A stretch of DNA of 64,000 nt from Nitrospirota bacterium (GTDB lineage: Bacteria; Nitrospirota; UBA9217): NCBI GenBank assembly GCA_963749655.1, contig CAVVOB010000039.1, forward strand, positions 33,085 through 97,084, written 5' to 3'. This document shows, one piece after another, positions 1 to 64,000 of the stretch. The notes beneath the pieces are model-generated. The model did no database searches, was not told the DNA's origin, and saw only the letters and a list, made by a program, of their open reading frames with translations. The position numbers and the translations under genes were made by a program. The first letter of the stretch is position 1. Every line of letters begins with the position of its first letter.

Positions 1-55
1 GAAGCTCCATGAAGACCTCAATTCAAGACAAATCCGAAATTCGAATATCGAAATC

Positions 56-721
56 CTAGTCTTCCTCCTTCAACCGGGCCATCTGGTCCACATCGAGGCT
101 GTCGAAGGTCGTGCTGATATGGAAAAAAAACATGCCGAAGATGAAAGCCGCGATCAGAAGGTCCAGCGCTACGCCGAGCTCGACCACGAGCGGCATGCCG
201 TAGGTGGCGCTCGTTGCGGCGAACAGAAGCCCGTTCTCCATCGCGAGGAAGCCGATGATCTGGGTGACCGCGTGCTTTCGCGTGATCATCATCAGAAATC
301 CGAGCATGACCGTTGCCAGGGCGACGGCAAGGGTGGAGCGGGTCACCAGGGTCGAAAGCTCCCGGATGGGGGAAGTCAGATGGTACGAGAAGATCACCAG
401 TATGATCCCCAGAAGCATGGTGGCCGGAATATTGAGGACGGTCTCCACTTCCTTGTGGATCTTCAGCTTCACGATAAGTTTGTGAAGGATATAGGGCAGA
501 AGCACGACCTTGATCGTGAGCGTCAGGATTGAGGAAATATAAAGATCGTGGGCTCCGCCCAGGTATCCGACGATGGCCGTGCTCAAAGCAAGAAGAAATC
601 CCTGCCAGGCGAAAAGGTGCAGGAGGGCGTTCATCCTGCGCTGGACGACCAGGGCAAAGGCCGTGAGCAGGATCAGGGCGGCAAGAAGACTGTTCAGTTG
701 TGCTGCAAGCTGAGGGTTCAT
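56..721 (-). CDS. hyfE: Hydrogenase-4/Ehr membrane subunit E (HyfE-like), copy 2
   Basis: Hydrophobic 221-aa ORF with the HyfE-type motif GFLAMENGLLFAATSATYGMPLVVELG; follows a hyfC-like gene. Confidence 0.85.
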   Translation of the reverse strand: MNPQLAAQLNSLLAALILLTAFALVVQRRMNALLHLFAWQGFLLALSTAIVGYLGGAHDLYISSILTLTIKVVLLPYILHKLIVKLKIHKEVETVLNIPATMLLGIILVIFSYHLTSPIRELSTLVTRSTLAVALATVMLGFLMMITRKHAVTQIIGFLAMENGLLFAATSATYGMPLVVELGVALDLLIAAFIFGMFFFHISTTFDSLDVDQMARLKEED

Positions 722-751
722 TATCTACTCCAATCGGGAAACATTCGACTA

Positions 752-850
752 GCCACGAATTTCACACGAATTTTCACGAAGAAAAACCCGACCAAACCGC
801 TCCCGTCATTTTCAGTTCTTAATTCGTGTCAATTCGTGCTAATTCGTGGC
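752..850. repeat. Inverted pair of ~10-bp tandem repeats
   Basis: CACGAAT-type units on the left arm; (AATTCGTGNN)3 on the right arm. Confidence 0.7.
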
Positions 851-872
851 AAACAGCATCCGATCTTCTCCT

Positions 873-1817
873 TCATTCCAGCATGAAATAGGACATCATG
901 CCGATCGTCGCGAACAGGAACGCGCTCCCGAGGAATTCGGTCACCCGGAAGATCCGCATCTTCGCAAGCCCTGTTTCGATCATCACGATGCCCAGTCCGA
1001 TGATCCCGAGTTTGAACGTCAAAACCGGCAGCGCAAGCGCCACATGGAGCAGATCGTCGGTCTGTGCAATGCCCCAGGGGAAAAAGGATGCGATCCCGAG
1101 CGTGGCGAAAAGAAAGAGCTTCATCATGCTCGCCCATTCGATCAGGGCCAGGTGCCTGCCCGAGTATTCCAGGATCATGGCCTCATGGATCATCGTGAGT
1201 TCCAGGTGGGTGGCCGGGTTGTCCACCGGCACCCTTCCCGTCTCGGCCAGGGCGATGAGGATGAATGCCAGCAGCGCGAAGACGAGCGACGGCCGGAGCA
1301 TGAAGTGCCCCTGGGAGATGACAAAGACCATCTGCGACAGGGACGTCGACTTGCCTACGAGGGAGACGGCAAAGACAGCCATGAGCATAGCCGGTTCTGC
1401 AAGAGATGCGATCGTCATCTCCCGGCTCGACCCCATGCCGCCGAAGGCCGTGCCGATATCCATGCCGGCGAGCGCGGTGAAGAACCGGGCAATAGCAAAC
1501 AGCACCACCAGGGCGATGACGTCAGCCGTGGCCGACAAGGGCAGGTCCATGGACAGGATGGGAATGATGCCGCCGACCATGACCGAAACGCCGAACACGA
1601 GATAGGGTGTAAACCGGAATATCCACGAGGCATTCTCGGCAAGGGTCACGTCTTTCGAAAAAAGTTTGAGGATATCGCGCCACGGCTGCAACAGGCTCGG
1701 CGCCGATCTCCCCTGGAACCAGCATTTTACCATCTTCACCCACCCCGCGAACAACGGGGCGGCGGCAAGAAGAACGGCGATCTGAAAAATTTCTATGATG
1801 AACGGATGGATACTCAT
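873..1817 (-). CDS. hyfC: NuoH/HycD/HyfC-like membrane subunit, copy 2
   Basis: Motifs QGRSAPSLLQPWRDILKLFSK, GGMGSSRE and AETGRVPVDNPATHLELTMIHEAMILEYSG; start placed at ATG 1817. Confidence 0.9.
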   Translation of the reverse strand: MSIHPFIIEIFQIAVLLAAAPLFAGWVKMVKCWFQGRSAPSLLQPWRDILKLFSKDVTLAENASWIFRFTPYLVFGVSVMVGGIIPILSMDLPLSATADVIALVVLFAIARFFTALAGMDIGTAFGGMGSSREMTIASLAEPAMLMAVFAVSLVGKSTSLSQMVFVISQGHFMLRPSLVFALLAFILIALAETGRVPVDNPATHLELTMIHEAMILEYSGRHLALIEWASMMKLFLFATLGIASFFPWGIAQTDDLLHVALALPVLTFKLGIIGLGIVMIETGLAKMRIFRVTEFLGSAFLFATIGMMSYFMLE

Positions 1818-2020
1818 GACATCAATGACCTCTCGTTCTAATAGGCCGTGGAAGCACGGATGGACACAGATAAAAATCAACAGTAATTTATGAAGCCCTT
1901 ATCCGTATTAATCTGAGGCGAAAAAAAGTTATCGTTCCCCGCCCTTTGAAAAATTTTAATTCTGGATTATCCGTGTTTATCCGTGTTCATCCGTGGTTAA
2001 CCTTTATTACGTAAGAATCG

Positions 2021-4068
2021 TCATCTTGACAGGATCACCAGAACAAGAATAGTCACGAACGAATAGATGAGATAGATCTGTATCCTTCCCTGCTGCATTC
2101 TTCCGATCCTGCGGGAAAGCCAGAAGCTTGCATCAACGACCGGCTGATATATCCACATCCAGAAGCGGTCGCGCACCCGGAGGTGGTAGTGCAGCTTTTC
2201 GGGATAGGCCGCATGCGCGCCCGGCGGAACCCGGCGCACCCGCTCTTTGACGTTGAAGAGAAAGCCGAAAATCCTCCGGATGGGCATCGCAAACGACGTG
2301 GCGGTGTACTGCATCCGGTTGGTGACCTTTTCAAAACCGCAGTCCCAGAGCGGTACGCGTTTTATGGCCCCGGGCCGCGTATGAAGCAGCAGGTACGTCA
2401 GAATGACAACGGCCAGGATCCCGATAAAAACGATCGGGGCCGCATACGAGGCCCGCTCGGCGGCGATCGGCGTAAGCCACATCCAGCCCATGCCCGAAGC
2501 CGATGCGCCGATCGTGCCGCCCACCAGTTCTTCGGCAAGGGGGTCCATCCAGCTGATCACGAACGTGGGCAGCACCCCGAGGCCGAGGCAGGTAAGCGCT
2601 GCCAGCAGCATGCCGATGCGCATGGGCCAGTCGACTTCGTGAACATGACTGTGACGGTGGCCCCGCCGATGCCCCAGAAAAGTGACGCCAAAGGCCTTCA
2701 CGAAGCAGGCTGCCGCGAGGGCGCTCGTGAGCGCAAGAAGCGCGGCGCCGAGCGGGATGAGCAGGTTCAAAAGCGGACTGGGCAGCCCCGGAGAGAGCAG
2801 AAAGGCCTGGTAGGTGAGCCATTCCGACACAAAACCGTTAAAGGGCGGCAGCGCCGAGATCGAGACGCAGCCGACGAGGAAGAACACCGCTGTCCAGGGC
2901 ATGTAGCGGATCAGCCCGCCCATCTCTTCCATGTTCCGTTCGTGGGTCGCATGGAGCACCGCGCCGGCTCCCATGAAGAGGAGCCCCTTGAACATGGCGT
3001 GGTTCAGCGTGTGATAGAGGCCCGCGATCAGGGCCAGCGCGGCCAGGAGCGGCATGTCGAAGGAGGTGAAGATCATGGCAAGGCCGATGCCGATCAGGAT
3101 GATGCCGATGTTCTCCACGGAGTGGTAGGCGAGAAGCCTCTTCAGATCGTGCTGCATCAGGGCGTAGAGCACGCCCAGGACGGCCGAAATCAGACCGAAG
3201 ACCAGCACGAGCGCGCCCCACCACCAGGGAAAATCGCCGATCAGGTCGAAGACGACGCGGACAATGCCGTAGATGGCGGTCTTGAGCATGACACCGCTCA
3301 TGAGCGCGGACACGTTGGACGGCGCGACCGGGTGCGCCTCGGGAAGCCAGACGTGGAGCGGGATCACGCCCGCCTTGGCGGCGAACCCGAAGAAGGCGAG
3401 CAGAAAGGCGAGCGCGGCCAGCCCTGCGGGAAGCTCGGTCTCGCGCATGGCGTCAAAGGTATAGCTTTGGAATCCCGTGAACCCCGTGGCAAGCCCGGCC
3501 ATGACCCCGAAGGACAGGAGGATGGCGATGGCGCCGACATGGGCCACGACGAGGTAGAGGAACGCGGCCCTCCGGTTCTCGATCTTCTCGTCCTCGAACA
3601 TGACCAGAAAATAAGAGGCGGCAGCCATCAGTCTCCCAGGCGATCAGGAAGAACAAGGCATCGTCGGCCAGGACTACCATGAACATGCCGGCGAGAAAGA
3701 GCGTGTAAAAGACCACCAGGCTCGTCACCGACCGGTGGCCCAGATAGCCTTTCACATAGCCGATGGAGTAGATGGAAACGAAGAAGGCGAGCAGACCGAC
3801 GACGACGAGAAAGAAACCGGACAGGAGGTCGAGCCGCAGATGAAACGGCAGGTCGGGGAGACCGACCTGCAGAATGACCTGTGCGGTCTCGCTGCTTGCC
3901 ACGGTCCAGACGCCCGCTGCCGTGGCGAGGAGGGAGGCAAGAGCGGTAAGAAAAAAACCGAGTGTTTATGAGGAGACGCTGGCTCAGGCGCAGGACCGGC
4001 GTCAGCGCCAGCAGAAAGAGCAGCACCGCGAAAGATGAGGATATGATACTGACAGGTGAAAGCTGCAC
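2021..4068 (-). CDS. hyfB: HyfB/NuoL-like antiporter-type subunit, copy 2 (frameshifted near 3630 and 3950)
   Basis: KAGVIPLHVWLPEAHPVAPSNVSALMSG and DLKRLLAYHSVENIG in ORF 2021-3628; N-terminus continues in other frames up to GTG 4068, which has a GGAGG RBS. Confidence 0.85.
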
Positions 4069-4151
4069 GCTCTACCTCCATAAATATCCCTGCATCTTGG
4101 CCTGAATAACGATCAGTTCTTATAGACCGCGAGGCCTGTCCCCTGCTCGGC

Positions 4152-4675
4152 TCACCCCGTGCAACGATCGATCAGTTCCGAAAGCCCGAGTATGATGGCA
4201 GTCGGCGTCGGCGGGCAACCGGGGATGTATGCGTCGACGGGAATGACGTTCCCCACGCCGTTCGTGACTGCATAGCTTCCTTTATATATGCCGCCGTCAT
4301 TGCGCAGTCGCCGCACGCGACTACGAGCCTCGGCTCCGGCGTCGCGATGTAGGTTCTCTTGAGCGCAAGCTCCATCTGACGGGACACGGGGCCGGTTACG
4401 AGCAGCACATCGGCATGGCGGGGAGATGCCACGAAATCGATGCCGAACCGCTGGATGTCGTAGATGGGATTGGTAAGCGCCGTGCACTCCCACTCGCAGG
4501 CGTTGCAGGAACCCGCATCCACCTGCCGTATCCGAAGGGACCTACCGAAGATTGTATCAATCTTTTTCGGAAAGTCAACTATCTTCGCCGCCTGCTCCGG
4601 GGTGACGTAGAATCCTTCGGGAAAAGGAATGACCTGTTTTTTCGAAATTATGTTTTTAAATATCTCTTTCAGCAT
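4152..4675 (-). CDS. hyfI: NuoB/HycG/HyfI-like small FeS subunit (EhrS), one frameshift near 4295
   Basis: GSCNACEWE, ASPRHADVLLVTGPV and VACGDCA, then IPGCPPTP in the second frame. Confidence 0.88.
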
Positions 4676-4757
4676 GGTTATTCATCGGAGATATAAGCCT
4701 GCAGCTGAGGTCTGACTTCTACTCTTACTTCTGACTCCTGACTCCTGACCTGCCTAC

Positions 4758-6324
4758 TTACATATCCGTCCCTGAATAAGACAGATTGAAGCTCTTGTTG
4801 CAGAGCGGAAAATCGGGCACGATGTTGCCGTGCACCGCAAAGGGAACCGCAGGCCAGTTGCAGTACGAGGGCGACCGGAGCTTGACCCTGAGCGGCTTGC
4901 CGTCCTTGTCCGCCATGACCCAGTAGAAGACCGACCCTCTCGGCGATTCCGCATATCCGAGCGCCGAAGCGTAGAGGCGTGCTGTCGTCGCGGGGACGGC
5001 GAGGTCTCCCTTGTAGCTGCGTCTCAAACAACGCCTGGATCATCGATATGGAGCACTCTATTTCCTCGGCCCTGACCATCATCCGCGCCATGACGTCCCC
5101 TTTTTCGAGCGTGTGGGCCTCGAAGATCAGCCTCTCATAGAGCAGATGGGGATGGGACTTCCTCAGATCATCGGGCAGCCCGGACGCCCGGGCGGCGACG
5201 CCGGTGACGCCGAGCTTTCCGTGCGATGTCCTTGGACAGCCTGCCGGTGTTCTCGAGCCGTTCGATGTGGGAGACCGCGCTGAGCAGCAGGTCCATGAGT
5301 TCCTTGTATTCACTGGTGGCCCCGTCTATGGTCTTCAGAACATCGTCGGCAAGGTCATACACGTTCCTGGTAACGCCGCCGACGATATTCAGGCCGCGCA
5401 GGTACCGGCTGCCCGTCAGCCGCTCGTTCAGCTGCATCAGCCGCTCCTTGATGACGGCGCCTTTCATATACCCCACGGCAAGCGCCGTTCCCGCGCACAT
5501 GTTCCCGATGTCGCCGATGTGGTTGTAGAGCCGTTCAAGCTCAAGGACGAGCGTCCTGACGGCCGCGGCTTTTTCCGTGATCTCGATGCCCATCATCCGC
5601 TCGACGGCCATGCAGTATGCGGCGCCGTGGGCAAAGGAAGACGTCCCGGACACGCGCTCGGCGAGTTTCACGCCTTCGGCGAACCCCAGCTTCTCAAACT
5701 GTTTTTCCGTGCCCTTGTGCGTATAGAACAACCGCGGCTCCAGAAAAAAAATCGTTTCTCCGACGGCGCTGAACCGGAAGTGCCCCGGCTCGATGATGCC
5801 CGCGTGGACCGGGCCGACGGGAATTTCAGCGATGCCCTCTCCTGCGACCTCCATGAAGGGATGGGGAACATGCACCGCGGTGCCCGCCCCCCATTCGGTC
5901 AACTGCGCCTCCGAGATGCTCCAATCCTTGCGAAGCGGGTGGGAACCCGCGGGAAAGGCCTCGTGAAAAACGAGCCTGCGCTGGTCGGGGTGGCCTTGGG
6001 GCTTCAGTCCGAACAGGTCGCTGATCTCCCGTTCATACCAGTGAGCAGCAGGCATCGGGTGTTATGGAGGGAAAGGCGCATTCTGCTCTTGACCGGCAGC
6101 ACAAGGATGACAAAGCGAGTCCGTCCCGGGACGGTGAATACCGCATAGATCCGGAATACCCCGTCCTTTTGCCGCTCATCGGTCGCGAACATGACCCGCA
6201 GGAGGGCGTGCCGGTCCTCGAACAAGTGGGCGCACAATTCCCTGAAGTCGCCGGCAGTGACCTCAACGTAGAGCTCGTTGCCCTGCTCGACGGTGGAAAC
6301 CGCTTTGTTCATAATGCGTTCCAT
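4758..6324 (-). CDS. hyfG: NuoC/D-HycE-like large subunit lacking NiFe cysteine motifs (EhrL), several frameshifts
   Basis: WYEREISDLFG, GPVHAGIIEPGHFRF, YTHKGTEK and ESPRG; L1 region reads ERVSGTSSFAH and the C-terminus reads DFPLCNKSFNLSYSGTDM. Confidence 0.85.
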
Positions 6325-7812
6325 TATTTCACTCCCAGGACCATTACGCAGGCCTTGATCGTTGCGTCGATGAAGGCGGGAACCCTGAAGCCCAGCGCGA
6401 CGACCGACACCGCCATGACGATCATCACTGCATTGCCGAGCACATTTCCGATGAGAAACCGCGATGAAGCCCCTCCGTGGTCCACGACCGTCCCTTCCGG
6501 CGCGCCGAACAGCATCTTTCCGAAACCGGACAGCACGCCGTAGAAGACGAGTACGACGAAGAACAGGAAGAGGACCACCACCGAGCCACAGACCCCTGTC
6601 CACGGCGGCCTTCAGGACCGTAAACTCGCTCATGAAAATATTGAACGGCGGCGTGCCGGAAAGCGACAGCGCGCCGATGAACGTCAGCGTGCCGAGGAGC
6701 GGCATGGAGGTAAGCACCCCGTTCACGTTCGCGATGTTCGTGGAGCCGAAGCGGGCCTGGATCTTGCCGGAGGCGAAGAACATGAGCGGCTTCGCAAAGC
6801 GTATGGCTCAGCACGTGCAGCAGTGCCCCGTAGAGGCCGATCGGGACCGCCGATGCCGACGCCGAGGGAGATGATGCCCATGTGCTCGATGCTGCTGTAG
6901 GCAAGCAGCCGCTTGAAGTTGTTCTGGACCAGGATAAAGATGGACGCAGATGCCGACGGAGATGAGCCCGAAGATGATGAGCAGGTTGCCGGTGAAGGCC
7001 TCGCCCGTTGACGGCTCGACGATCGAGACGAAGCGCATGATGCCGTAGAACGCCGGTTCAGCCGGGCAGAGGAGGGCGCTGATCGGGCTCGGGGCCTGGC
7101 CCTGCGCATCAGGCAGCCAGTTGTGCACCGGCGCAAGTCCCGCCTTGGTCCCGTATCCCACGAGCACGAAGATGAAGGCGAGTTTCATGGTCTCGGGGTT
7201 CAGCCGGGGGGCGACACCCCTGGAGCACGGTCCAGTTCAACGCGCCTTCGGTGCCCATCGATCGCCGTCGAGGCGTAATAGGTGATGAACGTGCCCGAGC
7301 AGCGCGAACGTGATGCCCACGGTGCAGAGTACGATATATTTCCACGCAGCCTCGACCGCCAGCGGCCGCTTGCGGAACCCGAGACCGATGAGGAGCGCCG
7401 AGACGATCGTCGTCGCCTCCATGCCGATCCACATGAGCGCAAGGTTGTTCGCCATGGATCACCAGCAGCATGGTGAAAACAAAAAGGTGGAAGCAGACCG
7501 TAGTACGCCGCATGCCGCGGAAATTCATAAGCCCTCGCGGCAAGCTCATTCTCGAGGTAGCCGATCGAGTAGACCGCGCGAAGCAAGGCTGTACAGGATC
7601 ATGAGCCCCATGATGTACGCCGAAAGTGCATCCATGAAGAACGCGCCGTCGAGCGGCCGTGATCGGCGTGCCACCGCGCCGGCGATGACCGGACGCGGCA
7701 TAAGCAGCACGCGCAACGATCCCGACGAGGTTCACGTAGCCGATCAGCCGCGGGTTCTTCACACGTAGCAGATCATCGCGGTAACGATGGGTATGAGCAA
7801 TATGATCATCAT
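6324..7812 (-). CDS. hyfF: HyfF-like antiporter-type subunit (many frameshifts)
   Basis: Fragments in different frames: [62 protein letters not shown]. Confidence 0.8.
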
Positions 7813-7837
7813 CTTATTTCTGCCTCTGCTTTTCGAG

Positions 7838-7870
7838 CATTCCGCATTCCGCATTCCGCATTCCGCATTG
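7838..7870. repeat. Heptamer tandem repeat (CATTCCG)n
   Basis: Same unit also at about 52957-52990 and, as an inverted pair, at 56786-56925. Confidence 0.8.
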
Positions 7871-7873
7871 CGT

Positions 7874-8537
7874 TCATCCCTTCAACACCGTCAGCTTGTC
7901 CAGATCGGCCGTGGCAAAGGTCCGTCTTGATCTGCACCGCGAAGATGCCGAGAATGATCACGCCCATCAGCATGTCGAACAGCACGCCCAAGTTCGATGA
8001 TCGTCGGCATGCCGAAGGTCAGGGAAAAACCGGCGAGGAACAGGCCGTTCTCCATGAACAGGAGCCCCATCACCATCACCAGCGCCTTTTTTCGCGTGAT
8101 CATGATGAACAGGCTGATCAGGATCACGGCAATGGCGATCTGGAGCACATTGCGGGAAAATCCCGTGACCGTGATGCCGGTCTTGAGCGAAGCATACACC
8201 ACGGCAACGAGAAGGCTCGACACGGCAAGGGAAAGCGCATTGCTGAATGGGGCTGGATGCTCATGGGTGATCCGCATCTGGCGGACGATCCTGCGCAAAA
8301 AGAGCGGGATCAGGATGCCCTTGGTCGGCGAGGGTAAGCAGCGCCGCGACATACGAGATGCCGCTCTCCGACAAGGACGGCGACCACGGCGATCAGGCCT
8401 GCCAGGAGCCAGGAGTTGATCGTATAGGCCTTCACGTAGGACTCGATGCTCTTGAAGGCGTTCAGCGTCACCGCGGTCAGCAGAATGCCGACGGAGATGA
8501 AATCAATGACGGAAAATGCTTCGATCCAGGTTTTCAT
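7874..8537 (-). CDS. hyfE: HyfE-like subunit, copy 1 (frameshifted)
   Basis: GLLFMENGLFLAGFSLTFGMPTIIELG; paralogous to 56-721. Confidence 0.8.
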
Positions 8538-8746
8538 AAAGTATGCCCTGCTCCAGCCCGGACAAGCCGGAAAAACGACAAAATATTCCTGCCCTCATGA
8601 ATAAAAAAATCTGATTCCTGATGAATTCGCAAAAGACGATTGTTACCACAGAGCCGCTGAGGCAGCGGAGAAGACCTGTCAATTTTAAGATTTTCTCTCT
8701 GCGTCTCAGCGGTCAGATCTTGACTCTAACGTCTTACCTCTCCGCC

Positions 8747-9671
8747 TTACTTCCCCATCATGATGTGCGTTACCAGGGAAAGGAACGCCAGCACGAATGC
8801 GCCGCCGAGAATGGACGGCAGCTGGAAAAACCGCACTTTCGCCCTCGTGGACTCGACAACAGCCATTACGAAGCGCCATAGCCGCCATCTTTGCCGCGTA
8901 CACACCCGATGCGGTGATCATCGTCACTCCCCCTGTTGCGTGCATCATGCCGAAGGGGAAGAAGATGTCCATGGCAAGCGTGAAGAGGACCATCTGTTTC
9001 ACATAGTGTGCCCATTCCATGAGCGCCAGATAGCGGCCCGAATACTCCAGGATCATGCCCTCATGGATCATCGTGAGCTCAAGATGGGTGTCCGGGTTGT
9101 CGACCGGCACCCTGCCCGTCTCGGCCATGATCGCCACGAGAAAAGCCGCGAGGGCCAGCAGGTGCGACGGTGAATACGCCGCTCCCTGGGCCGATGCGAT
9201 GACTGCAATGTTCGTGGAACCTGCGGAAATGGCCGCTGTGAACAAGGCAAGCATCATCATGGGCTCGACGAGGATCGCAACGGTCATCTCCCGGCTGCTC
9301 CCCTCGCCTCCGAAACCGGTCCCTGCATCAAGCCCGGCCAGGGCCATGAAGAACCGGGCCAGCGCAAGAAGATAGATGAGGGCGATCACATCGCCCATCA
9401 TGCTGAAGGCAGGAGTCGTCGACACCACCGGCACGATCATGGCTGCGGCTGCCGCGGCCGTAAAAACGATATAGGGAGTCGCCTTGAAGATCCAGGACGT
9501 GACCGAGGACACGACCATGTCCTTCTTGAACAGGCGCAGAAGATCATAGTAGGGCTGGAGCACGCCCGGACCGACGCGGCCCTGCATGTTCGCCTTGAGC
9601 TTCTTGATCACCCCGTTGACCAGGGGCGAGAACAGAATGATTATGAAAAATTGGATATAGTCCATGTTCAT
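8747..9671 (-). CDS. hyfC: HyfC/NuoH-like subunit, copy 1 (frameshift near 8875)
   Basis: QGRVGPGVLQPYYDLLRLFKK and AETGRVPVDNPDTHLELTMIHEGMILEYSG; the shifted frame ends at TAA 8747. Confidence 0.88.
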
Positions 9672-9710
9672 CTCAGGGAACGGTGATTGAGACCCGCTCG
9701 CCGTTCTGCG

Positions 9711-11718
9711 TCATGATCCGAATATGAGCAGCAGGATCAGTGTAATCAGAATGTATCCCAGGTAGAGCTGAAGGCTTCCGGACTGCAGCAGCTTCACCTT
9801 GCCTGCGATGGAATTGATAAACCGCGTCGTCGGTTCATACACGTACCGTTCGAAGAACGGCGTGATATCGCCGCCGTACCGCATCGAGGTTACAAAAAAT
9901 GGCTTGAGCGCATAGCGGACCTTCAGGTCACGACTCGGGAGGTAGATGCGCTTGTAGATGATCCGAAGCGGCTTGGTAAAGGCCGTGGCCGTATACTGCA
10001 TGCGGGAAGTGAGGCCGGGAATGCCGCAATCCCAGGAATCGGCGATAACGGTCTTTCGCTTTCCGCCGACGACCTTGATGAAGATCCAGGCGGCAGCAAA
10101 CAGAAAAATCATGGTTATGACAATGGCCGCCGGAGACAGGGCCGACGAGGTCTGTCCGATGCTCAGCCCTCCCCGGTGCACAAGCGTCGCAGCCCCACCG
10201 GTCAGGGAGAAGACCGCCGGAGACAGAATTTCCAGCGCCGGTCCGGGAAAGATCCCGAAGAGCAGGCAGGGCACGGCGAGCATGGCCATTCCGACAACCA
10301 TCCAGAGCGACGCCTCGCGTGCTTCTCCCGCCTGCGTGGTCCGGGGCATGCCGAGAAAAGAAATGCCGAAGGCCTTGACAAAACCGGCTGCAGCGATGGC
10401 GCCGGTCAGCGCAAGCGCCGCGCCGCCCAGGGGGGACACGATCTTTGCGGCCACGGACGGCGACTGGTAGCCGAGCAGCAGCGCCTGGTAGGTCAGCCAT
10501 TCGCTCACGAAACCGTTCGTGGGCGGCAGCGCGCAGATCGAAAGTGCGCCGAACAGGAAGAAAAGCCCCGTCCAGGGCATCCTCTTCAGCAAGCCGCCGA
10601 GGTGCTCCATGTTCGCCGATCCGGTGCTGCTGATGATCGATCCGGCTCCGAGAAAAAGAGCGCCCTTGAACAGGGCGTGGTTCAGCACGTGGAACAAGGC
10701 CGCTGTAAGAGCGATCGCGGAGAGGGCGTACAGGCCGTTGCTCTTGAACATCATCGCGGCGCCGACGCCGAGCAGGATGATGCCGATATTCTCCACGCTC
10801 GAGTAGGCAAGAAAGAGCTTCAGGTCGTTCTCGATGAGGCGCGTAGAGGATCCCCAGGAGGGCTGACACCGCACCGACGGCGATCACCGCGAGCCCCCAC
10901 CATTCCGGCCCCTGCCCCATGACGTCCAGGCAGATCCTGATGATGCCGTAAATGCCCATCTTGACCATGAGGCCCGACATCAGCGCCGCAACATGGGACG
11001 GCGCAACGGGATAGGCGCGGGGTATCCAGGTATGGAGCGGAACGATCCCCGCCTTGGTGCCGAAGCCGATCACGGAAAAAAGAAAGACAATCGATTTCAG
11101 ACCAGCGGGAACGCCGGACATCCCGGCCTTCATTCCTTCGAAATCCATCCGGCCCGTCGTCCGGTAGAGAATGAAAAAGAGCACGATGATGAAGGCCGTG
11201 CCGATATGGGTCATGACGGCGTAAAAAATTCCGCCGCGCGCCGCCTTCGCGGTCCGTTCGAGCGTCACCAGAAAATAGGAGGCGATCGCCATGGTTTCCC
11301 ACGAGACCAGGAACGTGAAAAGGTCCGCGGAAAGCACCACGGCATAGAGGCTCAGGACCAGGATGTTAAAGAACAAGCCGGCCGTACCGGCGTGGGGCAG
11401 ATTGCGGGAAACCCCTGCGGCATAGAGCGACACTGCTATCGAGACAACCGCTATCACGACCACGAAAAATCCCGACAGGGCGTCTCCACGCAGAGAAAAC
11501 CCGACTATCGACGACACGGAAAGCGGCTGATAGGACACAGGAGCGACAAAGGTGAGTACTAAACCGAGAGCAAGGAAACTGACCGAGCCGAAGAGGGAAA
11601 ACAGGTAGGACGCAGATCTTGTTTTTGCTGCTGGTACGAGTGCGCTTGCCGCACCCACTGCAAACAATACGATACCCCAAAGAAGAAAATGTTCCGTTTC
11701 CATTAAAAAAGAACCCAT
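9711..11718 (-). CDS. hyfB: HyfB-like subunit, copy 1 (frameshift near 10840)
   Basis: GTKAGIVPLHTWIPRAYPVAPSHVAALMSG, then DLKLFLAYSSVENIG and LPPTNGFVSEW in the next frame. Confidence 0.87.
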
Positions 11719-11769
11719 TCTGTCAAAAATCAGGTCGGCTGTGACGGCTACGACCGCGTTACGATGCCG

Positions 11770-11798
11770 TAGTATATTCCATTAAGACGTTTTGTCAA
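11770..11798 (-). promoter_or_regulatory. Sigma70-like promoter upstream of the Ehr operon
   Basis: Minus strand reads TTGACA-aaacgtcttaatggaa-TATACT, about 50 bp upstream of the hyfB start. Confidence 0.55.
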
Positions 11799-11821
11799 GA
11801 AAAAATTCGTTCCTTCACTGC

Positions 11822-12969
11822 TCAAGCCATTCTCCGGACCCTCAAGACTCTTCCTGCAGCAACGGCAAGAACCGCTGCTGTGCAGCTCAGCATGGCGCCC
11901 ATCTTGGCCGCGCCCTGGTGCAGAGGGTCGATGAACGCCACGCCGGAGACGAAGAGCGCGACCGTGAAACCGAAGCCGGCGATGATGCCTGCCACAAGCA
12001 GTTCCGTCTTCCGCATGGACCCCGGCAGAGGGAAACCAAGCGTAACGGCAAGCGACCCGAGAAGAAATATCCCTCCGGTCTTCCCGACAAGCAGGGCGGC
12101 AAGCACCAGCCACGTCGCCGTCCCCATGCTGGAGAATTCCACGCCTGCATTCGCGAGACCGAACAGCAACAGGCCGAAGTCCACAATAATTTTCCAATCG
12201 TGTTCGAATTGCGCGATCGCGGACATGTCTAACCTGTCTTCCTCGAAGAGGTGCTTCTTTTCATACTTCGCAGCGGGCAGGAACGGAATAATAAAGACCA
12301 GCGCTAGCGCCGGATGGAGATGAGCAAAATGAAGACCGGACCAGGACAAGACTCCACCCGCAAGCACCGCAGGCCAGTATGATCGTACGCCCCGCTTCCT
12401 GAACAGGGATGCCGAGGCCATCCCGGCCGCAGTCAATAGGAGCCACAGGGGCTGGACCGGGAACCGGGGGTCAGGATAAAAAATGGCGATGATGGCCAGC
12501 CCGATCCCGTCGTCGGCCACGGCAAGGAGCAGGAGGAAAGCGACCGCTGGATGATTTGCCCCGAAGATCATGCGCGCCACGAGCCAGGCAAAGGCGATGT
12601 CCGTTGCTGTCGGCACCCCCCACCCCTGGCAAGTTCAGGAGCGCCGATGACGCGGTTGAGGGCAAGATAGACGACGGCAGGGCCGATCACGCCGCCAAGG
12701 GTGGCGAGCAGCGGATTGACGGACTTCCTGACCGGATAGAGGTCCCCTCCGGGCATGAAACTCTGGGTGATCTCGACCGCTGCGATCCCGAAGAAGAACA
12801 CCATGAAGATGTCGTTGGTCAGAAAGTGAAAGCTGAGCGGACCCCAAAAAGTATGATGGAGAAAACGGCCGTAGCTTTCCGGCGACGCGTTTGCCCAGAC
12901 CAGCGCCGCGATGACTCCGCAGAGGAGCGGAACGGAAAATTCCCGGAGCAGATTCAGTCGTTCTTTCAA
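11822..12969 (-). CDS. nhaA: Na+/H+ antiporter NhaA (frameshift in C-run near 12620)
   Basis: NDIFMVFFFGIAAVEI, PTATDIAFAWL, LLLLAVADDG and FGLANAG. Confidence 0.9.
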
Positions 12970-13009
12970 AAGCAGGCCCCTTCATAACGGGTATCGGACA
13001 ACTGCAGCC

Positions 13010-13038
13010 ATGCTAACAACGGCCGTCTGCGATGTCAA
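13010..13038 (-). promoter_or_regulatory. Sigma70-like promoter of nhaA
   Basis: Minus strand reads TTGACA-17 nt-TAGCAT with an extended TG. Confidence 0.55.
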
Positions 13039-13040
13039 AC

Positions 13041-13068
13041 AAAAAAGGGCGGCCGCTGGGCCGCCCTT
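13041..13068 (-). terminator. Rho-independent terminator after the TauE/DUF1634 pair
   Basis: AAGGGCGGCC-loop-GGCCGCCCTT stem followed by a U-tract on the minus strand. Confidence 0.75.
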
Positions 13069-13104
13069 CAAAACTTTTCCGTAGCCGCACAATGCCGGTT
13101 CGGA

Positions 13105-13521
13105 TTAATGCCCGCTTTTCAAGATGCCGCTTGCCGCAAGCGCGAGTACCAGCACTTCGGCAATGGCGATGATGAGGTAGGCAGTCATTTTTTTTCTGGC
13201 CAGGATCGGGATGATCACGGCATAGCACAGGATCGTAAGACCCGACAGGATCGCGATGCCGACGAAATTCAGATAGTCGCCCTTTCCCACCAGCGCCGTC
13301 CAGTTCCAGCCCGTGGGCGCGTTCAGAGCAACGTTGAAATCATGGACGCGCATGGTCCAGTATTTCGGCAGATCATTGATCGGCACATGACTCGGGAGGA
13401 CACCCGAGATGTACACAAAAAAGGTGATGATGAGCAGGGCAAGTCCGAACCACATCCCGATATTGAGGACCTTTGCGTAGGCTATTTGTTCTTCCGATGC
13501 CTTGGTTCTTTCATTCGTCAT
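13105..13521 (-). CDS. Small membrane protein (DUF1634-like), partner of TauE
   Basis: Three hydrophobic helices and a PTGWNW..GDYLN motif; sits directly after the TauE gene. Confidence 0.7.
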   Translation of the reverse strand: MTNERTKASEEQIAYAKVLNIGMWFGLALLIITFFVYISGVLPSHVPINDLPKYWTMRVHDFNVALNAPTGWNWTALVGKGDYLNFVGIAILSGLTILCYAVIIPILARKKMTAYLIIAIAEVLVLALAASGILKSGH

Positions 13522-13533
13522 TTTTCATTCCTC

Positions 13534-14556
13534 CTATGGCCAGATTCCCAGTCCCTTGAGCAGGGACCTGAGTCCTGCAAAGAGCAGGAGCACGATAACC
13601 ATCCACTTGATCGCTTTCGGCTTGGCCTTGGCGAGGATCTTCACCCCGATAATGGAACCGAACATGATGCCGACCAGGGATGGAACGACGATCATCGGGA
13701 GCACGGCCCCCTGATTGATGTAGACCCAGGCTGCGGAGGTGTCGGTTATCGAGAGCAGGAACTTGCTGGTGGCCACTGAAATTTTAAGGGGAGCCCCCAT
13801 CATCAGGTTGAGAACGGGGACGTTCGCCCATCCGGCGCCGAGACCGAACATGCCTGCCATGACGCCGATCACGATGAACAGGGCCAGCCCCAGGGGCGTC
13901 TTATGGACCGTCCACTCCACGTCCTTGCCGAGGGATTCCTCCCGGTAGATGCCCATGATCCCCAGGCTCTGCGCCAGATTGTCCGGCTTGGGTACGATCG
14001 GAAAATCGGACTTCTTGGCAGTTGCCATGATGATGACAATGAAAAGGATCGTCGCGCCGAGGAGGGTGTTCACGACATTGGGCTTGAGCGCGAGACCGAT
14101 CATGGCGCCCACAATGGCAGCCGCCGAAGCGATGAGCGCGACGGGAATCGCCAGCCTCAGGCTGGCCAGGTTCCGCTTCAGCAGGCCGGGACCAGCGGCA
14201 AGCGCTCCGGCGAGGGCGACGAGCAGACCGGCGCCGCGGACAAAATCGATATTGAAGGGGAAAAAGCCGCCCACGATCGGGACGAACAATACGCCTCCTC
14301 CCACGCCGCCGAGCACTGCCAGGATTCCAAGTATGAACGTAGTGATGAACAGCGCCAGCGGCCAGATCCACCAGGGTGTGGTAGACACAGGCGCAGCAGG
14401 AGCCGGCGCGGGCGCTGCAGCTGGGGCCCCGCCGTGGCCTGCCGCGGTTGCCGCTGCTGCCGCAGGCGCCGCGTCCTGCGACGCGAATGCAGCACCGGCC
14501 GCAACGAGCGCGATGAATAGAAGCAGGAGAACAATCTTACTGTTTCGAGCTAGCAT
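13534..14556 (-). CDS. Sulfite exporter TauE/SafE family permease
   Basis: Duplicated Gly motifs GGVGGGVLFVP and GMFGLGAGWANVP, plus ATSKF. Confidence 0.88.
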   Translation of the reverse strand: MLARNSKIVLLLLFIALVAAGAAFASQDAAPAAAAATAAGHGGAPAAAPAPAPAAPVSTTPWWIWPLALFITTFILGILAVLGGVGGGVLFVPIVGGFFPFNIDFVRGAGLLVALAGALAAGPGLLKRNLASLRLAIPVALIASAAAIVGAMIGLALKPNVVNTLLGATILFIVIIMATAKKSDFPIVPKPDNLAQSLGIMGIYREESLGKDVEWTVHKTPLGLALFIVIGVMAGMFGLGAGWANVPVLNLMMGAPLKISVATSKFLLSITDTSAAWVYINQGAVLPMIVVPSLVGIMFGSIIGVKILAKAKPKAIKWMVIVLLLFAGLRSLLKGLGIWP

Positions 14557-14916
14557 TTCTTATTATTTCCTCCCTTTGGGCTATTTAAATGATGTTTTTT
14601 AATTCAACAGGCCTGTTATTTTGGATGAACTATTGCGTATTGCAAATGCCCAGTTACATTTTGCACGGCTGGTTATGTTATTATAATGACAGAGAAGTTG
14701 TCAAGAAAAATGTGCTTCATTGTGGTTGAATTATCATAAATTCATTAACTCATGTTATAAGAAACACTTATGAACAAGGTGAGGTTTCCCGATGAGGCGG
14801 GGGCATGTCGGACGCCCGGTAACTCCTCGATCGACCTTAATTGTCATCAGGGAAACGAAGACAGGAGTCGACGGAGAAGGATACGACAGGCAAAGCCCCA
14901 GCCACTGATCGACCTC

Positions 14917-17900
14917 TCAGAGCGCGCCCAGCCACGCCGTGAAGATCGATCTGACCTGCCTGCTCAACGACTCATAATCGGCAAGAAGCTTTTGTCCTGC
15001 AGGAGAGCCGTCATTCGAGTAGCCCATGCGGCGGGCAAGCTGATTCAGTTTTTCCGGGTCCCTCGCAAGAAGGCTCGTCGACTGGTTCGAAACGACCCGC
15101 ATCCTGCTCTCGAGTCTTCGCAGGAAGAGGTACGCGCGCCTCAAAAGCCCGTAAGCCTCGTTGTCGATCAGTTTCAGCTTCAGAGCTGCCCTCAGCGCAT
15201 TGAACGTGCCCGGGACCCTCATGCTGACGTGGCGTTTGCCGTGGAGAAGCTGAAGATACTGGACCAGGAACTCGATGTCCACAAGCCCGCCTGCGCCCTG
15301 CTTGATGTTGTAGCAGACCGCGCTCTCGTGTCCGGTTTCCTCTTCCATCCGTCTGCGCATGACCCGAATGTCCGCAGCAAGCCTGCTCCCGTCAGCGTCC
15401 TTGTAGATCAGGCTCTGAATAGCGCTGCAGAATTCCATTCCCACCGCGCGGTCCCCGGCCACGAACCGGGCGCGCAGCAGAGATTGAAGCTCCCAGGTCT
15501 CGGCCTGCGACGCATAATATCCCCTGAATGCATCTATGCTCTGCGCCAGAGGCCCCTTGGATCCCGTCGGTCTGAGCCGGGTGTCGATCCGGAAAACGAA
15601 CCCCTCGCGCGTGAGCGTAGAAAGGTAGGATATGGTTTTTTCGGCAACTTTACTGAAGAATTCAAAAACGCTCACGCCGGAGGGAAATGCGGCAGCCCGT
15701 GCTTCCGAATACACGAAGAGAATGTCGAGATCGGAGCCGTAAACGAGCTCTCTTCCGCCCAGTTTGCCGACGCCGATGATTGCCAGACCGTCAAAGGATC
15801 CTTCGATGCCGAGCCGTTTTCCGATTTCCGTCGCTGCCATGCGGAGAGCGGACGCCAGAGCATGCCTCGGCCAGTTTGGACAGCTCACGGGAAACGGCCA
15901 TCTGACCGGCGCCGCTCAAAAGATCCGCCATCCCGATCCGGATCTCCTCCTGGTGTTTGAAGCGCCGGAGGACGTCGAGCTTTTCCGCGAGGTCCGCCCC
16001 ATGGGACAGCGATTCCGCGAGCTCGTTGACAAGCCGTACAGAGGTTCCGGTCCCGTATGCCTTGCGGGACTCGATCATGTTCTGGAGGAAGATCGGCCTG
16101 CTCACGAGCAGGCGGGAAAGATACTCGCTGTTGGCGAAGACCGCGATCAGGACCTTCCCGGCCGACGGGTCGATCTTCGCCAGTGACTGAAAGGCCTCCC
16201 ACGAGTCCTGGGCCGCGAGAAACGATTCGAGATGATTGAGCGCCATGTCGGGGTCCGGAGAGGAAACGATATCGCTGAAAAGCGGGGAGAACAATTCGCC
16301 GAATAACTTGCGGCTCCGAGGGGTCTGATGGACGAATGCGGGGCCCTCCTGAAGCAGCGCCAGGTTCCGATAAGCCTTACCGGGATCGCGAAATCCGAAC
16401 GCTGCGAGCAGGGCAACAGCCTCCTGCTCGGTTGTCTCCGCATCAAGGAGACGTCCGTAATCTCCTTCACGCTCGGGCTCACCGGACCCTTCTCCGGTAA
16501 AGGCGAACAACTCGTCATAGATATCCCTCACCTGACGGGCATGGTTTGCGTAGTCCCGGAGCAGCAGCTCCGCCTCCCGGCGCGGTTCGATATATCCCAT
16601 GCTTCTGGCGAGGGCGCGCAGGGCAGGCTCGTCCGCAGGCATGGTCTGGGTCTGGAGGTCATCCACGATCTGGATGCGGTGCTCCACGGTGCGGAGGAAT
16701 ACGTAAGCCTTCGCCAGCGCGGACTGTTCCTGGTAGGTGATCAGGCCCTTCTGGGAAAGCCGGTGGAGGGCCTTGAGCGCCGTCCTCTCGCGCAGCGAAC
16801 GGTCCCGCCCGCCGTAGATGAGCTGAAGCGCCTGGATCACGAACTCGACCTCGCGGATGCCGCCGTACCCGAGCTTGACGTCCCGATGGGTCCTCCCCTT
16901 CTGCTCCACATCGCGGTTGATCTTCTGTTTCATCTCGCCGATCTCGGCGATGGCGCCGTAGTCCAGGTAGCGCCGGTATACGAAAGGAGTTATCCGCTCC
17001 AGGAACTCCCGACCCGTCTCCTCATCCCCGGCAACGGGCCTGGCCTTGATAAGAGCCGACCGCTCCCACGTCTGACCCCAGGACTCGTAGTAGATCTCGT
17101 ACCCGCCGAGGCTCTGGGCAAGCGGCCCCCGCTGCCCCTCGGGGCGCAATCGCAGGTCGACTCGGAACACGAAGCCGTCCTCGGTCTTTTCTCCGATCAG
17201 GGAGCTCAGCTTTTCCGCAAGTTTGATGAAGTACTGGTGATTGGTGACGCGGTTCATCACTGTCCCGTCGGGCTGGGGAACGCCTTCCGTTTCCCCGTCT
17301 GCCGTGTATACGAACATGAGGTCCACGTCGGAGCTGAAGTTGAGCTCCCGCCCCCCCAGCTTACCCATGGCAATCACCGCGAATCCCGCCGGCGACTGGT
17401 CGCCGTCGGAGCGCCGCAGCTGAGGTCGTCCATACCTGCTCCGGAGCCCTTCGTCGGCCCGTTCAAAGGCCCGCTGCAGGCAAACCTCGGCAAGATCGGA
17501 CAGTTCCTCCACTACCTCCTGAAAGGTCGCGCCGAGAAGATCTCTCAGCCCGATCCTGAACAGTTCCTGTTTCCGGAACAGCCGCAAAATCCGGTATAAG
17601 GCCTTGTCGCCTGTCTCGTCCGCGGTCATGAACGCGAGGCGGCGGGACAGGGCCGCCTTGTCCACGGGCTTTGTCAGGAAATCAAACTCCGAAAACCATG
17701 CCAGACCGTCATCGGCATGAGTAATGAGAAAGGTCGACAGGAAACGGCTCGCGCCGAAGATCGTGAGAAGCTGTCGAAGGGTGTCCGGCTTCGAGCGGCA
17801 GAGGGAAACAAATCCGGGCCTCCGGGCAATCGCTCCCAGAAACCGCTCAAGGTTGTTCAGCGCCATGTCGGGATCGGCGGAACGGGAAAGGGAGGCCGAG

Positions 17901-18043
17901 AGGGCCGGAAAGAGCGCTGAAAAATCGTCAGGACCCAGGGAGGAGGCAATCAGCTCCAGGTTCCGTTTCGCCTGTGCAGCGTCGAGAACGCACAATTTCT
18001 GCAATTGCTCTTCTGAGAGCGTTATCTGATTGTCAAATGGCAT
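14917..18043 (-). CDS. glnE: Glutamine synthetase adenylyltransferase (frameshift near 15860)
   Basis: Two nucleotidyltransferase domains: MGKLGGRELNFSSDVDL..VDLRLRPEG and GKLGGRELVYGSDLD..IDTRLRPTG. Confidence 0.93.
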
Positions 18044-18232
18044 TTTTTCCATTATACTGATAAACAGAGACGCGTACAAGGGCAATGCATGGGCATGGAT
18101 TCTCCTGAAGCCGCGGCACCGGTAATCGAGCGGCCTTATACGCGACCCGGCTTTGTGATTCTTATCTTTTGGATATAACGCGAAGTACAATGGATTTGAC
18201 GACCACTCCAACGGAGCACCCGGCCGCCTGCA

Positions 18233-18640
18233 ATGCCTATGAAGGAACTCCAGGACAACCAGCTCTGTTATGTGTGCGGCAAAAATAACCCTCTCGGCCT
18301 TGCCGTCGATTTCGTGATTGACCGGGATCATCGTTCCATCAGCGCTGCGTTCACACCCTCGGACTTTCATCAAGGCTATGCGGGGATCGTCCACGGGGGA
18401 ATCCTGTCTTCCCTCCTCGACGAGGCCATGGCCAAGCTTGCCTTCAGCCTGGGGCTCTCCGTTGTGACCGCAGAGCTCATCGTCAAATTCAAGGCTCCGG
18501 CCTCGCCCCGTGACACATTGACCGTATCGGGCAGACTTACGGAAGAGACGAACAGGCTTATCCAGGCCGAGGCAAAGATCGAACGGGGCCTTGTGGTGAT
18601 CGCCGAAGCAACGGGAAAACTGCTGAGAATCAGTTCATAG
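18233..18640 (+). CDS. PaaI-family hotdog-fold thioesterase
   Basis: CYVCGKNNPLGL and HQGYAGIVHGGILSSLLDEAM. Confidence 0.88.
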   Translation: MPMKELQDNQLCYVCGKNNPLGLAVDFVIDRDHRSISAAFTPSDFHQGYAGIVHGGILSSLLDEAMAKLAFSLGLSVVTAELIVKFKAPASPRDTLTVSGRLTEETNRLIQAEAKIERGLVVIAEATGKLLRISS

Positions 18641-18722
18641 CCCGCAATTCATCGTGAGCGACGGGATTGCAGCGAACCGGCTCTTCAGCCGCGCAGAATT
18701 TTAAACACCCTATCTTAAAACT

Positions 18723-20867
18723 ATGACCTACACTAATAAACAAATCGTTGAACTGATCAAAGGAAGGCTCGGCAGGCCCATGCTCGTCCGCGAAATCATG
18801 CGCCAGCTGCGTCTCAAGGCTGATGACCGGCGCGGGCTCAAACAGGTCCTTAACGAACTGGTGCTCTCCGGCGACATCATAAAAACACGCGGGAACCGAT
18901 ACGGGCTGCCTGAAAAAATGGCGCTCGAAACCGGGATCTTCCAGGCCCATCCCCAGGGATACGGATTCGTCATCCCCGAGAAAAAAGGGAAAAGCGACAT
19001 CTACATCTCCGCCCGGAGCCGGATCGACGCCATGGACGGAGACAAGGTCGTGGCCCGGGTCACCCCGCCGGTGGGCAAAAAGAAGGTCACCGGCAAACGG
19101 GAAGGTATGATCGTCCGCGTCCTCGAGCGCGCCCACACCAGGGTCGTCGGCACCTATGCACTGCCTGATCCCAAAACGGGGGGATACGGCTTCGTCGAAC
19201 CCTTTGACGCCAAGCTCACGCAGGACCTCGTCGTGAGCCGGGAGCATGCGGGCGGCGCCAGCGCCGGAGACATCGTGTCGGCCGAGATCCTTTCCTATCC
19301 CATGCACGGCAGGCCGCCCGAGGGCAGGATCATCAAGGTCATCGGCAAACCGGGGCAGCCGGGCATTGATTCGGACCTCATCATCGAGCAGTACGAGCTG
19401 CCCGTCGAATTCACCCCTGAAGCGCTCCGTGAGGCCGATGCGATTCCCCAGCAGGTTTCTCCGGCCATGCGAAGGAACAGACGCGATCTCCGGGACCTCG
19501 ACACGGTCACGATCGACGGAGAAAAAGCGCGCGATTTCGACGATGCAATCTCGATCGAAAAGATCAAGACGGGGTACCGGCTCTGGGTCCACATTGCCGA
19601 CGTGGCTCAGTACGTCAAGGAAGGGACCCTGCTTGATGAGGATGCATACCAGCGCGGAACGAGCGTGTACCTGCCGGACCGGGTCATCCCCATGCTGCCC
19701 ATGCCCCTGTCCAACGGGATCTGCAGCCTGAACCCGAACGTCGACCGCCTGACGCTGACGTGCGAGATGGACATATCGCCCGCCGGCAACGTACTCCGGT
19801 ATGACATCTATGAAAGTGTCATCAACAGCAACGAACGCATGACTTACACAGCGGTCAAGGAGATCCTGGTCGATAGACTGTTGTCGCAAAGAAAGCGGTA
19901 CACCGCGCTGCTGGAAAAGTTCGAGCTCATGGCCGAGCTTATGGAGGTCCTGCGCTCCCGGCGCACCAAGAGAGGCAGCATCGACTTCGACCTGCCCGAG
20001 CCCGAGATCGTCCTCGACCTGCAGGGACGCATGACCGACATCATCAGGGCCGAGCGGAACATGGCGCACCAGATCATTGAGGAGTTCATGCTCGCGGCGA
20101 ACGAGACGGTGGCTGCGCACATCGAGGCCAAGGAGGCCCCTTTCATCTACCGCATCCATGAAGAGCCCGACGAGCTGAAGCTGGCGGACCTCGTGGAGTT
20201 TCTCGCCACACTCGGCATTTCGCTTCCAACGGGGAAAAAAATCAAGCCCCGCCACCTCCAGAGCGCCCTTGCCAAGGCAAAAGGCACGCCCGAAGAGACC
20301 CTGATCAACACCGTCCTGCTGCGGACCATGAAACAGGCCCGTTATTCCGAGGAGAACCTCGGCCACTTCGGCCTTGCTGCGGAGACCTATACGCACTTTA
20401 CCTCGCCCATCCGGCGCTTTCCCGATCTCATCGTGCACCGGGTCCTCAAGGCCGACATGAAAGGTGCGCTCCAGAACGCCGCCGTTGTCGAGCGTCTGGC
20501 CGAAAGCCTTCCCAAGGCGGCCCTCCACTGTTCCCAGCGCGAACGGAAGGCCATGGAAGCGGAACGGGACGTAATAACCATGCTGAAACTCCGGTTCATG
20601 GAGGACAAACTCGGCGAGGTATACCCGGGGATCATTACCGGGGTGATCCAGTTCGGATTCTTCGTGCAGCTTAAGGGGCTCTTTGTGGAAGGGCTTGTGC
20701 ACGTCTCAACGCTCACCGATGATTACTACCACTATATCGAGAAGCAGCACTGTCTGCGCGGGGAGCGGAAGAAAAGCGTCTATCGGATAGGAGATGAAGT
20801 GAAGGTGCGCGTGGACCGCGTGGACACGGTCCGGAAGCGGATCGATTTCTCGCTGCCCGAGGCATAG
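18723..20867 (+). CDS. rnr: Ribonuclease R
   Basis: TIDGEKARDFDDA, IEEFMLAAN, YTHFTSPIRRFPDL; CSD and S1 domains. Confidence 0.96.
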   Translation: MTYTNKQIVELIKGRLGRPMLVREIMRQLRLKADDRRGLKQVLNELVLSGDIIKTRGNRYGLPEKMALETGIFQAHPQGYGFVIPEKKGKSDIYISARSRIDAMDGDKVVARVTPPVGKKKVTGKREGMIVRVLERAHTRVVGTYALPDPKTGGYGFVEPFDAKLTQDLVVSREHAGGASAGDIVSAEILSYPMHGRPPEGRIIKVIGKPGQPGIDSDLIIEQYELPVEFTPEALREADAIPQQVSPAMRRNRRDLRDLDTVTIDGEKARDFDDAISIEKIKTGYRLWVHIADVAQYVKEGTLLDEDAYQRGTSVYLPDRVIPMLPMPLSNGICSLNPNVDRLTLTCEMDISPAGNVLRYDIYESVINSNERMTYTAVKEILVDRLLSQRKRYTALLEKFELMAELMEVLRSRRTKRGSIDFDLPEPEIVLDLQGRMTDIIRAERNMAHQIIEEFMLAANETVAAHIEAKEAPFIYRIHEEPDELKLADLVEFLATLGISLPTGKKIKPRHLQSALAKAKGTPEETLINTVLLRTMKQARYSEENLGHFGLAAETYTHFTSPIRRFPDLIVHRVLKADMKGALQNAAVVERLAESLPKAALHCSQRERKAMEAERDVITMLKLRFMEDKLGEVYPGIITGVIQFGFFVQLKGLFVEGLVHVSTLTDDYYHYIEKQHCLRGERKKSVYRIGDEVKVRVDRVDTVRKRIDFSLPEA

Positions 20868-21097
20868 GACGGCGGATTATACGTTTTGCGGCGCGATGAT
20901 TTTGAAAAATGAATTAAAAAACGGGAACAGCGGCGTATCACGCCGCCCGTTCCCGTGGATTCAGGCCGTCTGGCAGCCGGCAGGATATCTTAGATTATAA
21001 ATTGACACTTCAGGCCACAGCGTCTCGCGTGGTCCTCTCCGGTACTCCAACACCCCGATTTACCGAACGCGACATCCCTCGGCAATAAAATCACCTG

Positions 21098-22105
21098 TCA
21101 AAGCTTTATCGTCGTTTCACGGTCCTGGGCAGTCAAGCCGGCGCTGTACTCGACCACTTTCTCCGGGGCGCTGGGATCGTACATCTTGGCATAGGGATCG
21201 GTTTTGAGCAGTTCCAGCGCGCGGTTTACCGAATTCCTGTCCTCGAGACCGATATTCTTCAGGTGAATGCCCTCCCGCGTCACGGTGAAGGACCTGAACG
21301 AACAGGGATAGGACACGATGGCGGGGTCGGCGACATAGGTGATCTTTCCCGCGGTGATCACCCGGGATGCGTGGTGGTGTCCCGAGACCACGAGACGGAC
21401 GTTCGGATATTTTTCCAGGATGCTGCGAACCCTATCATGGTTCTTAACCATCCAGAGCGACCACTCGGGGGTGCTGTCCTTTGGTGTTGTAGGCATGATC
21501 AGCTGATGGGTAAATACGATGATGAGTTTTTTGTTCTTGTTCGCCTTCAGTTCATTTTCCAACCACTTCAGACTTTCGGGACTCGCCTCGCCGTGGGGCT
21601 TGCCGTCGATGGTCACATCCAGACCGATGGCGCGTACTCCCCGGACCGGCTCAACGGACCATGACGAGTTCCCGGGTTTGAGTCCTTTCCCGCTCCAGAC
21701 TTTGAGAAAATCTTCCCGCCCCAGTTTGGACGATCCGCTCACCGGTGAGACTTCGGTATTGCCCAGCAGGATGTAATAGGGCATATTGAGATGGGCCGTC
21801 CATTTTTGGAACACATCCAGGGATTCCTTGTCGTTGGCGCCGTAGTGGACCTGATCGCCGCCAAAAACGACGAAACTGAGTTTGGGAAGCCGGGAAAGCT
21901 GGCGCAGAGCATCGATAAAGAGCGGTACGCTCTTTTCACGATAGAGCCAGGTGCTGTCGCCCTGCACGTCGAGGTGCAGGTCGGTAACATGGGCAAAATT
22001 GAACTTGGGAACGTCCAGAGCCTCGGCAAAAGGGATGAAGAATTCCCCTGCCGCCAGCACGGTACCTGCAGCTGCAACACCCTTAAGGAACTTACGTCTG
22101 TTCAT
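21098..22105 (-). CDS. Tat-exported calcineurin-like metallophosphoesterase
   Basis: MNRRKFLK Tat motif; DLH, GGD, GN, THQ and GHHH motifs. Confidence 0.85.
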   Translation of the reverse strand: MNRRKFLKGVAAAGTVLAAGEFFIPFAEALDVPKFNFAHVTDLHLDVQGDSTWLYREKSVPLFIDALRQLSRLPKLSFVVFGGDQVHYGANDKESLDVFQKWTAHLNMPYYILLGNTEVSPVSGSSKLGREDFLKVWSGKGLKPGNSSWSVEPVRGVRAIGLDVTIDGKPHGEASPESLKWLENELKANKNKKLIIVFTHQLIMPTTPKDSTPEWSLWMVKNHDRVRSILEKYPNVRLVVSGHHHASRVITAGKITYVADPAIVSYPCSFRSFTVTREGIHLKNIGLEDRNSVNRALELLKTDPYAKMYDPSAPEKVVEYSAGLTAQDRETTIKL

Positions 22106-22314
22106 GAGCACCTCGAAGCATCGGATTTTTCAGCAAGGGAAACCGATTCTCCCCCTTTCAAGGGCGGATGATCGGTCCTCTGCAGGACCTGCGAATTTAT
22201 TCTTGCCGTGCGAAATAAAATTGACATATTCCCTGAAGGATGTCAAGGGCAAAAGTGCGTGTGTTGATCGGAAAGCCTGTTGAATTTCGACGATGCCTAT
22301 GCTATGTTACGATC

Positions 22315-23766
22315 ATGAAGGACTTGTTGAAACAACTGCCGTCGGTCGATGAGGTGCTGAAGGCGGACCGGACCCGGCAATGGCTCGAAACCAGCCCGCG
22401 CGCCCTCGTGCTCGAAGCCGTCAGAACGGCCATCGACGGCATGCGAAAGGCGATTCTCGAAGCGGGGCCGACAGGGATCCGGCAGGACGTAGAGCTCGCA
22501 GACGTCCTTGCCCGGGCCGAAAAGATCCTCCGAGAGCTCTCTGAGCCGAGCCTTAAGCGTGTCATCAACGCCACCGGCGTCGTCGTCCACACGAACCTGG
22601 GCAGATCCATCCTTTCAGAAAAAGCGATCGAGCGCGTTGTCGAGGTGAGCCGGGGCTACTCGAACCTGGAATACGACATCGCAGCGGGCGAACGGGGCAA
22701 ACGCCATGTGCACGTCGAAGCCATCCTCGCCAGGCTCACGGGCGTTGAAGCGGCCACGGCAGTGAACAACAATGCCGCGGCAGTGCTTCTTTGCCTCAAC
22801 ACGCTGGCCCGGGGCAAGGAAGTGGTCGTTTCGCGGGGAGAGCTCGTGGAGATCGGCGGCTCGTTCCGCGTGCCCGAGGTCATGGAGCGCAGCGGCGCAA
22901 TCCTGCGCGAAGTGGGCGCCACGAACAAGACCCATCTCAAGGACTACGAAAAAGCGATCAACGATAATACGGGGCTGCTGCTCAAGGTCCACACCAGCAA
23001 TTATAAGATCGTGGGATTCACGAAAGAAGTCACGCCCGAAGAACTGGCTCAGCTGGGGAAAAAGCGGAAGATTCCCGTTATGTGGGACCTCGGGAGCGGC
23101 AGCTTCATCGACCTCCGGGCCTACGGCGCGGGCGACGAGCCCACGGTGCAGCAGGCTGTTGACGCGGGCCTGGACATCGTCACCTTCAGCGGCGACAAGC
23201 TCCTGGGCGGCCCCCAGGCCGGAATGATCCTGGGGAAAAAGAACCTCCTCGATGCCATCCGTTCCAACCCCCTTACCCGCGCGCTCAGGCTCGACAAGAT
23301 GACCCTGGCCGCGCTGGACGCGACGTTGAGCCAGTACCTCGACATGGACAAGGCTGCGAAGGACATCCCCACGCTCTGGATGCTGACCCAGCCCCTTTCC
23401 GAGATCGAACGAAAGGCCGAGCTGCTGGCCGCCGGCATCAGGTCCGCTTCCGGGTCCGGACTGGCCGTATCGTTCCAGGCGGACAAATCGCAAAGCGGCG
23501 GCGGCGCGCTGCCCACGGGGAATTTCCCCACGCGGACCGTCTGCCTCCGCCATAAGACCTTGAGCGCAAACCAGATCGAGTTAGGCCTCCGCCTCGGACG
23601 CCCACCCATCATCGCACGCATCAAGGAGGGGATGGTGGTTTTCGATCCGCGAACGCTCAATGATGAAGAGATCGGAAAGATCGTGGAAGCGATAGGAAAA
23701 CTGTATCAAGGGTCCGGTAGCCAGGGTCCAGGGTCCACGAATCAGAAAACAGACACTATCAAATAA
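22315..23766 (+). CDS. selA: L-seryl-tRNA(Sec) selenium transferase
   Basis: VINATGVVVHTNLGRS, SRGELVEIGGSFR and FSGDKLLGGPQAG (PLP lysine). Confidence 0.96.
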   Translation: MKDLLKQLPSVDEVLKADRTRQWLETSPRALVLEAVRTAIDGMRKAILEAGPTGIRQDVELADVLARAEKILRELSEPSLKRVINATGVVVHTNLGRSILSEKAIERVVEVSRGYSNLEYDIAAGERGKRHVHVEAILARLTGVEAATAVNNNAAAVLLCLNTLARGKEVVVSRGELVEIGGSFRVPEVMERSGAILREVGATNKTHLKDYEKAINDNTGLLLKVHTSNYKIVGFTKEVTPEELAQLGKKRKIPVMWDLGSGSFIDLRAYGAGDEPTVQQAVDAGLDIVTFSGDKLLGGPQAGMILGKKNLLDAIRSNPLTRALRLDKMTLAALDATLSQYLDMDKAAKDIPTLWMLTQPLSEIERKAELLAAGIRSASGSGLAVSFQADKSQSGGGALPTGNFPTRTVCLRHKTLSANQIELGLRLGRPPIIARIKEGMVVFDPRTLNDEEIGKIVEAIGKLYQGSGSQGPGSTNQKTDTIK

Positions 23767-23842
23767 TAATTCTGAAAATTTTTTTCTCGATTGCTTGCTG
23801 CTTTTCCCCGGCCACCGGCCCCAGGCCCCCGGCCCCTTCTTT

Positions 23843-25744
23843 ATGAAATACATTATCCTCGGCACTGCCGGACATATCGACCACGGAAAATCGAGCCTCG
23901 TCAAGGCCCTGACGGGCGTTGACCCCGACCGTTTGAAGGAAGAAAAAGAGCGCGGCATTACCCTCGATCTCGGCTTCGCGTCGATCGACCTTCCGGGAGG
24001 AAACCGCCTCGGCATTGTCGACGTTCCCGGACATGAAGGCCTGATCAAGAACATGCTCGCCGGCGTCGGCGGCATCGATATCGTGATGCTGGTGATCGCC
24101 GCGGACGAGGGGATCATGCCGCAGACCCGCGAACACCTCGCCATCTGCGATCTCCTGCACGTGAAGAAAGGCATCATCGCACTGACAAAAACAGACATGG
24201 TCGAGAAGGACTGGCTCGTGCTGGTCCAGGACGAAATAAGGGACTTTGTCAAGGGGACCTTTCTCGAGCGCGCTCCCATCGTCCCGGTCTCATCCAAGAC
24301 GGGCGAAAATCTGTCCGGCCTGACCGCGGAACTCGGCAGGATGGCCAATGACGTCACCCCGAAATCCCCCAACGGCATCCTTCGCCTTCCCATCGACCGC
24401 GTATTTACCATGAAGGGGTTCGGCACCGTCGTTACCGGAACACTCCTCTCCGGCACGATCAGCCTCGAACAGGAGGTCGTCGTGCTGCCGCGAAAGCTCC
24501 AGACCAGGGTGCGCGGCATCCAGTCCCACAACCAGACGGTGCAGCGCGCCGTCGCGGGCCAACGCACGGCGGTAAATCTCCAGGGCATGGAGAAAGACCA
24601 GCTGTCGCGCGGCGATGCCATAGTCAGCGCCGGCTTTTTTACACCGACCAGAACGATCGATGCAAAGCTCGACCTTCTCAAGCAGGCGCCGCGCGGGCTC
24701 AAGACCGGGGCGCGCATCCGTTTCTACAATACGACCCAGGAGGCCATCGGCAGAATTACGGTGCTGGGATCAACCGAAATTACCCCGGGCCAGGAAGCCT
24801 TCGTCCAGATGCGCTTTGAACAACCTGTTATCGTCCAGCACGGAGACCGGTACATCCTGCGATTCTATTCGCCCATGGAGACCCTCGGCGGCGGCATGGT
24901 CCTCAATCCGCATACCCGGCGGCACCGGCAGGCGACCATGAAGGAATCGCTTGAGAACCTGCAAGCGCTCAATGAGGGGACGATCGACAACAAACTCTCG
25001 CTCCTCGTCGCGGGTAGAGGGCTTGTCGGCATGACCGAGGCCGAAGCCATCGGTGTGATTGCATCGGACAAACAGGAGATTACAGGGTCCCTGGCGTCGC
25101 TGGTCCAGAAAAAGATCGTGTTTCGCATCGATACCCTCTATGTTCATGCAACCCATCTCGGGACACTCGAAAAAAAGGTCATGGACCTCGTCAAACAGTA
25201 TCATCGGGACAATCCCCTGAAATCCGGCATGGACAAGGAAGAGCTCAAAGGCATGCTCAGGCTGCGAGTCGACGCAAAGGTGCTGAACATTGCCGTTGAA
25301 GGGCTCGTCAAGAAGAAGCAGCTTGAACTCGACGGGTCAAAACTGCGGGCGCCCGGCTTCAAAGCCGCGGGCGGCAAGGTCAATGACGAGGTCAAAAACA
25401 AGATCGTTGCCGCAATCAAGAAAGGCGGCACCCAGCCGCCGGTCCGGGAGGAACTTCCCACTCTCTTCGGCATAGCGGACAAAGACGCGCGGGACCTGCT
25501 GAAACTCCTGGCCGACGAAGGCAGGACCGTGCGCATCAATGATTCGCTTCACCTGGACAGGGACGTCGTAGAGGCGATCAGGACTGACCTCAAAAGGCAT
25601 CTGGAGGAAAAAAAGGAAATCACCATGGCGGAGTTTCGCGATCTGGCCAAAACGTCGCGCAAATTTGCCGTGCCGATCATGGAATACTTCGACTCGCAGA
25701 AACTGACGCAGCGGGTCGGCGACAAACGGGTATTGAGAGGCTGA
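23843..25744 (+). CDS. selB: Selenocysteine-specific elongation factor
   Basis: GTAGHIDHGKS, RGITLDLGF, DVPGH; C-terminal winged-helix ending SRKFAVPIMEYFD. Confidence 0.96.
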   Translation: MKYIILGTAGHIDHGKSSLVKALTGVDPDRLKEEKERGITLDLGFASIDLPGGNRLGIVDVPGHEGLIKNMLAGVGGIDIVMLVIAADEGIMPQTREHLAICDLLHVKKGIIALTKTDMVEKDWLVLVQDEIRDFVKGTFLERAPIVPVSSKTGENLSGLTAELGRMANDVTPKSPNGILRLPIDRVFTMKGFGTVVTGTLLSGTISLEQEVVVLPRKLQTRVRGIQSHNQTVQRAVAGQRTAVNLQGMEKDQLSRGDAIVSAGFFTPTRTIDAKLDLLKQAPRGLKTGARIRFYNTTQEAIGRITVLGSTEITPGQEAFVQMRFEQPVIVQHGDRYILRFYSPMETLGGGMVLNPHTRRHRQATMKESLENLQALNEGTIDNKLSLLVAGRGLVGMTEAEAIGVIASDKQEITGSLASLVQKKIVFRIDTLYVHATHLGTLEKKVMDLVKQYHRDNPLKSGMDKEELKGMLRLRVDAKVLNIAVEGLVKKKQLELDGSKLRAPGFKAAGGKVNDEVKNKIVAAIKKGGTQPPVREELPTLFGIADKDARDLLKLLADEGRTVRINDSLHLDRDVVEAIRTDLKRHLEEKKEITMAEFRDLAKTSRKFAVPIMEYFDSQKLTQRVGDKRVLRG

Positions 25745-25859
25745 CACCTACCCGGTTTCCCGCCCAAACGTCCTCATGCCATCTGTTTTGACTTTCTATT
25801 TTTCCCGGAATGTCGTATTATTTCCTTCAACCTTCCGCATCGCGCAAGGAGTAATGAAT

Positions 25860-26171
25860 ATGAATCTGGCCGCTGTTGCATCTCTCGCTTTTATCCTGAA
25901 CCTCCCTTTCGGCTACTGGAGGGTAAATGAAAAAAAACTCTCGCCTCGCTGGTTTGTCGCCGTCCACGTACCGGTTCCCTTCATCATCGCTCTTCGCGTC
26001 TTTTCCGGTCTGGGCTGGCAGTTCATAACTTTTCCGGTTATGATCGGCGCCTACTTCGGCGGCCAGTTTCTGGGCGGCAAATTCCACGATCTGCGCAGTA
26101 CTAAATCAGGGGTCCGGGTCAGTTCCTGCCTGGTCTGGGACCTCGTAAGCCCCGGTCTGAAACAGCGCTGA
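25860..26171 (+). CDS. Small conserved membrane protein
   Basis: NLPFGYWR..WFVAVHVPVP motif; AAGGAG RBS upstream. Confidence 0.6.
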   Translation: MNLAAVASLAFILNLPFGYWRVNEKKLSPRWFVAVHVPVPFIIALRVFSGLGWQFITFPVMIGAYFGGQFLGGKFHDLRSTKSGVRVSSCLVWDLVSPGLKQR

Positions 26172-26360
26172 AGAACTCCTTCACTGGATCTCGTGCCACG
26201 CTATTCCCGCGTTTTCACCGCAGATTCCCGCCTCGGTTAAACGACTTCCTCGTTCCGGGCTGCCCGGACATGCGGCTGTGTTCGTGTATACGCACGGCAT
26301 TGTCTTCAGCATCATGTTTCGGCGCGGGCAGTGGTATACTTGGCATGGAGGACGTCGGCA

Positions 26361-27596
26361 TTGCCTGAACAAAGAGTGATAAGCACACTTTTCAGCTCTC
26401 TCCGGCACCGGAACTTTCGCCTGTTCTGGTTCGGACAGCTCGTATCTCTTATCGGCACGTGGATGCAGAACGTCGGCCAGGCATGGCTCGTGCTTGAACT
26501 GACGCATTCCTCGCTGAAACTCGGCATCGTATCTGCGCTGCAGTTTGCTCCTATGCTGTTCCTGTCCCTTCCCGCCGGCGTGATGATCGACTCTTTCCCG
26601 AAACGAAAGATCATCATTGCCACGCAAATCGCCATGATGATCCTGGCCCTGACGCTTGCCGCCCTGGACTGGAGCGGGACGGTCCGCTATTGGCAAGTCG
26701 TGATCCTCGCAACGCTACTGGGCGTCGCCAATACGATCGACATGCCCGCTCGCCAGGCGTTCCTGATCGAAATGGTCGGCAAGGATGACCTCATGAACGC
26801 TATTGCGTTGAACTCGTCGATCTTTAACGCCGCTCGTGCTATTGGTCCGGCGATCGCAGGCATCCTGATCGGACTCCTGGGTACGGCGGCCTGTTTTCTG
26901 GTGAACGGCTTAAGCTACCTGGCCGTTCTCTGGGGGCTTTCCCGCATGACCTTTAAAAGCGTTGCCGCGCAGGAGCCGCGCACCTACCAAATGCTGCAGG
27001 ACATCACCGAGGCGCTCAAATACATCAGGAGCACTCCCGCAATACTGGTCACCATTCTGCTCGTTGCAGTCGTCAGCATTTTCGGATCCAATTTTACCGT
27101 CCTCGTGCCGGTTTTCTCCCGTCAGGAGCTCCATAAGGATGCCGCGGCCTTCGGCTTTCTCATGTCGTCCTTCGGCTCCGGCGCTCTCATCGGCGCCGTG
27201 TCCCTTGCCCTCATGAGCCGCAGCGGCCCCCGACCGCTTTTTCTATTGGGAGGCGGCATCTGCCTTTCCTTTTTCCTCATTCTCATCGGCGTGCAGCGGT
27301 CCTTCGGGATCACGGCAGTGCTCCTGGCGTTGTCCGGCTGGTCCATGGTGACCTTTTTCGGCATGGCGAATACAACGGTCCAGCTCAATACGGAAGACCG
27401 CCTTCGCGGAAGGGTCATGAGTGTTTATACCTTCACCTTTGGAGGATTGACGCCTTTCGGAAGTCTTTTCGCGGGAGTAACGGCCCACTGGATCAAAGCA
27501 CCCCTTGCCTTTGCCCTCGGCGGGTTGATCTGCGGGATCGTTTTCGTGATCGCGGCGTTGATGCGGAAAAAAGTGCCGGCCTGGCGGGATGCATAG
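26361..27596 (+). CDS. MFS transporter (DHA3/MFS_3-like)
   Basis: LRHRNFRLFWFGQLVSLIGTWMQ, PARQA and LRGRVMS; about 12 TMs; TTG start chosen after GGAGG. Confidence 0.88.
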   Translation: MPEQRVISTLFSSLRHRNFRLFWFGQLVSLIGTWMQNVGQAWLVLELTHSSLKLGIVSALQFAPMLFLSLPAGVMIDSFPKRKIIIATQIAMMILALTLAALDWSGTVRYWQVVILATLLGVANTIDMPARQAFLIEMVGKDDLMNAIALNSSIFNAARAIGPAIAGILIGLLGTAACFLVNGLSYLAVLWGLSRMTFKSVAAQEPRTYQMLQDITEALKYIRSTPAILVTILLVAVVSIFGSNFTVLVPVFSRQELHKDAAAFGFLMSSFGSGALIGAVSLALMSRSGPRPLFLLGGGICLSFFLILIGVQRSFGITAVLLALSGWSMVTFFGMANTTVQLNTEDRLRGRVMSVYTFTFGGLTPFGSLFAGVTAHWIKAPLAFALGGLICGIVFVIAALMRKKVPAWRDA

Positions 27597-27731
27597 CACC
27601 CGCCTTTCCGGACGTCTCTTCGCGCTGCGGCGACAGAGGCATTCCCTCTACCGTTCGGGAAGCTGAATATTCCGATCACAGACGCCCGCCTTTGCTATGA
27701 TCTCTCCATTTTTTATGCTATTATATCTTCC

Positions 27732-29706
27732 ATGCCTGAACAGGAAATCAACATCCTTCGCGAGCTGATCATCATCCTCGCTGTTTCGCTTCCCATAACC
27801 TACCTTTTTCACCGCGCCAAATTGCCTGCTCTCGTCGGATTCCTGATCACGGGAATCCTCATCGGACCCTATGGAGCGGCGATCATCACCGAGATCCATG
27901 TCGTCGAGCGCCTTGCCGATATCGGCGTAGTCCTTCTTCTGTTCACGGTGGGGCTTGAATTTTCCATTGCCGACATTCTGAGGACGGGACGCCAGCTCCT
28001 GGCAGGCGGGATAACCCAGGTTCTGCTGACCATTGCGGCAGTAACGGGCATTGCAGTAGCGCTCCACTACCCACTGCACCAGGCCGTCTTTTTCGGATTT
28101 CTTGCGTCCCTCAGCAGCACCGCCATCGTGCTGAAGATGTATGCCGACAGGACCGAACTCGATACGGCCCATGGACGGCTCGCCACCGGCATCCTGCTTT
28201 TTCAGGACATCGCCGTCGTGCCCATGATGCTCCTGCTGCCGGTCCTGAGCACCGCAGGCAACGGTCACGCTTCTTTCCGTAGTGCTTTCACTGGGAAAAG
28301 CGCTTATCGGTCTTATCGCGGTTTATGTTGCGGCGCGCAAGGCGGTCCCCTTCCTTCTGCACCAGGTGATACGGCTCAGGAACCGCGAGATGTTCTTCCT
28401 GCTGGTCGTACTCCTCTGCCTCGGAACCGCATGGATTACCTATTCCCTGAATCTCTCACTCGCTCTGGGCGCGTTCCTGGCGGGGCTTATCATCTCGGAG
28501 TCCGAGTACAGCCACCATATCGTGACCGAAATCATGCCGTTCCGGGACTACTTCGCGAGCATCTTCTTCATATCCATCGGCATGCTGCTCCATACCAGCT
28601 ACTTTGCCGCGCACTGGCCGGTTCTCATGGCAATGACGTTTGCCCTCGTAGCTTTGAAAACAGCTCTCGTTGTTGCAACGGCGAAAACACTGCGCTACCC
28701 CATCAGATCGGCGCTGCTGACCGGCCTGGGGCTTGCGCAGATCGGGGAATTCGCCTTCCTGCTCGCCCAACAGGGCCAGATGAAGGGATTGATGGGCGAG
28801 GACATCTTTCAGATGTTCATCAACACGTCCATCCTGAGCATGCTCATAACACCCTTCCTGATTCAGGCCGGACCATGGATGACTGTGCGACTGGCTGTTT
28901 TGCCCGGCAATCAGGGAGAAAAGGCTGAAGAGTGCGGACTGAAGGGCCACACCATTATCGTGGGCTACGGCTTGAACGGCCAGAACCTTGCGAAAACGCT
29001 CAAGGCTACCCACATCCCCTATGTGGTGCTCGAGGTGAATGCCGACACGATCCGCAAGGCGCGTGCGGAAGGAGAGCCGATCCTGTATGGAGATATCACC
29101 CGGCGGGATGCGCTCCAACGCTCAGGCGTTGACTGCGCGAAAGTGATCGTATTCGCGATATCGGACTATGCAGCTGCACGGATCGCCATCCCCGCAGTTC
29201 GTGAGTTGAATCCCTCGATATTCATCCTCATCCGAACGCGGTATGCCGCTGAAGTGGACGAACTGTACAAGCTCGGCGCGAACCAGGTCATTCCCGAGGA
29301 GTTCGAGACTTCCATCGAGATATTCTCGCGCGTCCTCCACGAATATCACGTACCGAACAATGTCATCGCCAACCAGATCCAGCTCGTCCGGTTCGGCGGT
29401 TATAAGATGCTCCGCGGCGTTTCCCTCGACCAGGAGAATCTCGGCCGTGTTGCAGCGCTTTTTGCAGGCGCCACCGTTGACAGCATCCAGATCGGGCCCG
29501 ACTCACCGGCTGCGGGAATGACACTCCGCGATCTCGACATCAGAAACAGAACAGGCGCCACGGTCATCGCCGTTGCACGGAACGGTGAAGCAGTCGCGAA
29601 TCCGGGCCCTGATTTCGCCCTGCTAACCGACGATATCGTCGTGGTCCTCGGCGCTCATGCGGACCTGGACAAAGCAGTGAGCTTGCTGACGCGAAATCAA
29701 GGGTGA
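27732..29706 (+). CDS. CPA2/KefB-type cation:proton antiporter with TrkA-N and TrkA-C domains (frameshift near 28275)
   Basis: SLSSTAIV, GILLFQD, AQIGEFAF, IIVGYGLNG and a C-terminal RCK domain. Confidence 0.88.
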
Positions 29707-29868
29707 GCGGATTTCAGAAGGCAATTCCGGAGCGAAACGGGAAACATCCGAAGGGAGCGCAGAAATCCAGTTGCGGTCAGGCGAGGACTCAAGTATAATT
29801 ACACCATCGACCGCTTTTCATATCTAAGCAGCACTATCCTGTCTGTATGTTCAGTCTACCTTCTACAA

Positions 29869-29967
29869 GGGAGAGGTTACGGAGCTGGTGCCCGTCCCGG
29901 CCTTCAAAGCCGTTGTCACCGTGCGAGAGTACGGTGAGGTGAGTTCGATTCTCATGCTCTCCCGCCA
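29869..29967 (+). tRNA. selC: tRNA-Sec (anticodon UCA)
   Basis: GGGAGAG/CTCTCCC acceptor with G discriminator and CCA; TCA at 29904-29906; long variable arm TCACCGTGC-GAGA-GTACGGTGA; T-arm GTGAG-TTCGATT-CTCAT; selA/selB nearby. Confidence 0.93.
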
Positions 29968-29969
29968 TT
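29944..29969 (+). repeat. attL core (tRNA 3' end)
   Basis: TTCGATTCTCATGCTCTCCCGCCATT, identical to 42000-42025. Confidence 0.93.
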
Positions 29970-30014
29970 CAAATTCAGTATTTCAATGAGTTAACGCGGA
30001 GAATGCCTTTATTT

Positions 30015-30032
30015 TCTCCCCGTGCTCTCCCC
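30015..30032 (+). repeat. Candidate integrase arm-type sites (left)
   Basis: TCTCCCCGTGCTCTCCCC, 17/18 identical to 41940-41957. Confidence 0.65.
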
Positions 30033-30155
30033 GCAATTCATCGGCTTGCGGTCTTTCTTTCCCTGATAGGTCAACTTCATGGTTACAATGATGTCCATGA
30101 GCTGACACCTTTCGTTCTTTTCGTTCAGTCTTTTTAAAACACGGTCGAGTTTGTT

Positions 30156-30195
30156 ATAGCCCCGGGTTTCTCTGGTTCGGAGATCCCGGGGCTAT
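30156..30195. terminator. Strong stem-loop downstream of the small minus-strand ORF
   Basis: ATAGCCCCGGG...CCCGGGGCTAT, 11-bp perfect arms. Confidence 0.6.
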
Positions 30196-30203
30196 TGGTC
30201 TTA

Positions 30204-30296
30204 CTACAGCAGACCGCAGTCTTTGAGAAATCTTATGATGCTGATCAAAATCTTTTCTACCGGCGTTCTTCTCGTCTGCTTTCGTCTTTTTTTCAT
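30204..30296 (-). CDS. 30-aa basic amphipathic peptide
   Basis: AAAGGAGG RBS; MKKRRKQTRRTPVEKILISIIRFLKDCGLL; double stop TAG TAA; hairpin follows. Confidence 0.5.
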   Translation of the reverse strand: MKKRRKQTRRTPVEKILISIIRFLKDCGLL

Positions 30297-30462
30297 TTGT
30301 GCCTCCTTTCCTGAACGTTTTTAACATAAAATTTGAAAGTGTTTGGGCCGGACAACGGCACCTGCCACACTCCCGCTACGGTAGCAAATTTCCCTGCCAC
30401 GTTCTGGCAGGTGATGGAACTTTCTTTTTCACTGCTCACCTTCCATCCCTTTTTTATTTCCC

Positions 30463-30497
30463 TTGACAATAGCTAAAATATTAGCTATTATAATAGC
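30463..30497 (+). promoter_or_regulatory. Sigma70 promoter overlapped by palindromic operators
   Basis: TTGACA-17-TATTAT; perfect palindromes AATAGCTAA-AATA-TTAGCTATT (30468-30489) and GCTATTATAATAGC (30484-30497). Confidence 0.75.
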
Positions 30498-30520
30498 CAT
30501 CGCATCGGAAAGGAGGCGGC

Positions 30521-30721
30521 ATGGTCAATTTGAAGTTCAAGACGGTTTCGGAGTTGAGGCAGCAGGCGACGCAGATCGTGGCCGAGGTCGAGCGAACCGG
30601 CAAGCAGGTTATCATCACGAAGAACGGGAAGCCAGTGGTAGTGATTCAGCGTGTTACAGAAGAAGAGTTGAGTCTGGACAAACCGAAGAAAAAAAATAAA
30701 AAAGGGAGGAAACGAAAATGA
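30521..30721 (+). CDS. Phd/YefM-family antitoxin
   Basis: TVSELRQQATQIVAEV..VIITKNGKPVVVI; AAGGAGG RBS. Confidence 0.85.
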   Translation: MVNLKFKTVSELRQQATQIVAEVERTGKQVIITKNGKPVVVIQRVTEEELSLDKPKKKNKKGRKRK

Positions 30722-31005
30722 AAAGGATCAAGAAAACGAACCACAGAACAAATCGGGTGCGCCTGTTCGTGCAAATAGTTCGAAGGGCCGCGAAGCAGCC
30801 TAGTCGCACATCCGCCGATACAATCACCGCAGTAAAACAGCTCTTTTCGATCGCTGAAAGGTTGGAGCACAAATACGACTGGCTTTTGATGAGAAGACTT
30901 TTTGCAAAACGGGTGTTTAAGCGCGGCACATACGATCATTTAATGTCTGAACTGGTGCACCTGTTACCGCTCTACCGTGAGAAAATAAAACCATTGGCAG
31001 CTTAG
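30718..31005 (+). CDS. Hypothetical basic protein coupled to the Phd gene
   Basis: ATGA overlap, GGAGG RBS, followed by a hairpin. Confidence 0.6.
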   Translation: MKRIKKTNHRTNRVRLFVQIVRRAAKQPSRTSADTITAVKQLFSIAERLEHKYDWLLMRRLFAKRVFKRGTYDHLMSELVHLLPLYREKIKPLAA

Positions 31006-31010
31006 GCGAC

Positions 31011-31043
31011 CAGGCCCCCCGGATGCTCAGGGGGGCTTTCTCT
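31011..31043 (+). terminator. Terminator after the Phd operon
   Basis: GCCCCCC-loop-GGGGGGC followed by TTTCTCTT. Confidence 0.55.
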
Positions 31044-31051
31044 TCTCACTG

Positions 31052-31720
31052 ATGAAAACGAAAATGAAAATGGAAAGGGTGAAAAAAATGGAGAAGATAA
31101 AAAGACCATCGGAGTTTTTGACTGCAGATGAAGTTAAAGCGCTTCTCCGGGTGCCGGATCGTCGCACGCTCCAGGGAAGGCGTGATTATGCTCTCCTGCT
31201 CCTGATGCTGTCGAGTGGCTTGAGAAAAGCGGAGGTGTGCAGCTTGAACATCGAGAACCTTACCACGTATAGGAATCAGACGGTTGTGGATGTGATCGGC
31301 AAAGGTAAGAAGCAACGGCGTGTCGCCCTCACTGAAGAGGTCATGGAAGCGGTCCTTGACTATCAGAAGTCGCTCAAGAACAGCCTGCCTCAGCTTTTCG
31401 CGGAAGGAGCTGGCGAGGTCGGCGCCCGGCCGCTCTTCTTCACCTTGGGCGAGCGCGGGAATTGCGAACCTGTCCCGCTCACGCACAAGGCGGTTGATTG
31501 CCTGATGCGGAGGGTTAAGAAGTCCGCGTTGCTTTCGAAGCGGATCACGCCGCACACCACGCGCCACACGTTCGCAACTTCCCTTCTGGACAAAGGCGTT
31601 GACCTGCGGACCGTCCAGGAGCTTCTAGGGCATAGCGATTTACGTACAACGACGGTGTACCTGCATACGTCCGATGAAAAGAAGATCGATGCCGTTGCAC
31701 GGCTGCAGTTCGGTCTGTAG
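31052..31720 (+). CDS. Short tyrosine recombinase (catalytic domain only; Xer/FimB/ResD-like)
   Basis: SGLRKAEV, GKGKKQR, PHTTRHTFAT and LLGHSDLRTTTVY give a complete R-K-H-R-H-Y set. Confidence 0.9.
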   Translation: MKTKMKMERVKKMEKIKRPSEFLTADEVKALLRVPDRRTLQGRRDYALLLLMLSSGLRKAEVCSLNIENLTTYRNQTVVDVIGKGKKQRRVALTEEVMEAVLDYQKSLKNSLPQLFAEGAGEVGARPLFFTLGERGNCEPVPLTHKAVDCLMRRVKKSALLSKRITPHTTRHTFATSLLDKGVDLRTVQELLGHSDLRTTTVYLHTSDEKKIDAVARLQFGL

Positions 31721-31734
31721 AGAAAGGCCTGAAA

Positions 31735-31765
31735 TGGGTCATATAATCCTATCTTTTATTACCCA
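31735..31765. other. Candidate recombinase core site (12-7-12 imperfect palindrome)
   Basis: TGGGTCATATAA-TCCTATC-TTTTATTACCCA; an additional inverted arm lies at 31825-31839. Confidence 0.6.
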
Positions 31766-31870
31766 ACGGGGAAGTTCAGCAACGTCGGTTCGCGGACTTA
31801 CCGGGGCTCGACCTCTGGCACGAATGGGTAATAAAAGATCATTTCTCAAACTCGAAAGGACGGGTGAACT

Positions 31871-32290
31871 GTGAAAGAACTTGACGAAGAATCAAGAAGA
31901 CTTTGGGAATCACTGAGACAGGCAGCCCTTCCAACAAACAATTATCCTACAGTCCAAACAACGGCTTTATACGATTTTGGAATAATTTACGACAGCCGAT
32001 TAGATGTATGGAAATGCCCGATTTGTGATTTTGCTTCAACAGCTCTAAAAGTCAATAACCATGTGAATAAAAAGCACCCTGAATGGCGCGCTGAAGGAAG
32101 AAAGAAACAAGAAGAACATTTCCAAAGATTACGCATGGAGCATCCGGAATGGTACACAAGAAATCATAAATGCCCTCAATGCGATAAAGCATTTAAGAGT
32201 AATAGTGCTCTTTGTGTTCACGTATATCAGAAACATTCCAAACATCAAAAGGGCGAATCGGCGGTGAAAGCCCAGTCTCAGATTGATTAA
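31871..32290 (+). CDS. Protein with two classical C2H2 zinc fingers
   Basis: CPICDFASTALKVNNHVNKKH and CPQCDKAFKSNSALCVHVYQKH. Confidence 0.8.
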   Translation: MKELDEESRRLWESLRQAALPTNNYPTVQTTALYDFGIIYDSRLDVWKCPICDFASTALKVNNHVNKKHPEWRAEGRKKQEEHFQRLRMEHPEWYTRNHKCPQCDKAFKSNSALCVHVYQKHSKHQKGESAVKAQSQID

Positions 32291-32528
32291 AATAACGGGG
32301 GCCTTCTCCCCTGAAAGCGAGGTGTCAGGTTGCATCAGGAAACCCGGATGAGAAAATATCGCAAGGTGGCACAGAGAGAAAGGGTATAGACGAGGGGCAA
32401 CGGTTTAAAGTTTTGGTAGAATGAATAGTGGGCGGGGGGGGCCAGTCGTGGTTGTGTGGTGTCGGCGCGGGCCATGAGTACGGGGGGAAATAGGTTTTGA
32501 CGTCAGGTAGAAAGGAGATGGATCGGGT

Positions 32529-33017
32529 ATGAACGAGGAAAGTATCGAGACGCAGGAAACAGACGAAAAGCCGCTGAAAGTAACCGGGAAAGAGCCGGAA
32601 AAGGCCATTAAACAGGCTGCAATGTTGGCTCTCGAGCAAAGCGGCTTCAGTCATCTCGCAATCTCAAAAGCCATAGGATACCATGAAAAAAGCGTGAGCC
32701 GAGCGTTACCTGATCTTAGGAAGAGGAGCCTTGCCGCGCCTCGAATGGTCAAGCTCGCTTCGAAAACTGTCGCCGCGGTTATGGAAGGCTACCACGGAAA
32801 AGAGGTCGAGGAGCCGCAGCCGGACGGATCGGTGAAGAAGGAAGTCGTAATTGATCATCGTGTCAAAGCCTCCGACGCCATGCGTGCCGCCGAGCTCGTG
32901 TATTCCAGGTATGAGCCGGTCAAGCAGGATGCTGCAGGGTCCGGGTCCGCGCCGTCGTTTACGTCGATCACCATCAATCAGCAGTTTATTGAGGGGCTGC
33001 AGTTGCCCGACAAATAG
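32529..33017 (+). CDS. HTH protein, possible terminase small subunit
   Basis: HTH-like segment GFSHLAISKAIGYHEKSVSRAL, helical middle, and a C-terminal SITINQQF beta-tail; AAAGGAG RBS. Confidence 0.45.
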   Translation: MNEESIETQETDEKPLKVTGKEPEKAIKQAAMLALEQSGFSHLAISKAIGYHEKSVSRALPDLRKRSLAAPRMVKLASKTVAAVMEGYHGKEVEEPQPDGSVKKEVVIDHRVKASDAMRAAELVYSRYEPVKQDAAGSGSAPSFTSITINQQFIEGLQLPDK

Positions 33018-33273
33018 CCTGCAGAAAGCGCGGCCGGTCATATGATCGAACCAAGGAAAGCATTCTTTTTCAAAATAGGCCCCCCTTGGGTCGCCGGTTC
33101 GCGCGATTGGCCGGCGCTGTGGAGCGGTCCAGATGCTATCTACTTCGTTGCCTCACATTTTCCCAGGATTTGCCCCCCTTCTTCCGCCTTGATCTCGGAT
33201 TCCGAATTCTCGTATCTCTTTTTGGGGCACCGAATAAAATTTTTCAAAATTCCAGATAGAAAGGACAGATAAC

Positions 33274-34516
33274 ATGGCTATTGACGTTAACGCGCAGGTC
33301 GCATCTCAGATGGAATTAATAAATACCTCGATCGCGCATGCAGTGGGAGAGATGGACACCGTTTATGAAAACCTAGAGTCCCTTTCTGCTGCAGTTTATC
33401 CCCCGTTCATCATTCCGTCAGAGCCCGCCTTACCGGTTACCACGATTACGGTCTCGGCAGAGGCTCCCGATGACCTCGAGATTCAGGGAGAGCTCGTCGC
33501 GATCAGCGCCGCGGCTCCGGAACCCTTCAAGCCAGCCGGAAAGGGTGGAGGCCTCGACCAGGTCGAAAAGACGTTTCTTGACTGGATCCCCAGGCTCGAG
33601 GATATCACCAAAGAAGAAGCTAAGTTGCTTAGAGGATATGACAGCGCACTCATCGACGCCATGACCGCAAAGCTCCTGCGAGACATCGAGAGTGGCGGGA
33701 CCGGCCTTTCTTCCGCAGTCGCACAGGCGATTCCGGACAGGCAAGCGCAACGCGACGCACAAATTTACCAGGATGCTCGGGACAAAATGGCTTCAACATT
33801 TTCCGCTCCAGGATGGGAGCTTCCGGACAGCGTTCTGGCGGCAATGAGTGCAGGATCTGAACGTGAAGCAGGCGAATCTGAAGACCGACCGATCCCGCGA
33901 AGCCCTCGTTGATTCGTACAAGATGGCGGACGCCAATACGAAGTGGGCGATTGAGCAGGGTATTGTCCTCGAGAGCAAGCTCATGGAGATGTTCAATCAG
34001 GCCGCAGATCGAGTGATCCGCTACGCCTTGGCGAAAATGGGTCTCAGCTCGGTCATTTTCAAAAATCTGATCGATGCCTATCTTGCACAGGTCGACGCCG
34101 TGCTCAAGGAAGCCCAGTTAAAAAACGAGATTCAGAGAACGGAGATTAGCGCCTATCTCGGGAAGTTGTCTTACTACAAGACCATGGCGGACGTTGGGCT
34201 CGGGAAGGTAGACGCCCTGATCAAGAAATATGGCGTGGACATCAGCAAGTATACCGCACAGATTTCTTTGTCCGAAGTTCAGGGACAGATAAATCTTGCA
34301 CAGGTCACGAGAGATACACAGAGTGCTCTCCTTACCTGGAAGTCATCCCTTGAAGCCCTTCAGCAGAATCTCGTATCGAACCTGCACTATACGCAGATCC
34401 ATTCAGCGACGGTCTTGGGGGAGACGCAGATTCTTTCAAACTATGTGGCGGCAATGTCGAACAGTATGAACGCTGTGATGCAACTGTCGGTTACCGAGAC
34501 GATAGCGGGCGCATAA
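33274..34516 (+). CDS. Alpha-helical phage virion-like protein (one frameshift near 33850)
   Basis: Two ORFs join into about 410 aa; the segment GGTGLSSAVAQAI.DR..RD...F.A.GWELP.SVL resembles phage structural proteins (from recall, unverified). Confidence 0.45.
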
Positions 34517-34659
34517 GCGCGACTGTACATTTCCCCAATTGGTGCTTTTTTCTTTCTGCCAGTTGTGATAGACTTTCGCCATATTGATCGCGGGCTTCAA
34601 TCACAAGAGAATACTGAAGAACTTGACGTTTACACGCCTCATTGTTTCAGGGGGGGGGT

Positions 34660-35880
34660 ATGAAAAGTAAAATAATTGCAGTGGCGATCATTTTTGTGAT
34701 TCTTGTTTTCGCAGGAGGCTACGCCTATTACACCGTATACGAAAGATCACCGGAAAGAATTTATTCGAAAAACAAGAATACCGTCGTCTTTATTGCAGCG
34801 TATGACTTCGGAGGAACTCCGATAAAATTTGGTAGTGGCTTCATCGTGGATAAGAACGGAACCATTGCCACAAACTATCACGTTATTAACGATGCGGGAG
34901 ATATCGTGATAAAGACAATAGACGATAGAATCTTGGCTGTTGAGGCGATAAAATATTTCGACGAAGAAAAAGACTTGGCACTCATAAAAATCAAGAAGTC
35001 GAAAGAGTATGAGTTAACTGCGGTGGACATTGGAGATTCCGAAAAAATGGTTGTTGGTGAAAAGGTCTATACAATTGGAAATCCTAAGGGGCTGGAAAGT
35101 ACATTTTCAGAAGGAAATGTTAGTGGCGTGCGTCAATGGAAGCAGGATGTGAAGGTAATTCAAATAACGGCCCCACTTTCGCCTGGCAGTAGCGGCGGGC
35201 CAGTTCTCGATAAACATGGCCGTGCAGTGGGGTTGTCGACGTTTATTTTAATGGAGGGCCAAAATCTCAACTTTGCGATACCTTTTAATTACATTAAAAA
35301 TGAAATCACTAAACCACAAATAGCATATACACTGATGCCAAAGGAACCAGCATGGAATTTGTTTCATTCTGTAAACGACTCCGATAGATATCTAGAGTCA
35401 TGGGATGAAACATTTGTTGACACCAGCAATATCACAACGATTGATGAAAACCTGAAGGGCGTATGGATAAGCACGAGAACCCGATATGGAGAACAAAAAG
35501 CACCTTATCCAATTAACGTTATTGGCGCCAAGCCTCATTCTACAACAAAAACAAAATACGGCTATGTATATTGCGATTGCGTTGGTAAAACAATTACGAC
35601 GCTCTTATTGGGTTTTACTCTTGATGATAAGGGAACTATAACACCGTTGGAAAAGAGAGTGGTGTGGAAAGATTTACTTGAAAAATTTACTGCGGATGTA
35701 AATGAGCAGAGAAAGAAGTTGCAAAAGGCAAAAGACGACCTAATAATATTTAGAAGTAGTGCTGCAGAGGTAAAGTACGATACCGAGTCCGCTATATTGG
35801 AAAAATTTGAGAAAAGCGAAGCTGAAATGCATAACTTATCTAGCCGATTGATCGGGAAGGTGTGTAACATTGCCGATTGA
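34660..35880 (+). CDS. Membrane-anchored trypsin-like (S1C) serine protease with C-terminal domain
   Basis: N-terminal TM; GSGFIV, TNYHV, KDLAL and PGSSGGPV give the His-Asp-Ser triad; low GC. Confidence 0.88.
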   Translation: MKSKIIAVAIIFVILVFAGGYAYYTVYERSPERIYSKNKNTVVFIAAYDFGGTPIKFGSGFIVDKNGTIATNYHVINDAGDIVIKTIDDRILAVEAIKYFDEEKDLALIKIKKSKEYELTAVDIGDSEKMVVGEKVYTIGNPKGLESTFSEGNVSGVRQWKQDVKVIQITAPLSPGSSGGPVLDKHGRAVGLSTFILMEGQNLNFAIPFNYIKNEITKPQIAYTLMPKEPAWNLFHSVNDSDRYLESWDETFVDTSNITTIDENLKGVWISTRTRYGEQKAPYPINVIGAKPHSTTKTKYGYVYCDCVGKTITTLLLGFTLDDKGTITPLEKRVVWKDLLEKFTADVNEQRKKLQKAKDDLIIFRSSAAEVKYDTESAILEKFEKSEAEMHNLSSRLIGKVCNIAD

Positions 35881-35999
35881 TGATTCTTTATCGTTGACCC
35901 GTTGTCCTCCTAGTAAACAATAGTTAATGTCACATCGAAGCTGTACTCCACAGCCGGCCCGTGAAGTTTGGAGAAACCACGACGTGAGGTGGTCAAGAA

Positions 36000-36626
36000 A
36001 TGGAACTGAAAGACAGAATAAACGCTGTTATCCGGACACCGAAATATAAGAAAGCATTTGAACGATACTCCCAGATAGTGAAACCTGAGTCGCGGTCTGG
36101 AATGTGGATGTCCGGATCTGAAATTTTCATACACCCTCTTTCTCAAGAAGCCAACAACCTCTGCGTCGCATTCAAGATACCCTATCCATTCCATCCCAAT
36201 TCAATCGTTCCTGATGGATTCCCAGCCGTTATTCCTATAGCCTCCCGCATTGAAGAGGGAAAATATCGAGGAAAGAATTTCGTAGGTCCAGGAACGGATT
36301 ATTGCGTACATGTAAAAATAGATGTGACACAGCCGATCACAAAAATTCAAAATGAGATAAAGGCAATGTATGAACGTTTTAATAAAGGGGGCGACATTAA
36401 ACGGAGAAGTAGAAACAGAACCAACAAAAAAATCGAGGGCGGCATATGGGAAGTTTATGACCAAGTTACTCTGGGAAAGCTCACGCCCTATCAGGTAGCC
36501 AAAAAGTTCGGCATGCAGCGTAAGCCAGCTGATGACAAAAAAGCCGATAAAATATATCGCCGTGTGTTGGATGCATATACAAAGGCACGTGAAATGGTTG
36601 CTGATGTTCAAGAAGGTCACATATAA
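36000..36626 (+). CDS. Hypothetical protein with a possible C-terminal HTH
   Basis: 208-aa ORF with GAGG RBS; C-terminal segment LTPYQVAKKFG. Confidence 0.55.
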   Translation: MELKDRINAVIRTPKYKKAFERYSQIVKPESRSGMWMSGSEIFIHPLSQEANNLCVAFKIPYPFHPNSIVPDGFPAVIPIASRIEEGKYRGKNFVGPGTDYCVHVKIDVTQPITKIQNEIKAMYERFNKGGDIKRRSRNRTNKKIEGGIWEVYDQVTLGKLTPYQVAKKFGMQRKPADDKKADKIYRRVLDAYTKAREMVADVQEGHI

Positions 36627-36725
36627 CGCAAGGACTTTTAACGTAGTGCTATCAGTCCCTCTACAAGCTTAAATATTTCCTGTATCCTCCAACCATCGAA
36701 ATTGAAATGATAGGAGGTAACGGGA

Positions 36726-36998
36726 ATGAGAATCACAACGAAAGAGTTCGTCAGCTCCGACCTGTATTTGTCCGCTGCTGTTTCCATCCTGCTTCAAACT
36801 CAACCAAACTTCAGAGTAGAAAATAATCGAACCCTGTTTGTCTTCGAGGTATCAGACCGGCTATATAAGGCGATGAGCGACTACAATTCCGGGATCGCAA
36901 TCAACACCCTGGAATATGTCCAAGTCCTCAAACGCCTGAAAAGCGAAATGATGATGCGCCGGTCCTTGGAGAAAACGGGGAGCTATCATGCTGGATAA
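36726..36998 (+). CDS. DUF5659-like small protein
   Basis: SSDLYLSAAV..RTLFVF..DYNSG..IN..EY...LKRLKS pattern; AGGAGG RBS. Confidence 0.65.
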   Translation: MRITTKEFVSSDLYLSAAVSILLQTQPNFRVENNRTLFVFEVSDRLYKAMSDYNSGIAINTLEYVQVLKRLKSEMMMRRSLEKTGSYHAG

Positions 36999-37105
36999 TC
37001 AGGCCCTCCCCGACTGTCCTCGTTCACTCCATCTCTCGTTGTGGGCTCTGAGTGCGCTGAAGGAAGGCAAGAGGGTGCCCAGAGATCGGCGCCCTTCTTC
37101 CGTCG

Positions 37106-37945
37106 TTGCCTGAAATCGGACAACCTTCCCATACCTCTGGAGCGAGCCCGCAACTTGATAATGGCTTCACCAGAATAGCAAACGAAATACTCGAGGCGTT
37201 GATCAAGACTAAACTCAACGGTTATGAGTGGCGCATTGTCATTGCTATTCTTCGAAAGACCTACGGGTTCAGAAAGAAGACTGACTGGATCTCAAATAGC
37301 CAATTCGTAGAGATGACAGGAATTAGGAAGTCTCACGTATCCAGGGCTATCAAAGAATTATGCGAGAGAAACATCCTTACACGATCAGGGCTGAAGGTTG
37401 GCCTGCAGAAAAATTACTCGCTATGGAAAGACCATCCGAAAAGGAAGAAGTTACCAGAAATGGTAACAGTTACCAAAGGCGGTAACTTAAACGAAAAGTT
37501 ACCAAAACTGGATCAAGAGTTACCACCGGCGGGGCACACAAAAGAAAATATACAAAAGAAAAAGAATACCTGCGTTTCACCGGACAGTTCAACGCCCTCT
37601 GTTCCCTTACGGAAGGCACGAGTACGTCACAAGCCTGCAGATCCCCGCGTGTCGGAAATCATGAATTACTTCTTCGAAGTCTGCCAAGAGATCAAGGGAT
37701 TCAAGCCGATGATCAATGGCGGCAAAGATGGCGCACTGGTCAAGGTTGCACTGCAGGCTATGGATATGACGGACATCAAGGCAATCTTACGCTTCTTCCT
37801 GAAGAGTCCAAAGTCAAAGGATGTTGGCGTCTCGTTATCCGCGGCCTTATCAGCGCACACTGTGAATATGTACCGAGCAGGAGAAATAAAACAGGGTGAT
37901 CCAGGACTCGGCAATCCTAACGCAGGGAGAGATCCAGGCATATGA
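37106..37945 (+). CDS. Lambda O-like phage replication initiator
   Basis: LDNGFTRIANEILEAL..AILRKTYGFRKKTDWISNSQFVEMTG matches the phage rep O N-terminal domain. Confidence 0.88.
   Translation: MPEIGQPSHTSGASPQLDNGFTRIANEILEALIKTKLNGYEWRIVIAILRKTYGFRKKTDWISNSQFVEMTGIRKSHVSRAIKELCERNILTRSGLKVGLQKNYSLWKDHPKRKKLPEMVTVTKGGNLNEKLPKLDQELPPAGHTKENIQKKKNTCVSPDSSTPSVPLRKARVRHKPADPRVSEIMNYFFEVCQEIKGFKPMINGGKDGALVKVALQAMDMTDIKAILRFFLKSPKSKDVGVSLSAALSAHTVNMYRAGEIKQGDPGLGNPNAGRDPGI
37450..37568. repeat. Replication origin iterons plus A-rich tract within the O-like gene
   Basis: GTTACC-N6-GGTAAC at 37450 and 37469, half-conserved copies at 37498 and 37519, then ACAAAAGAAAATATACAAAAGAAAAAGAA. Confidence 0.75.
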
Positions 37946-38757
37946 CACAGAGACAAGATGAGATTGACCAGCTCATTGCGACAGAAGAACGGTTGAAGAA
38001 CTACCGCGGCGAGGATGAAATTATCATCTCAAATGACATGCTCGACCTGCTACACGCCAGATATCAGCAGGTTCACACGTTCGAGCTCGTTCCTGGTTTT
38101 CCGGGGCTCGACAAGTCGATTAAGCATTTTCTCGGTGGCGAGCTGGTCGTTATTTCCGGACCTACGAAGCACGGCAAGACTCTCCTCGCTCAGACCTTAA
38201 CGCGCAACTTCTGGGCACAGAACCATATGGGCGCATGGTTCAGTTACGAGGTTCCGGTCCATCAATTCCTTCAACAGTTCGGGGATGTTCTACCGGGATT
38301 CGTCGTACCGAAGAGCCTCAAGGACAACTCACTTTCGTGGATCATCGAGCGCGTGCATGAGGCTAAGCTGAAATATGATATCAAGTACGTTGTCATCGAC
38401 AACACGCACAATGTCATAAACCTGACTGTGAATAACCTCTCTCAGGTGATGGGTGAGTTTCTCAAGGGCGTGAAGAAGATGGCACTTCGCTTCAACGTCG
38501 CCGTGTTTCTCCTCCATCACCTGACTAAGATCAAGTTGGGTAACGACGATACAATTGACTCCAGCCTTCTCCGAGACTCAAGCCTCGTGGCTCAGACAGC
38601 TGATACCGTCATGTTCGTATGGCGTGATAAGGACACTATACTCAAGCCGAACCAGGGATACGTGAAGGTCACGGAAAACCGGCGATATGGAATCATGAAC
38701 CATGTTGTTCCGCTCGTGAAGATCGGGAATTTCCTCGAAGAGCAGGAGACGTTCTGA
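37942..38757 (+). CDS. DnaB-like (SF4) helicase, C-terminal domain only
   Basis: Walker A GPTKHGKT, FSYE, Walker B VVID, LRDSSLVAQTADTV and ENRRYG. Confidence 0.85.
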   Translation: MTQRQDEIDQLIATEERLKNYRGEDEIIISNDMLDLLHARYQQVHTFELVPGFPGLDKSIKHFLGGELVVISGPTKHGKTLLAQTLTRNFWAQNHMGAWFSYEVPVHQFLQQFGDVLPGFVVPKSLKDNSLSWIIERVHEAKLKYDIKYVVIDNTHNVINLTVNNLSQVMGEFLKGVKKMALRFNVAVFLLHHLTKIKLGNDDTIDSSLLRDSSLVAQTADTVMFVWRDKDTILKPNQGYVKVTENRRYGIMNHVVPLVKIGNFLEEQETF

Positions 38758-38761
38758 GGGT

Positions 38762-39364
38762 GTGTTGACAATGACCGTAACGAAGACCATACAAACAGGC
38801 ATCGATTGGGAAGCAGCTGCAGAAAAATGGCGCCGGGAAGTTGATCTCCCCCGTATTCGTCGCGTCATCCAAGAATACAAGCAGGATATGGGTCGAGAGG
38901 GTCAATATCTTCGGCTTTTTGCTCTCTTCGATCAACTTGAGGAAGCCAAGGATGATTTGCACTGGAGGCGGAAGCGTTACGAGGCGAATGCATCTGGCAA
39001 CCGGCCGTATGTCGAGCGGGTCTTGATAGCGCGATGTATCCTCGAGGACGAGCGACGGATTGAAAAGATGCGGCAAGAGATCAGTTTCATTCAGACAGCG
39101 CTCTTTCAGCCACAACAAATGAAGGGAGACAGGATCACCCCCAAGATGGTCGAAAGGGCCAAGGAATTTCCAATATCGAACCTGGTAGAGGCGCGCCGCG
39201 GAATAGCACGTTGCATCTTCGGACATGAGGACCAACACCCGTCAATGAGCATCAAGAACAACTTCGCTCACTGTTTCTCTTGCGGAAAAACAGCGGACGT
39301 GATTGAAGTCTATCAACACCTTCATGGGGTGACGTTCCCCCAAGCCGTGAGGGCGATGCAATGA
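38762..39364 (+). CDS. Protein with C-terminal CHC2 (primase-type) zinc-binding domain
   Basis: CIFGHEDQHPSMSI...HCFSCGKTADVI...TFPQAV. Confidence 0.8.
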   Translation: MLTMTVTKTIQTGIDWEAAAEKWRREVDLPRIRRVIQEYKQDMGREGQYLRLFALFDQLEEAKDDLHWRRKRYEANASGNRPYVERVLIARCILEDERRIEKMRQEISFIQTALFQPQQMKGDRITPKMVERAKEFPISNLVEARRGIARCIFGHEDQHPSMSIKNNFAHCFSCGKTADVIEVYQHLHGVTFPQAVRAMQ

Positions 39365-39582
39365 CTACTTTTGAACAGGCAGTCTCAGATTACCAGATTC
39401 GATGTTTGTGCGAGGCGCAAATGAGTCTTTCAAAAGTCCGGTCAAGCGGCTTTCCCCTTCCGGATGATGTGGCCCTTGAAGTTCAGGGGATCATGAGCAC
39501 GATAACGTCGCTTATTGGACGGCTGGAAGACCGGTTGTCGCCCGCAGGCCCGGGGCCGGGGCTGGAAGGAGAACGCGGATGA
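39361..39582 (+). CDS. Hypothetical protein
   Basis: ATGA overlaps at both ends within the operon. Confidence 0.55.
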   Translation: MTTFEQAVSDYQIRCLCEAQMSLSKVRSSGFPLPDDVALEVQGIMSTITSLIGRLEDRLSPAGPGPGLEGERG

Positions 39583-39995
39583 CACCATCAAGCGCTATCA
39601 AAATCGAATGCGCTGTGTGCCGGCGCGATCGGGGACCGTGCACGAGCAAGCACTGTGCCCTGAAGCTGGCCGGGACATCCCTTGAGCGGATCAAGGCGCA
39701 CTGCCGTGACTGTGCTCCGGACCATCGGCCGGAAGCGTGCACCGGTCAGATCATCGGCACTCAGGCGAAGGCCCTCAACTCGCTGTATGGGATCCCCCTC
39801 GTCGACGGCAAGGCCGAATGCCCTCTCTTTCCGTTCCGGTTCGGCAAGAACCAAAATATCCACCGGACGCTGTCAGAGGACCAGAAAAAAGTAAATGTCG
39901 CACGCTTGCAAACATATCGTTTCCGGAAAAATGCCGCGTTTTCCCCCAGCCAGAGGACAGAGCACGGGGCCGGGGCGGGAATCGGGCAAATTTAG
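39579..39995 (+). CDS. Cys-rich phage-type hypothetical protein
   Basis: AIKIECAVC, IKAHCRDC and ECPLFPFRFGK. Confidence 0.65.
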   Translation: MTPSSAIKIECAVCRRDRGPCTSKHCALKLAGTSLERIKAHCRDCAPDHRPEACTGQIIGTQAKALNSLYGIPLVDGKAECPLFPFRFGKNQNIHRTLSEDQKKVNVARLQTYRFRKNAAFSPSQRTEHGAGAGIGQI

Positions 39996-40020
39996 ACCCT
40001 GAAGGGGGGTATTCTCGGCA

Positions 40021-40662
40021 ATGAAGAAAGCGCCGTATTTCTCGGTAGCATTGGATCCGTCGACCCGGGTTATCTTCGTCGTCCAGACTGAAGGGGCCAG
40101 GGAAGCGCTCGTCGGCATTCTCACTGCAAGCGGTCGCACGGTCACCACTGAGACAATCGAGGATGAACAAAGCGCCGTCCATGCGCATTTCCGGGGCAAG
40201 CTGGTTGCGATCCTGCCAGCCAACGACGTCACGGGAAGAAGGCATGCGCAGCTTTTCGCCGGGAGACTCGCGGGAATAGCTGAAGCTGTCAAGGTAATAG
40301 AGCTCCCCGGCCTCCCTGTCAGCGGGGATGTTTGCGACTGGATCGCCCAGGGGGGCACCGCTGCCAGTCTCGCCAAGCTGGTTCAGCAAGCCCTGTTTTG
40401 GACGCCTTCGCAGCAGTCGACAGCGTGCGGCTTCCGGTCAGACACCCGGGCGCGCGGCAAGGGCGCCGGTACCGCCGCAGCAGACCTGCTGGTCACCCTG
40501 CTATCTGAGGGACCGAGGCCCGCAAAGGAGGTCCAGGAAGCCGCGGTAGAGGCGGGCCTGTCCTTCGGGACTCTTCGCCGGGCCGCTGATCGACTCGGCA
40601 TAACGCGCAGGAAAGCGGGCGGTAGGTTCGGCGGTGATCCCCGCTGGTACTGGTCCCGCTGA
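40021..40662 (+). CDS. Degenerate TOPRIM-like domain fused to a winged-helix
   Basis: VAILPANDVTG...LPGLPVSGDVCDW, then LSEGPRPAKEVQEAAVEAGLSFGTLRRA. Confidence 0.6.
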   Translation: MKKAPYFSVALDPSTRVIFVVQTEGAREALVGILTASGRTVTTETIEDEQSAVHAHFRGKLVAILPANDVTGRRHAQLFAGRLAGIAEAVKVIELPGLPVSGDVCDWIAQGGTAASLAKLVQQALFWTPSQQSTACGFRSDTRARGKGAGTAAADLLVTLLSEGPRPAKEVQEAAVEAGLSFGTLRRAADRLGITRRKAGGRFGGDPRWYWSR

Positions 40663-40804
40663 AGATGCTGAAGGTACTTCCTCTTCAATGTGTCACCTTC
40701 AGGGATGGGGTACGAGCATCTTCAGGAAAGGTGTCGAGGTCGTCGGCTTGACAAAGATCGAGGATCGGAATAAAATCGCACCCTCATCAATTCTGGGGGT
40801 GGCT

Positions 40805-41978
40805 ATGAAAGACCTCAAGGGTGCAATTCGGTGCCGGCGCTGCGGTGCTGCCATGTCCGACAGTACCGGAACCTGCCCGAAGTGCGGTCAAGCGTGGTGC
40901 TATGTCGAGTTGTATCAGAGCGGACGGAAGTTCAAGTATTACCGTGACAGCAAGAACCCCAATGAGAAACTTGGTTTCCTCCAGGCTTTTTCGCTTCTTC
41001 AGGAGATCAATGATGCGATCAAGAAGAACCAGCGGGAGAAAAGCGGCTTTAATCCCGCGGATTGGCAGCCTGAAAGCGTCAAGGCAAGACAGCTTGCCAA
41101 TGTGCTCGAACGCTGGCTAGAGCAGAAACGAGAAGAGGTAAAGGGCGGCGAACTCTCCTATGGCACCGTTCACGCATATCAGTCTCGAGTAAGCAATCAC
41201 CTGTCCAAACTCGGGCACCTCGACGTTCGGGAAATCAAGTTCTCGGACCTCGAAAATTTCAAAGACAGCCTTCCGAAAACAATCAAGCTGAAAACGAAGC
41301 GGGAGATACTGAACACGCTTCACGCCGCCATGCGCTGGATGTGGCGGAAGGGTATCATTTCTGATGTGCCCCCCTTCCCTATCATCAAGGGTAACGATTC
41401 TGAACCTCGCATAGCGTTGTCGATCGAGGACCAGGTCAAAGCCCTCAATGCAATACCGGAACAGCATCGAGACGTGTTTGAATTTGAATTCGAAACAGGT
41501 ATTCGGCAGGAGAGACGTGCGCCCTCAAGATCAAGGACGTTGACTTTCAGAACCGAACCATGAGAGTGCAGCGAACCTTTACCATGCGGAAACTTAGAGA
41601 GGCCGACAAAGAGGCTCACAAAAAAAACGTGCCCCTGTCAGATCGGGCGCTGGCGATCGCAAAGGCCAGGTCCGCCGGCCGGTTTCCCGAAGATTGGCTT
41701 TTCCTGCATCCCAGGACCGGGATGCATACACGATTCATCGTCTTGCGTTGCTCTGGAACTCGACCGGCCTTCCCTGCACCCACTATGAAGGCAGCCGTCA
41801 TTCTTTCTGTACGCAAATTTCAGAGGTCGCCGACGGTGTAGCAGCCCAAGCGCTCATGAGGCACACTGATCCGCGCTCTACAGCGCGATACACGCACAAC
41901 AGGACGGAATATCTCCGGGACGTGCTCTCTCGAAGAAGCTCTCCCCGCGCTCTCCCCATAGGAGCGAAAAAGTCGTGA
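40805..41978 (+). CDS. int: Phage-type tyrosine integrase (frameshifts near 41505 and 41720)
   Basis: N-terminal CxxC/CxxC; TGIR, KKNVPLS, YEGSRHSF and LMRHTDPRSTARY; stops 21 bp before attR. Confidence 0.88.
41940..41957 (+). repeat. Candidate integrase arm-type sites (right)
   Basis: TCTCCCCGCGCTCTCCCC, matches 30015-30032. Confidence 0.65.
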
Positions 41979-41999
41979 GAAATCAACAACAGGGATTAT

Positions 42000-42025
42000 T
42001 TCGATTCTCATGCTCTCCCGCCATT
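42000..42025 (+). repeat. attR core (duplicated tRNA-Sec 3' end)
   Basis: Identical 26-mer to 29944-29969. Confidence 0.93.
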
Positions 42026-42132
42026 ATTTAATTTGAAATAAAATTATTTAAAAGGTCCATACCGTGGTCGGTACTGTATGAACGCTTAGAGATAACCGTT
42101 TTAAGTTTACAGGCCAAGGAGAAGTCACCCTT

Positions 42133-42980
42133 TTGAAAATCGTTTTTTATTCCGGCCTAATATTAATTTTAGTTTATAGCTGTCTCGGATGCGATACTTG
42201 TCGTTTAGCCTTGAAAAGACAAAACTATGACGAAGCAATTAAAGAATGTTCAATGCAGATCAAGAAATACGATTGGACCAGTATACAGGTAACAGCTCAC
42301 GTTAATCGCGGGGTTGCCTATTTTAGCAAAGGATTTTATGATGATGCAATATCCGACTTCAATTCGGCTATTAGCTTGAACTCTAAGTATGAACTTGCTT
42401 ATGTTAATCGCGGCCTTGCATATTCAAGGAAGGGACTTTTTGATAAAGCAATGTCAGATTTCACTTTAGCGATCAATTTGAACCTTACATATGAGTTTAC
42501 TTACCTTGCACGCGCAAGTGTTTATGCGAAGAACAATCAATATGATAATAGCGCCAGTGACTTAACCAAAATAATAGACATATCACCCAAAAATTATTTA
42601 GCATACGCATTGCGTGGTTCCCTTTATCGCAAACAAGACAAGCTCGCACTTGCTCTTGATGATTTCAACAATTCTATAAAATTAAATTCTAAGGACACCA
42701 GGGTATTTAATAACCGTGGGGAGATTATTTGTTTACAGGCAATTATGATAAGGCATTAAGTGATTTCCTGAAAGCTATGGAATTGAACCCTAAGATCGCT
42801 GTTTCTTATTACAATATGGCTTGCTTGGCGGCAATCCATAATAAAATTGACGATGCGTGTAGTTGGTTTAAAAAATCTATTGAATTAGGGTATGACGAGT
42901 GGGGTCTAATAAAAAAAGATACAGATTTAATTAACCTTCGAAATGAAACGTGTTATGTTGAGGTAATGATGGGTAAGTGA
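42133..42980 (+). CDS. Exported TPR-repeat protein (frameshift near 42725)
   Basis: Signal peptide; repeated AYVNRGLAY...A.SDF..AI.LN units; C-terminal YYNMACLAA; low GC. Confidence 0.82.
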
Positions 42981-43028
42981 TTATTACTGGCATAGTGCCG
43001 TGATCATACCGCAAAGGTTGTGACTCAC

Positions 43029-43078
43029 TGATAAATCATCAACAGGCCAGAATTCAATTTTCATGCTATCCCACAATC
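43029..43078 (+). repeat. Degenerate second attR-like relic
   Basis: 43053-43078 matches the att core at 20/26; 43029-43046 matches 41976-41993 at 16/18 with the same 6-nt spacing. Confidence 0.7.
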
Positions 43079-43115
43079 TAAATGAGGAATAGCCCCATAC
43101 AACACGCTGACAAAT

Positions 43116-43146
43116 AGGGGCTCTGGATATTTCCAGAGCCCCTTTA
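43116..43146. terminator. Stem-loop/terminator
   Basis: AGGGGCTCTGGA-TATT-TCCAGAGCCCCT. Confidence 0.65.
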
Positions 43147-43403
43147 CGTTACACTCTATTCCTGATGCTCTTAGTTTGTTGCCGGACAACTCAAGACGTG
43201 CTGATATCTCCGCTGACTACTGCGCCGTAATGCAATAGACTCCACAAAGATCGTACCGCTCTTGAAGCTCGGCTTGACGAGCACGTCGACCGTCTGAGGC
43301 CCGGTCTCGGGCATCCGCTCGCCGGCGTAAATCAATTTTTAAAATCTGCAATGTTCATTATCGCATTCCACTTTATTGCCATCTCACTTATGGAATGAAA
43401 TTA

Positions 43404-44781
43404 GGATCTTCTGACTTTCCTGTGGGTCACTAAGAAGCATATATATGGATATAAGGCCCATTTGAAGCTGCTTTTAACGATTTATTGCTCTTTGATAACT
43501 TGACACGTTTCGGTGCAAAGGGTATCGTCTTGCCTTATGAAGAAGACCACCCTTAGCTCGCTCTATAGCTTTCCGGGATTTCGAGCCCAGTCACGGTTAA
43601 AGGATGACCCGGACGATCCCGGTGGTCGTATTATCATCCTGCGACGACGGCAAAAAAAACTACCTGTTCCTGTGGCAGTAGCCGACGAGGCTTCTACGAT
43701 CGCGTCAACCATCGGGTCAAGGATCTGGACTCCGGCGGCATTCGGATCTCTCTTGAGTTCGAGTATCGCCGCATATTCTGCCGGAGGTGCCAAGCCGTGA
43801 AGCGAGAGACCCTTGCCTGGCTGGCATCATCCAAGAGATTCACCGGACGGTTCGAACAGGCCATTGGGCGTCAGTGTCGTGAAATGTCCATATCGCGAGT
43901 AGCTGAGATGAACCGCTTAAGCTGGGACCAGGTCCAGCGCATCGAGAAAAGCTACATGCGTGATTTGCTGGCGAAGCACCCGCCGTCCAAGGACCTTCGC
44001 GTGATCGGCATCGATGAAATATCCATCCGTAAGGGCCATACCTATGCAATCGTTGTTGCCGATCTGGATCAGCAGCGCCCGATATGGCTTGGCGGCAACG
44101 GCCGCAAGGAAGAGGATTTAGACCTCTTCTTCAATGAAATTGGACCGGATATATCGAAGGGCATCAAGCTGGCGGTCATGGATATGTGGAAGCCTTTCAG
44201 AAACGCTACTAAACACCATGCACCGGACGCTCAGCTCGTCTTCGACAAGTTCCATGTACTCCGGCACCTGTCGTTCGCCTTGGATGAGGTTAGGCGGAGC
44301 GAATACAAACGTGTCAATGACAAAGAACGACGGTTCATCAAGGGCCAGCGCTATACGCTGCTTTCAAACCGGGACAACCTGGATATGAATGGCAAGCGGG
44401 CTTTGAAACTCCTACTCAAGGCCAATAGCCGCCTTCACAAGGCTTATTTACTCAAGGAATCTTTCGGCCAGCTGTGGTCATACAACAATCCGACCTGGGC
44501 ACGGAAGTTCTTTGAGAACTGGAAAGAACAGCTTCGCTGGAGCCGCTTGGAACCGTTTCAAAAGTTTGCTGCAATGATCGAACGCCACTGGGATGGAATC
44601 ATCAGTTACTGTCATCCCGACAACAAGGTCTCCCTCGGGTTCATGGAGGGATTAAACAACAAGATTCGGGTAATTCAACGTCGGGCTTATGGCATAAAGG
44701 ATAAAGAGTATCTTCAGCTGAAGGTGCTGACTTCCTTTCTCCCAGATGCTATAAATGACCCACACTAAACCCGGAAGACCC
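43404..44781 (+). mobile_element. ISL3-family insertion sequence
   Basis: Imperfect 26-bp terminal IRs (43404-43429 and 44756-44781, 20/26); transposase motifs IGIDE, MDMW, FDKFH and EGLNNKIRVIQRRAYG. Confidence 0.9.
43537..44768 (+). CDS. ISL3 transposase with a -1 shift at an A8 run (43652-43659)
   Basis: RRRQKK then, in the -1 frame, TCSCG...CRRC zinc finger running into ORF 43797-44768. Confidence 0.8.
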
Positions 44782-44785
44782 TCTT

Positions 44786-44829
44786 TTTGTTTGTTTGTTT
44801 GTTTGCTTGCTTGCTTGCTTGCTTGCTTG
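44786..44829 (+). repeat. Tetranucleotide microsatellite (TTTG)5(CTTG)6
   Basis: Read directly from the sequence. Confidence 0.9.
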
Positions 44830-44901
44830 ATGAAGCACTGTTGTCAAACATTATCGTAGGATTTTCTTCATAAAAGGTTGCACCGAAATAATTCGGCTAT
44901 T

Positions 44902-45117
44902 CTACAAATCGGCAGGCTGGAGACCCGTCTTCTTCGCAATGCGAGCAAGCATACGCGGTCCTATTTCAGTACCATCATGAAAGGCGAAGACATAATCAGG
45001 CCATCCGGGCCGTGAAAGAATGCGGTGGGAACCGGCGGTCTCTCGTTTGATAGACCAGCCGATATGAAGGAGTGCGGCAAGAACCGAGCGGGCTTTCGCG
45101 GAAGGCCATTGACTCAT
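44902..45117 (-). CDS. hicA: HicA-family toxin
   Basis: GWSIKRETAGSHRIL...AFHDGTEIGPRMLARI. Confidence 0.88.
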   Translation of the reverse strand: MSQWPSAKARSVLAALLHIGWSIKRETAGSHRILSRPGWPDYVFAFHDGTEIGPRMLARIAKKTGLQPADL

Positions 45118-45314
45118 GCAGTGACGGCGAAAAGTTCATCGAGTCCCGGAATGGTCTCACCATGATCAATCCGATCCGCAATCACTCGTAGAGCAAGAGC
45201 TTCAACTTTGGCGATGGCTTCTTCACGCGTTTTTCCATAGGTTAAGACGCCAGGGAGATCGGATACTTCGGCAATCCAACGCCCGTCTTCTTCTTTCTCG
45301 ATATCTATCTTCAT
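45114..45314 (-). CDS. hicB: HicB-family antitoxin (short, no DNA-binding domain)
   Basis: EEDGRWIAEVSDLPGVLTYGKTREEA; ATGA overlap with hicA. Confidence 0.88.
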   Translation of the reverse strand: MKIDIEKEEDGRWIAEVSDLPGVLTYGKTREEAIAKVEALALRVIADRIDHGETIPGLDELFAVTA

Positions 45315-46344
45315 CTTAAGCTCCTCTGAGGATAAATTTAGCTGATTATGGGGCTGTTTGCAAGCTCAATTATCATGGGCGGGGCGGTTTTTTCACCTGT
45401 TAAGTGAAACCCAACACAATTATCACCTGCTTTTGAGCCGTATCATACGCATCGGGTTACACCTTGCCCTACCCGACCTCCCGTTTATATTCTTATCCGT
45501 CCGCATGCTCTCGGAGCGCGACAAGACCGTTGACATGATCCGCTCGTTTGTGCGGCAGCGTGATGCTGCATTACTGAAGCCGGAAGGGTTGAGGAGGTTG
45601 TAGGGCTTGTTCTGTCAGCGGGGGATTGTGGTTTGTGAATTACACCTACAAATCCGCAATTGAGTTCGCTGGATTATGCTGCGAGATACCAGTTGAAACA
45701 TGGTTATGCCCGGTCTGCGCTTGTTTGGTCGTAAGTTCAGTAAGTCAAAAGGTTATTCACGTATCAACGTCCCCTAGTTGTCCCTTCTGCTATTTTGCGA
45801 AACACTCGCTGTCGGAATGTAGACTGTCGCCTTCCGGACTACACGTCGGCTGCGTGTTTAAACGCATCTCCATTTAATGCGGACACGCCTTGTACGGCGC
45901 ATACCGATCACTGCTGCAGCATTCTCCAAATTCAAATGAACTCCGGACATCCTTGCAAGCTGAGCATGATGCTGTGCAGCCCTCCTTCAATAGAATCCTG
46001 TGGCCACGCCCCGGGCGAATAAACCGAATTCAGCGTGAGTGAAATAGTAACATTGCTGAGAGTTCCCGGCGTTCATTTCTGGAACAATTCTTTTTAATAT
46101 GAGATTCGAGCTGAATTCAATGAATATGAAATTGTACAACACAAAGCTCACCGACGCATTTTTCGGACTGATAATAATAAAAATATCACCTTAGTCCGCC
46201 AAATCTGCTATCTTTATATCTATTGCATATACGAATCCATCCAATGCTGCAGGAGAAGGAAAGTTCCAACTAAGCCTGTATTTCCAACTTTTCTACGGAG
46301 AGGAAAGTACAATAATAAACTGAAATGCCTTTGGGGAGTTGCTT

Positions 46345-47081
46345 ATGTCCGATAAACAGAAAGCTCTCGTTATCTGCCGGACTCCAGCCGGTCGCATGTA
46401 TTTGGGCGTCCTGCTCAATCGTATCTGGTATACACCCATCTTCGCGGAAAGCACTAGCGAGGCGGACGCACTTGTGAAAAAACATGCTCTCTTCGGTGAT
46501 TCTTTTGGACGGGGACATGTCGGACAATGAAAGGGACGCTGCAGTTTCTTTTCTGAGAAATGATCCTGCACTGAAAGACTCTGCCCTTGCTCGTCGTTTT
46601 TTCAACGGAGAACAACGTCTTGCGCGAGTCATTGATATCGAAAGGATGCTTTGACGTTATTCAGAAGCCAATTGATTTATCCCAGTTCTACAGCATACTT
46701 TGCCGATTGAGCGGTCAACCAAGACAGACGCCGAGGGTCCCGCTCAGAACGCGCGTAGAGATTGAAAAACAGACCCAAAACATGTTCCTGACCAGTGTTG
46801 ATATCTCAGAAGGCGGCATCTACCTCCGAACGTACACGCCGATACCCGAGAATACAACCCTCCAACTTTCCTTTACACTTCCGCATGACGCCGGCAGAAT
46901 CAGCGTGGTGGGAGAAGTTGTAAGGAATATTCCGCTTGGACCGCAACTCGACACGGAACCGGGGATCGGACTTCGCTTCGTAGGGATATCAGAAGAAGCC
47001 AGGGGCAGGATCAGAGACTTTGTAAAATCTACGCTGATGACCGATCTCGGGTGGAATTTGGATTTTCAGGAAGCGGTGTGA
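46345..47081 (+). CDS. Receiver-like plus PilZ domain protein (frameshift near 46480)
   Basis: PilZ motifs RQTPR and DISEGG, ending GIGLRF; receiver-like KP motif. Confidence 0.75.
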
Positions 47082-47091
47082 AGCCCCGTCA

Positions 47092-47595
47092 TCACGAGGT
47101 CTTCTCCTGCTCACCGCCTATCTTCTCCTGCTCACGGCTCTCATTCATCGTCGTCTTATTCGATGCCCACGCATAATCAACGTACCCAAGAATCTGCGCC
47201 CTGGTCGCATCCGGGACTTGCCGAAACTTTCTGAGGAGCTGTATTTCCTCCCCATTCATGATCTTGCCGAGATAGACGCACTGCTCAAAGGAAAGAGGCC
47301 ATACCCGTTTCTTTTCCCAGGTTCTTGGCTTGTCGGCGGAGAGGAAATACCCCTTCACCTCGACAGGCACCTTCTCCCGGTGCGCTGCCAGGATCAAGGA
47401 GTTCCTGTCCAGTCCGAGATTGCCGGCTATTTTCCCGAGTGTGGCGTCCTTCGGGATGTGTTCGCACTTGACCACGCGTCTCAGAAGTTCCTGGCTGATG
47501 CCGACGGCCTTCGCGGCAGGCTTCAACGTCTGCAAGCCTCTCTGTTCCAGGGCCTGCTTGATCAATTCTCCGATTTTGAAGGTGTCCTTTTTCAA
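47092..47595 (-). CDS. XRE-family HTH regulator
   Basis: LKPAAKAVGISQELLRRVVKCEHIP. Confidence 0.72.
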   Translation of the reverse strand: MKKDTFKIGELIKQALEQRGLQTLKPAAKAVGISQELLRRVVKCEHIPKDATLGKIAGNLGLDRNSLILAAHREKVPVEVKGYFLSADKPRTWEKKRVWPLSFEQCVYLGKIMNGEEIQLLRKFRQVPDATRAQILGYVDYAWASNKTTMNESREQEKIGGEQEKTS

Positions 47596-47808
47596 AGCTG
47601 TCGCTCTCCTCTATTCGCGCGCCGATGCCGATGAGCTCCGGTACAAAAAGTGCCCCGTGTGGCTCACACCGATATTCATATAAACATTCTATCACTTCAC
47701 GGAGCGTTTTCTGCATATTACAGCTCAAACGGCGGGGTATTTTTGGGGTATGTCAAAATATCGCCAGGACCGACGATTGGTAAACGCGGGGGTGATTGGG
47801 CTGAGTGC

Positions 47809-48078
47809 TCACGCTGGAAATCTTTTCGCGGCGCGGGCCCGTGCCTTGGCCGCCTCTTCCTCGCGGTTCCTCGGCGGCGCGCTGGTCTCGAGCGAATTCA
47901 GCAGCTTCCGGGAAGCAGCCGCCACCTCGTCCACGGCCGCAAGAAATGCAGCCTCGTTCGCTTTCGATGGTTTGCTGAAGCCGCTCACCTTTCTCACGAA
48001 CTGCACAGCTGCCAGACGGATTTCTTCATTCGTCACCGGCGGTTCGAAGTTGAACAGGATCTTGATATTTCTGCACAT
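47809..48078 (-). CDS. DUF2277 family protein
   Basis: MCRNIKILFNFEPPVTNEEIRLAAVQFVRKVSG. Confidence 0.85.
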   Translation of the reverse strand: MCRNIKILFNFEPPVTNEEIRLAAVQFVRKVSGFSKPSKANEAAFLAAVDEVAAASRKLLNSLETSAPPRNREEEAAKARARAAKRFPA

Positions 48079-48122
48079 GGTAAATACCTCCTCGGAAGGC
48101 ACAGGGAATGTTGATCGGTTCT

Positions 48123-49106
48123 TTATCGTGTAAAGATCAGCCGGACCACATCGTCGACCTCCATCTCATGGATCAGGATGTCCTCGACCGGCAGGGTCGA
48201 CGACAGCACCCGTGAAGCCACGGTCTTCACGTCTTCGCGCGGCACCTTGAGAAGTGCCTGCCCTCCACCGAACTTCACGACCTCGCCGAAACGCTCCAGG
48301 TCCGCCTGCCTCATCCCGTCGTGGAACATGACGGTCAGCAGCTTGTGGCGGGCGTACTTCCTGACGAGATCGTCCAGCAAACCGTCGTACACGATGGCGC
48401 CCTGGTCGATGATCACGACCCGCTTGCACAGCTGGCTGATGTCCTCCATATAGTGGGAGGTCAGGACGATCGTCGTGCGCTTATCGGCGTTGTAGGCCGC
48501 GATGAAATCGCGCACGTTCTTCTGCGCCACCACGTCCAGCCCGATCGTGGGCTCGTCGAGAAGCAAAACGCGGGGTTTGTGGATCAGCGCGGCCACCAGC
48601 TCGCACTTCATCCTCTGGCCCAGGGAAAGTTTGCGCACGGGTACGTCGATGACGTCCTTCAGCATCAGGAGCTCGGTGAGCTCGCCGAGGTTCCGCTTGA
48701 ATTCGTCGTCCGGGTACTCGTAAATCGCCTTGTTCAGGGCGATGCTTTCCCGGGCAGGCAGGTCCCACCAAAGCTGGTTCTTCGAGCCCATGACCAGGGA
48801 GAACTGTTTCTGATATTCCGCGGCCCGGTCGAAGGGAACATAGCCGAGCACGCGGACGCTCCCCGCGTCGGGATACAGAATGCCTGCCAGGACCTTCAGG
48901 GTCGTGGTCTTCCCTGCCCCGTTCGGTCCGAGGAAGCCGACGAGCTCTCCCCGGGCAATGGAAAAACTGATGTCTTTCACCGCCTCGATGATCCTTGTCT
49001 CGCGCTTGAACAGTCCGGCGATCGATCCCCACAGGCCGGACCGGCTCAGGGCATATTCGTAATGTTTCGTAAGGTGTTCAACTTCGATGTCCTGTATTGG
49101 TTTCAT
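48123..49106 (-). CDS. ABC-2 type transporter ATP-binding protein
   Basis: GPNGAGKTT, LSLGQRMK and LLLDEPT. Confidence 0.93.
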   Translation of the reverse strand: MKPIQDIEVEHLTKHYEYALSRSGLWGSIAGLFKRETRIIEAVKDISFSIARGELVGFLGPNGAGKTTTLKVLAGILYPDAGSVRVLGYVPFDRAAEYQKQFSLVMGSKNQLWWDLPARESIALNKAIYEYPDDEFKRNLGELTELLMLKDVIDVPVRKLSLGQRMKCELVAALIHKPRVLLLDEPTIGLDVVAQKNVRDFIAAYNADKRTTIVLTSHYMEDISQLCKRVVIIDQGAIVYDGLLDDLVRKYARHKLLTVMFHDGMRQADLERFGEVVKFGGGQALLKVPREDVKTVASRVLSSTLPVEDILIHEMEVDDVVRLIFTR

Positions 49107-49130
49107 GCTATCTGCGCACCTCGGGTACGT

Positions 49131-49937
49131 TCAGCTCGACGCGCTGCTGTATTTCCTGAGCGCCCGGCTCCACAGGAACAGGGCGAGCTTCAGGAACAGG
49201 CCGGCATACACAAGAGCGAACACGATCCATTTCCAGCTCATGACGTGAAGGGCCGCCTTGACCGGAAAGGCGACGATCGTGATGATCGGGATGATGATCA
49301 TAAAGATCATCTGCACCGGCGCGGCATAGATCTCGGGGGGAAAGCGGCCGATGGTCATGGCCTCGCGGTAGACCCAGATGAAATTTTCGCTTTCGATCTT
49401 CCAGATCGTAACGCTCGCGGATATTATGTGGATACCCAGGACGATGGCCAGGCCCACCAGAAGCATGCCGGCGTAAAGGAATATGCTGGACAGCGAGTGC
49501 ATGGCCGGGATCCTTGCCATAACAAAGACGATCAGGGCGACGATCGGCACAAGGAAGATGAGGTCTGCAATGTCGGTCAGCCGGCTGAGCGAATAGAACA
49601 GGGGGTTCACGGGCTTGCTCAGAATGAAATCGAAGTTGCCCGTCTGGATATCGCGGCGAAACAGATAGATCCCGCGGAACAGGGCCTGGGAACAGACATC
49701 GATGAAATTGAAGGTGAGGAAGAAAAGCACTGCTTCATCCATGGTGTACCCGGCCAGACGGTCCGTGAACCGGAACAGGGCCGCGATAAAGAGAAGAAAG
49801 AAGCCGAAGCGGATCAGCTTGCCGACGAAAAAGGACGTATAGTCGATGGCATTGGACAGGTAGGTCCCGATCGCCAGCCTGGCAAGCTGCTTCCAGATGC
49901 CATAGTATTTTTTTGCAAGGGCCGCCATTGAAACCAT
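49131..49937 (-). CDS. ABC-2 family permease (DUF990-like)
   Basis: IQTGNFDFILSKPVN and RFPPEIY; about 6 TMs. Confidence 0.85.
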   Translation of the reverse strand: MVSMAALAKKYYGIWKQLARLAIGTYLSNAIDYTSFFVGKLIRFGFFLLFIAALFRFTDRLAGYTMDEAVLFFLTFNFIDVCSQALFRGIYLFRRDIQTGNFDFILSKPVNPLFYSLSRLTDIADLIFLVPIVALIVFVMARIPAMHSLSSIFLYAGMLLVGLAIVLGIHIISASVTIWKIESENFIWVYREAMTIGRFPPEIYAAPVQMIFMIIIPIITIVAFPVKAALHVMSWKWIVFALVYAGLFLKLALFLWSRALRKYSSASS

Positions 49938-50130
49938 TTGCCTTTCGCTGAGAACCCATTACTCGATGCATCCGTAAAAAATCAATAATCCACCGCCGAG
50001 ACGCCGAGGCGCAGAGAGAAGACCATAGAGAATTATTGGGTTTCTCCGCGTCTCAGTGTCTCCGCGGTAATATTTATCTTTTGTTTCCATCTGCAAAATC
50101 TGCGTCATCTGCGGATAAAGACCTCTCTTG

Positions 50131-50931
50131 TCACATCCCCTCCCCGGTATACCGCTTCAATCCCCTTTTCCAAACAACAGCGATGACCAGTGAGAGTATT
50201 CCCGTCCAGAGCGCCTGCTGCAGGATGCCTGCTCCGGCTGCGGCAGGGCTCAGACGCCCCAGGTATATTTGAAGAGGAAGATATATGATGCCGGCAAAGG
50301 GCAATGCCTGCACGGCCGCAAGGGCCGGCGCAGGAAGAATGTCGAGGGGAAAATAAGCGCCCGAGGCGAATTCGAGGACCCAATCGAAAAGGAACCGCGG
50401 CCCCATGGCCTCCCGCGACCAGAACGCCAGGAGGCTTATGAGATAGCTCATGGCGAAGAACAGCACCACTGCCATGGCAAGGGAAGCAATGAACAACAGC
50501 AGCAGAATGCCCTCGCGCTGCAGGAAGAAGGTGACCTGAAGCAGCAGGCCGAAGAGGACGACCTCGACGAGCGACGTCAGAAAACAGATGATCCGCGGGG
50601 CCAGCTCGGCGGAAAAGGTGCGAAGCAGGTAGCTCATGGGCATGACCAGGTACGCCGAGAACAGGCCTTCGTTGACGTCGATAACGACCTGCTTCGACTG
50701 GTTGCCCTGGATGATCGCGCGCAGGATATTGACGCCGAAGACATAGGTCACCAGCTCGTCGCGGGAATATCCGGCGAACATCCCGGTCCTCTTCGTAAGG
50801 GAGATCCAGACGAAGTACAGCAGCAGCATCGTAAGAATGTTTCGAAGCCTGCCGAGAATGAAATTGAACCGGTATTCGAGTTCCCGCTGCCAGCTGATCC
50901 TGAAAACGGCTATGTACTTTGCGCAGTGCAT
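50131..50931 (-). CDS. ABC-2 family permease
   Basis: LEYRFNF, SGAYFPLDILP and YTGEG. Confidence 0.85.
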   Translation of the reverse strand: MHCAKYIAVFRISWQRELEYRFNFILGRLRNILTMLLLYFVWISLTKRTGMFAGYSRDELVTYVFGVNILRAIIQGNQSKQVVIDVNEGLFSAYLVMPMSYLLRTFSAELAPRIICFLTSLVEVVLFGLLLQVTFFLQREGILLLLFIASLAMAVVLFFAMSYLISLLAFWSREAMGPRFLFDWVLEFASGAYFPLDILPAPALAAVQALPFAGIIYLPLQIYLGRLSPAAAGAGILQQALWTGILSLVIAVVWKRGLKRYTGEGM

Positions 50932-51091
50932 TCCACTCCGATAGCATGGGGACCATGAATGTGCCGGTCGGACCCTTGTTGTATCTTATTGTATCATCTC
51001 CGATTCAGAAAAACAGCAGGAGAGTAGCGGAGAACGAAGCCGGGGTAACCCGGGTACGAGGATCAAGATACGGGGAGATGGCGAGGGAAAT

Positions 51092-51613
51092 TTACTTGGA
51101 TTTCTTCAGCAGTTTACCGACAACGACGTTGAGCGGATTGGAACGGTCGAGAAAGGGGAGGACAGGCGCTTTCCGAAGCCCCAGCTGTTTCATTTCCTTC
51201 TTGAGCTCGCCGTTGTTCTTGTCATAGCCCAATCCCTTTTGATAGGCCATGACCGCTTCTTTTTTCTTGCCCGAGGCAAGATAGGCTCTCCCCAGATTGA
51301 GATAGAACACGGGGTAGAGTGTTGCCGCGGTCTCCGCGTCTTTCGGCTTGAACGCCGCGAGGGCTTTCCTGCAGGACTCTATGCCGCTCCGGTACTTTTT
51401 GTCCACTACCGCCTGAAGAGACCCGTAAAAGGAAAGGAGAACCGGCTCATGGGGATAGTGCACCATGGCCTGGATGAGGACGCTGTAGGCATCCTTCTGT
51501 CTGTTGCTTTTCAGATGGGCCCGCGCTGCCCGAAAATATTCCATGGGCGTGGGCTGTGCCGCGGCCTCAGGCTCTTTCGTATTTTCAGGCTCTTTCCCCC
51601 CGGATTTTTCCAT
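51092..51613 (-). CDS. TPR protein
   Basis: FYLNLGRAYLASGKKKEA...GL, then GLRKAPVLPFLDRSNPLN. Confidence 0.8.
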   Translation of the reverse strand: MEKSGGKEPENTKEPEAAAQPTPMEYFRAARAHLKSNRQKDAYSVLIQAMVHYPHEPVLLSFYGSLQAVVDKKYRSGIESCRKALAAFKPKDAETAATLYPVFYLNLGRAYLASGKKKEAVMAYQKGLGYDKNNGELKKEMKQLGLRKAPVLPFLDRSNPLNVVVGKLLKKSK

Positions 51614-51813
51614 GGCGAAATTCTAGCACGTCCTGAATGTAAATAAAAGCGGAAAAATCAGGGTTGCATTCCGATGCAAACCAAAAGCATTCCCGCTTGC
51701 TCCGGACAGGCCTTTTGCTTATAATCCCGGCAAGGCGCCGCAGGGGGACTTTTCCCTCAGCATCAAGCTGACGGCAGAATGCGGGCCTTGCTGCGCAGGC
51801 AGGAGAGACAAGC

Positions 51814-52932
51814 ATGGATGAAGTCGACATAACGATCATCGGGGCGGGCGTGGTCGGACTTGCCGTTGCAGCGGAGCTTGCTCACGGGCAGCGGAACATC
51901 GTGGTCCTCGAACGAAACGAGACCTACGGCCGCGAAACGAGCAGCCGCAACAGCTGCGTGATCCATTCCGGCATCTACTACCCGCCCGGTTCGCTCAAGG
52001 CCCGGCTGTGCATCGAAGGCGCGGACCTGCTCTACGAGCTCTGCCGCACGCACGCGATCCCCCATCGCCGCACGGGAAAGCTGATCGTTGCAGGGGAAGA
52101 GCGTGAAGAGTCCGCCCTCGAAGCGCTCATCAAAACAGGGCAACGGAACGGGGTGAAAGACATCAGGGTCCTCGACCGGCAGGAGGCCGCGAAGACAGAG
52201 CCCGCTGTCATTGCATCGGCTGCGATCCACCTGCCGCACACGGGCATCATCGATGTACATGCCCTGATGAAGCACTTTTACAGCATCGCATCGACGAAGG
52301 GGGTGCTGTTCGCTTTCAACAGCGAGGTTGACCGAATCGAAGCGGAGCGCGGCGGATATACCGTCTTGATCAGGCAGGATGAATACCGGTTCCTGTCGCG
52401 CATCGTCATCAACTGCGCGGGGCTGGCCTCGGACCGGATCGCTGCAGCAGCGGGCATGAACGTCCAAAAGCACGGATACAATCTGAAGTACTGCAAGGGA
52501 TCGTACTTCTCCTATGCCAAGCCCTCGCCCGTCAACACCCTCGTTTATCCCCTTCCCCATGACGCGCTGGTGGGGTTGGGGATCCATGCGACGCTCGACC
52601 TGGGAGGCAGGCTGAGGTTCGGCCCGGATGCGGAATATGTGAACGAAATCGGCTTCACCGTCGACAAAGACAAGCAGGACCGCTTCTTCGAAGGCGCCGG
52701 AAGGATAATCAGGGGGCTTGTGAAAGACGCCTTTCTCCCGGATATGGCCGGCGTGCGGCCGAAGCTCCAGGGGCCGGGAGAACCGGTGAGGGATTTCGTG
52801 ATCGCCGACGAAACCGGGAACGGCCTTCCCGGACTGATCAATTTGATCGGCATCGAGTCTCCCGGGCTAACGGCCGCGCCTGCCATTGCGCGACACGTGG
52901 CAGGGATGGTGAAGAGGCTGCTTGCAGGCTGA
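51814..52932 (+). CDS. FAD-dependent oxidoreductase, L-2-hydroxyglutarate oxidase-like
   Basis: IIGAGVVG, ETSSRNSCVIHSG and GIESPGLTA. Confidence 0.88.
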   Translation: MDEVDITIIGAGVVGLAVAAELAHGQRNIVVLERNETYGRETSSRNSCVIHSGIYYPPGSLKARLCIEGADLLYELCRTHAIPHRRTGKLIVAGEEREESALEALIKTGQRNGVKDIRVLDRQEAAKTEPAVIASAAIHLPHTGIIDVHALMKHFYSIASTKGVLFAFNSEVDRIEAERGGYTVLIRQDEYRFLSRIVINCAGLASDRIAAAAGMNVQKHGYNLKYCKGSYFSYAKPSPVNTLVYPLPHDALVGLGIHATLDLGGRLRFGPDAEYVNEIGFTVDKDKQDRFFEGAGRIIRGLVKDAFLPDMAGVRPKLQGPGEPVRDFVIADETGNGLPGLINLIGIESPGLTAAPAIARHVAGMVKRLLAG

Positions 52933-53040
52933 CAAGCTTACAGGCTTAAGCACTTCCATTCCGCATTCCGAATTCCGCATTCCGCATTGCGTTTAATGAT
53001 TCCGCATTGCATTTAATGTCCTTGCCCCTAGCCCCTACCC

Positions 53041-54573
53041 TTAAGTTGTTTTCTTTTCCGCCGACCTGAGCGGATGCTCCGGAAGGAACAACACGAGAAA
53101 AAAGGAAAGACCTAAGACGACGGAGCCCAGGAGAAAAGCGGTGCTGATCGCGTGGCGGTAGGCGTCGATGACGAGCTCCCGCTGGGCCGGGGGAAGAGCC
53201 GCGATCTGCTGAATCCCCTGCTCGATGATCGAACGGCCGCCGTGAGCGAGGCCTGCCCATTTCTCGGCATGAAGGCCCTGGAGCTCCGCGGTCATGATGG
53301 CGCCGGACATGGCCACGCCGAAAGTTCCGCCGAGCTGCCGGAAAAAGGCCGAGGTGGCCGTTGCCGCGCCCTGCTCGCGGGGGCCTACGGCGTTCTGGAT
53401 GGACACGACAAGGTTCGGCATGACCATGCCGAAGCCGCAGCCCAGAATGATGAGCGCTGTCTCGATCACGCCTATGCCGAACCCCGCGGCAGCCGCGATC
53501 ATCACGGCGATGAATGCCAGCGTTGCGGCGCCCAGGCCGAAGGTGGTCAATTTTTTGTATCGCCCGGTGCGGGACACGATGCGGCCGCCGATAAAGGATG
53601 TCGTGATCATGCCTCCGGTCATGGGCGCGAGTAAAAGACCGGCCTTCGCCGGATCCATGCCGAGAACAAGCTGGAAGAAGAGCGGGAGAAACACGAAAGC
53701 TCCGAAAACTCCCATGAAGGCGAGCCCCATCACCGCCGAAGCGATCATCACGGTCCTGTTGTGAAAGATGTGCGGCGAGAGCACCGGCTCCTCGGAACGC
53801 CGTTCCGTGCGGATGAGGAGGGCGGTGAGGCCTGCGGAAGCTATTGCAAGGCCGATGATGAGCGGCGAAGACCACGCATATTGCACCCCGCCCCAGCTGA
53901 GCACCAGGAGCAGGGCCACCGTGGCCGAGGTCAGGAGCACGACCGCCAGGTAATCGATATGGTGCGAGACCTTGTGATGGGGGCGCCGGAACCCGAAGAC
54001 GATCATGGCCAGTGCGGGGATGCCCACGGGAACATTGACGTAGAAGATCCACCGCCACGACAGAGCGCTCGTGATGAACCCGCCCAGCAGCGGTCCGGCG
54101 ATGCTCGAGAAGGCGAAGACCGCGCCGAACAGGCCCTGGTAGCGGCCCCGCTCCCGCGGCGCCACCAGGTCGGCGATCGTGGTCTGCGCGAGCACCATGA
54201 GGCCGCCGGCGCCGAGGCCCTGGATCCCGCGATACGCAACGAGCTCCGCCATGGAACGCGACAGGCCGCAGAGGCAGGAGCCGGTGAGAAATATGATGAT
54301 CGCGACGACGAAGAGCGGCTTTCTGCCGTACATGTCCGAGAGTTTTCCGTACAGCGGCGTCGTGGCCGTGGAAGTCACGAGAAAGGACGTCACGACCCAC
54401 GACAGGTGATTGAGGCCGCCGAGGTCGCTCACGATCTGCGGCAGCGCGACACCCACGATGTTCTGGTCGAGCGATGCGAGGGCCAGGGCCGTCAACAGGC
54501 CCGCGAGCACGGTCTTGACCTCGCGGGAAGAAGGCTGCGCTGCATCCGGCTGGTCGGCAAACAGAGAAGACAT
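53041..54573 (-). CDS. DHA2 (EmrB/QacA) MFS drug transporter
   Basis: LDQNIV, GKLSDMYGRK and GPLLGG..WRWIFYVNVP; about 14 TMs. Confidence 0.92.
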   Translation of the reverse strand: MSSLFADQPDAAQPSSREVKTVLAGLLTALALASLDQNIVGVALPQIVSDLGGLNHLSWVVTSFLVTSTATTPLYGKLSDMYGRKPLFVVAIIIFLTGSCLCGLSRSMAELVAYRGIQGLGAGGLMVLAQTTIADLVAPRERGRYQGLFGAVFAFSSIAGPLLGGFITSALSWRWIFYVNVPVGIPALAMIVFGFRRPHHKVSHHIDYLAVVLLTSATVALLLVLSWGGVQYAWSSPLIIGLAIASAGLTALLIRTERRSEEPVLSPHIFHNRTVMIASAVMGLAFMGVFGAFVFLPLFFQLVLGMDPAKAGLLLAPMTGGMITTSFIGGRIVSRTGRYKKLTTFGLGAATLAFIAVMIAAAAGFGIGVIETALIILGCGFGMVMPNLVVSIQNAVGPREQGAATATSAFFRQLGGTFGVAMSGAIMTAELQGLHAEKWAGLAHGGRSIIEQGIQQIAALPPAQRELVIDAYRHAISTAFLLGSVVLGLSFFLVLFLPEHPLRSAEKKTT

Positions 54574-54714
54574 AATCGTGGGATTATAGGGCGTGATTGC
54601 TATTTGTCAAGGGAAACGTCCGTTTCCGGTCATGTTCGCAAAAGGAACGGACCTTCAGATTCCGTCCGACCTGCACATCACCGGTTTGCATGCAGCAGAA
54701 GCGATTGAAGGTCC

Positions 54715-54918
54715 TCAGGTTGAGGGCTCCAGGTCCTGCTCTATGACCGCGTGCACCTGTTGGATATCGGGCACCCTGTCGTTCATATGCTTCTGCGCCA
54801 TGTGTTCATATATCGTGGTTTCGTTCAACAGGGTCTTCATCTTCGTGACAGCCTTCTCCCTGGTTCTTCCCCTGACGGTCATCACATCGCCGCAGCTGCA
54901 CGTCATACTGTAGGTCAT
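54715..54918 (-). CDS. Small metal-binding protein (DUF1059-like)
   Basis: MTCSCG and HMAQKH; GGAGG RBS. Confidence 0.6.
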   Translation of the reverse strand: MTYSMTCSCGDVMTVRGRTREKAVTKMKTLLNETTIYEHMAQKHMNDRVPDIQQVHAVIEQDLEPST

Positions 54919-55148
54919 TGCCGCCACCTCCTTCAGGCATCAAGTTCCGCGGCAAGTCATATTTAACTGTACCTCCGGTCAAGAGGGAGGTCAAGAAAGT
55001 TGCCCCCCGACGCGCCGACAAGTCGCGGTTCGTCGGTATTCCTAGAACAAAAGTAGGCAGCTGCACTCCACAACCGCCTCGCTGGCCGTAGAAAAAAGGC
55101 GCCGGATCTTCCGGCGCCTTTCGATATTCAATTATTTGTGGGTGTCGG

Positions 55149-55361
55149 CTATTGCGTACCCTGATTTAATGCTCTGACCGCCGGCGAATCCGCTGCGCTT
55201 TCAACAGGGGTCGAGAGATCGAACTGGTGTTGACGGTACCGGGGGCAGAAGGTGAACCAGTCTCCCCGGCAATACTCCGCTGACGAAAAAAGGGTATGAG
55301 CCAGCAGATCGCTCGTTGACCTGCAACGCGTAGGGCCGTTTGAAAGGAACGGGCAGTCCAT
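55149..55361 (-). CDS. Small four-Cys protein
   Basis: MDCPFL..C...YC.....CPRY; terminator-like hairpin at about 55095-55121. Confidence 0.55.
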   Translation of the reverse strand: MDCPFLSNGPTRCRSTSDLLAHTLFSSAEYCRGDWFTFCPRYRQHQFDLSTPVESAADSPAVRALNQGTQ

Positions 55362-55769
55362 GGTCGCTCTTCTTCTCTTTAGTTTCCGATGTAAATAACT
55401 GAGCAACTGCACTGTTGAAGATACAGTTTTGTTTCTCTTGATAAGTGTAGAAGCGCAAGCTCGATCATGCGATACTTGCAGAATGAAATTGCAATTTTCG
55501 CACCTGTTTTTTTCGTTTTCATTCTTCGGAAAATTATGAAGTTCCAACGTTGAATTCTCCTTGTTGTTGTCATTTTTTGCCAAACGCTGACATAATGTGT
55601 CACCCGCCGGACCAGCCGTCAAAATATCACCTGGATTCAAAAGCAGGGACGCCGGTCAAGGAATCAAAAAAGTTTAAGCCGGCATAGGATAACGCGCTGA
55701 GCAAGGAAAGTTGTGGACAACCCGGGAAGAGGCGAGCGGAGGGGCAGTCAACGGAACAGAGGACGTTTC

Positions 55770-56441
55770 TTAAGGCACACTCGCTTCCACCCCGCGGCTG
55801 AGCTCGACGAGGTCAAGCCATCGTTCCGGTCCGCCGTTCCTGCCCGTCAGCACAACCGTACCGGCCGCGCTGATGCCGACGCGCACGGAGTTCTTCATCA
55901 ACGCTCCACAGCGGCCCACCAGGAGCGACTGCAGCGCCGGGGTCACCGTGCGCTCCGCAGACGGCCGGTCCTTCGCGATCACGATGAAGTGTTTCGAAAA
56001 CTCGGCATCTCCCACGTCGACCCTGTTCGCGAGCGCGGCCGCGTTTATCCGGCTGCGCGCAACGATGTCCACGGCCGCTCCGAGGGAGCGGAAGCGCGGC
56101 GACTCCAGAAGGCACCCGGTGCCAAAGCTGCCGCCGCTGCGACGCTCGCGAAGACGGTACTGGCAGTCGAAGGAACGGACGGCGCGCCCGCCGGTCTCGA
56201 TCGTTGTAATATTGTCCAGCTGGAACAGTTCGTCAGGGAAGAAGGCTTCTATCCTTGCGGACAACCCTTCGCCGTCCGTGGGCTGAAAGCTCCAGCCCTT
56301 CGACGCTGCGAACGCCTGAAGCAGGGCCGTACGCCTGGCTCCGGAGCGCGCTGCATAGATCATTGCAGCGACGAACGCGCCCGCGATGCCCAGAATAATT
56401 ATCAGCGCTGCCGGATTGATCGCTCCGCTGCCCTGGTTCAT
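55770..56441 (-). CDS. Membrane-anchored hypothetical protein
   Basis: N-terminal TM; DAEFSKHF motif; GGAGG RBS. Confidence 0.65.
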   Translation of the reverse strand: MNQGSGAINPAALIIILGIAGAFVAAMIYAARSGARRTALLQAFAASKGWSFQPTDGEGLSARIEAFFPDELFQLDNITTIETGGRAVRSFDCQYRLRERRSGGSFGTGCLLESPRFRSLGAAVDIVARSRINAAALANRVDVGDAEFSKHFIVIAKDRPSAERTVTPALQSLLVGRCGALMKNSVRVGISAAGTVVLTGRNGGPERWLDLVELSRGVEASVP

Positions 56442-56929
56442 GGGGAACCTCCCTGGGGAAGAAGTAGTAATGTCAAAAGCTAAACACAGAGAACCCGGAG
56501 AACATCCTGAACTCAGGGAAAAAACTCATCCTCGTCCGTCCTCCCCTCCGTGCCCTCTGATTGTCGGCTCTTCTTAATTCTTCTTTCGTCCCTCTAACCG
56601 CGAGAGCACAGAGTAGCTTCTTGAAAAATAGAGGTCAACGTGTTCCGGTTTTCCCCTGAACTCCTCTGTGACCTCTGTGGTTTCATACTTGCTCTTTGGT
56701 TTGCATATAATCTTTGATCTTCGAAGAAGTCCGAGGACCATGCCTGAGAATAGAATAATTTTACGAAAAAGGCAAGAGGTTCGGAAATGCGGAATGCGGA
56801 GTGCGGAATGGTGAATCCCTTAGCTGTCAGTTATCCGCGATTAACGCTCATCTCGATCAGCACCCAACGTAAAGTCGTGCTGTGCATTTATTCTCTTGCC
56901 CATTCCGCATTCCGAATTCCGCATTTAAT

Positions 56930-58202
56930 TCACGCCTCCTGCCCGATCGCCTTTTTGAGCGGCCGGAGCAGGGCAAGAAACGCAAGGCCCGCGGTAAAAG
57001 ACAGGGCGAACATGAGGAGGAAAAAATTCTCCCTCGGCATCTTTTCCCAGAACGTTCCCAGATATCCCGACAGATAGTTTCCGAAAAAGCTCGACAGGAA
57101 CCACACGCCCATCATCATGGACACGATCCTGGCCGGCGCGATTTTGGTCACGAGCGACAGACCGATGGGGGAAAGATAGACCTCTCCGAGCGTGAGCACG
57201 AAGGTGCAGGCCGTGAGCCACCACAGGCTCGCCCGGGGATGAACAGCGAGGTGCCGGGCCGGCGGGATCAGAACCAGGAAGGCGGCGGAAAGGAGGAGGC
57301 AGCCGATGCCCATCTTGGCGATGCTCGACGGTTCTTTTCCGCGGCGGTCCTGCCAGGACCAGAACATGTTCAGCACGGGAACGAAGAGGAAGATCATCAG
57401 CGGATTGAAGGACTGGAACCACGAGGCCGGCATCTCCCAGCCCAGGATCATCCGGTCCGTATCGGCGTCGGCCCAGAGCGCCATGGTGTTGCCCTGCTGC
57501 TCGTAGACGCTCCAGAAAACGATGGTGAGCGCCATCATGACGAAGATCGCGCCGATCTTGAACCAATCTTCCCGCGACAGGGATTCGGAAGCCTTGCGCT
57601 CCGTCGACCCCTTTTTCTGCATGATCAGATCAGGCGCGAGGTGCTTCTGGCCCGAAAGATAGACCAGAAGCCCGATCACCATGCCGATGCCCGCGGCTGC
57701 GAAACCCCAGTGGTATCCCACCTTCTCGCCGAGGGTGCCGCACACGAGGGGGGAAAAGAACGCGCCGAGGTTGATCCCCATGTAGAACAGGCTGAAAGCG
57801 CGGTCACGGCGGTGGTCGCCGGGAGGGTACAGCGCCCCGACCTGGGTAGAGATGTTCGGCTTGAAAGCGCCGTTGCCAAGGATCAGAAAAACGAGGGCCG
57901 GAAAGAACAGTCGCTTCGGAAGCCATCAGGAAATGGCCCATCGCCATGAGCACCGCGCCCACGATCACGGTCCTGCGCTGGCCGAGCAAGCGGTCCGCGA
58001 GCATGCCGCCGAAGAGCGGAGTGAAATAGACGAACCCCGTATAGAGCCCGTAGATCTGCGACGACCGCTCCTGCGTGAACTGGAGGTGTTTGATCATGTA
58101 ATAAACCAGGAGAGAGCGCATCCCGTAATAGGAAAAGCGCTCCCACATCTCGGTAAAGAAAAGGACATACAGTCCGGGAGGATGCCGCCGGTTTGTGGTC
58201 AT
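56930..58202 (-). CDS. POT/PTR peptide:H+ symporter (frameshift near 57900)
   Basis: EMWERFSYYG, GNGAFKPN, FYMGINLGA and LSPIGLS. Confidence 0.9.
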
Positions 58203-58214
58203 AAATATTAGTTG

Positions 58215-58237
58215 CGCGGGCTAAAGCCCGCGGCTAC
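58215..58237 (-). repeat. GTAG-family REP-like palindrome
   Basis: Minus strand reads GTAG-CC-GCGGGC-TTTA-GCCCGC-G. Confidence 0.6.
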
Positions 58238-58447
58238 AGAATCGTAACGCAATTGATTATGCAATCCCGCGCCTTGGCATCCCCCGCTCCTGCCGGGGGT
58301 GGAAAGCGCTCACTCGCGCGTGACACGAACGTGTCACGCATGCGCGAGTTCGCAGTTCCGGGAGGTCGCGTTGTTCGAGAGAGCCTCCGGCTCCTGCCGG
58401 AGGGGGCTCCACTTAGAACCGCACCCTTCAGGTGCGTTTTGGAATAC

Positions 58448-59452
58448 CTACATCACGATAACATTGGGCGCCGTTTCAAAGAAGACTCCGGCCCGCTCCC
58501 GCGCTTCTTCGACGCTCGCGCTGGACTGGACCCTCGACGCGAAGTGGTGTCCGAATTCATAGTTCCGGGCAAAATAGTGGGTGAACTGTTTGAGCCGTCC
58601 GAGGCGGTACTCGGGACGAAACCGCTCGACGAGCAGGTCGATGAAACCGTTGTAGACCGTCGGCAGGGAAAGCGTCGACTCCGCAACGGCGCGGCCGAAG
58701 AGGTCCCTCGCGATCTGTGCAAAGAGCCAGGGCTTGATCGCCGCTCCCCGTCCGAGCATCAGCCCGTCTGCGCCCGAGACACGCAGGCACTGCTCCGCGT
58801 CCTGGACCGAGAAGATGCCGCCGTTGGCCACGACCGGGATCGTGAGCCATTGTTTCATTATGGCGATATATTCCCACCGCGGCTTCCTGGCAAAAGATTC
58901 GTTCTTGAACCGGGCGTGGACCGAAAGCAGATCGATGCCCTCGTCTTCGAGCATGGCGCAGAAGCCCTTCAGACTATCCTCGTCCTCGAGGCCGAGCCGG
59001 ATCTTTGCCGTCAGGGGAAGTTTCGTGCGTTTCCGCGCCTCGGCCACGATGCGCCGGACTTCTTCGGGCCGCTCCATCAGCTTCACGCCGCCGCCTGCTT
59101 TCCCGACCGTGGGAGACGGACAGCCCAGGTTCAGGTCAACGGCGTCGGCCTTCAACGCGTGGAGCGCGTCGATCGCCCGGGGCATCTCATCTGCAGAGAA
59201 GGTAAGGAGCTGATGGGAGAGAGGCCCTTCGGAAGCGGCTCTGATCAGGTACGGCGACACATTCGGATTTTCCAGGGGCAGCCTTTTCGCCGAGATCATT
59301 TCCGTGGACAACAAACCCGCGCCGCCGAAGCCGCATATCACCTGCCGCAGAGCGCTGTGCGTAAGGCCTTCCATGGGAGCGAGAAGAAGCGGCGGATCGA
59401 TAACGAGGGCCCGGATCTGGATCTTCCCGGTGAGGGCGGATTCTGTTTTCAT
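58448..59452 (-). CDS. tRNA-dihydrouridine synthase family protein
   Basis: LAPMEG, DLNLGCP, KIRLG, VHAR, ANGGI and MLGRG. Confidence 0.92.
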   Translation of the reverse strand: MKTESALTGKIQIRALVIDPPLLLAPMEGLTHSALRQVICGFGGAGLLSTEMISAKRLPLENPNVSPYLIRAASEGPLSHQLLTFSADEMPRAIDALHALKADAVDLNLGCPSPTVGKAGGGVKLMERPEEVRRIVAEARKRTKLPLTAKIRLGLEDEDSLKGFCAMLEDEGIDLLSVHARFKNESFARKPRWEYIAIMKQWLTIPVVANGGIFSVQDAEQCLRVSGADGLMLGRGAAIKPWLFAQIARDLFGRAVAESTLSLPTVYNGFIDLLVERFRPEYRLGRLKQFTHYFARNYEFGHHFASRVQSSASVEEARERAGVFFETAPNVIVM

Positions 59453-59549
59453 AGTATTCGAAGTTTCAGCGCGATGGAATGCAAGCACCACAATACCTTA
59501 CAAGGCGATAGACAGTCAACGCGAAAAGATAGAAGCCTGCTCTTCTGCT

Positions 59550-60305
59550 TTATTCTTTTTTCCCCACCGGAGCAAGGTAGAGGGCGAATTCATCCGTCCC
59601 GTCGACGCCCAGAAGCTCGTCCATGGCCTCCTGATGATAGGCCGCAACGGCGCAGGTGCCTGCTTTGATCGCGGCACAGGCGAGGTAGAGATTCTGACAC
59701 ACATGCCCGATGTCTATGGCGATCACCTTGTGCGCGGCCAGACCGTAGCGCCATTCCATGCGGTACGGCAGGGTGGTCCAGACAAAGGTAACGGCCGAGC
59801 GCCCGACAAAAGACTGGCCCAGTGCCGCCTGCGCAACGCGAGGCCCCACATCCGGGGCCTCGACCAGGAGCAGCAGCCGGTGCTCCAGCGGCAGATACCG
59901 GTAAATTCCCTTTGCAAGCCCTGTGACGTTCATCGCGCATAGATAGGTCTCGAAGCTGTGGCGGCAGCCCGCCGACGGGACCGTCCGGAACGCCGTCGAC
60001 GGCGAGGCCGCGGACCTGATCCCCTGGGTCGCCCAGAGCAGAAACGAAAGTTCGTCGACCGTGAGCGCTTCCGGCGTGAACTTTCGGAGGCTCTCCCGCT
60101 CAGCAATGGCCGTAGTGATATCCACATTGCCTATGCCTTTCCAGTCATGGGCTGAAGTGAGGTCGATGAGTTTTCCGCCGGGAGGAACGGGTTTCTGAAT
60201 GGGCGGGGCCGCCTTCCCCCTGCTCTGGTCTGTTGCGCTGAAATCGACGGTCAGCCGCACTGTGTCCTTCAAAAAAGAGCGGCACTGCTCCAGGGTCAAT
60301 TCCAT
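59550..60305 (-). CDS. SagB/ThcOx-family nitroreductase
   Basis: RESLRKF, RTVPSAGCRH and IDIGHVCQNLYL. Confidence 0.88.
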   Translation of the reverse strand: MELTLEQCRSFLKDTVRLTVDFSATDQSRGKAAPPIQKPVPPGGKLIDLTSAHDWKGIGNVDITTAIAERESLRKFTPEALTVDELSFLLWATQGIRSAASPSTAFRTVPSAGCRHSFETYLCAMNVTGLAKGIYRYLPLEHRLLLLVEAPDVGPRVAQAALGQSFVGRSAVTFVWTTLPYRMEWRYGLAAHKVIAIDIGHVCQNLYLACAAIKAGTCAVAAYHQEAMDELLGVDGTDEFALYLAPVGKKE

Positions 60306-60629
60306 GGCTTCGCCTCCTTGTCCGGATTGAGAACCCGCTATCAGCGGTTGTGTCGTTACGACATACTTTAGGCTGTTACGATTCTTCCCGATTGGAATAG
60401 CTTATTGTGTTTCCTTCATGCAATGTTATGAAGATACCCTTAAAATACCCATGGCTCCATATTGCGTTTTTTTCGAAGTCATGCTTATATTCAAATACCG
60501 GCGATTCGGCCGTGCACAACTTTCCGCAGCTAAAAGTCAGGCACGTAAGAAAACTCGAAGACCGACAGCGAAGCGGGCTCTGGAACACACCCGTTTATCC
60601 GACATGCATCACGAACGAGGAGGTTTGAC

Positions 60630-60989
60630 ATGACTGTGCATCTTCAGATCTTCGATTTACTGCCGCAGACCGATTGTCAGAAGTGCGGACGCACGTGCCT
60701 GGGATTTGCTTCCGAGGTGGCGCAGAGACAAGCCTGCGTCGAAGCCTGTCCCGACATGTCGGACGAGGCGGAAAGGGCCCTTCGCAGCATCATCGCAGCA
60801 GAGCATGAGATGAGGTCCTGGCTCGGGGGGCTCATCACCGGAATCAGCAGAAACCAGGTGAAGAGCGCCCTTCTGCTGTTGAAAGAGGTGTTTATTATTT
60901 TTCCGGTCAGGCTCGAGTTTGCGCTGCTCTTCACCTTTCCGATTACATTTCCGTTCCTGATGATTGCACTGTGGCTGTACAACAGGTGA
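60630..60989 (+). CDS. Small FeS-domain (RnfB/AcsC-type) membrane-anchored protein
   Basis: LLPQTDCQKCGRTCLGFA...CP; C-terminal TM; GGAGG RBS. Confidence 0.75.
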   Translation: MTVHLQIFDLLPQTDCQKCGRTCLGFASEVAQRQACVEACPDMSDEAERALRSIIAAEHEMRSWLGGLITGISRNQVKSALLLLKEVFIIFPVRLEFALLFTFPITFPFLMIALWLYNR

Positions 60990-61165
60990 TGAAACGGCTT
61001 CTTCAGACACTCCGTGCTTCCCGGCGCCTTCGACGTAACAGCGGGACGCTTTTATGTCCCGGGACGTTACTGTTCAGGGACGCCGGGTCGGTTCGATAAT
61101 TCTTCCGGCTTTATCCTGTCTCACGCAGTGTATCGTTCGCAGAATGAGCGGCAGCGCTTGCACCG

Positions 61166-61381
61166 TCAGCGGTCGCCGGAGTGTGTGACCCCGTTGTAGT
61201 CAGGCCAGGTCCCTGTCGGACCGGAAGCGATTTTCGCGGAGCGCACCGGCTCCGCTTTTGCGGCCGGCTTGGTTATTCTCGGCCTCTTTGTTTCGATCTT
61301 TGCTCCCCCGCGGCTGCAAGAGGCAAGCAGGGGGGAAGCGATGAATAGAAAGACCGATTTCTTGATTACGGATGAACTCAT
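61166..61381 (-). CDS. Small lipoprotein
   Basis: Lipobox LLASC; AAGGGA RBS. Confidence 0.5.
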   Translation of the reverse strand: MSSSVIKKSVFLFIASPLLASCSRGGAKIETKRPRITKPAAKAEPVRSAKIASGPTGTWPDYNGVTHSGDR

Positions 61382-61470
61382 AGCGTCCCTTTCTTCACAA
61401 TGATTAAAATGGTTGCCGCACGAACACTCTTCGAGCGCGGCTAGAATCCGACCAGCAGGTTCATGCTTTT

Positions 61471-62322
61471 TTACCAATCACCGCAACATTCAAAAGCCTC
61501 CATCTTCGTCAATCGCTGAAGAATCTTTCCGGTATCGGACATCCGGTAGAGACTTGCCAGCGATTCAGCGCCTTCCCAGTCGCAGCTGCTGGAAAACACG
61601 ATCTCCCTGCCGGCCCAGATAGGAGACGAGTCGAATCCCTGCGCAGGAGCCTCGTACTGAAAGACCTCGCCCGTATCCACGTTCAACCTGCGGAGGTGGG
61701 GCGTGCCTGCATCGCAGCGGAAAATAAGCGACGAGCCGTCAGGCGACCAGGAAGGGTTCGCATGAAGCACCTCTTCGGTCGTAAGCTTGCGCTTGTTATT
61801 GCCTGCGGGGTCCATGACCCAGAGCACGGACGTTTGGGAGCCCGGCGCAAAAAACTCGGCGAAGGCGATCAGATCGCCGCGGGGCGACCACATCGGGGTC
61901 ATATGCTCCGAAGGCCCCTCGGTGAGCCTCTTGAATCCCGACCCGTCCATGTTCACTACATGCACCTGCTGGAGCCCCTTCTCGTCTGCGCCCGAGAACA
62001 CGAACCGGCTGTCATCGGGCGCCCAGTCAACGCTGATTATGTTGAGATCGCCGGTCGTGACCTGGGCCGTTTTCCTTGTTGCCAGGTCCATGAGGAATAT
62101 ATTGTACAGCTTTCTGGCGTTGTTCTTCGTGCTCACGAAGGCGATCATCGTCTTGTCCCTGCTGTAGCGGGGCGCTGCATTGTCGCTGTATTCCCCCGTC
62201 GCCCCCGGGTTCATCGTGAGCCGGGTCTCATTTTTACCGTCCCCGTCGATGGCATAGATGTCGTTGAACATCTCCTTGCCGTCTCCGTTGAAGCGGGTAA
62301 ATACGATGCGTGACTGTTCCAT
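61471..62322 (-). CDS. TolB-like PD40 beta-propeller protein
   Basis: Repeated P.WSPDG motifs. Confidence 0.85.
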   Translation of the reverse strand: MEQSRIVFTRFNGDGKEMFNDIYAIDGDGKNETRLTMNPGATGEYSDNAAPRYSRDKTMIAFVSTKNNARKLYNIFLMDLATRKTAQVTTGDLNIISVDWAPDDSRFVFSGADEKGLQQVHVVNMDGSGFKRLTEGPSEHMTPMWSPRGDLIAFAEFFAPGSQTSVLWVMDPAGNNKRKLTTEEVLHANPSWSPDGSSLIFRCDAGTPHLRRLNVDTGEVFQYEAPAQGFDSSPIWAGREIVFSSSCDWEGAESLASLYRMSDTGKILQRLTKMEAFECCGDW

Positions 62323-62908
62323 TCGAAACCTCTTTCCTGCCCTTTGGAATGCTGGAGAGCGAATGACAGATTACCCAATATTGCGGGGAAAGTCAAACGG
62401 CAACACAGGGCATCCCTTCGAAGTGTTACGCGAGTTCAGTGGAGGCGTATCGCGGATCAAAAGCTCCATATTACTGGACGTGCACGGCACTTCAGTATGT
62501 GAAGATGCAGGGTCCTGGAAGCGGGGTTCAGACCAAGTTATTCAGAGGGCGATCAGCGACCGAGGGGGACTTCGTGTCTTATTTGACTTCCCGTAATGCC
62601 ATCATCCCCTTCTCCAACCTGATCCCTCCCTCGCTCCTCGAACTGTACCCGTAAATGCATGCGCCTTCCGGCGGTTTCCGCCTTTCTGTTCTTGCCTGCT
62701 GATATTATCGTTACCGCACTCCTTGCCGACCTACTCGTGTCACGTTTACACCGCGCGACAAGAGCCAGTATCCGGGACACGATGAAACCTGTTGTGCATT
62801 TCTTGATTGTGGGTCTTTAGTATTATTAATTTCTTGACATTCCCCGACTTCCGCTATAATATTGACCAATTTTTGTGGTTAACTTTCTGGTCAAGGAGCG
62901 TCACCTCT

Positions 62909-64000
62909 ATGAATGTGAAAAAGCGTATTCATCGAGCAGTTGCCCCTGTCTTAATTCTGTTTTTTTCAGTTTCATCCGTCGCATCGGCCCTCGACGTCTC
63001 CGGTCAGTCCCGGACCTATCTGCAGGCCCGGGAAACAGTAGACTCAAAAAGCCTGCTGCCTCTCTACGAATACCTAAATTTCGAGGCCGGGAATTTTGGC
63101 GGTAATGACATTACTTTCCATTTCGGCGGATGGTACCGGTTCGATCTGCAGGAAAAAAGCTTTGGGGATACTAACGAGGCAAGCGACCTCCAGTACGCCT
63201 ACCTCCCTCGGCTGCCGGGGAAAGAAGAGCAACACCTTTCTGAACCTCGGACGGGTTGTTGTCAACCAGGGCATCACCTCCGAACAGGTCGACGGTGTGT
63301 CCATGGGAACAGACCTCAAATTGGGTTTCGGTATATCAGCCTTCGGTGGAATTCCCGTGGAGACGGACTTCGACACCAGGAAAGGCGATTCCGTTTATGG
63401 CGGCCGGATCGGCCAGGGCCGCAACGGGCTGTACCGCATCGGCGTTTCCTACCTTCTGGAAAAAAACGACAATGTGGAATTCCGGAAGGAAGAAGGGGTT
63501 CACCTCTGGTTCCGGCCGATCGACAAAGCGGAACTCCTGGGCTCGATGCTCTACAATGCGATCACCTCTGCCAATGCCCAAAACTCCCTGTACCTCACGC
63601 TCGGCCCTTTCAAGAACCTCACCTTGCGCACCCAGTACATGGATACAAGCTACAAAGACTACTTCACGGGAACGACGATGAGCGCCTTCCAGCTCATGTC
63701 CACCGGCACCGGATCCATTGACCCGAACGAAAAACTCGCGCTGATCGGAGAGGAAGTATCACTTTCCTTCGGAAAGACGATTGTCTCGGCCGACTACAAA
63801 AAATACAACTACGATATCGCGGGCAGCGCAGACTATTACGGCGCCAAAATCGCTTACACCGGCGCTGAAGGCAACGGTGCCGGCCTCGCCTATCATCGGA
63901 TGAACGGCGAAAAGAATGACCTCCGCTACAACGAATATCGCGTGTACGCCTACAGACGAATAGGGAAGATCGGCGCCACGATCGATGCGCTCATGGTCAA
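62909..64000 (+). CDS. Outer-membrane beta-barrel protein (frameshift near 63210; runs off the window)
   Basis: Signal peptide; QSRTYL..PLYEYL, YAYL and LGR..V.QG..EQVDG; alternating aromatic/Gly strands. Confidence 0.65.

Follow-up and report, generated by a model that had tools for sequence, protein, structure and literature searches.

A tRNA-Sec-integrated element with a lambda-O-type replicon in an uncultured Nitrospirota bacterium, possibly a helper-dependent phage satellite

In a 64-kb stretch of DNA from an uncultured Nitrospirota bacterium (GCA_963749655.1, contig CAVVOB010000039.1), hereafter called the window and used for all coordinates, an insert of 12,056 bp with a perfect 26-bp repeat at either end lies directly 3′ of the tRNA-Sec gene. 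What kind of element is this, and by which route might it spread? The integration target (29869..29967, + strand, anticodon TCA) was identified by ARAGORN and by Rfam model RF01852 (62.8 bits, gathering score 47). The gene owes its 3′ end to the 26-nt repeat, whose left copy (attL, 29944..29969) overlaps it. Alignment with the right copy (attR, 42000..42025) confirmed the perfect direct repeat reported by the sequence-only reading (26 of 26 positions identical), and every family-supported ORF of the element is on the + strand, matching its statement that nearly all genes run in one direction. Family searches (26 ORFs against Pfam at E≤0.01 and PHROGs at E≤0.001, 24 ORFs against NCBIfam) detected no capsid, portal, TerL, tail, lysis or conjugation family, as had also been stated; repeats and searches together bear out a discrete element without virion or conjugation genes. 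The genes for integration and replication are its own, but genes for a virus coat are missing, so for its spread it probably depends on help from outside, as known phage satellites do. We see about an even chance that it is an integrative, self-replicating and putatively helper-dependent "hitcher" similar to PICIs, tycheposons and VEIMEs, most likely a phage satellite.

The gene row ends in a tyrosine integrase (40634..41978, +), composed of pieces matching phrog_1 and PF00589. Its distal position and its strand agree with the earlier description, but the reading frame changes twice in the assembly, so that three frames had to be mapped on an intact 425-aa orthologue from genome G041. One of the two single-base shifts lies in a G run near 41505-41512, the other near 41727; taken together, the pieces contain the catalytic motifs. 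The gene probably starts with an ATG at about 40805, upstream of which lies a promoter-like sequence (TTGACA-17-TAAAAT, 40748..40776, +; 11/12 in the promoter scan). A third frame change, likewise a single-base shift, affects the phrog_10969-like gene near 33843-33848, intact relatives of which encode 414 aa. The same kind of split is seen in at least three genes of the host within the window: a Kef-type Na_H_Exchanger lies in two frames (profile 3-196 and 172-373), and the profiles of Complex1_49kDa and Proton_antipo_M are likewise divided, into 14-91/92-161 and 1-165/161-280, respectively. In an ISL3 transposase the break coincides with an A8 run. Because host genes of the same window are broken too, the breaks in the element are most likely assembly indels and not decay. 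If they were real, the copy in the window would be incapable of excision, which would speak against a satellite.

True pseudogenes are what a different explanation would require, namely that the element, left over from a satellite or prophage, is decaying, no longer mobile and now passed on only vertically. This we consider quite improbable. The three frame changes fall into two key genes, an ISL3 element is close by, and directly downstream there is a degraded older insertion. This remnant of about 1 kb (42026..43078), recognized by repeats, Pfam, composition and alignment, is related to the element and comprises a split TPR gene of low G+C content and, at its end, a third, degenerate copy of the att core (43053-43078, 77%), whose left flank resembles the integrase-side flank of attR. 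The tRNA-Sec gene is a hotspot, with extra att-core copies downstream in four of the six same-genus regions compared, a pattern shared with tycheposon islands that favors the hitcher interpretation. Decay of islands at this site does occur, as shown by G002 and G014, in which ordinary host-type genes and no integrase lie between att copies. On the other hand, the two att repeats are still identical, all breaks concern single bases and have counterparts in the host genes, the remaining ORFs of the element are all open with their coupled 4-nt overlaps intact, and the nearest relatives are of comparably small size and possess intact integrases.

These relatives support the assignment of the element to a family of small elements, not to deletion remnants. 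Kinship with full-length prophages was not borne out, the closest relatives found (G019 and G041) being small islands. The G041 element (13.3 kb) has the identical tRNA-Sec att core and the intact orthologous integrase; identities to the element in the window are 65-79% for the integrase and 83% for the small recombinase sRec. Only the ends are common to both (about 76-77% nucleotide identity), while the interior is different and in opposite orientation. The G019 element (20.1 kb) is integrated in tRNA-Glu, bounded by a 30-bp tRNA-Glu repeat, and is syntenic for the genes of Phd, sRec, the zinc-finger protein, DUF5659, RepO, the DnaB-like ATPase and the Zn-ribbon protein; its additional cargo is a NACHT gene. 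Each of the two contains one ORF of 89-90 aa with weak matches to TerS PHROGs. In G011, the same Phd-sRec end is joined to a primase-helicase and TerS/TerL. A 9.6-kb element at tRNA-Sec (G011 C1) carries a distal integrase that is 33-42% identical and a fused ClpP-protease/HK97-capsid gene, and from this neighborhood it follows that the integrase lineage travels with satellite-type gene sets. As the interiors of the G041 and G011 elements differ, the combination of an O protein, DnaB, one transcriptional direction and two recombinases, which had been proposed to define a distinct family, is not a fixed signature.

The tRNA-proximal end begins with a promoter-like sequence (TTGACA-17-TATTAT, 30463..30497, +; 11/12 in the promoter scan) over a near-palindromic 12-nt repeat (TRF array 30468-30497), a putative operator/promoter of the following Phd/YefM-family antitoxin gene (30521..30721, +; 66 aa, TIGR01552, 41.8 bits at a cut-off of 20.8). 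Phd homologues adjoin sRec in G019, G011 and G041. The stop codon of phd is overlapped by 4 nt by orf95 (30718..31005, +; ORF list), which matched no family in four libraries and, judged by its position, may encode the toxin partner. The subsequent gene (31052..31720, +) encodes sRec, a tyrosine recombinase of 222 aa that consists of the catalytic domain only (PF00589, 2e-36, aa 22-209) and has the size of Xer proteins and invertases; with XerC/XerD and FimB/E-type models of NCBIfam it scored below their cut-offs. Together with the distal integrase, which also matches PF00589, it confirms the two tyrosine recombinases named before. Copies that are 63-87% identical occur in MAGs titled Nitrospirota, Desulfobulbia, Brocadiaceae and Nitrospinia. 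Downstream of sRec, repeat and promoter analysis and comparison with G019, G011 and G041 revealed a conserved non-coding unit (31735..31850, +). It contains a perfect 15-nt inverted repeat (31751-31765 and 31825-31839) with the motif TGGGTAATAAAAGA (2 matches, 0.35 expected), a third half-site at 31735 and a rightward promoter-like -35/-10 pair. The unit is kept in G019 and G011; in G041 it is inverted and adjoins int. It presumably serves as operator/promoter heading the long rightward gene block, the first gene of which encodes a C2H2 zinc-finger protein (31871..32290, +; 139 aa, zf-C2H2_4, 29.2 bits, 51% identical to its G019 homologue), a candidate regulator.

In phage lambda, the origin of replication is situated within the gene of the initiator O. 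The element has a similar arrangement: RepO (37106..37945, +) shares the O N-terminal domain (PF04492, 3.7e-32; TIGR01610, 91.5 bits), and its gene holds an origin with a cluster of four iterons (37449-37525) followed by an A-rich tract (37538-37562). All four exact AGTTACCA matches of the window fall into this cluster (0.51 expected; four were reached in none of 100 shuffles), so the O-type initiator with iterons was rightly recognized. A helicase-related gene is immediately downstream as in lambda, but instead of a P-type loader the element has its own DnaB-type ATPase (37942..38757, +; 271 aa, PF03796, 3.7e-15; phrog_239, phrog_19), overlapping RepO by 4 nt, and added primase-like genes. 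The term "DnaB helicase" is appropriate as far as the C-terminal ATPase domain is concerned, but this is covered only in part (profile 115-220 of 255) and the DnaB N-terminal domain was not found with Pfam. The ATPase is present in three of 401 Nitrospirota genomes, its own genome counted. As for the "primase pieces", there are matches to CHC2 and Toprim, but in two separate ORFs: a 200-aa protein with a C-terminal CHC2 zinc ribbon (38762..39364, +; PF01807, 1.5e-07; 194-aa homologue in G019) and a Toprim/primase-like protein of 213 aa (40021..40662, +; phrog_6088, 4.4e-07; NF005477, 6.1e-07). Between them are two small coupled ORFs with 4-nt overlaps taken from the ORF list (39361..39995, +; 73 and 138 aa, the second Cys-rich), for which no family was found in Pfam or PHROGs; a homologue of orf73 sits within a 201-aa ORF of G041.

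With its replicon, its Phd operon and a recombinase of resolvase size, the element has a complete maintenance set, which would suit an integrative plasmid-like cargo shuttle as well. Such an element would be no parasite of phages and would have borrowed phage-type genes for replication or exclusion; after excision and replication from the RepO origin, it would be transferred without capsids by vesicles, natural transformation or conjugative mobilization via an unrecognized oriT. We regard this explanation as possible but unlikely. The protease gene as cargo, the exchange of interior modules among elements having common ends, and the lack of a recognizable terminase or capsid-remodeling gene are in its favor, and according to the tycheposon preprint, cargo-type elements have integration and replication modules in common with PICI-like ones (10.1101/2020.12.28.424599). 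By contrast, relaxase, coupling protein and other conjugation families were not detected (Pfam, PHROGs, NCBIfam), and close relatives of the DnaB-like gene are lacking among plasmids: only two of 72,556 records match, both chromosome-sized and with 24-25% identity. Moreover, capsid or TerS/TerL genes occur in sibling elements and a podovirus late-block family is kept.

This family, phrog_10969, is represented by a gene in two frames (33274..34516, +), identified by its PHROGs profile match and by mapping on intact relatives. Two relatives of 414 aa are 55-57% identical and G019 has a copy of 522 aa. The claim of a virion-like gene is hence correct with regard to the family, but the gene is frame-broken in the window. 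The family comprises 1145 representatives at E≤0.001, viral members make up 88-94% of its nearest Atlas clusters, and 42 of 50,697 phage records contain homologues. Where the genomic position was inspected, in two of these records (LKA5 gp56 and Podoviridae sp. MW202615), the homologue belongs to the late/structural block and immediately precedes a giant protein; it is a podovirus late-block family. Less favorable to a satellite is the structure model, essentially a single helix of 220 residues for which the fold search gave no informative match. The likely candidate for the supposed TerS-like gene is orf162 (32529..33017, +), a conserved HTH protein with nine relatives at 44-61% identity. This claim did not hold up, since orf162 has no terminase or TerS HMM match and its best Foldseek match, the SF6 small terminase (E 0.037; VIA Z 3.9, rmsd 6.7, 55 aligned), is at noise level for a model with a pLDDT of 62.7. 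Nor is orf162 related to the short ORFs of G019 and G041 that weakly match TerS (hhalign probability <1%), and no ORF of the element matched a terminase family. Both results argue against a satellite, and the same applies to AlpA/Stl-type regulators and excisionases, none of which was recognized in Pfam, PHROGs or NCBIfam.

In the genome, 86.6% complete, no HK97 capsid (PF05065), no TerL (PF03354) and no second phrog_10969 copy was found; therefore, no resident helper is visible, which speaks against a satellite and is compatible with the plasmid-like shuttle. Three viral-contig scans (RepO, P0001, orf162 family) yielded no relative, which also counts against the satellite interpretation, and there is neither a virome match nor a junction read for the element. 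Should the element nevertheless be a satellite, a trigger would cause its excision as a circle by the integrase, RepO would fire the origin inside its gene, sRec would resolve multimers and the Phd pair would stabilize carriage. Capsids of a helper podovirus could be diverted by the products of the two genes of phage-late type, orf162, perhaps an analogue of small terminases, and the phrog_10969-like gene, so that the element would be packaged and transferred. The membrane-anchored protease would be carried as cargo, possibly for exclusion or defense.

PICIs usually possess a divergent repressor switch beside the integrase. The integrase of the element, by contrast, is distal to the tRNA gene and co-oriented with the other genes, without an adjoining divergent switch. 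None of the P4-like, PICI, cfPICI and PLE markers testable here is carried, in line with the earlier interpretation. The concept itself has already been described: tRNA-integrated elements of 10-20 kb with a tyrosine integrase, their own replication and cargo or TerS/capsid genes are known as tycheposons, VEIMEs and PICI-like islands (10.1101/2020.12.28.424599, PMC9618062, PMC10085698). In PICIs, size, integrase, autonomous replication, lack of virion genes and accessory cargo near an end correspond to the element, which differs by having no AlpA-type regulator, no pri-rep type primase/replicase and no supported TerS or capsid-morphogenesis gene (PMC10085698). The fused prohead protease-capsid gene of the 9.6-kb G011 sibling recalls cfPICIs, for which such a fusion has been noted in Firmicutes, while the element itself lacks their capsid, portal, connector and TerL genes (PMC10085698). 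Tycheposons are likewise 10-20 kb long, reside at tRNA genes with full and partial tRNA flanks, encode a tyrosine recombinase and replication proteins including DnaB-type helicases and primases, and combine cargo or PICI-like TerS/capsid modules with common integration/replication backbones; repeated integration that pushes older, degenerating copies outward is also seen at the tRNA-Sec site (10.1101/2020.12.28.424599). This likeness is one of description; the hosts are Prochlorococcus and Nitrospirota, respectively, and the element stands out by its lambda-O-type replicon with in-gene iterons, its Phd operon and the second small tyrosine recombinase. VEIMEs share the integrase, replication genes, the lack of a major capsid gene and, in module 2, periplasmic serine proteases comparable to the serine protease of the element, and some have TerS homologues; yet they were described from marine hosts and are defined by concatemers found in virions, and these are described as rolling-circle-like, not in terms of an O-type origin such as that of the element (PMC9618062).

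The trypsin/HtrA-like serine protease (34642..35880, +; PF13365, 3.2e-32; phrog_11383, 2.1e-41) has an N-terminal hydrophobic anchor and a C-terminal part of about 190 aa without an assigned family. Its gene forms the G+C minimum of the element (0.41-0.42), PADLOC matches are confined to the protease domain, and the membrane-anchored protein is probably cargo. Adjacent to it, orf208 (36000..36626, +; Pfam, PHROGs, Atlas clusters) has mainly Nitrospirota hypotheticals among its nearest Atlas clusters, along with some regulator domains that are leads only. A DUF5659 protein of 90 aa (36726..36998, +; PF18903, 27.4 bits) is encoded upstream of RepO, as is its homologue in G019.

The only tRNA gene that ARAGORN detected in the window is tRNA-Sec (29869-29967, plus strand), which was concordantly assigned by Rfam (RF01852, 62.8 bits); no further RNA family emerged from the Rfam search of the window. 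This gene contributes to the perfect 26-bp att repeats that had already been recognised from the sequence alone and that border the element. The left copy, attL (29944-29969), comprises the last 24 nucleotides of tRNA-Sec plus two further nucleotides and is identical to attR (42000-42025), the distance from start to start being 12,056 nt. While the G+C content of the left flank is about 0.56-0.60, that of the insert swings from 0.41 to 0.62. The genes selA (22240-23766) and selB (23795-25744) lie about 4 kb upstream of tRNA-Sec, and the island thus lies at the margin of the gene cluster for selenocysteine incorporation. A third, degenerate copy of the core (43053-43078) is 77% identical. Due to the likeness of its left flank to the integrase-side flank of attR, this copy is the trace of an earlier insertion of a related element, most of which has since disappeared. 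Just past it, a gene for an ISL3-family transposase (43513-44768) with a frame change at an A8 run was found, followed by low-G+C, foreign-looking DNA up to about 47 kb. The right flank (42-64 kb) revealed no synteny with the tRNA-Sec regions of six relatives, so that an unoccupied attB with the same flank was not found among them. A public read run (share 0.06) yielded 16 short contigs, 10 of which were at least 99% alike; the att junctions and the frame-break sites lie outside their coverage.

The gene content was derived from Pfam and PHROGs searches with 26 ORFs and from PADLOC and NCBIfam searches with 24. Every ORF with family support is located on the plus strand, in agreement with the one-strand layout described before. 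Close to attL, a gene for a Phd-family antitoxin (30521-30721; TIGR01552) overlaps by 4 nt with orf95 (plus strand), for which none of the four libraries contained a family. Of a type II toxin-antitoxin pair of the Phd/YefM type, the antitoxin is present, and no recognisable toxin was found downstream of it with these libraries. The next gene, sRec (31052-31720), encodes a 222-aa tyrosine recombinase that consists of the catalytic domain alone, has the size of resolvases and invertases and possesses all catalytic motifs. It is followed by the gene of a C2H2 zinc-finger protein of 139 aa (ZnF139), by orf162 (plus strand in the gene order), by a phrog_10969-family gene in two frames (33274-34516) and by the gene of a trypsin/HtrA-like protease with an N-terminal hydrophobic anchor (34642-35880). 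Between the protease gene and a DUF5659 gene lies orf208; the DUF5659 gene directly precedes that of the initiator RepO (37106-37945). Further downstream are genes for a 271-aa ATPase of the DnaB C-terminal-domain type, a 200-aa protein with a C-terminal CHC2 primase zinc ribbon, two small ORFs, a 213-aa Toprim/primase-like protein and finally a tyrosine integrase in three frames (40634-41978; pieces matching phrog_1 and PF00589), which has a promoter-like site of its own (40748-40776). As stated in the sequence-only reading, no capsid, portal, large terminase, tail or lysis family was detected at the thresholds used, nor any relaxase or coupling-protein family (26 ORFs in Pfam/PHROGs, 24 in NCBIfam). 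PADLOC matched only protease, Zn-ribbon and P-loop domains in the 24 ORFs and indicated no defence system.

To map the frame breaks, the intact 425-aa integrase of the related genome G041 was laid on the window. Its residues 4-268 correspond to the first frame (40709-41508), residues 269-341 to the second (41509-41727) and residues 342-425 to the third (41727-41975), the first shift being located at a G run. Two 414-aa relatives of the phrog_10969-like gene product, found among 2328 candidates, map to the two frames of this gene with a switch at about 33843-33848. Host genes revealed the same pattern: the Kef-type Na/H exchanger (27732-29706) is split into overlapping ORFs covering positions 3-196 and 172-373 of the Pfam profile, Complex1_49kDa (4678-6055) and Proton_antipo_M (9711-11718) are split into overlapping frames (14-91 and 92-161; 1-165 and 161-280), and in Na_H_antiport_1 (11822-12616) the first 122 profile positions are missing. 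The frame change of the ISL3 transposase gene is of the same kind. Single-base indels in an indel-rich assembly (39 contigs, 86.6% complete) appear to be the simplest explanation of these splits. A dead remnant, to which a broken integrase and a broken phrog_10969-like gene would belong, is therefore not indicated by the frame breaks, since host genes in the window are split likewise, and we regard it as improbable. The practical lesson is that split genes in such an assembly are evidence of neither decay nor programmed frameshifts.

The proposed O-type initiator with iterons was confirmed by matches of RepO to PF04492 and TIGR01610 above the cut-offs and by the position of the iterons within the RepO gene. 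All four exact matches of AGTTACCA in the window are located at 37449-37525, a span of 77 nt, compared to 0.51 matches expected in 64 kb; none of 100 shuffles reached four. GGTAAC occurs in inverted copies between the iterons, which are followed by an A-rich tract. Iterons within the initiator gene and a subsequent A-rich tract are the layout of the lambda origin; the O N-terminal domain, in-gene iterons and an A/T-rich tract are all present in the element. On the other hand, the suggested DnaB helicase stood only in part: a DnaB-type ATPase is encoded, but it is the C-terminal-domain type. Its gene is rare, being found in three of 401 Nitrospirota genomes including the own genome of the window. 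Similarly, the presumed primase pieces exist as a primase Zn-ribbon protein and a Toprim-like protein, but they are separate ORFs with 4-nt-overlap junctions. Due to these overlaps and an in-frame stop at the same place in the related genome G019, one broken gene was rejected as the main reading, even though both domains share a single frame at one deltaproteobacterial locus. In metagenomes, 188 relatives of RepO were found; among the best 80 of the 188, mostly on short contigs, six had an adjacent DnaB-like gene and three an sRec-like gene.

The virion-like gene is real inasmuch as it belongs to the phrog_10969 family, which is seen in phage late/structural blocks. At E<=0.001 this family counts 1145 cluster representatives; at 1e-10 the number is 319, at 1e-30 it is 12. 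Its nearest Atlas clusters are 88-94% viral. In a model built on a 42-sequence alignment (mean pLDDT 75.8), the C-terminal 220 residues form one helix, and fold searches with the family protein P0001 yielded nothing beyond coiled-coil noise and Caudovirales proteins that are uncharacterised. A longer member, P0012, matched 42 phage records out of 50,697, Pseudomonas phages accounting for 37 of the 42, and tblastn searches of the phage collection with the C-terminal piece of the window's protein and with orf162 yielded no match. In two phage records that were opened (F116-like LKA5 and an uncultured podovirus), the family gene follows annotated structural genes and directly precedes the gene of a giant protein (2166-3863 aa). 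This position, rather than any annotation, suggests that the protein is virion-internal. By contrast, the TerS-like gene, for which orf162 is the likely candidate, could not be confirmed, as orf162 lacks a TerS HMM match and its fold match to the SF6 small terminase is weak. Nine relatives share its HTH and a conserved C-terminal motif; all ten members scanned against PHROGs gave weak HTH matches and no terminase match. In the orf162 model (pLDDT 62.7), an HTH is combined with two long helices and also a beta-hairpin. SF6 small terminase accounts for five of the 19 top ranks listed by Foldseek, at a noise-level E of 0.037 or worse and a VIA Z of 3.9, and a PDB sequence search returned nothing below E 0.2. 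The TerS-like ORFs of G019 and G041 show no relationship to this protein, and scans of viral contigs with RepO, P0001 and the orf162 alignment detected no relative.

The reading that we favour is an integrative, self-replicating element spreading in helper-phage capsids, to which we give an even chance. The element would excise to a circle and undergo theta replication from the in-gene origin; sRec would resolve multimers and the Phd pair would stabilise carriage. Transfer in the capsids of a helper phage might be mediated by orf162 and the phrog_10969-family protein, the protease being possible cargo. In the main rival, the same machinery moves without a phage; we consider it rather unlikely. 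No helper is visible in the own genome, where PF05065 and PF03354 gave no match (control genomes were positive; the genome is 86.6% complete) and phrog_10969 occurs inside the element only; if the helper is virulent, no sign of it is to be expected there.

For Proteobacteria, Firmicutes and marine picoplankton, good descriptions exist of phage satellites and of the 'hitcher' islands related to them. A description of phage satellites in Nitrospirota was not found in a non-exhaustive literature search. PICI components include an AlpA-type (or Stl-type) regulator, and a repressor switch is usual in these islands. The element possesses a PICI-like integrase (phrog_1, PF00589; intact 425-aa orthologue), but neither an AlpA nor a repressor family was detected in the 26 ORFs (Pfam, PHROGs, NCBIfam); ZnF139 or orf208 may be a functional analogue of the regulator. 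Nor did any ORF of the element match PriCT, D5_N or DUF3987 of the PICI pri-rep module, whose role is covered instead by RepO, the DnaB_C-type ATPase and the Zn-ribbon and Toprim proteins. PICIs are furthermore induced, excised and packaged by a helper phage, which they hijack with a small terminase or a capsid-morphogenesis gene; orf162 is a weak candidate for such a gene here. Of the seven core components given for P4-like satellites (integrase, psu, delta, sid, alpA, epsilon and the alpha primase-helicase; PMC10085698), only the integrase was found in the 26 ORFs with Pfam and PHROGs. The same source lists capsid, prohead protease, portal, head-tail adaptor/connector, TerL and TerS for cfPICIs, none of which was detected in the element (Pfam, PHROGs, NCBIfam). 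PLEs, compared by description only, are defined by a Vibrio-specific marker set and differ in host phylum and gene content. A further comparison by description is with the tycheposons, which are integrated at a tRNA gene between the complete tRNA and a partial copy of it and have a tyrosine recombinase and own replication genes (10.1101/2020.12.28.424599). All three are present here, as is serial integration with degenerating older copies (2-5 cores in G002, G014, G001 and G011). In these features the element works like the tycheposons, which also have a hallmark gene cluster in common. The gene content also overlaps with that of VEIMEs, whose module 2 likewise carries periplasmic serine proteases; VEIMEs were recovered as concatemeric DNA from virus particles (PMC9618062), while the comparison here concerns genes alone. 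What the cited parts of the tycheposon, VEIME and PICI descriptions do not contain is the pairing of a lambda-O/iteron origin and a DnaB-type ATPase encoded by the element itself, a Phd and small-recombinase end module of high identity across phyla, and whole interiors that appear to be swapped and inverted between ends that stay constant.

The relatives of the element are, as predicted, small islands, with 20,096 nt (G019), 13,302 nt (G041) and 9.6 kb (contig C1 of G011) between core copies. A DNA search of 41 related genomes, the own genome counted, gave matches in 12, and a collinear series only in G019. The G019 element is bordered by a 30-nt repeat of the tRNA-Glu 3' end and shares Phd, sRec (87%), a conserved non-coding unit, RepO with the DnaB-like ATPase and the Zn-ribbon protein, the zinc-finger protein and DUF5659. 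It also contains an integrase gene, a small ORF with a weak TerS match (phrog_641, 6.9e-06) and a gene for a 522-aa phrog_10969-family protein (3.4e-21). Between its sRec gene and the conserved operator unit lies a gene for a 1943-aa NACHT/STAND NTPase (locus L010, 11582-17413), which looks like inserted defence-type cargo. G041 contains an identical 24-nt core twice at its own tRNA-Sec and shares the ends only: tRNA/attL (87.5% nt), sRec (77% nt, 83% aa) and the integrase region (76% nt, 65-79% aa), the integrase being a single ORF. Its interior carries on the other strand a primase Zn-ribbon gene, a gene for a 600-aa protein without assignment and a 90-aa ORF with weak TerS matches. The C1 element of G011 (locus L140, 1014-10610) occupies the first stretch after tRNA-Sec between two exact core copies and encodes an HTH_3 protein, an HTH_36 protein, a 767-aa fused ClpP-protease/HK97-capsid protein and a 419-aa integrase, likewise distal and 33-42% identical to that of the window. 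By its genes it is a capsid-encoding, satellite-sized island. Additional cores downstream of tRNA-Sec were found in G002 (two), G014 (three exact, two degenerate), G001 (two) and G011 (two exact, two with one mismatch), while the stretches fetched from G003 and G006 contained a single copy. The segments between the copies of G002 and G014 are now occupied by genes of ordinary regulatory and transport functions, and an integrase gene is missing from them. From the repeated copies and degenerate remnants, tRNA-Sec is a reused landing site with serial integration and decay. The locus is a concrete example with clear boundaries, an origin that lends itself to testing (RepO and iterons) and a defined att core reused across the genus. 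As its siblings range from capsid-less to capsid-encoding, the tRNA-Sec of this genus is a natural place to study module swapping between such elements.

Upstream of the Phd operon, a strong promoter-like site and a palindromic repeat overlap. sRec is 63-87% identical at 10 loci (L014-L023) whose titles name Nitrospirota, Desulfobulbia, Brocadiaceae/Brocadia, Nitrospinia and 'delta proteobacterium' MAGs or records, and in a complete Brocadia genome sRec fragments adjoin tRNA-Asp and tRNA-Val. These identities suggest a recent transfer of the gene across phyla. Downstream of sRec, the conserved unit of about 115 nt (31735-31850) comprises a perfect 15-nt inverted repeat, three TGGGT(A/C)ATA half-sites and a rightward promoter-like element heading the long gene block. 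It recurs in L010 (about 11400-11560), L011 (about 8010-8140) and, as reverse complement, L028 (14703-14796). The unit precedes the interior genes in the window as well as in G019 and G011; in G041 it is inverted beside the integrase. The G041 interior is bordered by direct repeats TGGGTAATA...TTGGTAGTGTCT (4210-4245 and 14787-14809 of the reverse-complemented locus). It is conceivable, but in our judgement very doubtful, that the shared ends (attL-Phd-sRec and integrase-attR) form a cross-phylum chassis whose interiors are exchanged or flipped by sRec at TGGGTAATA-type sites, in other words a cassette platform for entire satellite interiors. Hints are, besides the inverted unit and the bordering repeats of G041, the likeness of the window and G041 at the ends only (about 76-77% nt) with a different, inverted interior in G041, and the retention of sRec at 63-87% across MAGs of four phyla while the surroundings all change. 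sRec as a local DNA invertase was kept merely as a low-probability idea, since TGGGTAATAAAAGA is present in the window as a single pair 59 nt apart and the motif 3' of the sRec stop occurs only in the window and G041 (two of eight loci).

A second element of G011, on contig C7 (L011 6489-19931, L012), joins Phd (72%) and sRec (79-81%) to a trypsin-like peptidase and further encodes a RepB-primase/DUF3987 helicase, a TerS-like and a TerL-like protein (phrog_2, 1.1e-20) and an integrase. It also carries a gene for a Rap1a-family immunity protein. The element is flanked by a gene for a Type ISP restriction enzyme and, at its opposite end, by a KilA-N/BstA-like gene. Judging from gene matches, the own genome may hold further elements with the Phd-sRec end module. 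On its contig C18 (about 56.1-67.7 kb), a second Phd (54%), an sRec-like gene (28%) and an integrase-like layout extend over about 11 kb, and contig C28 (about 236.9-237.6 kb) contains a Phd copy (78%) together with an sRec fragment.
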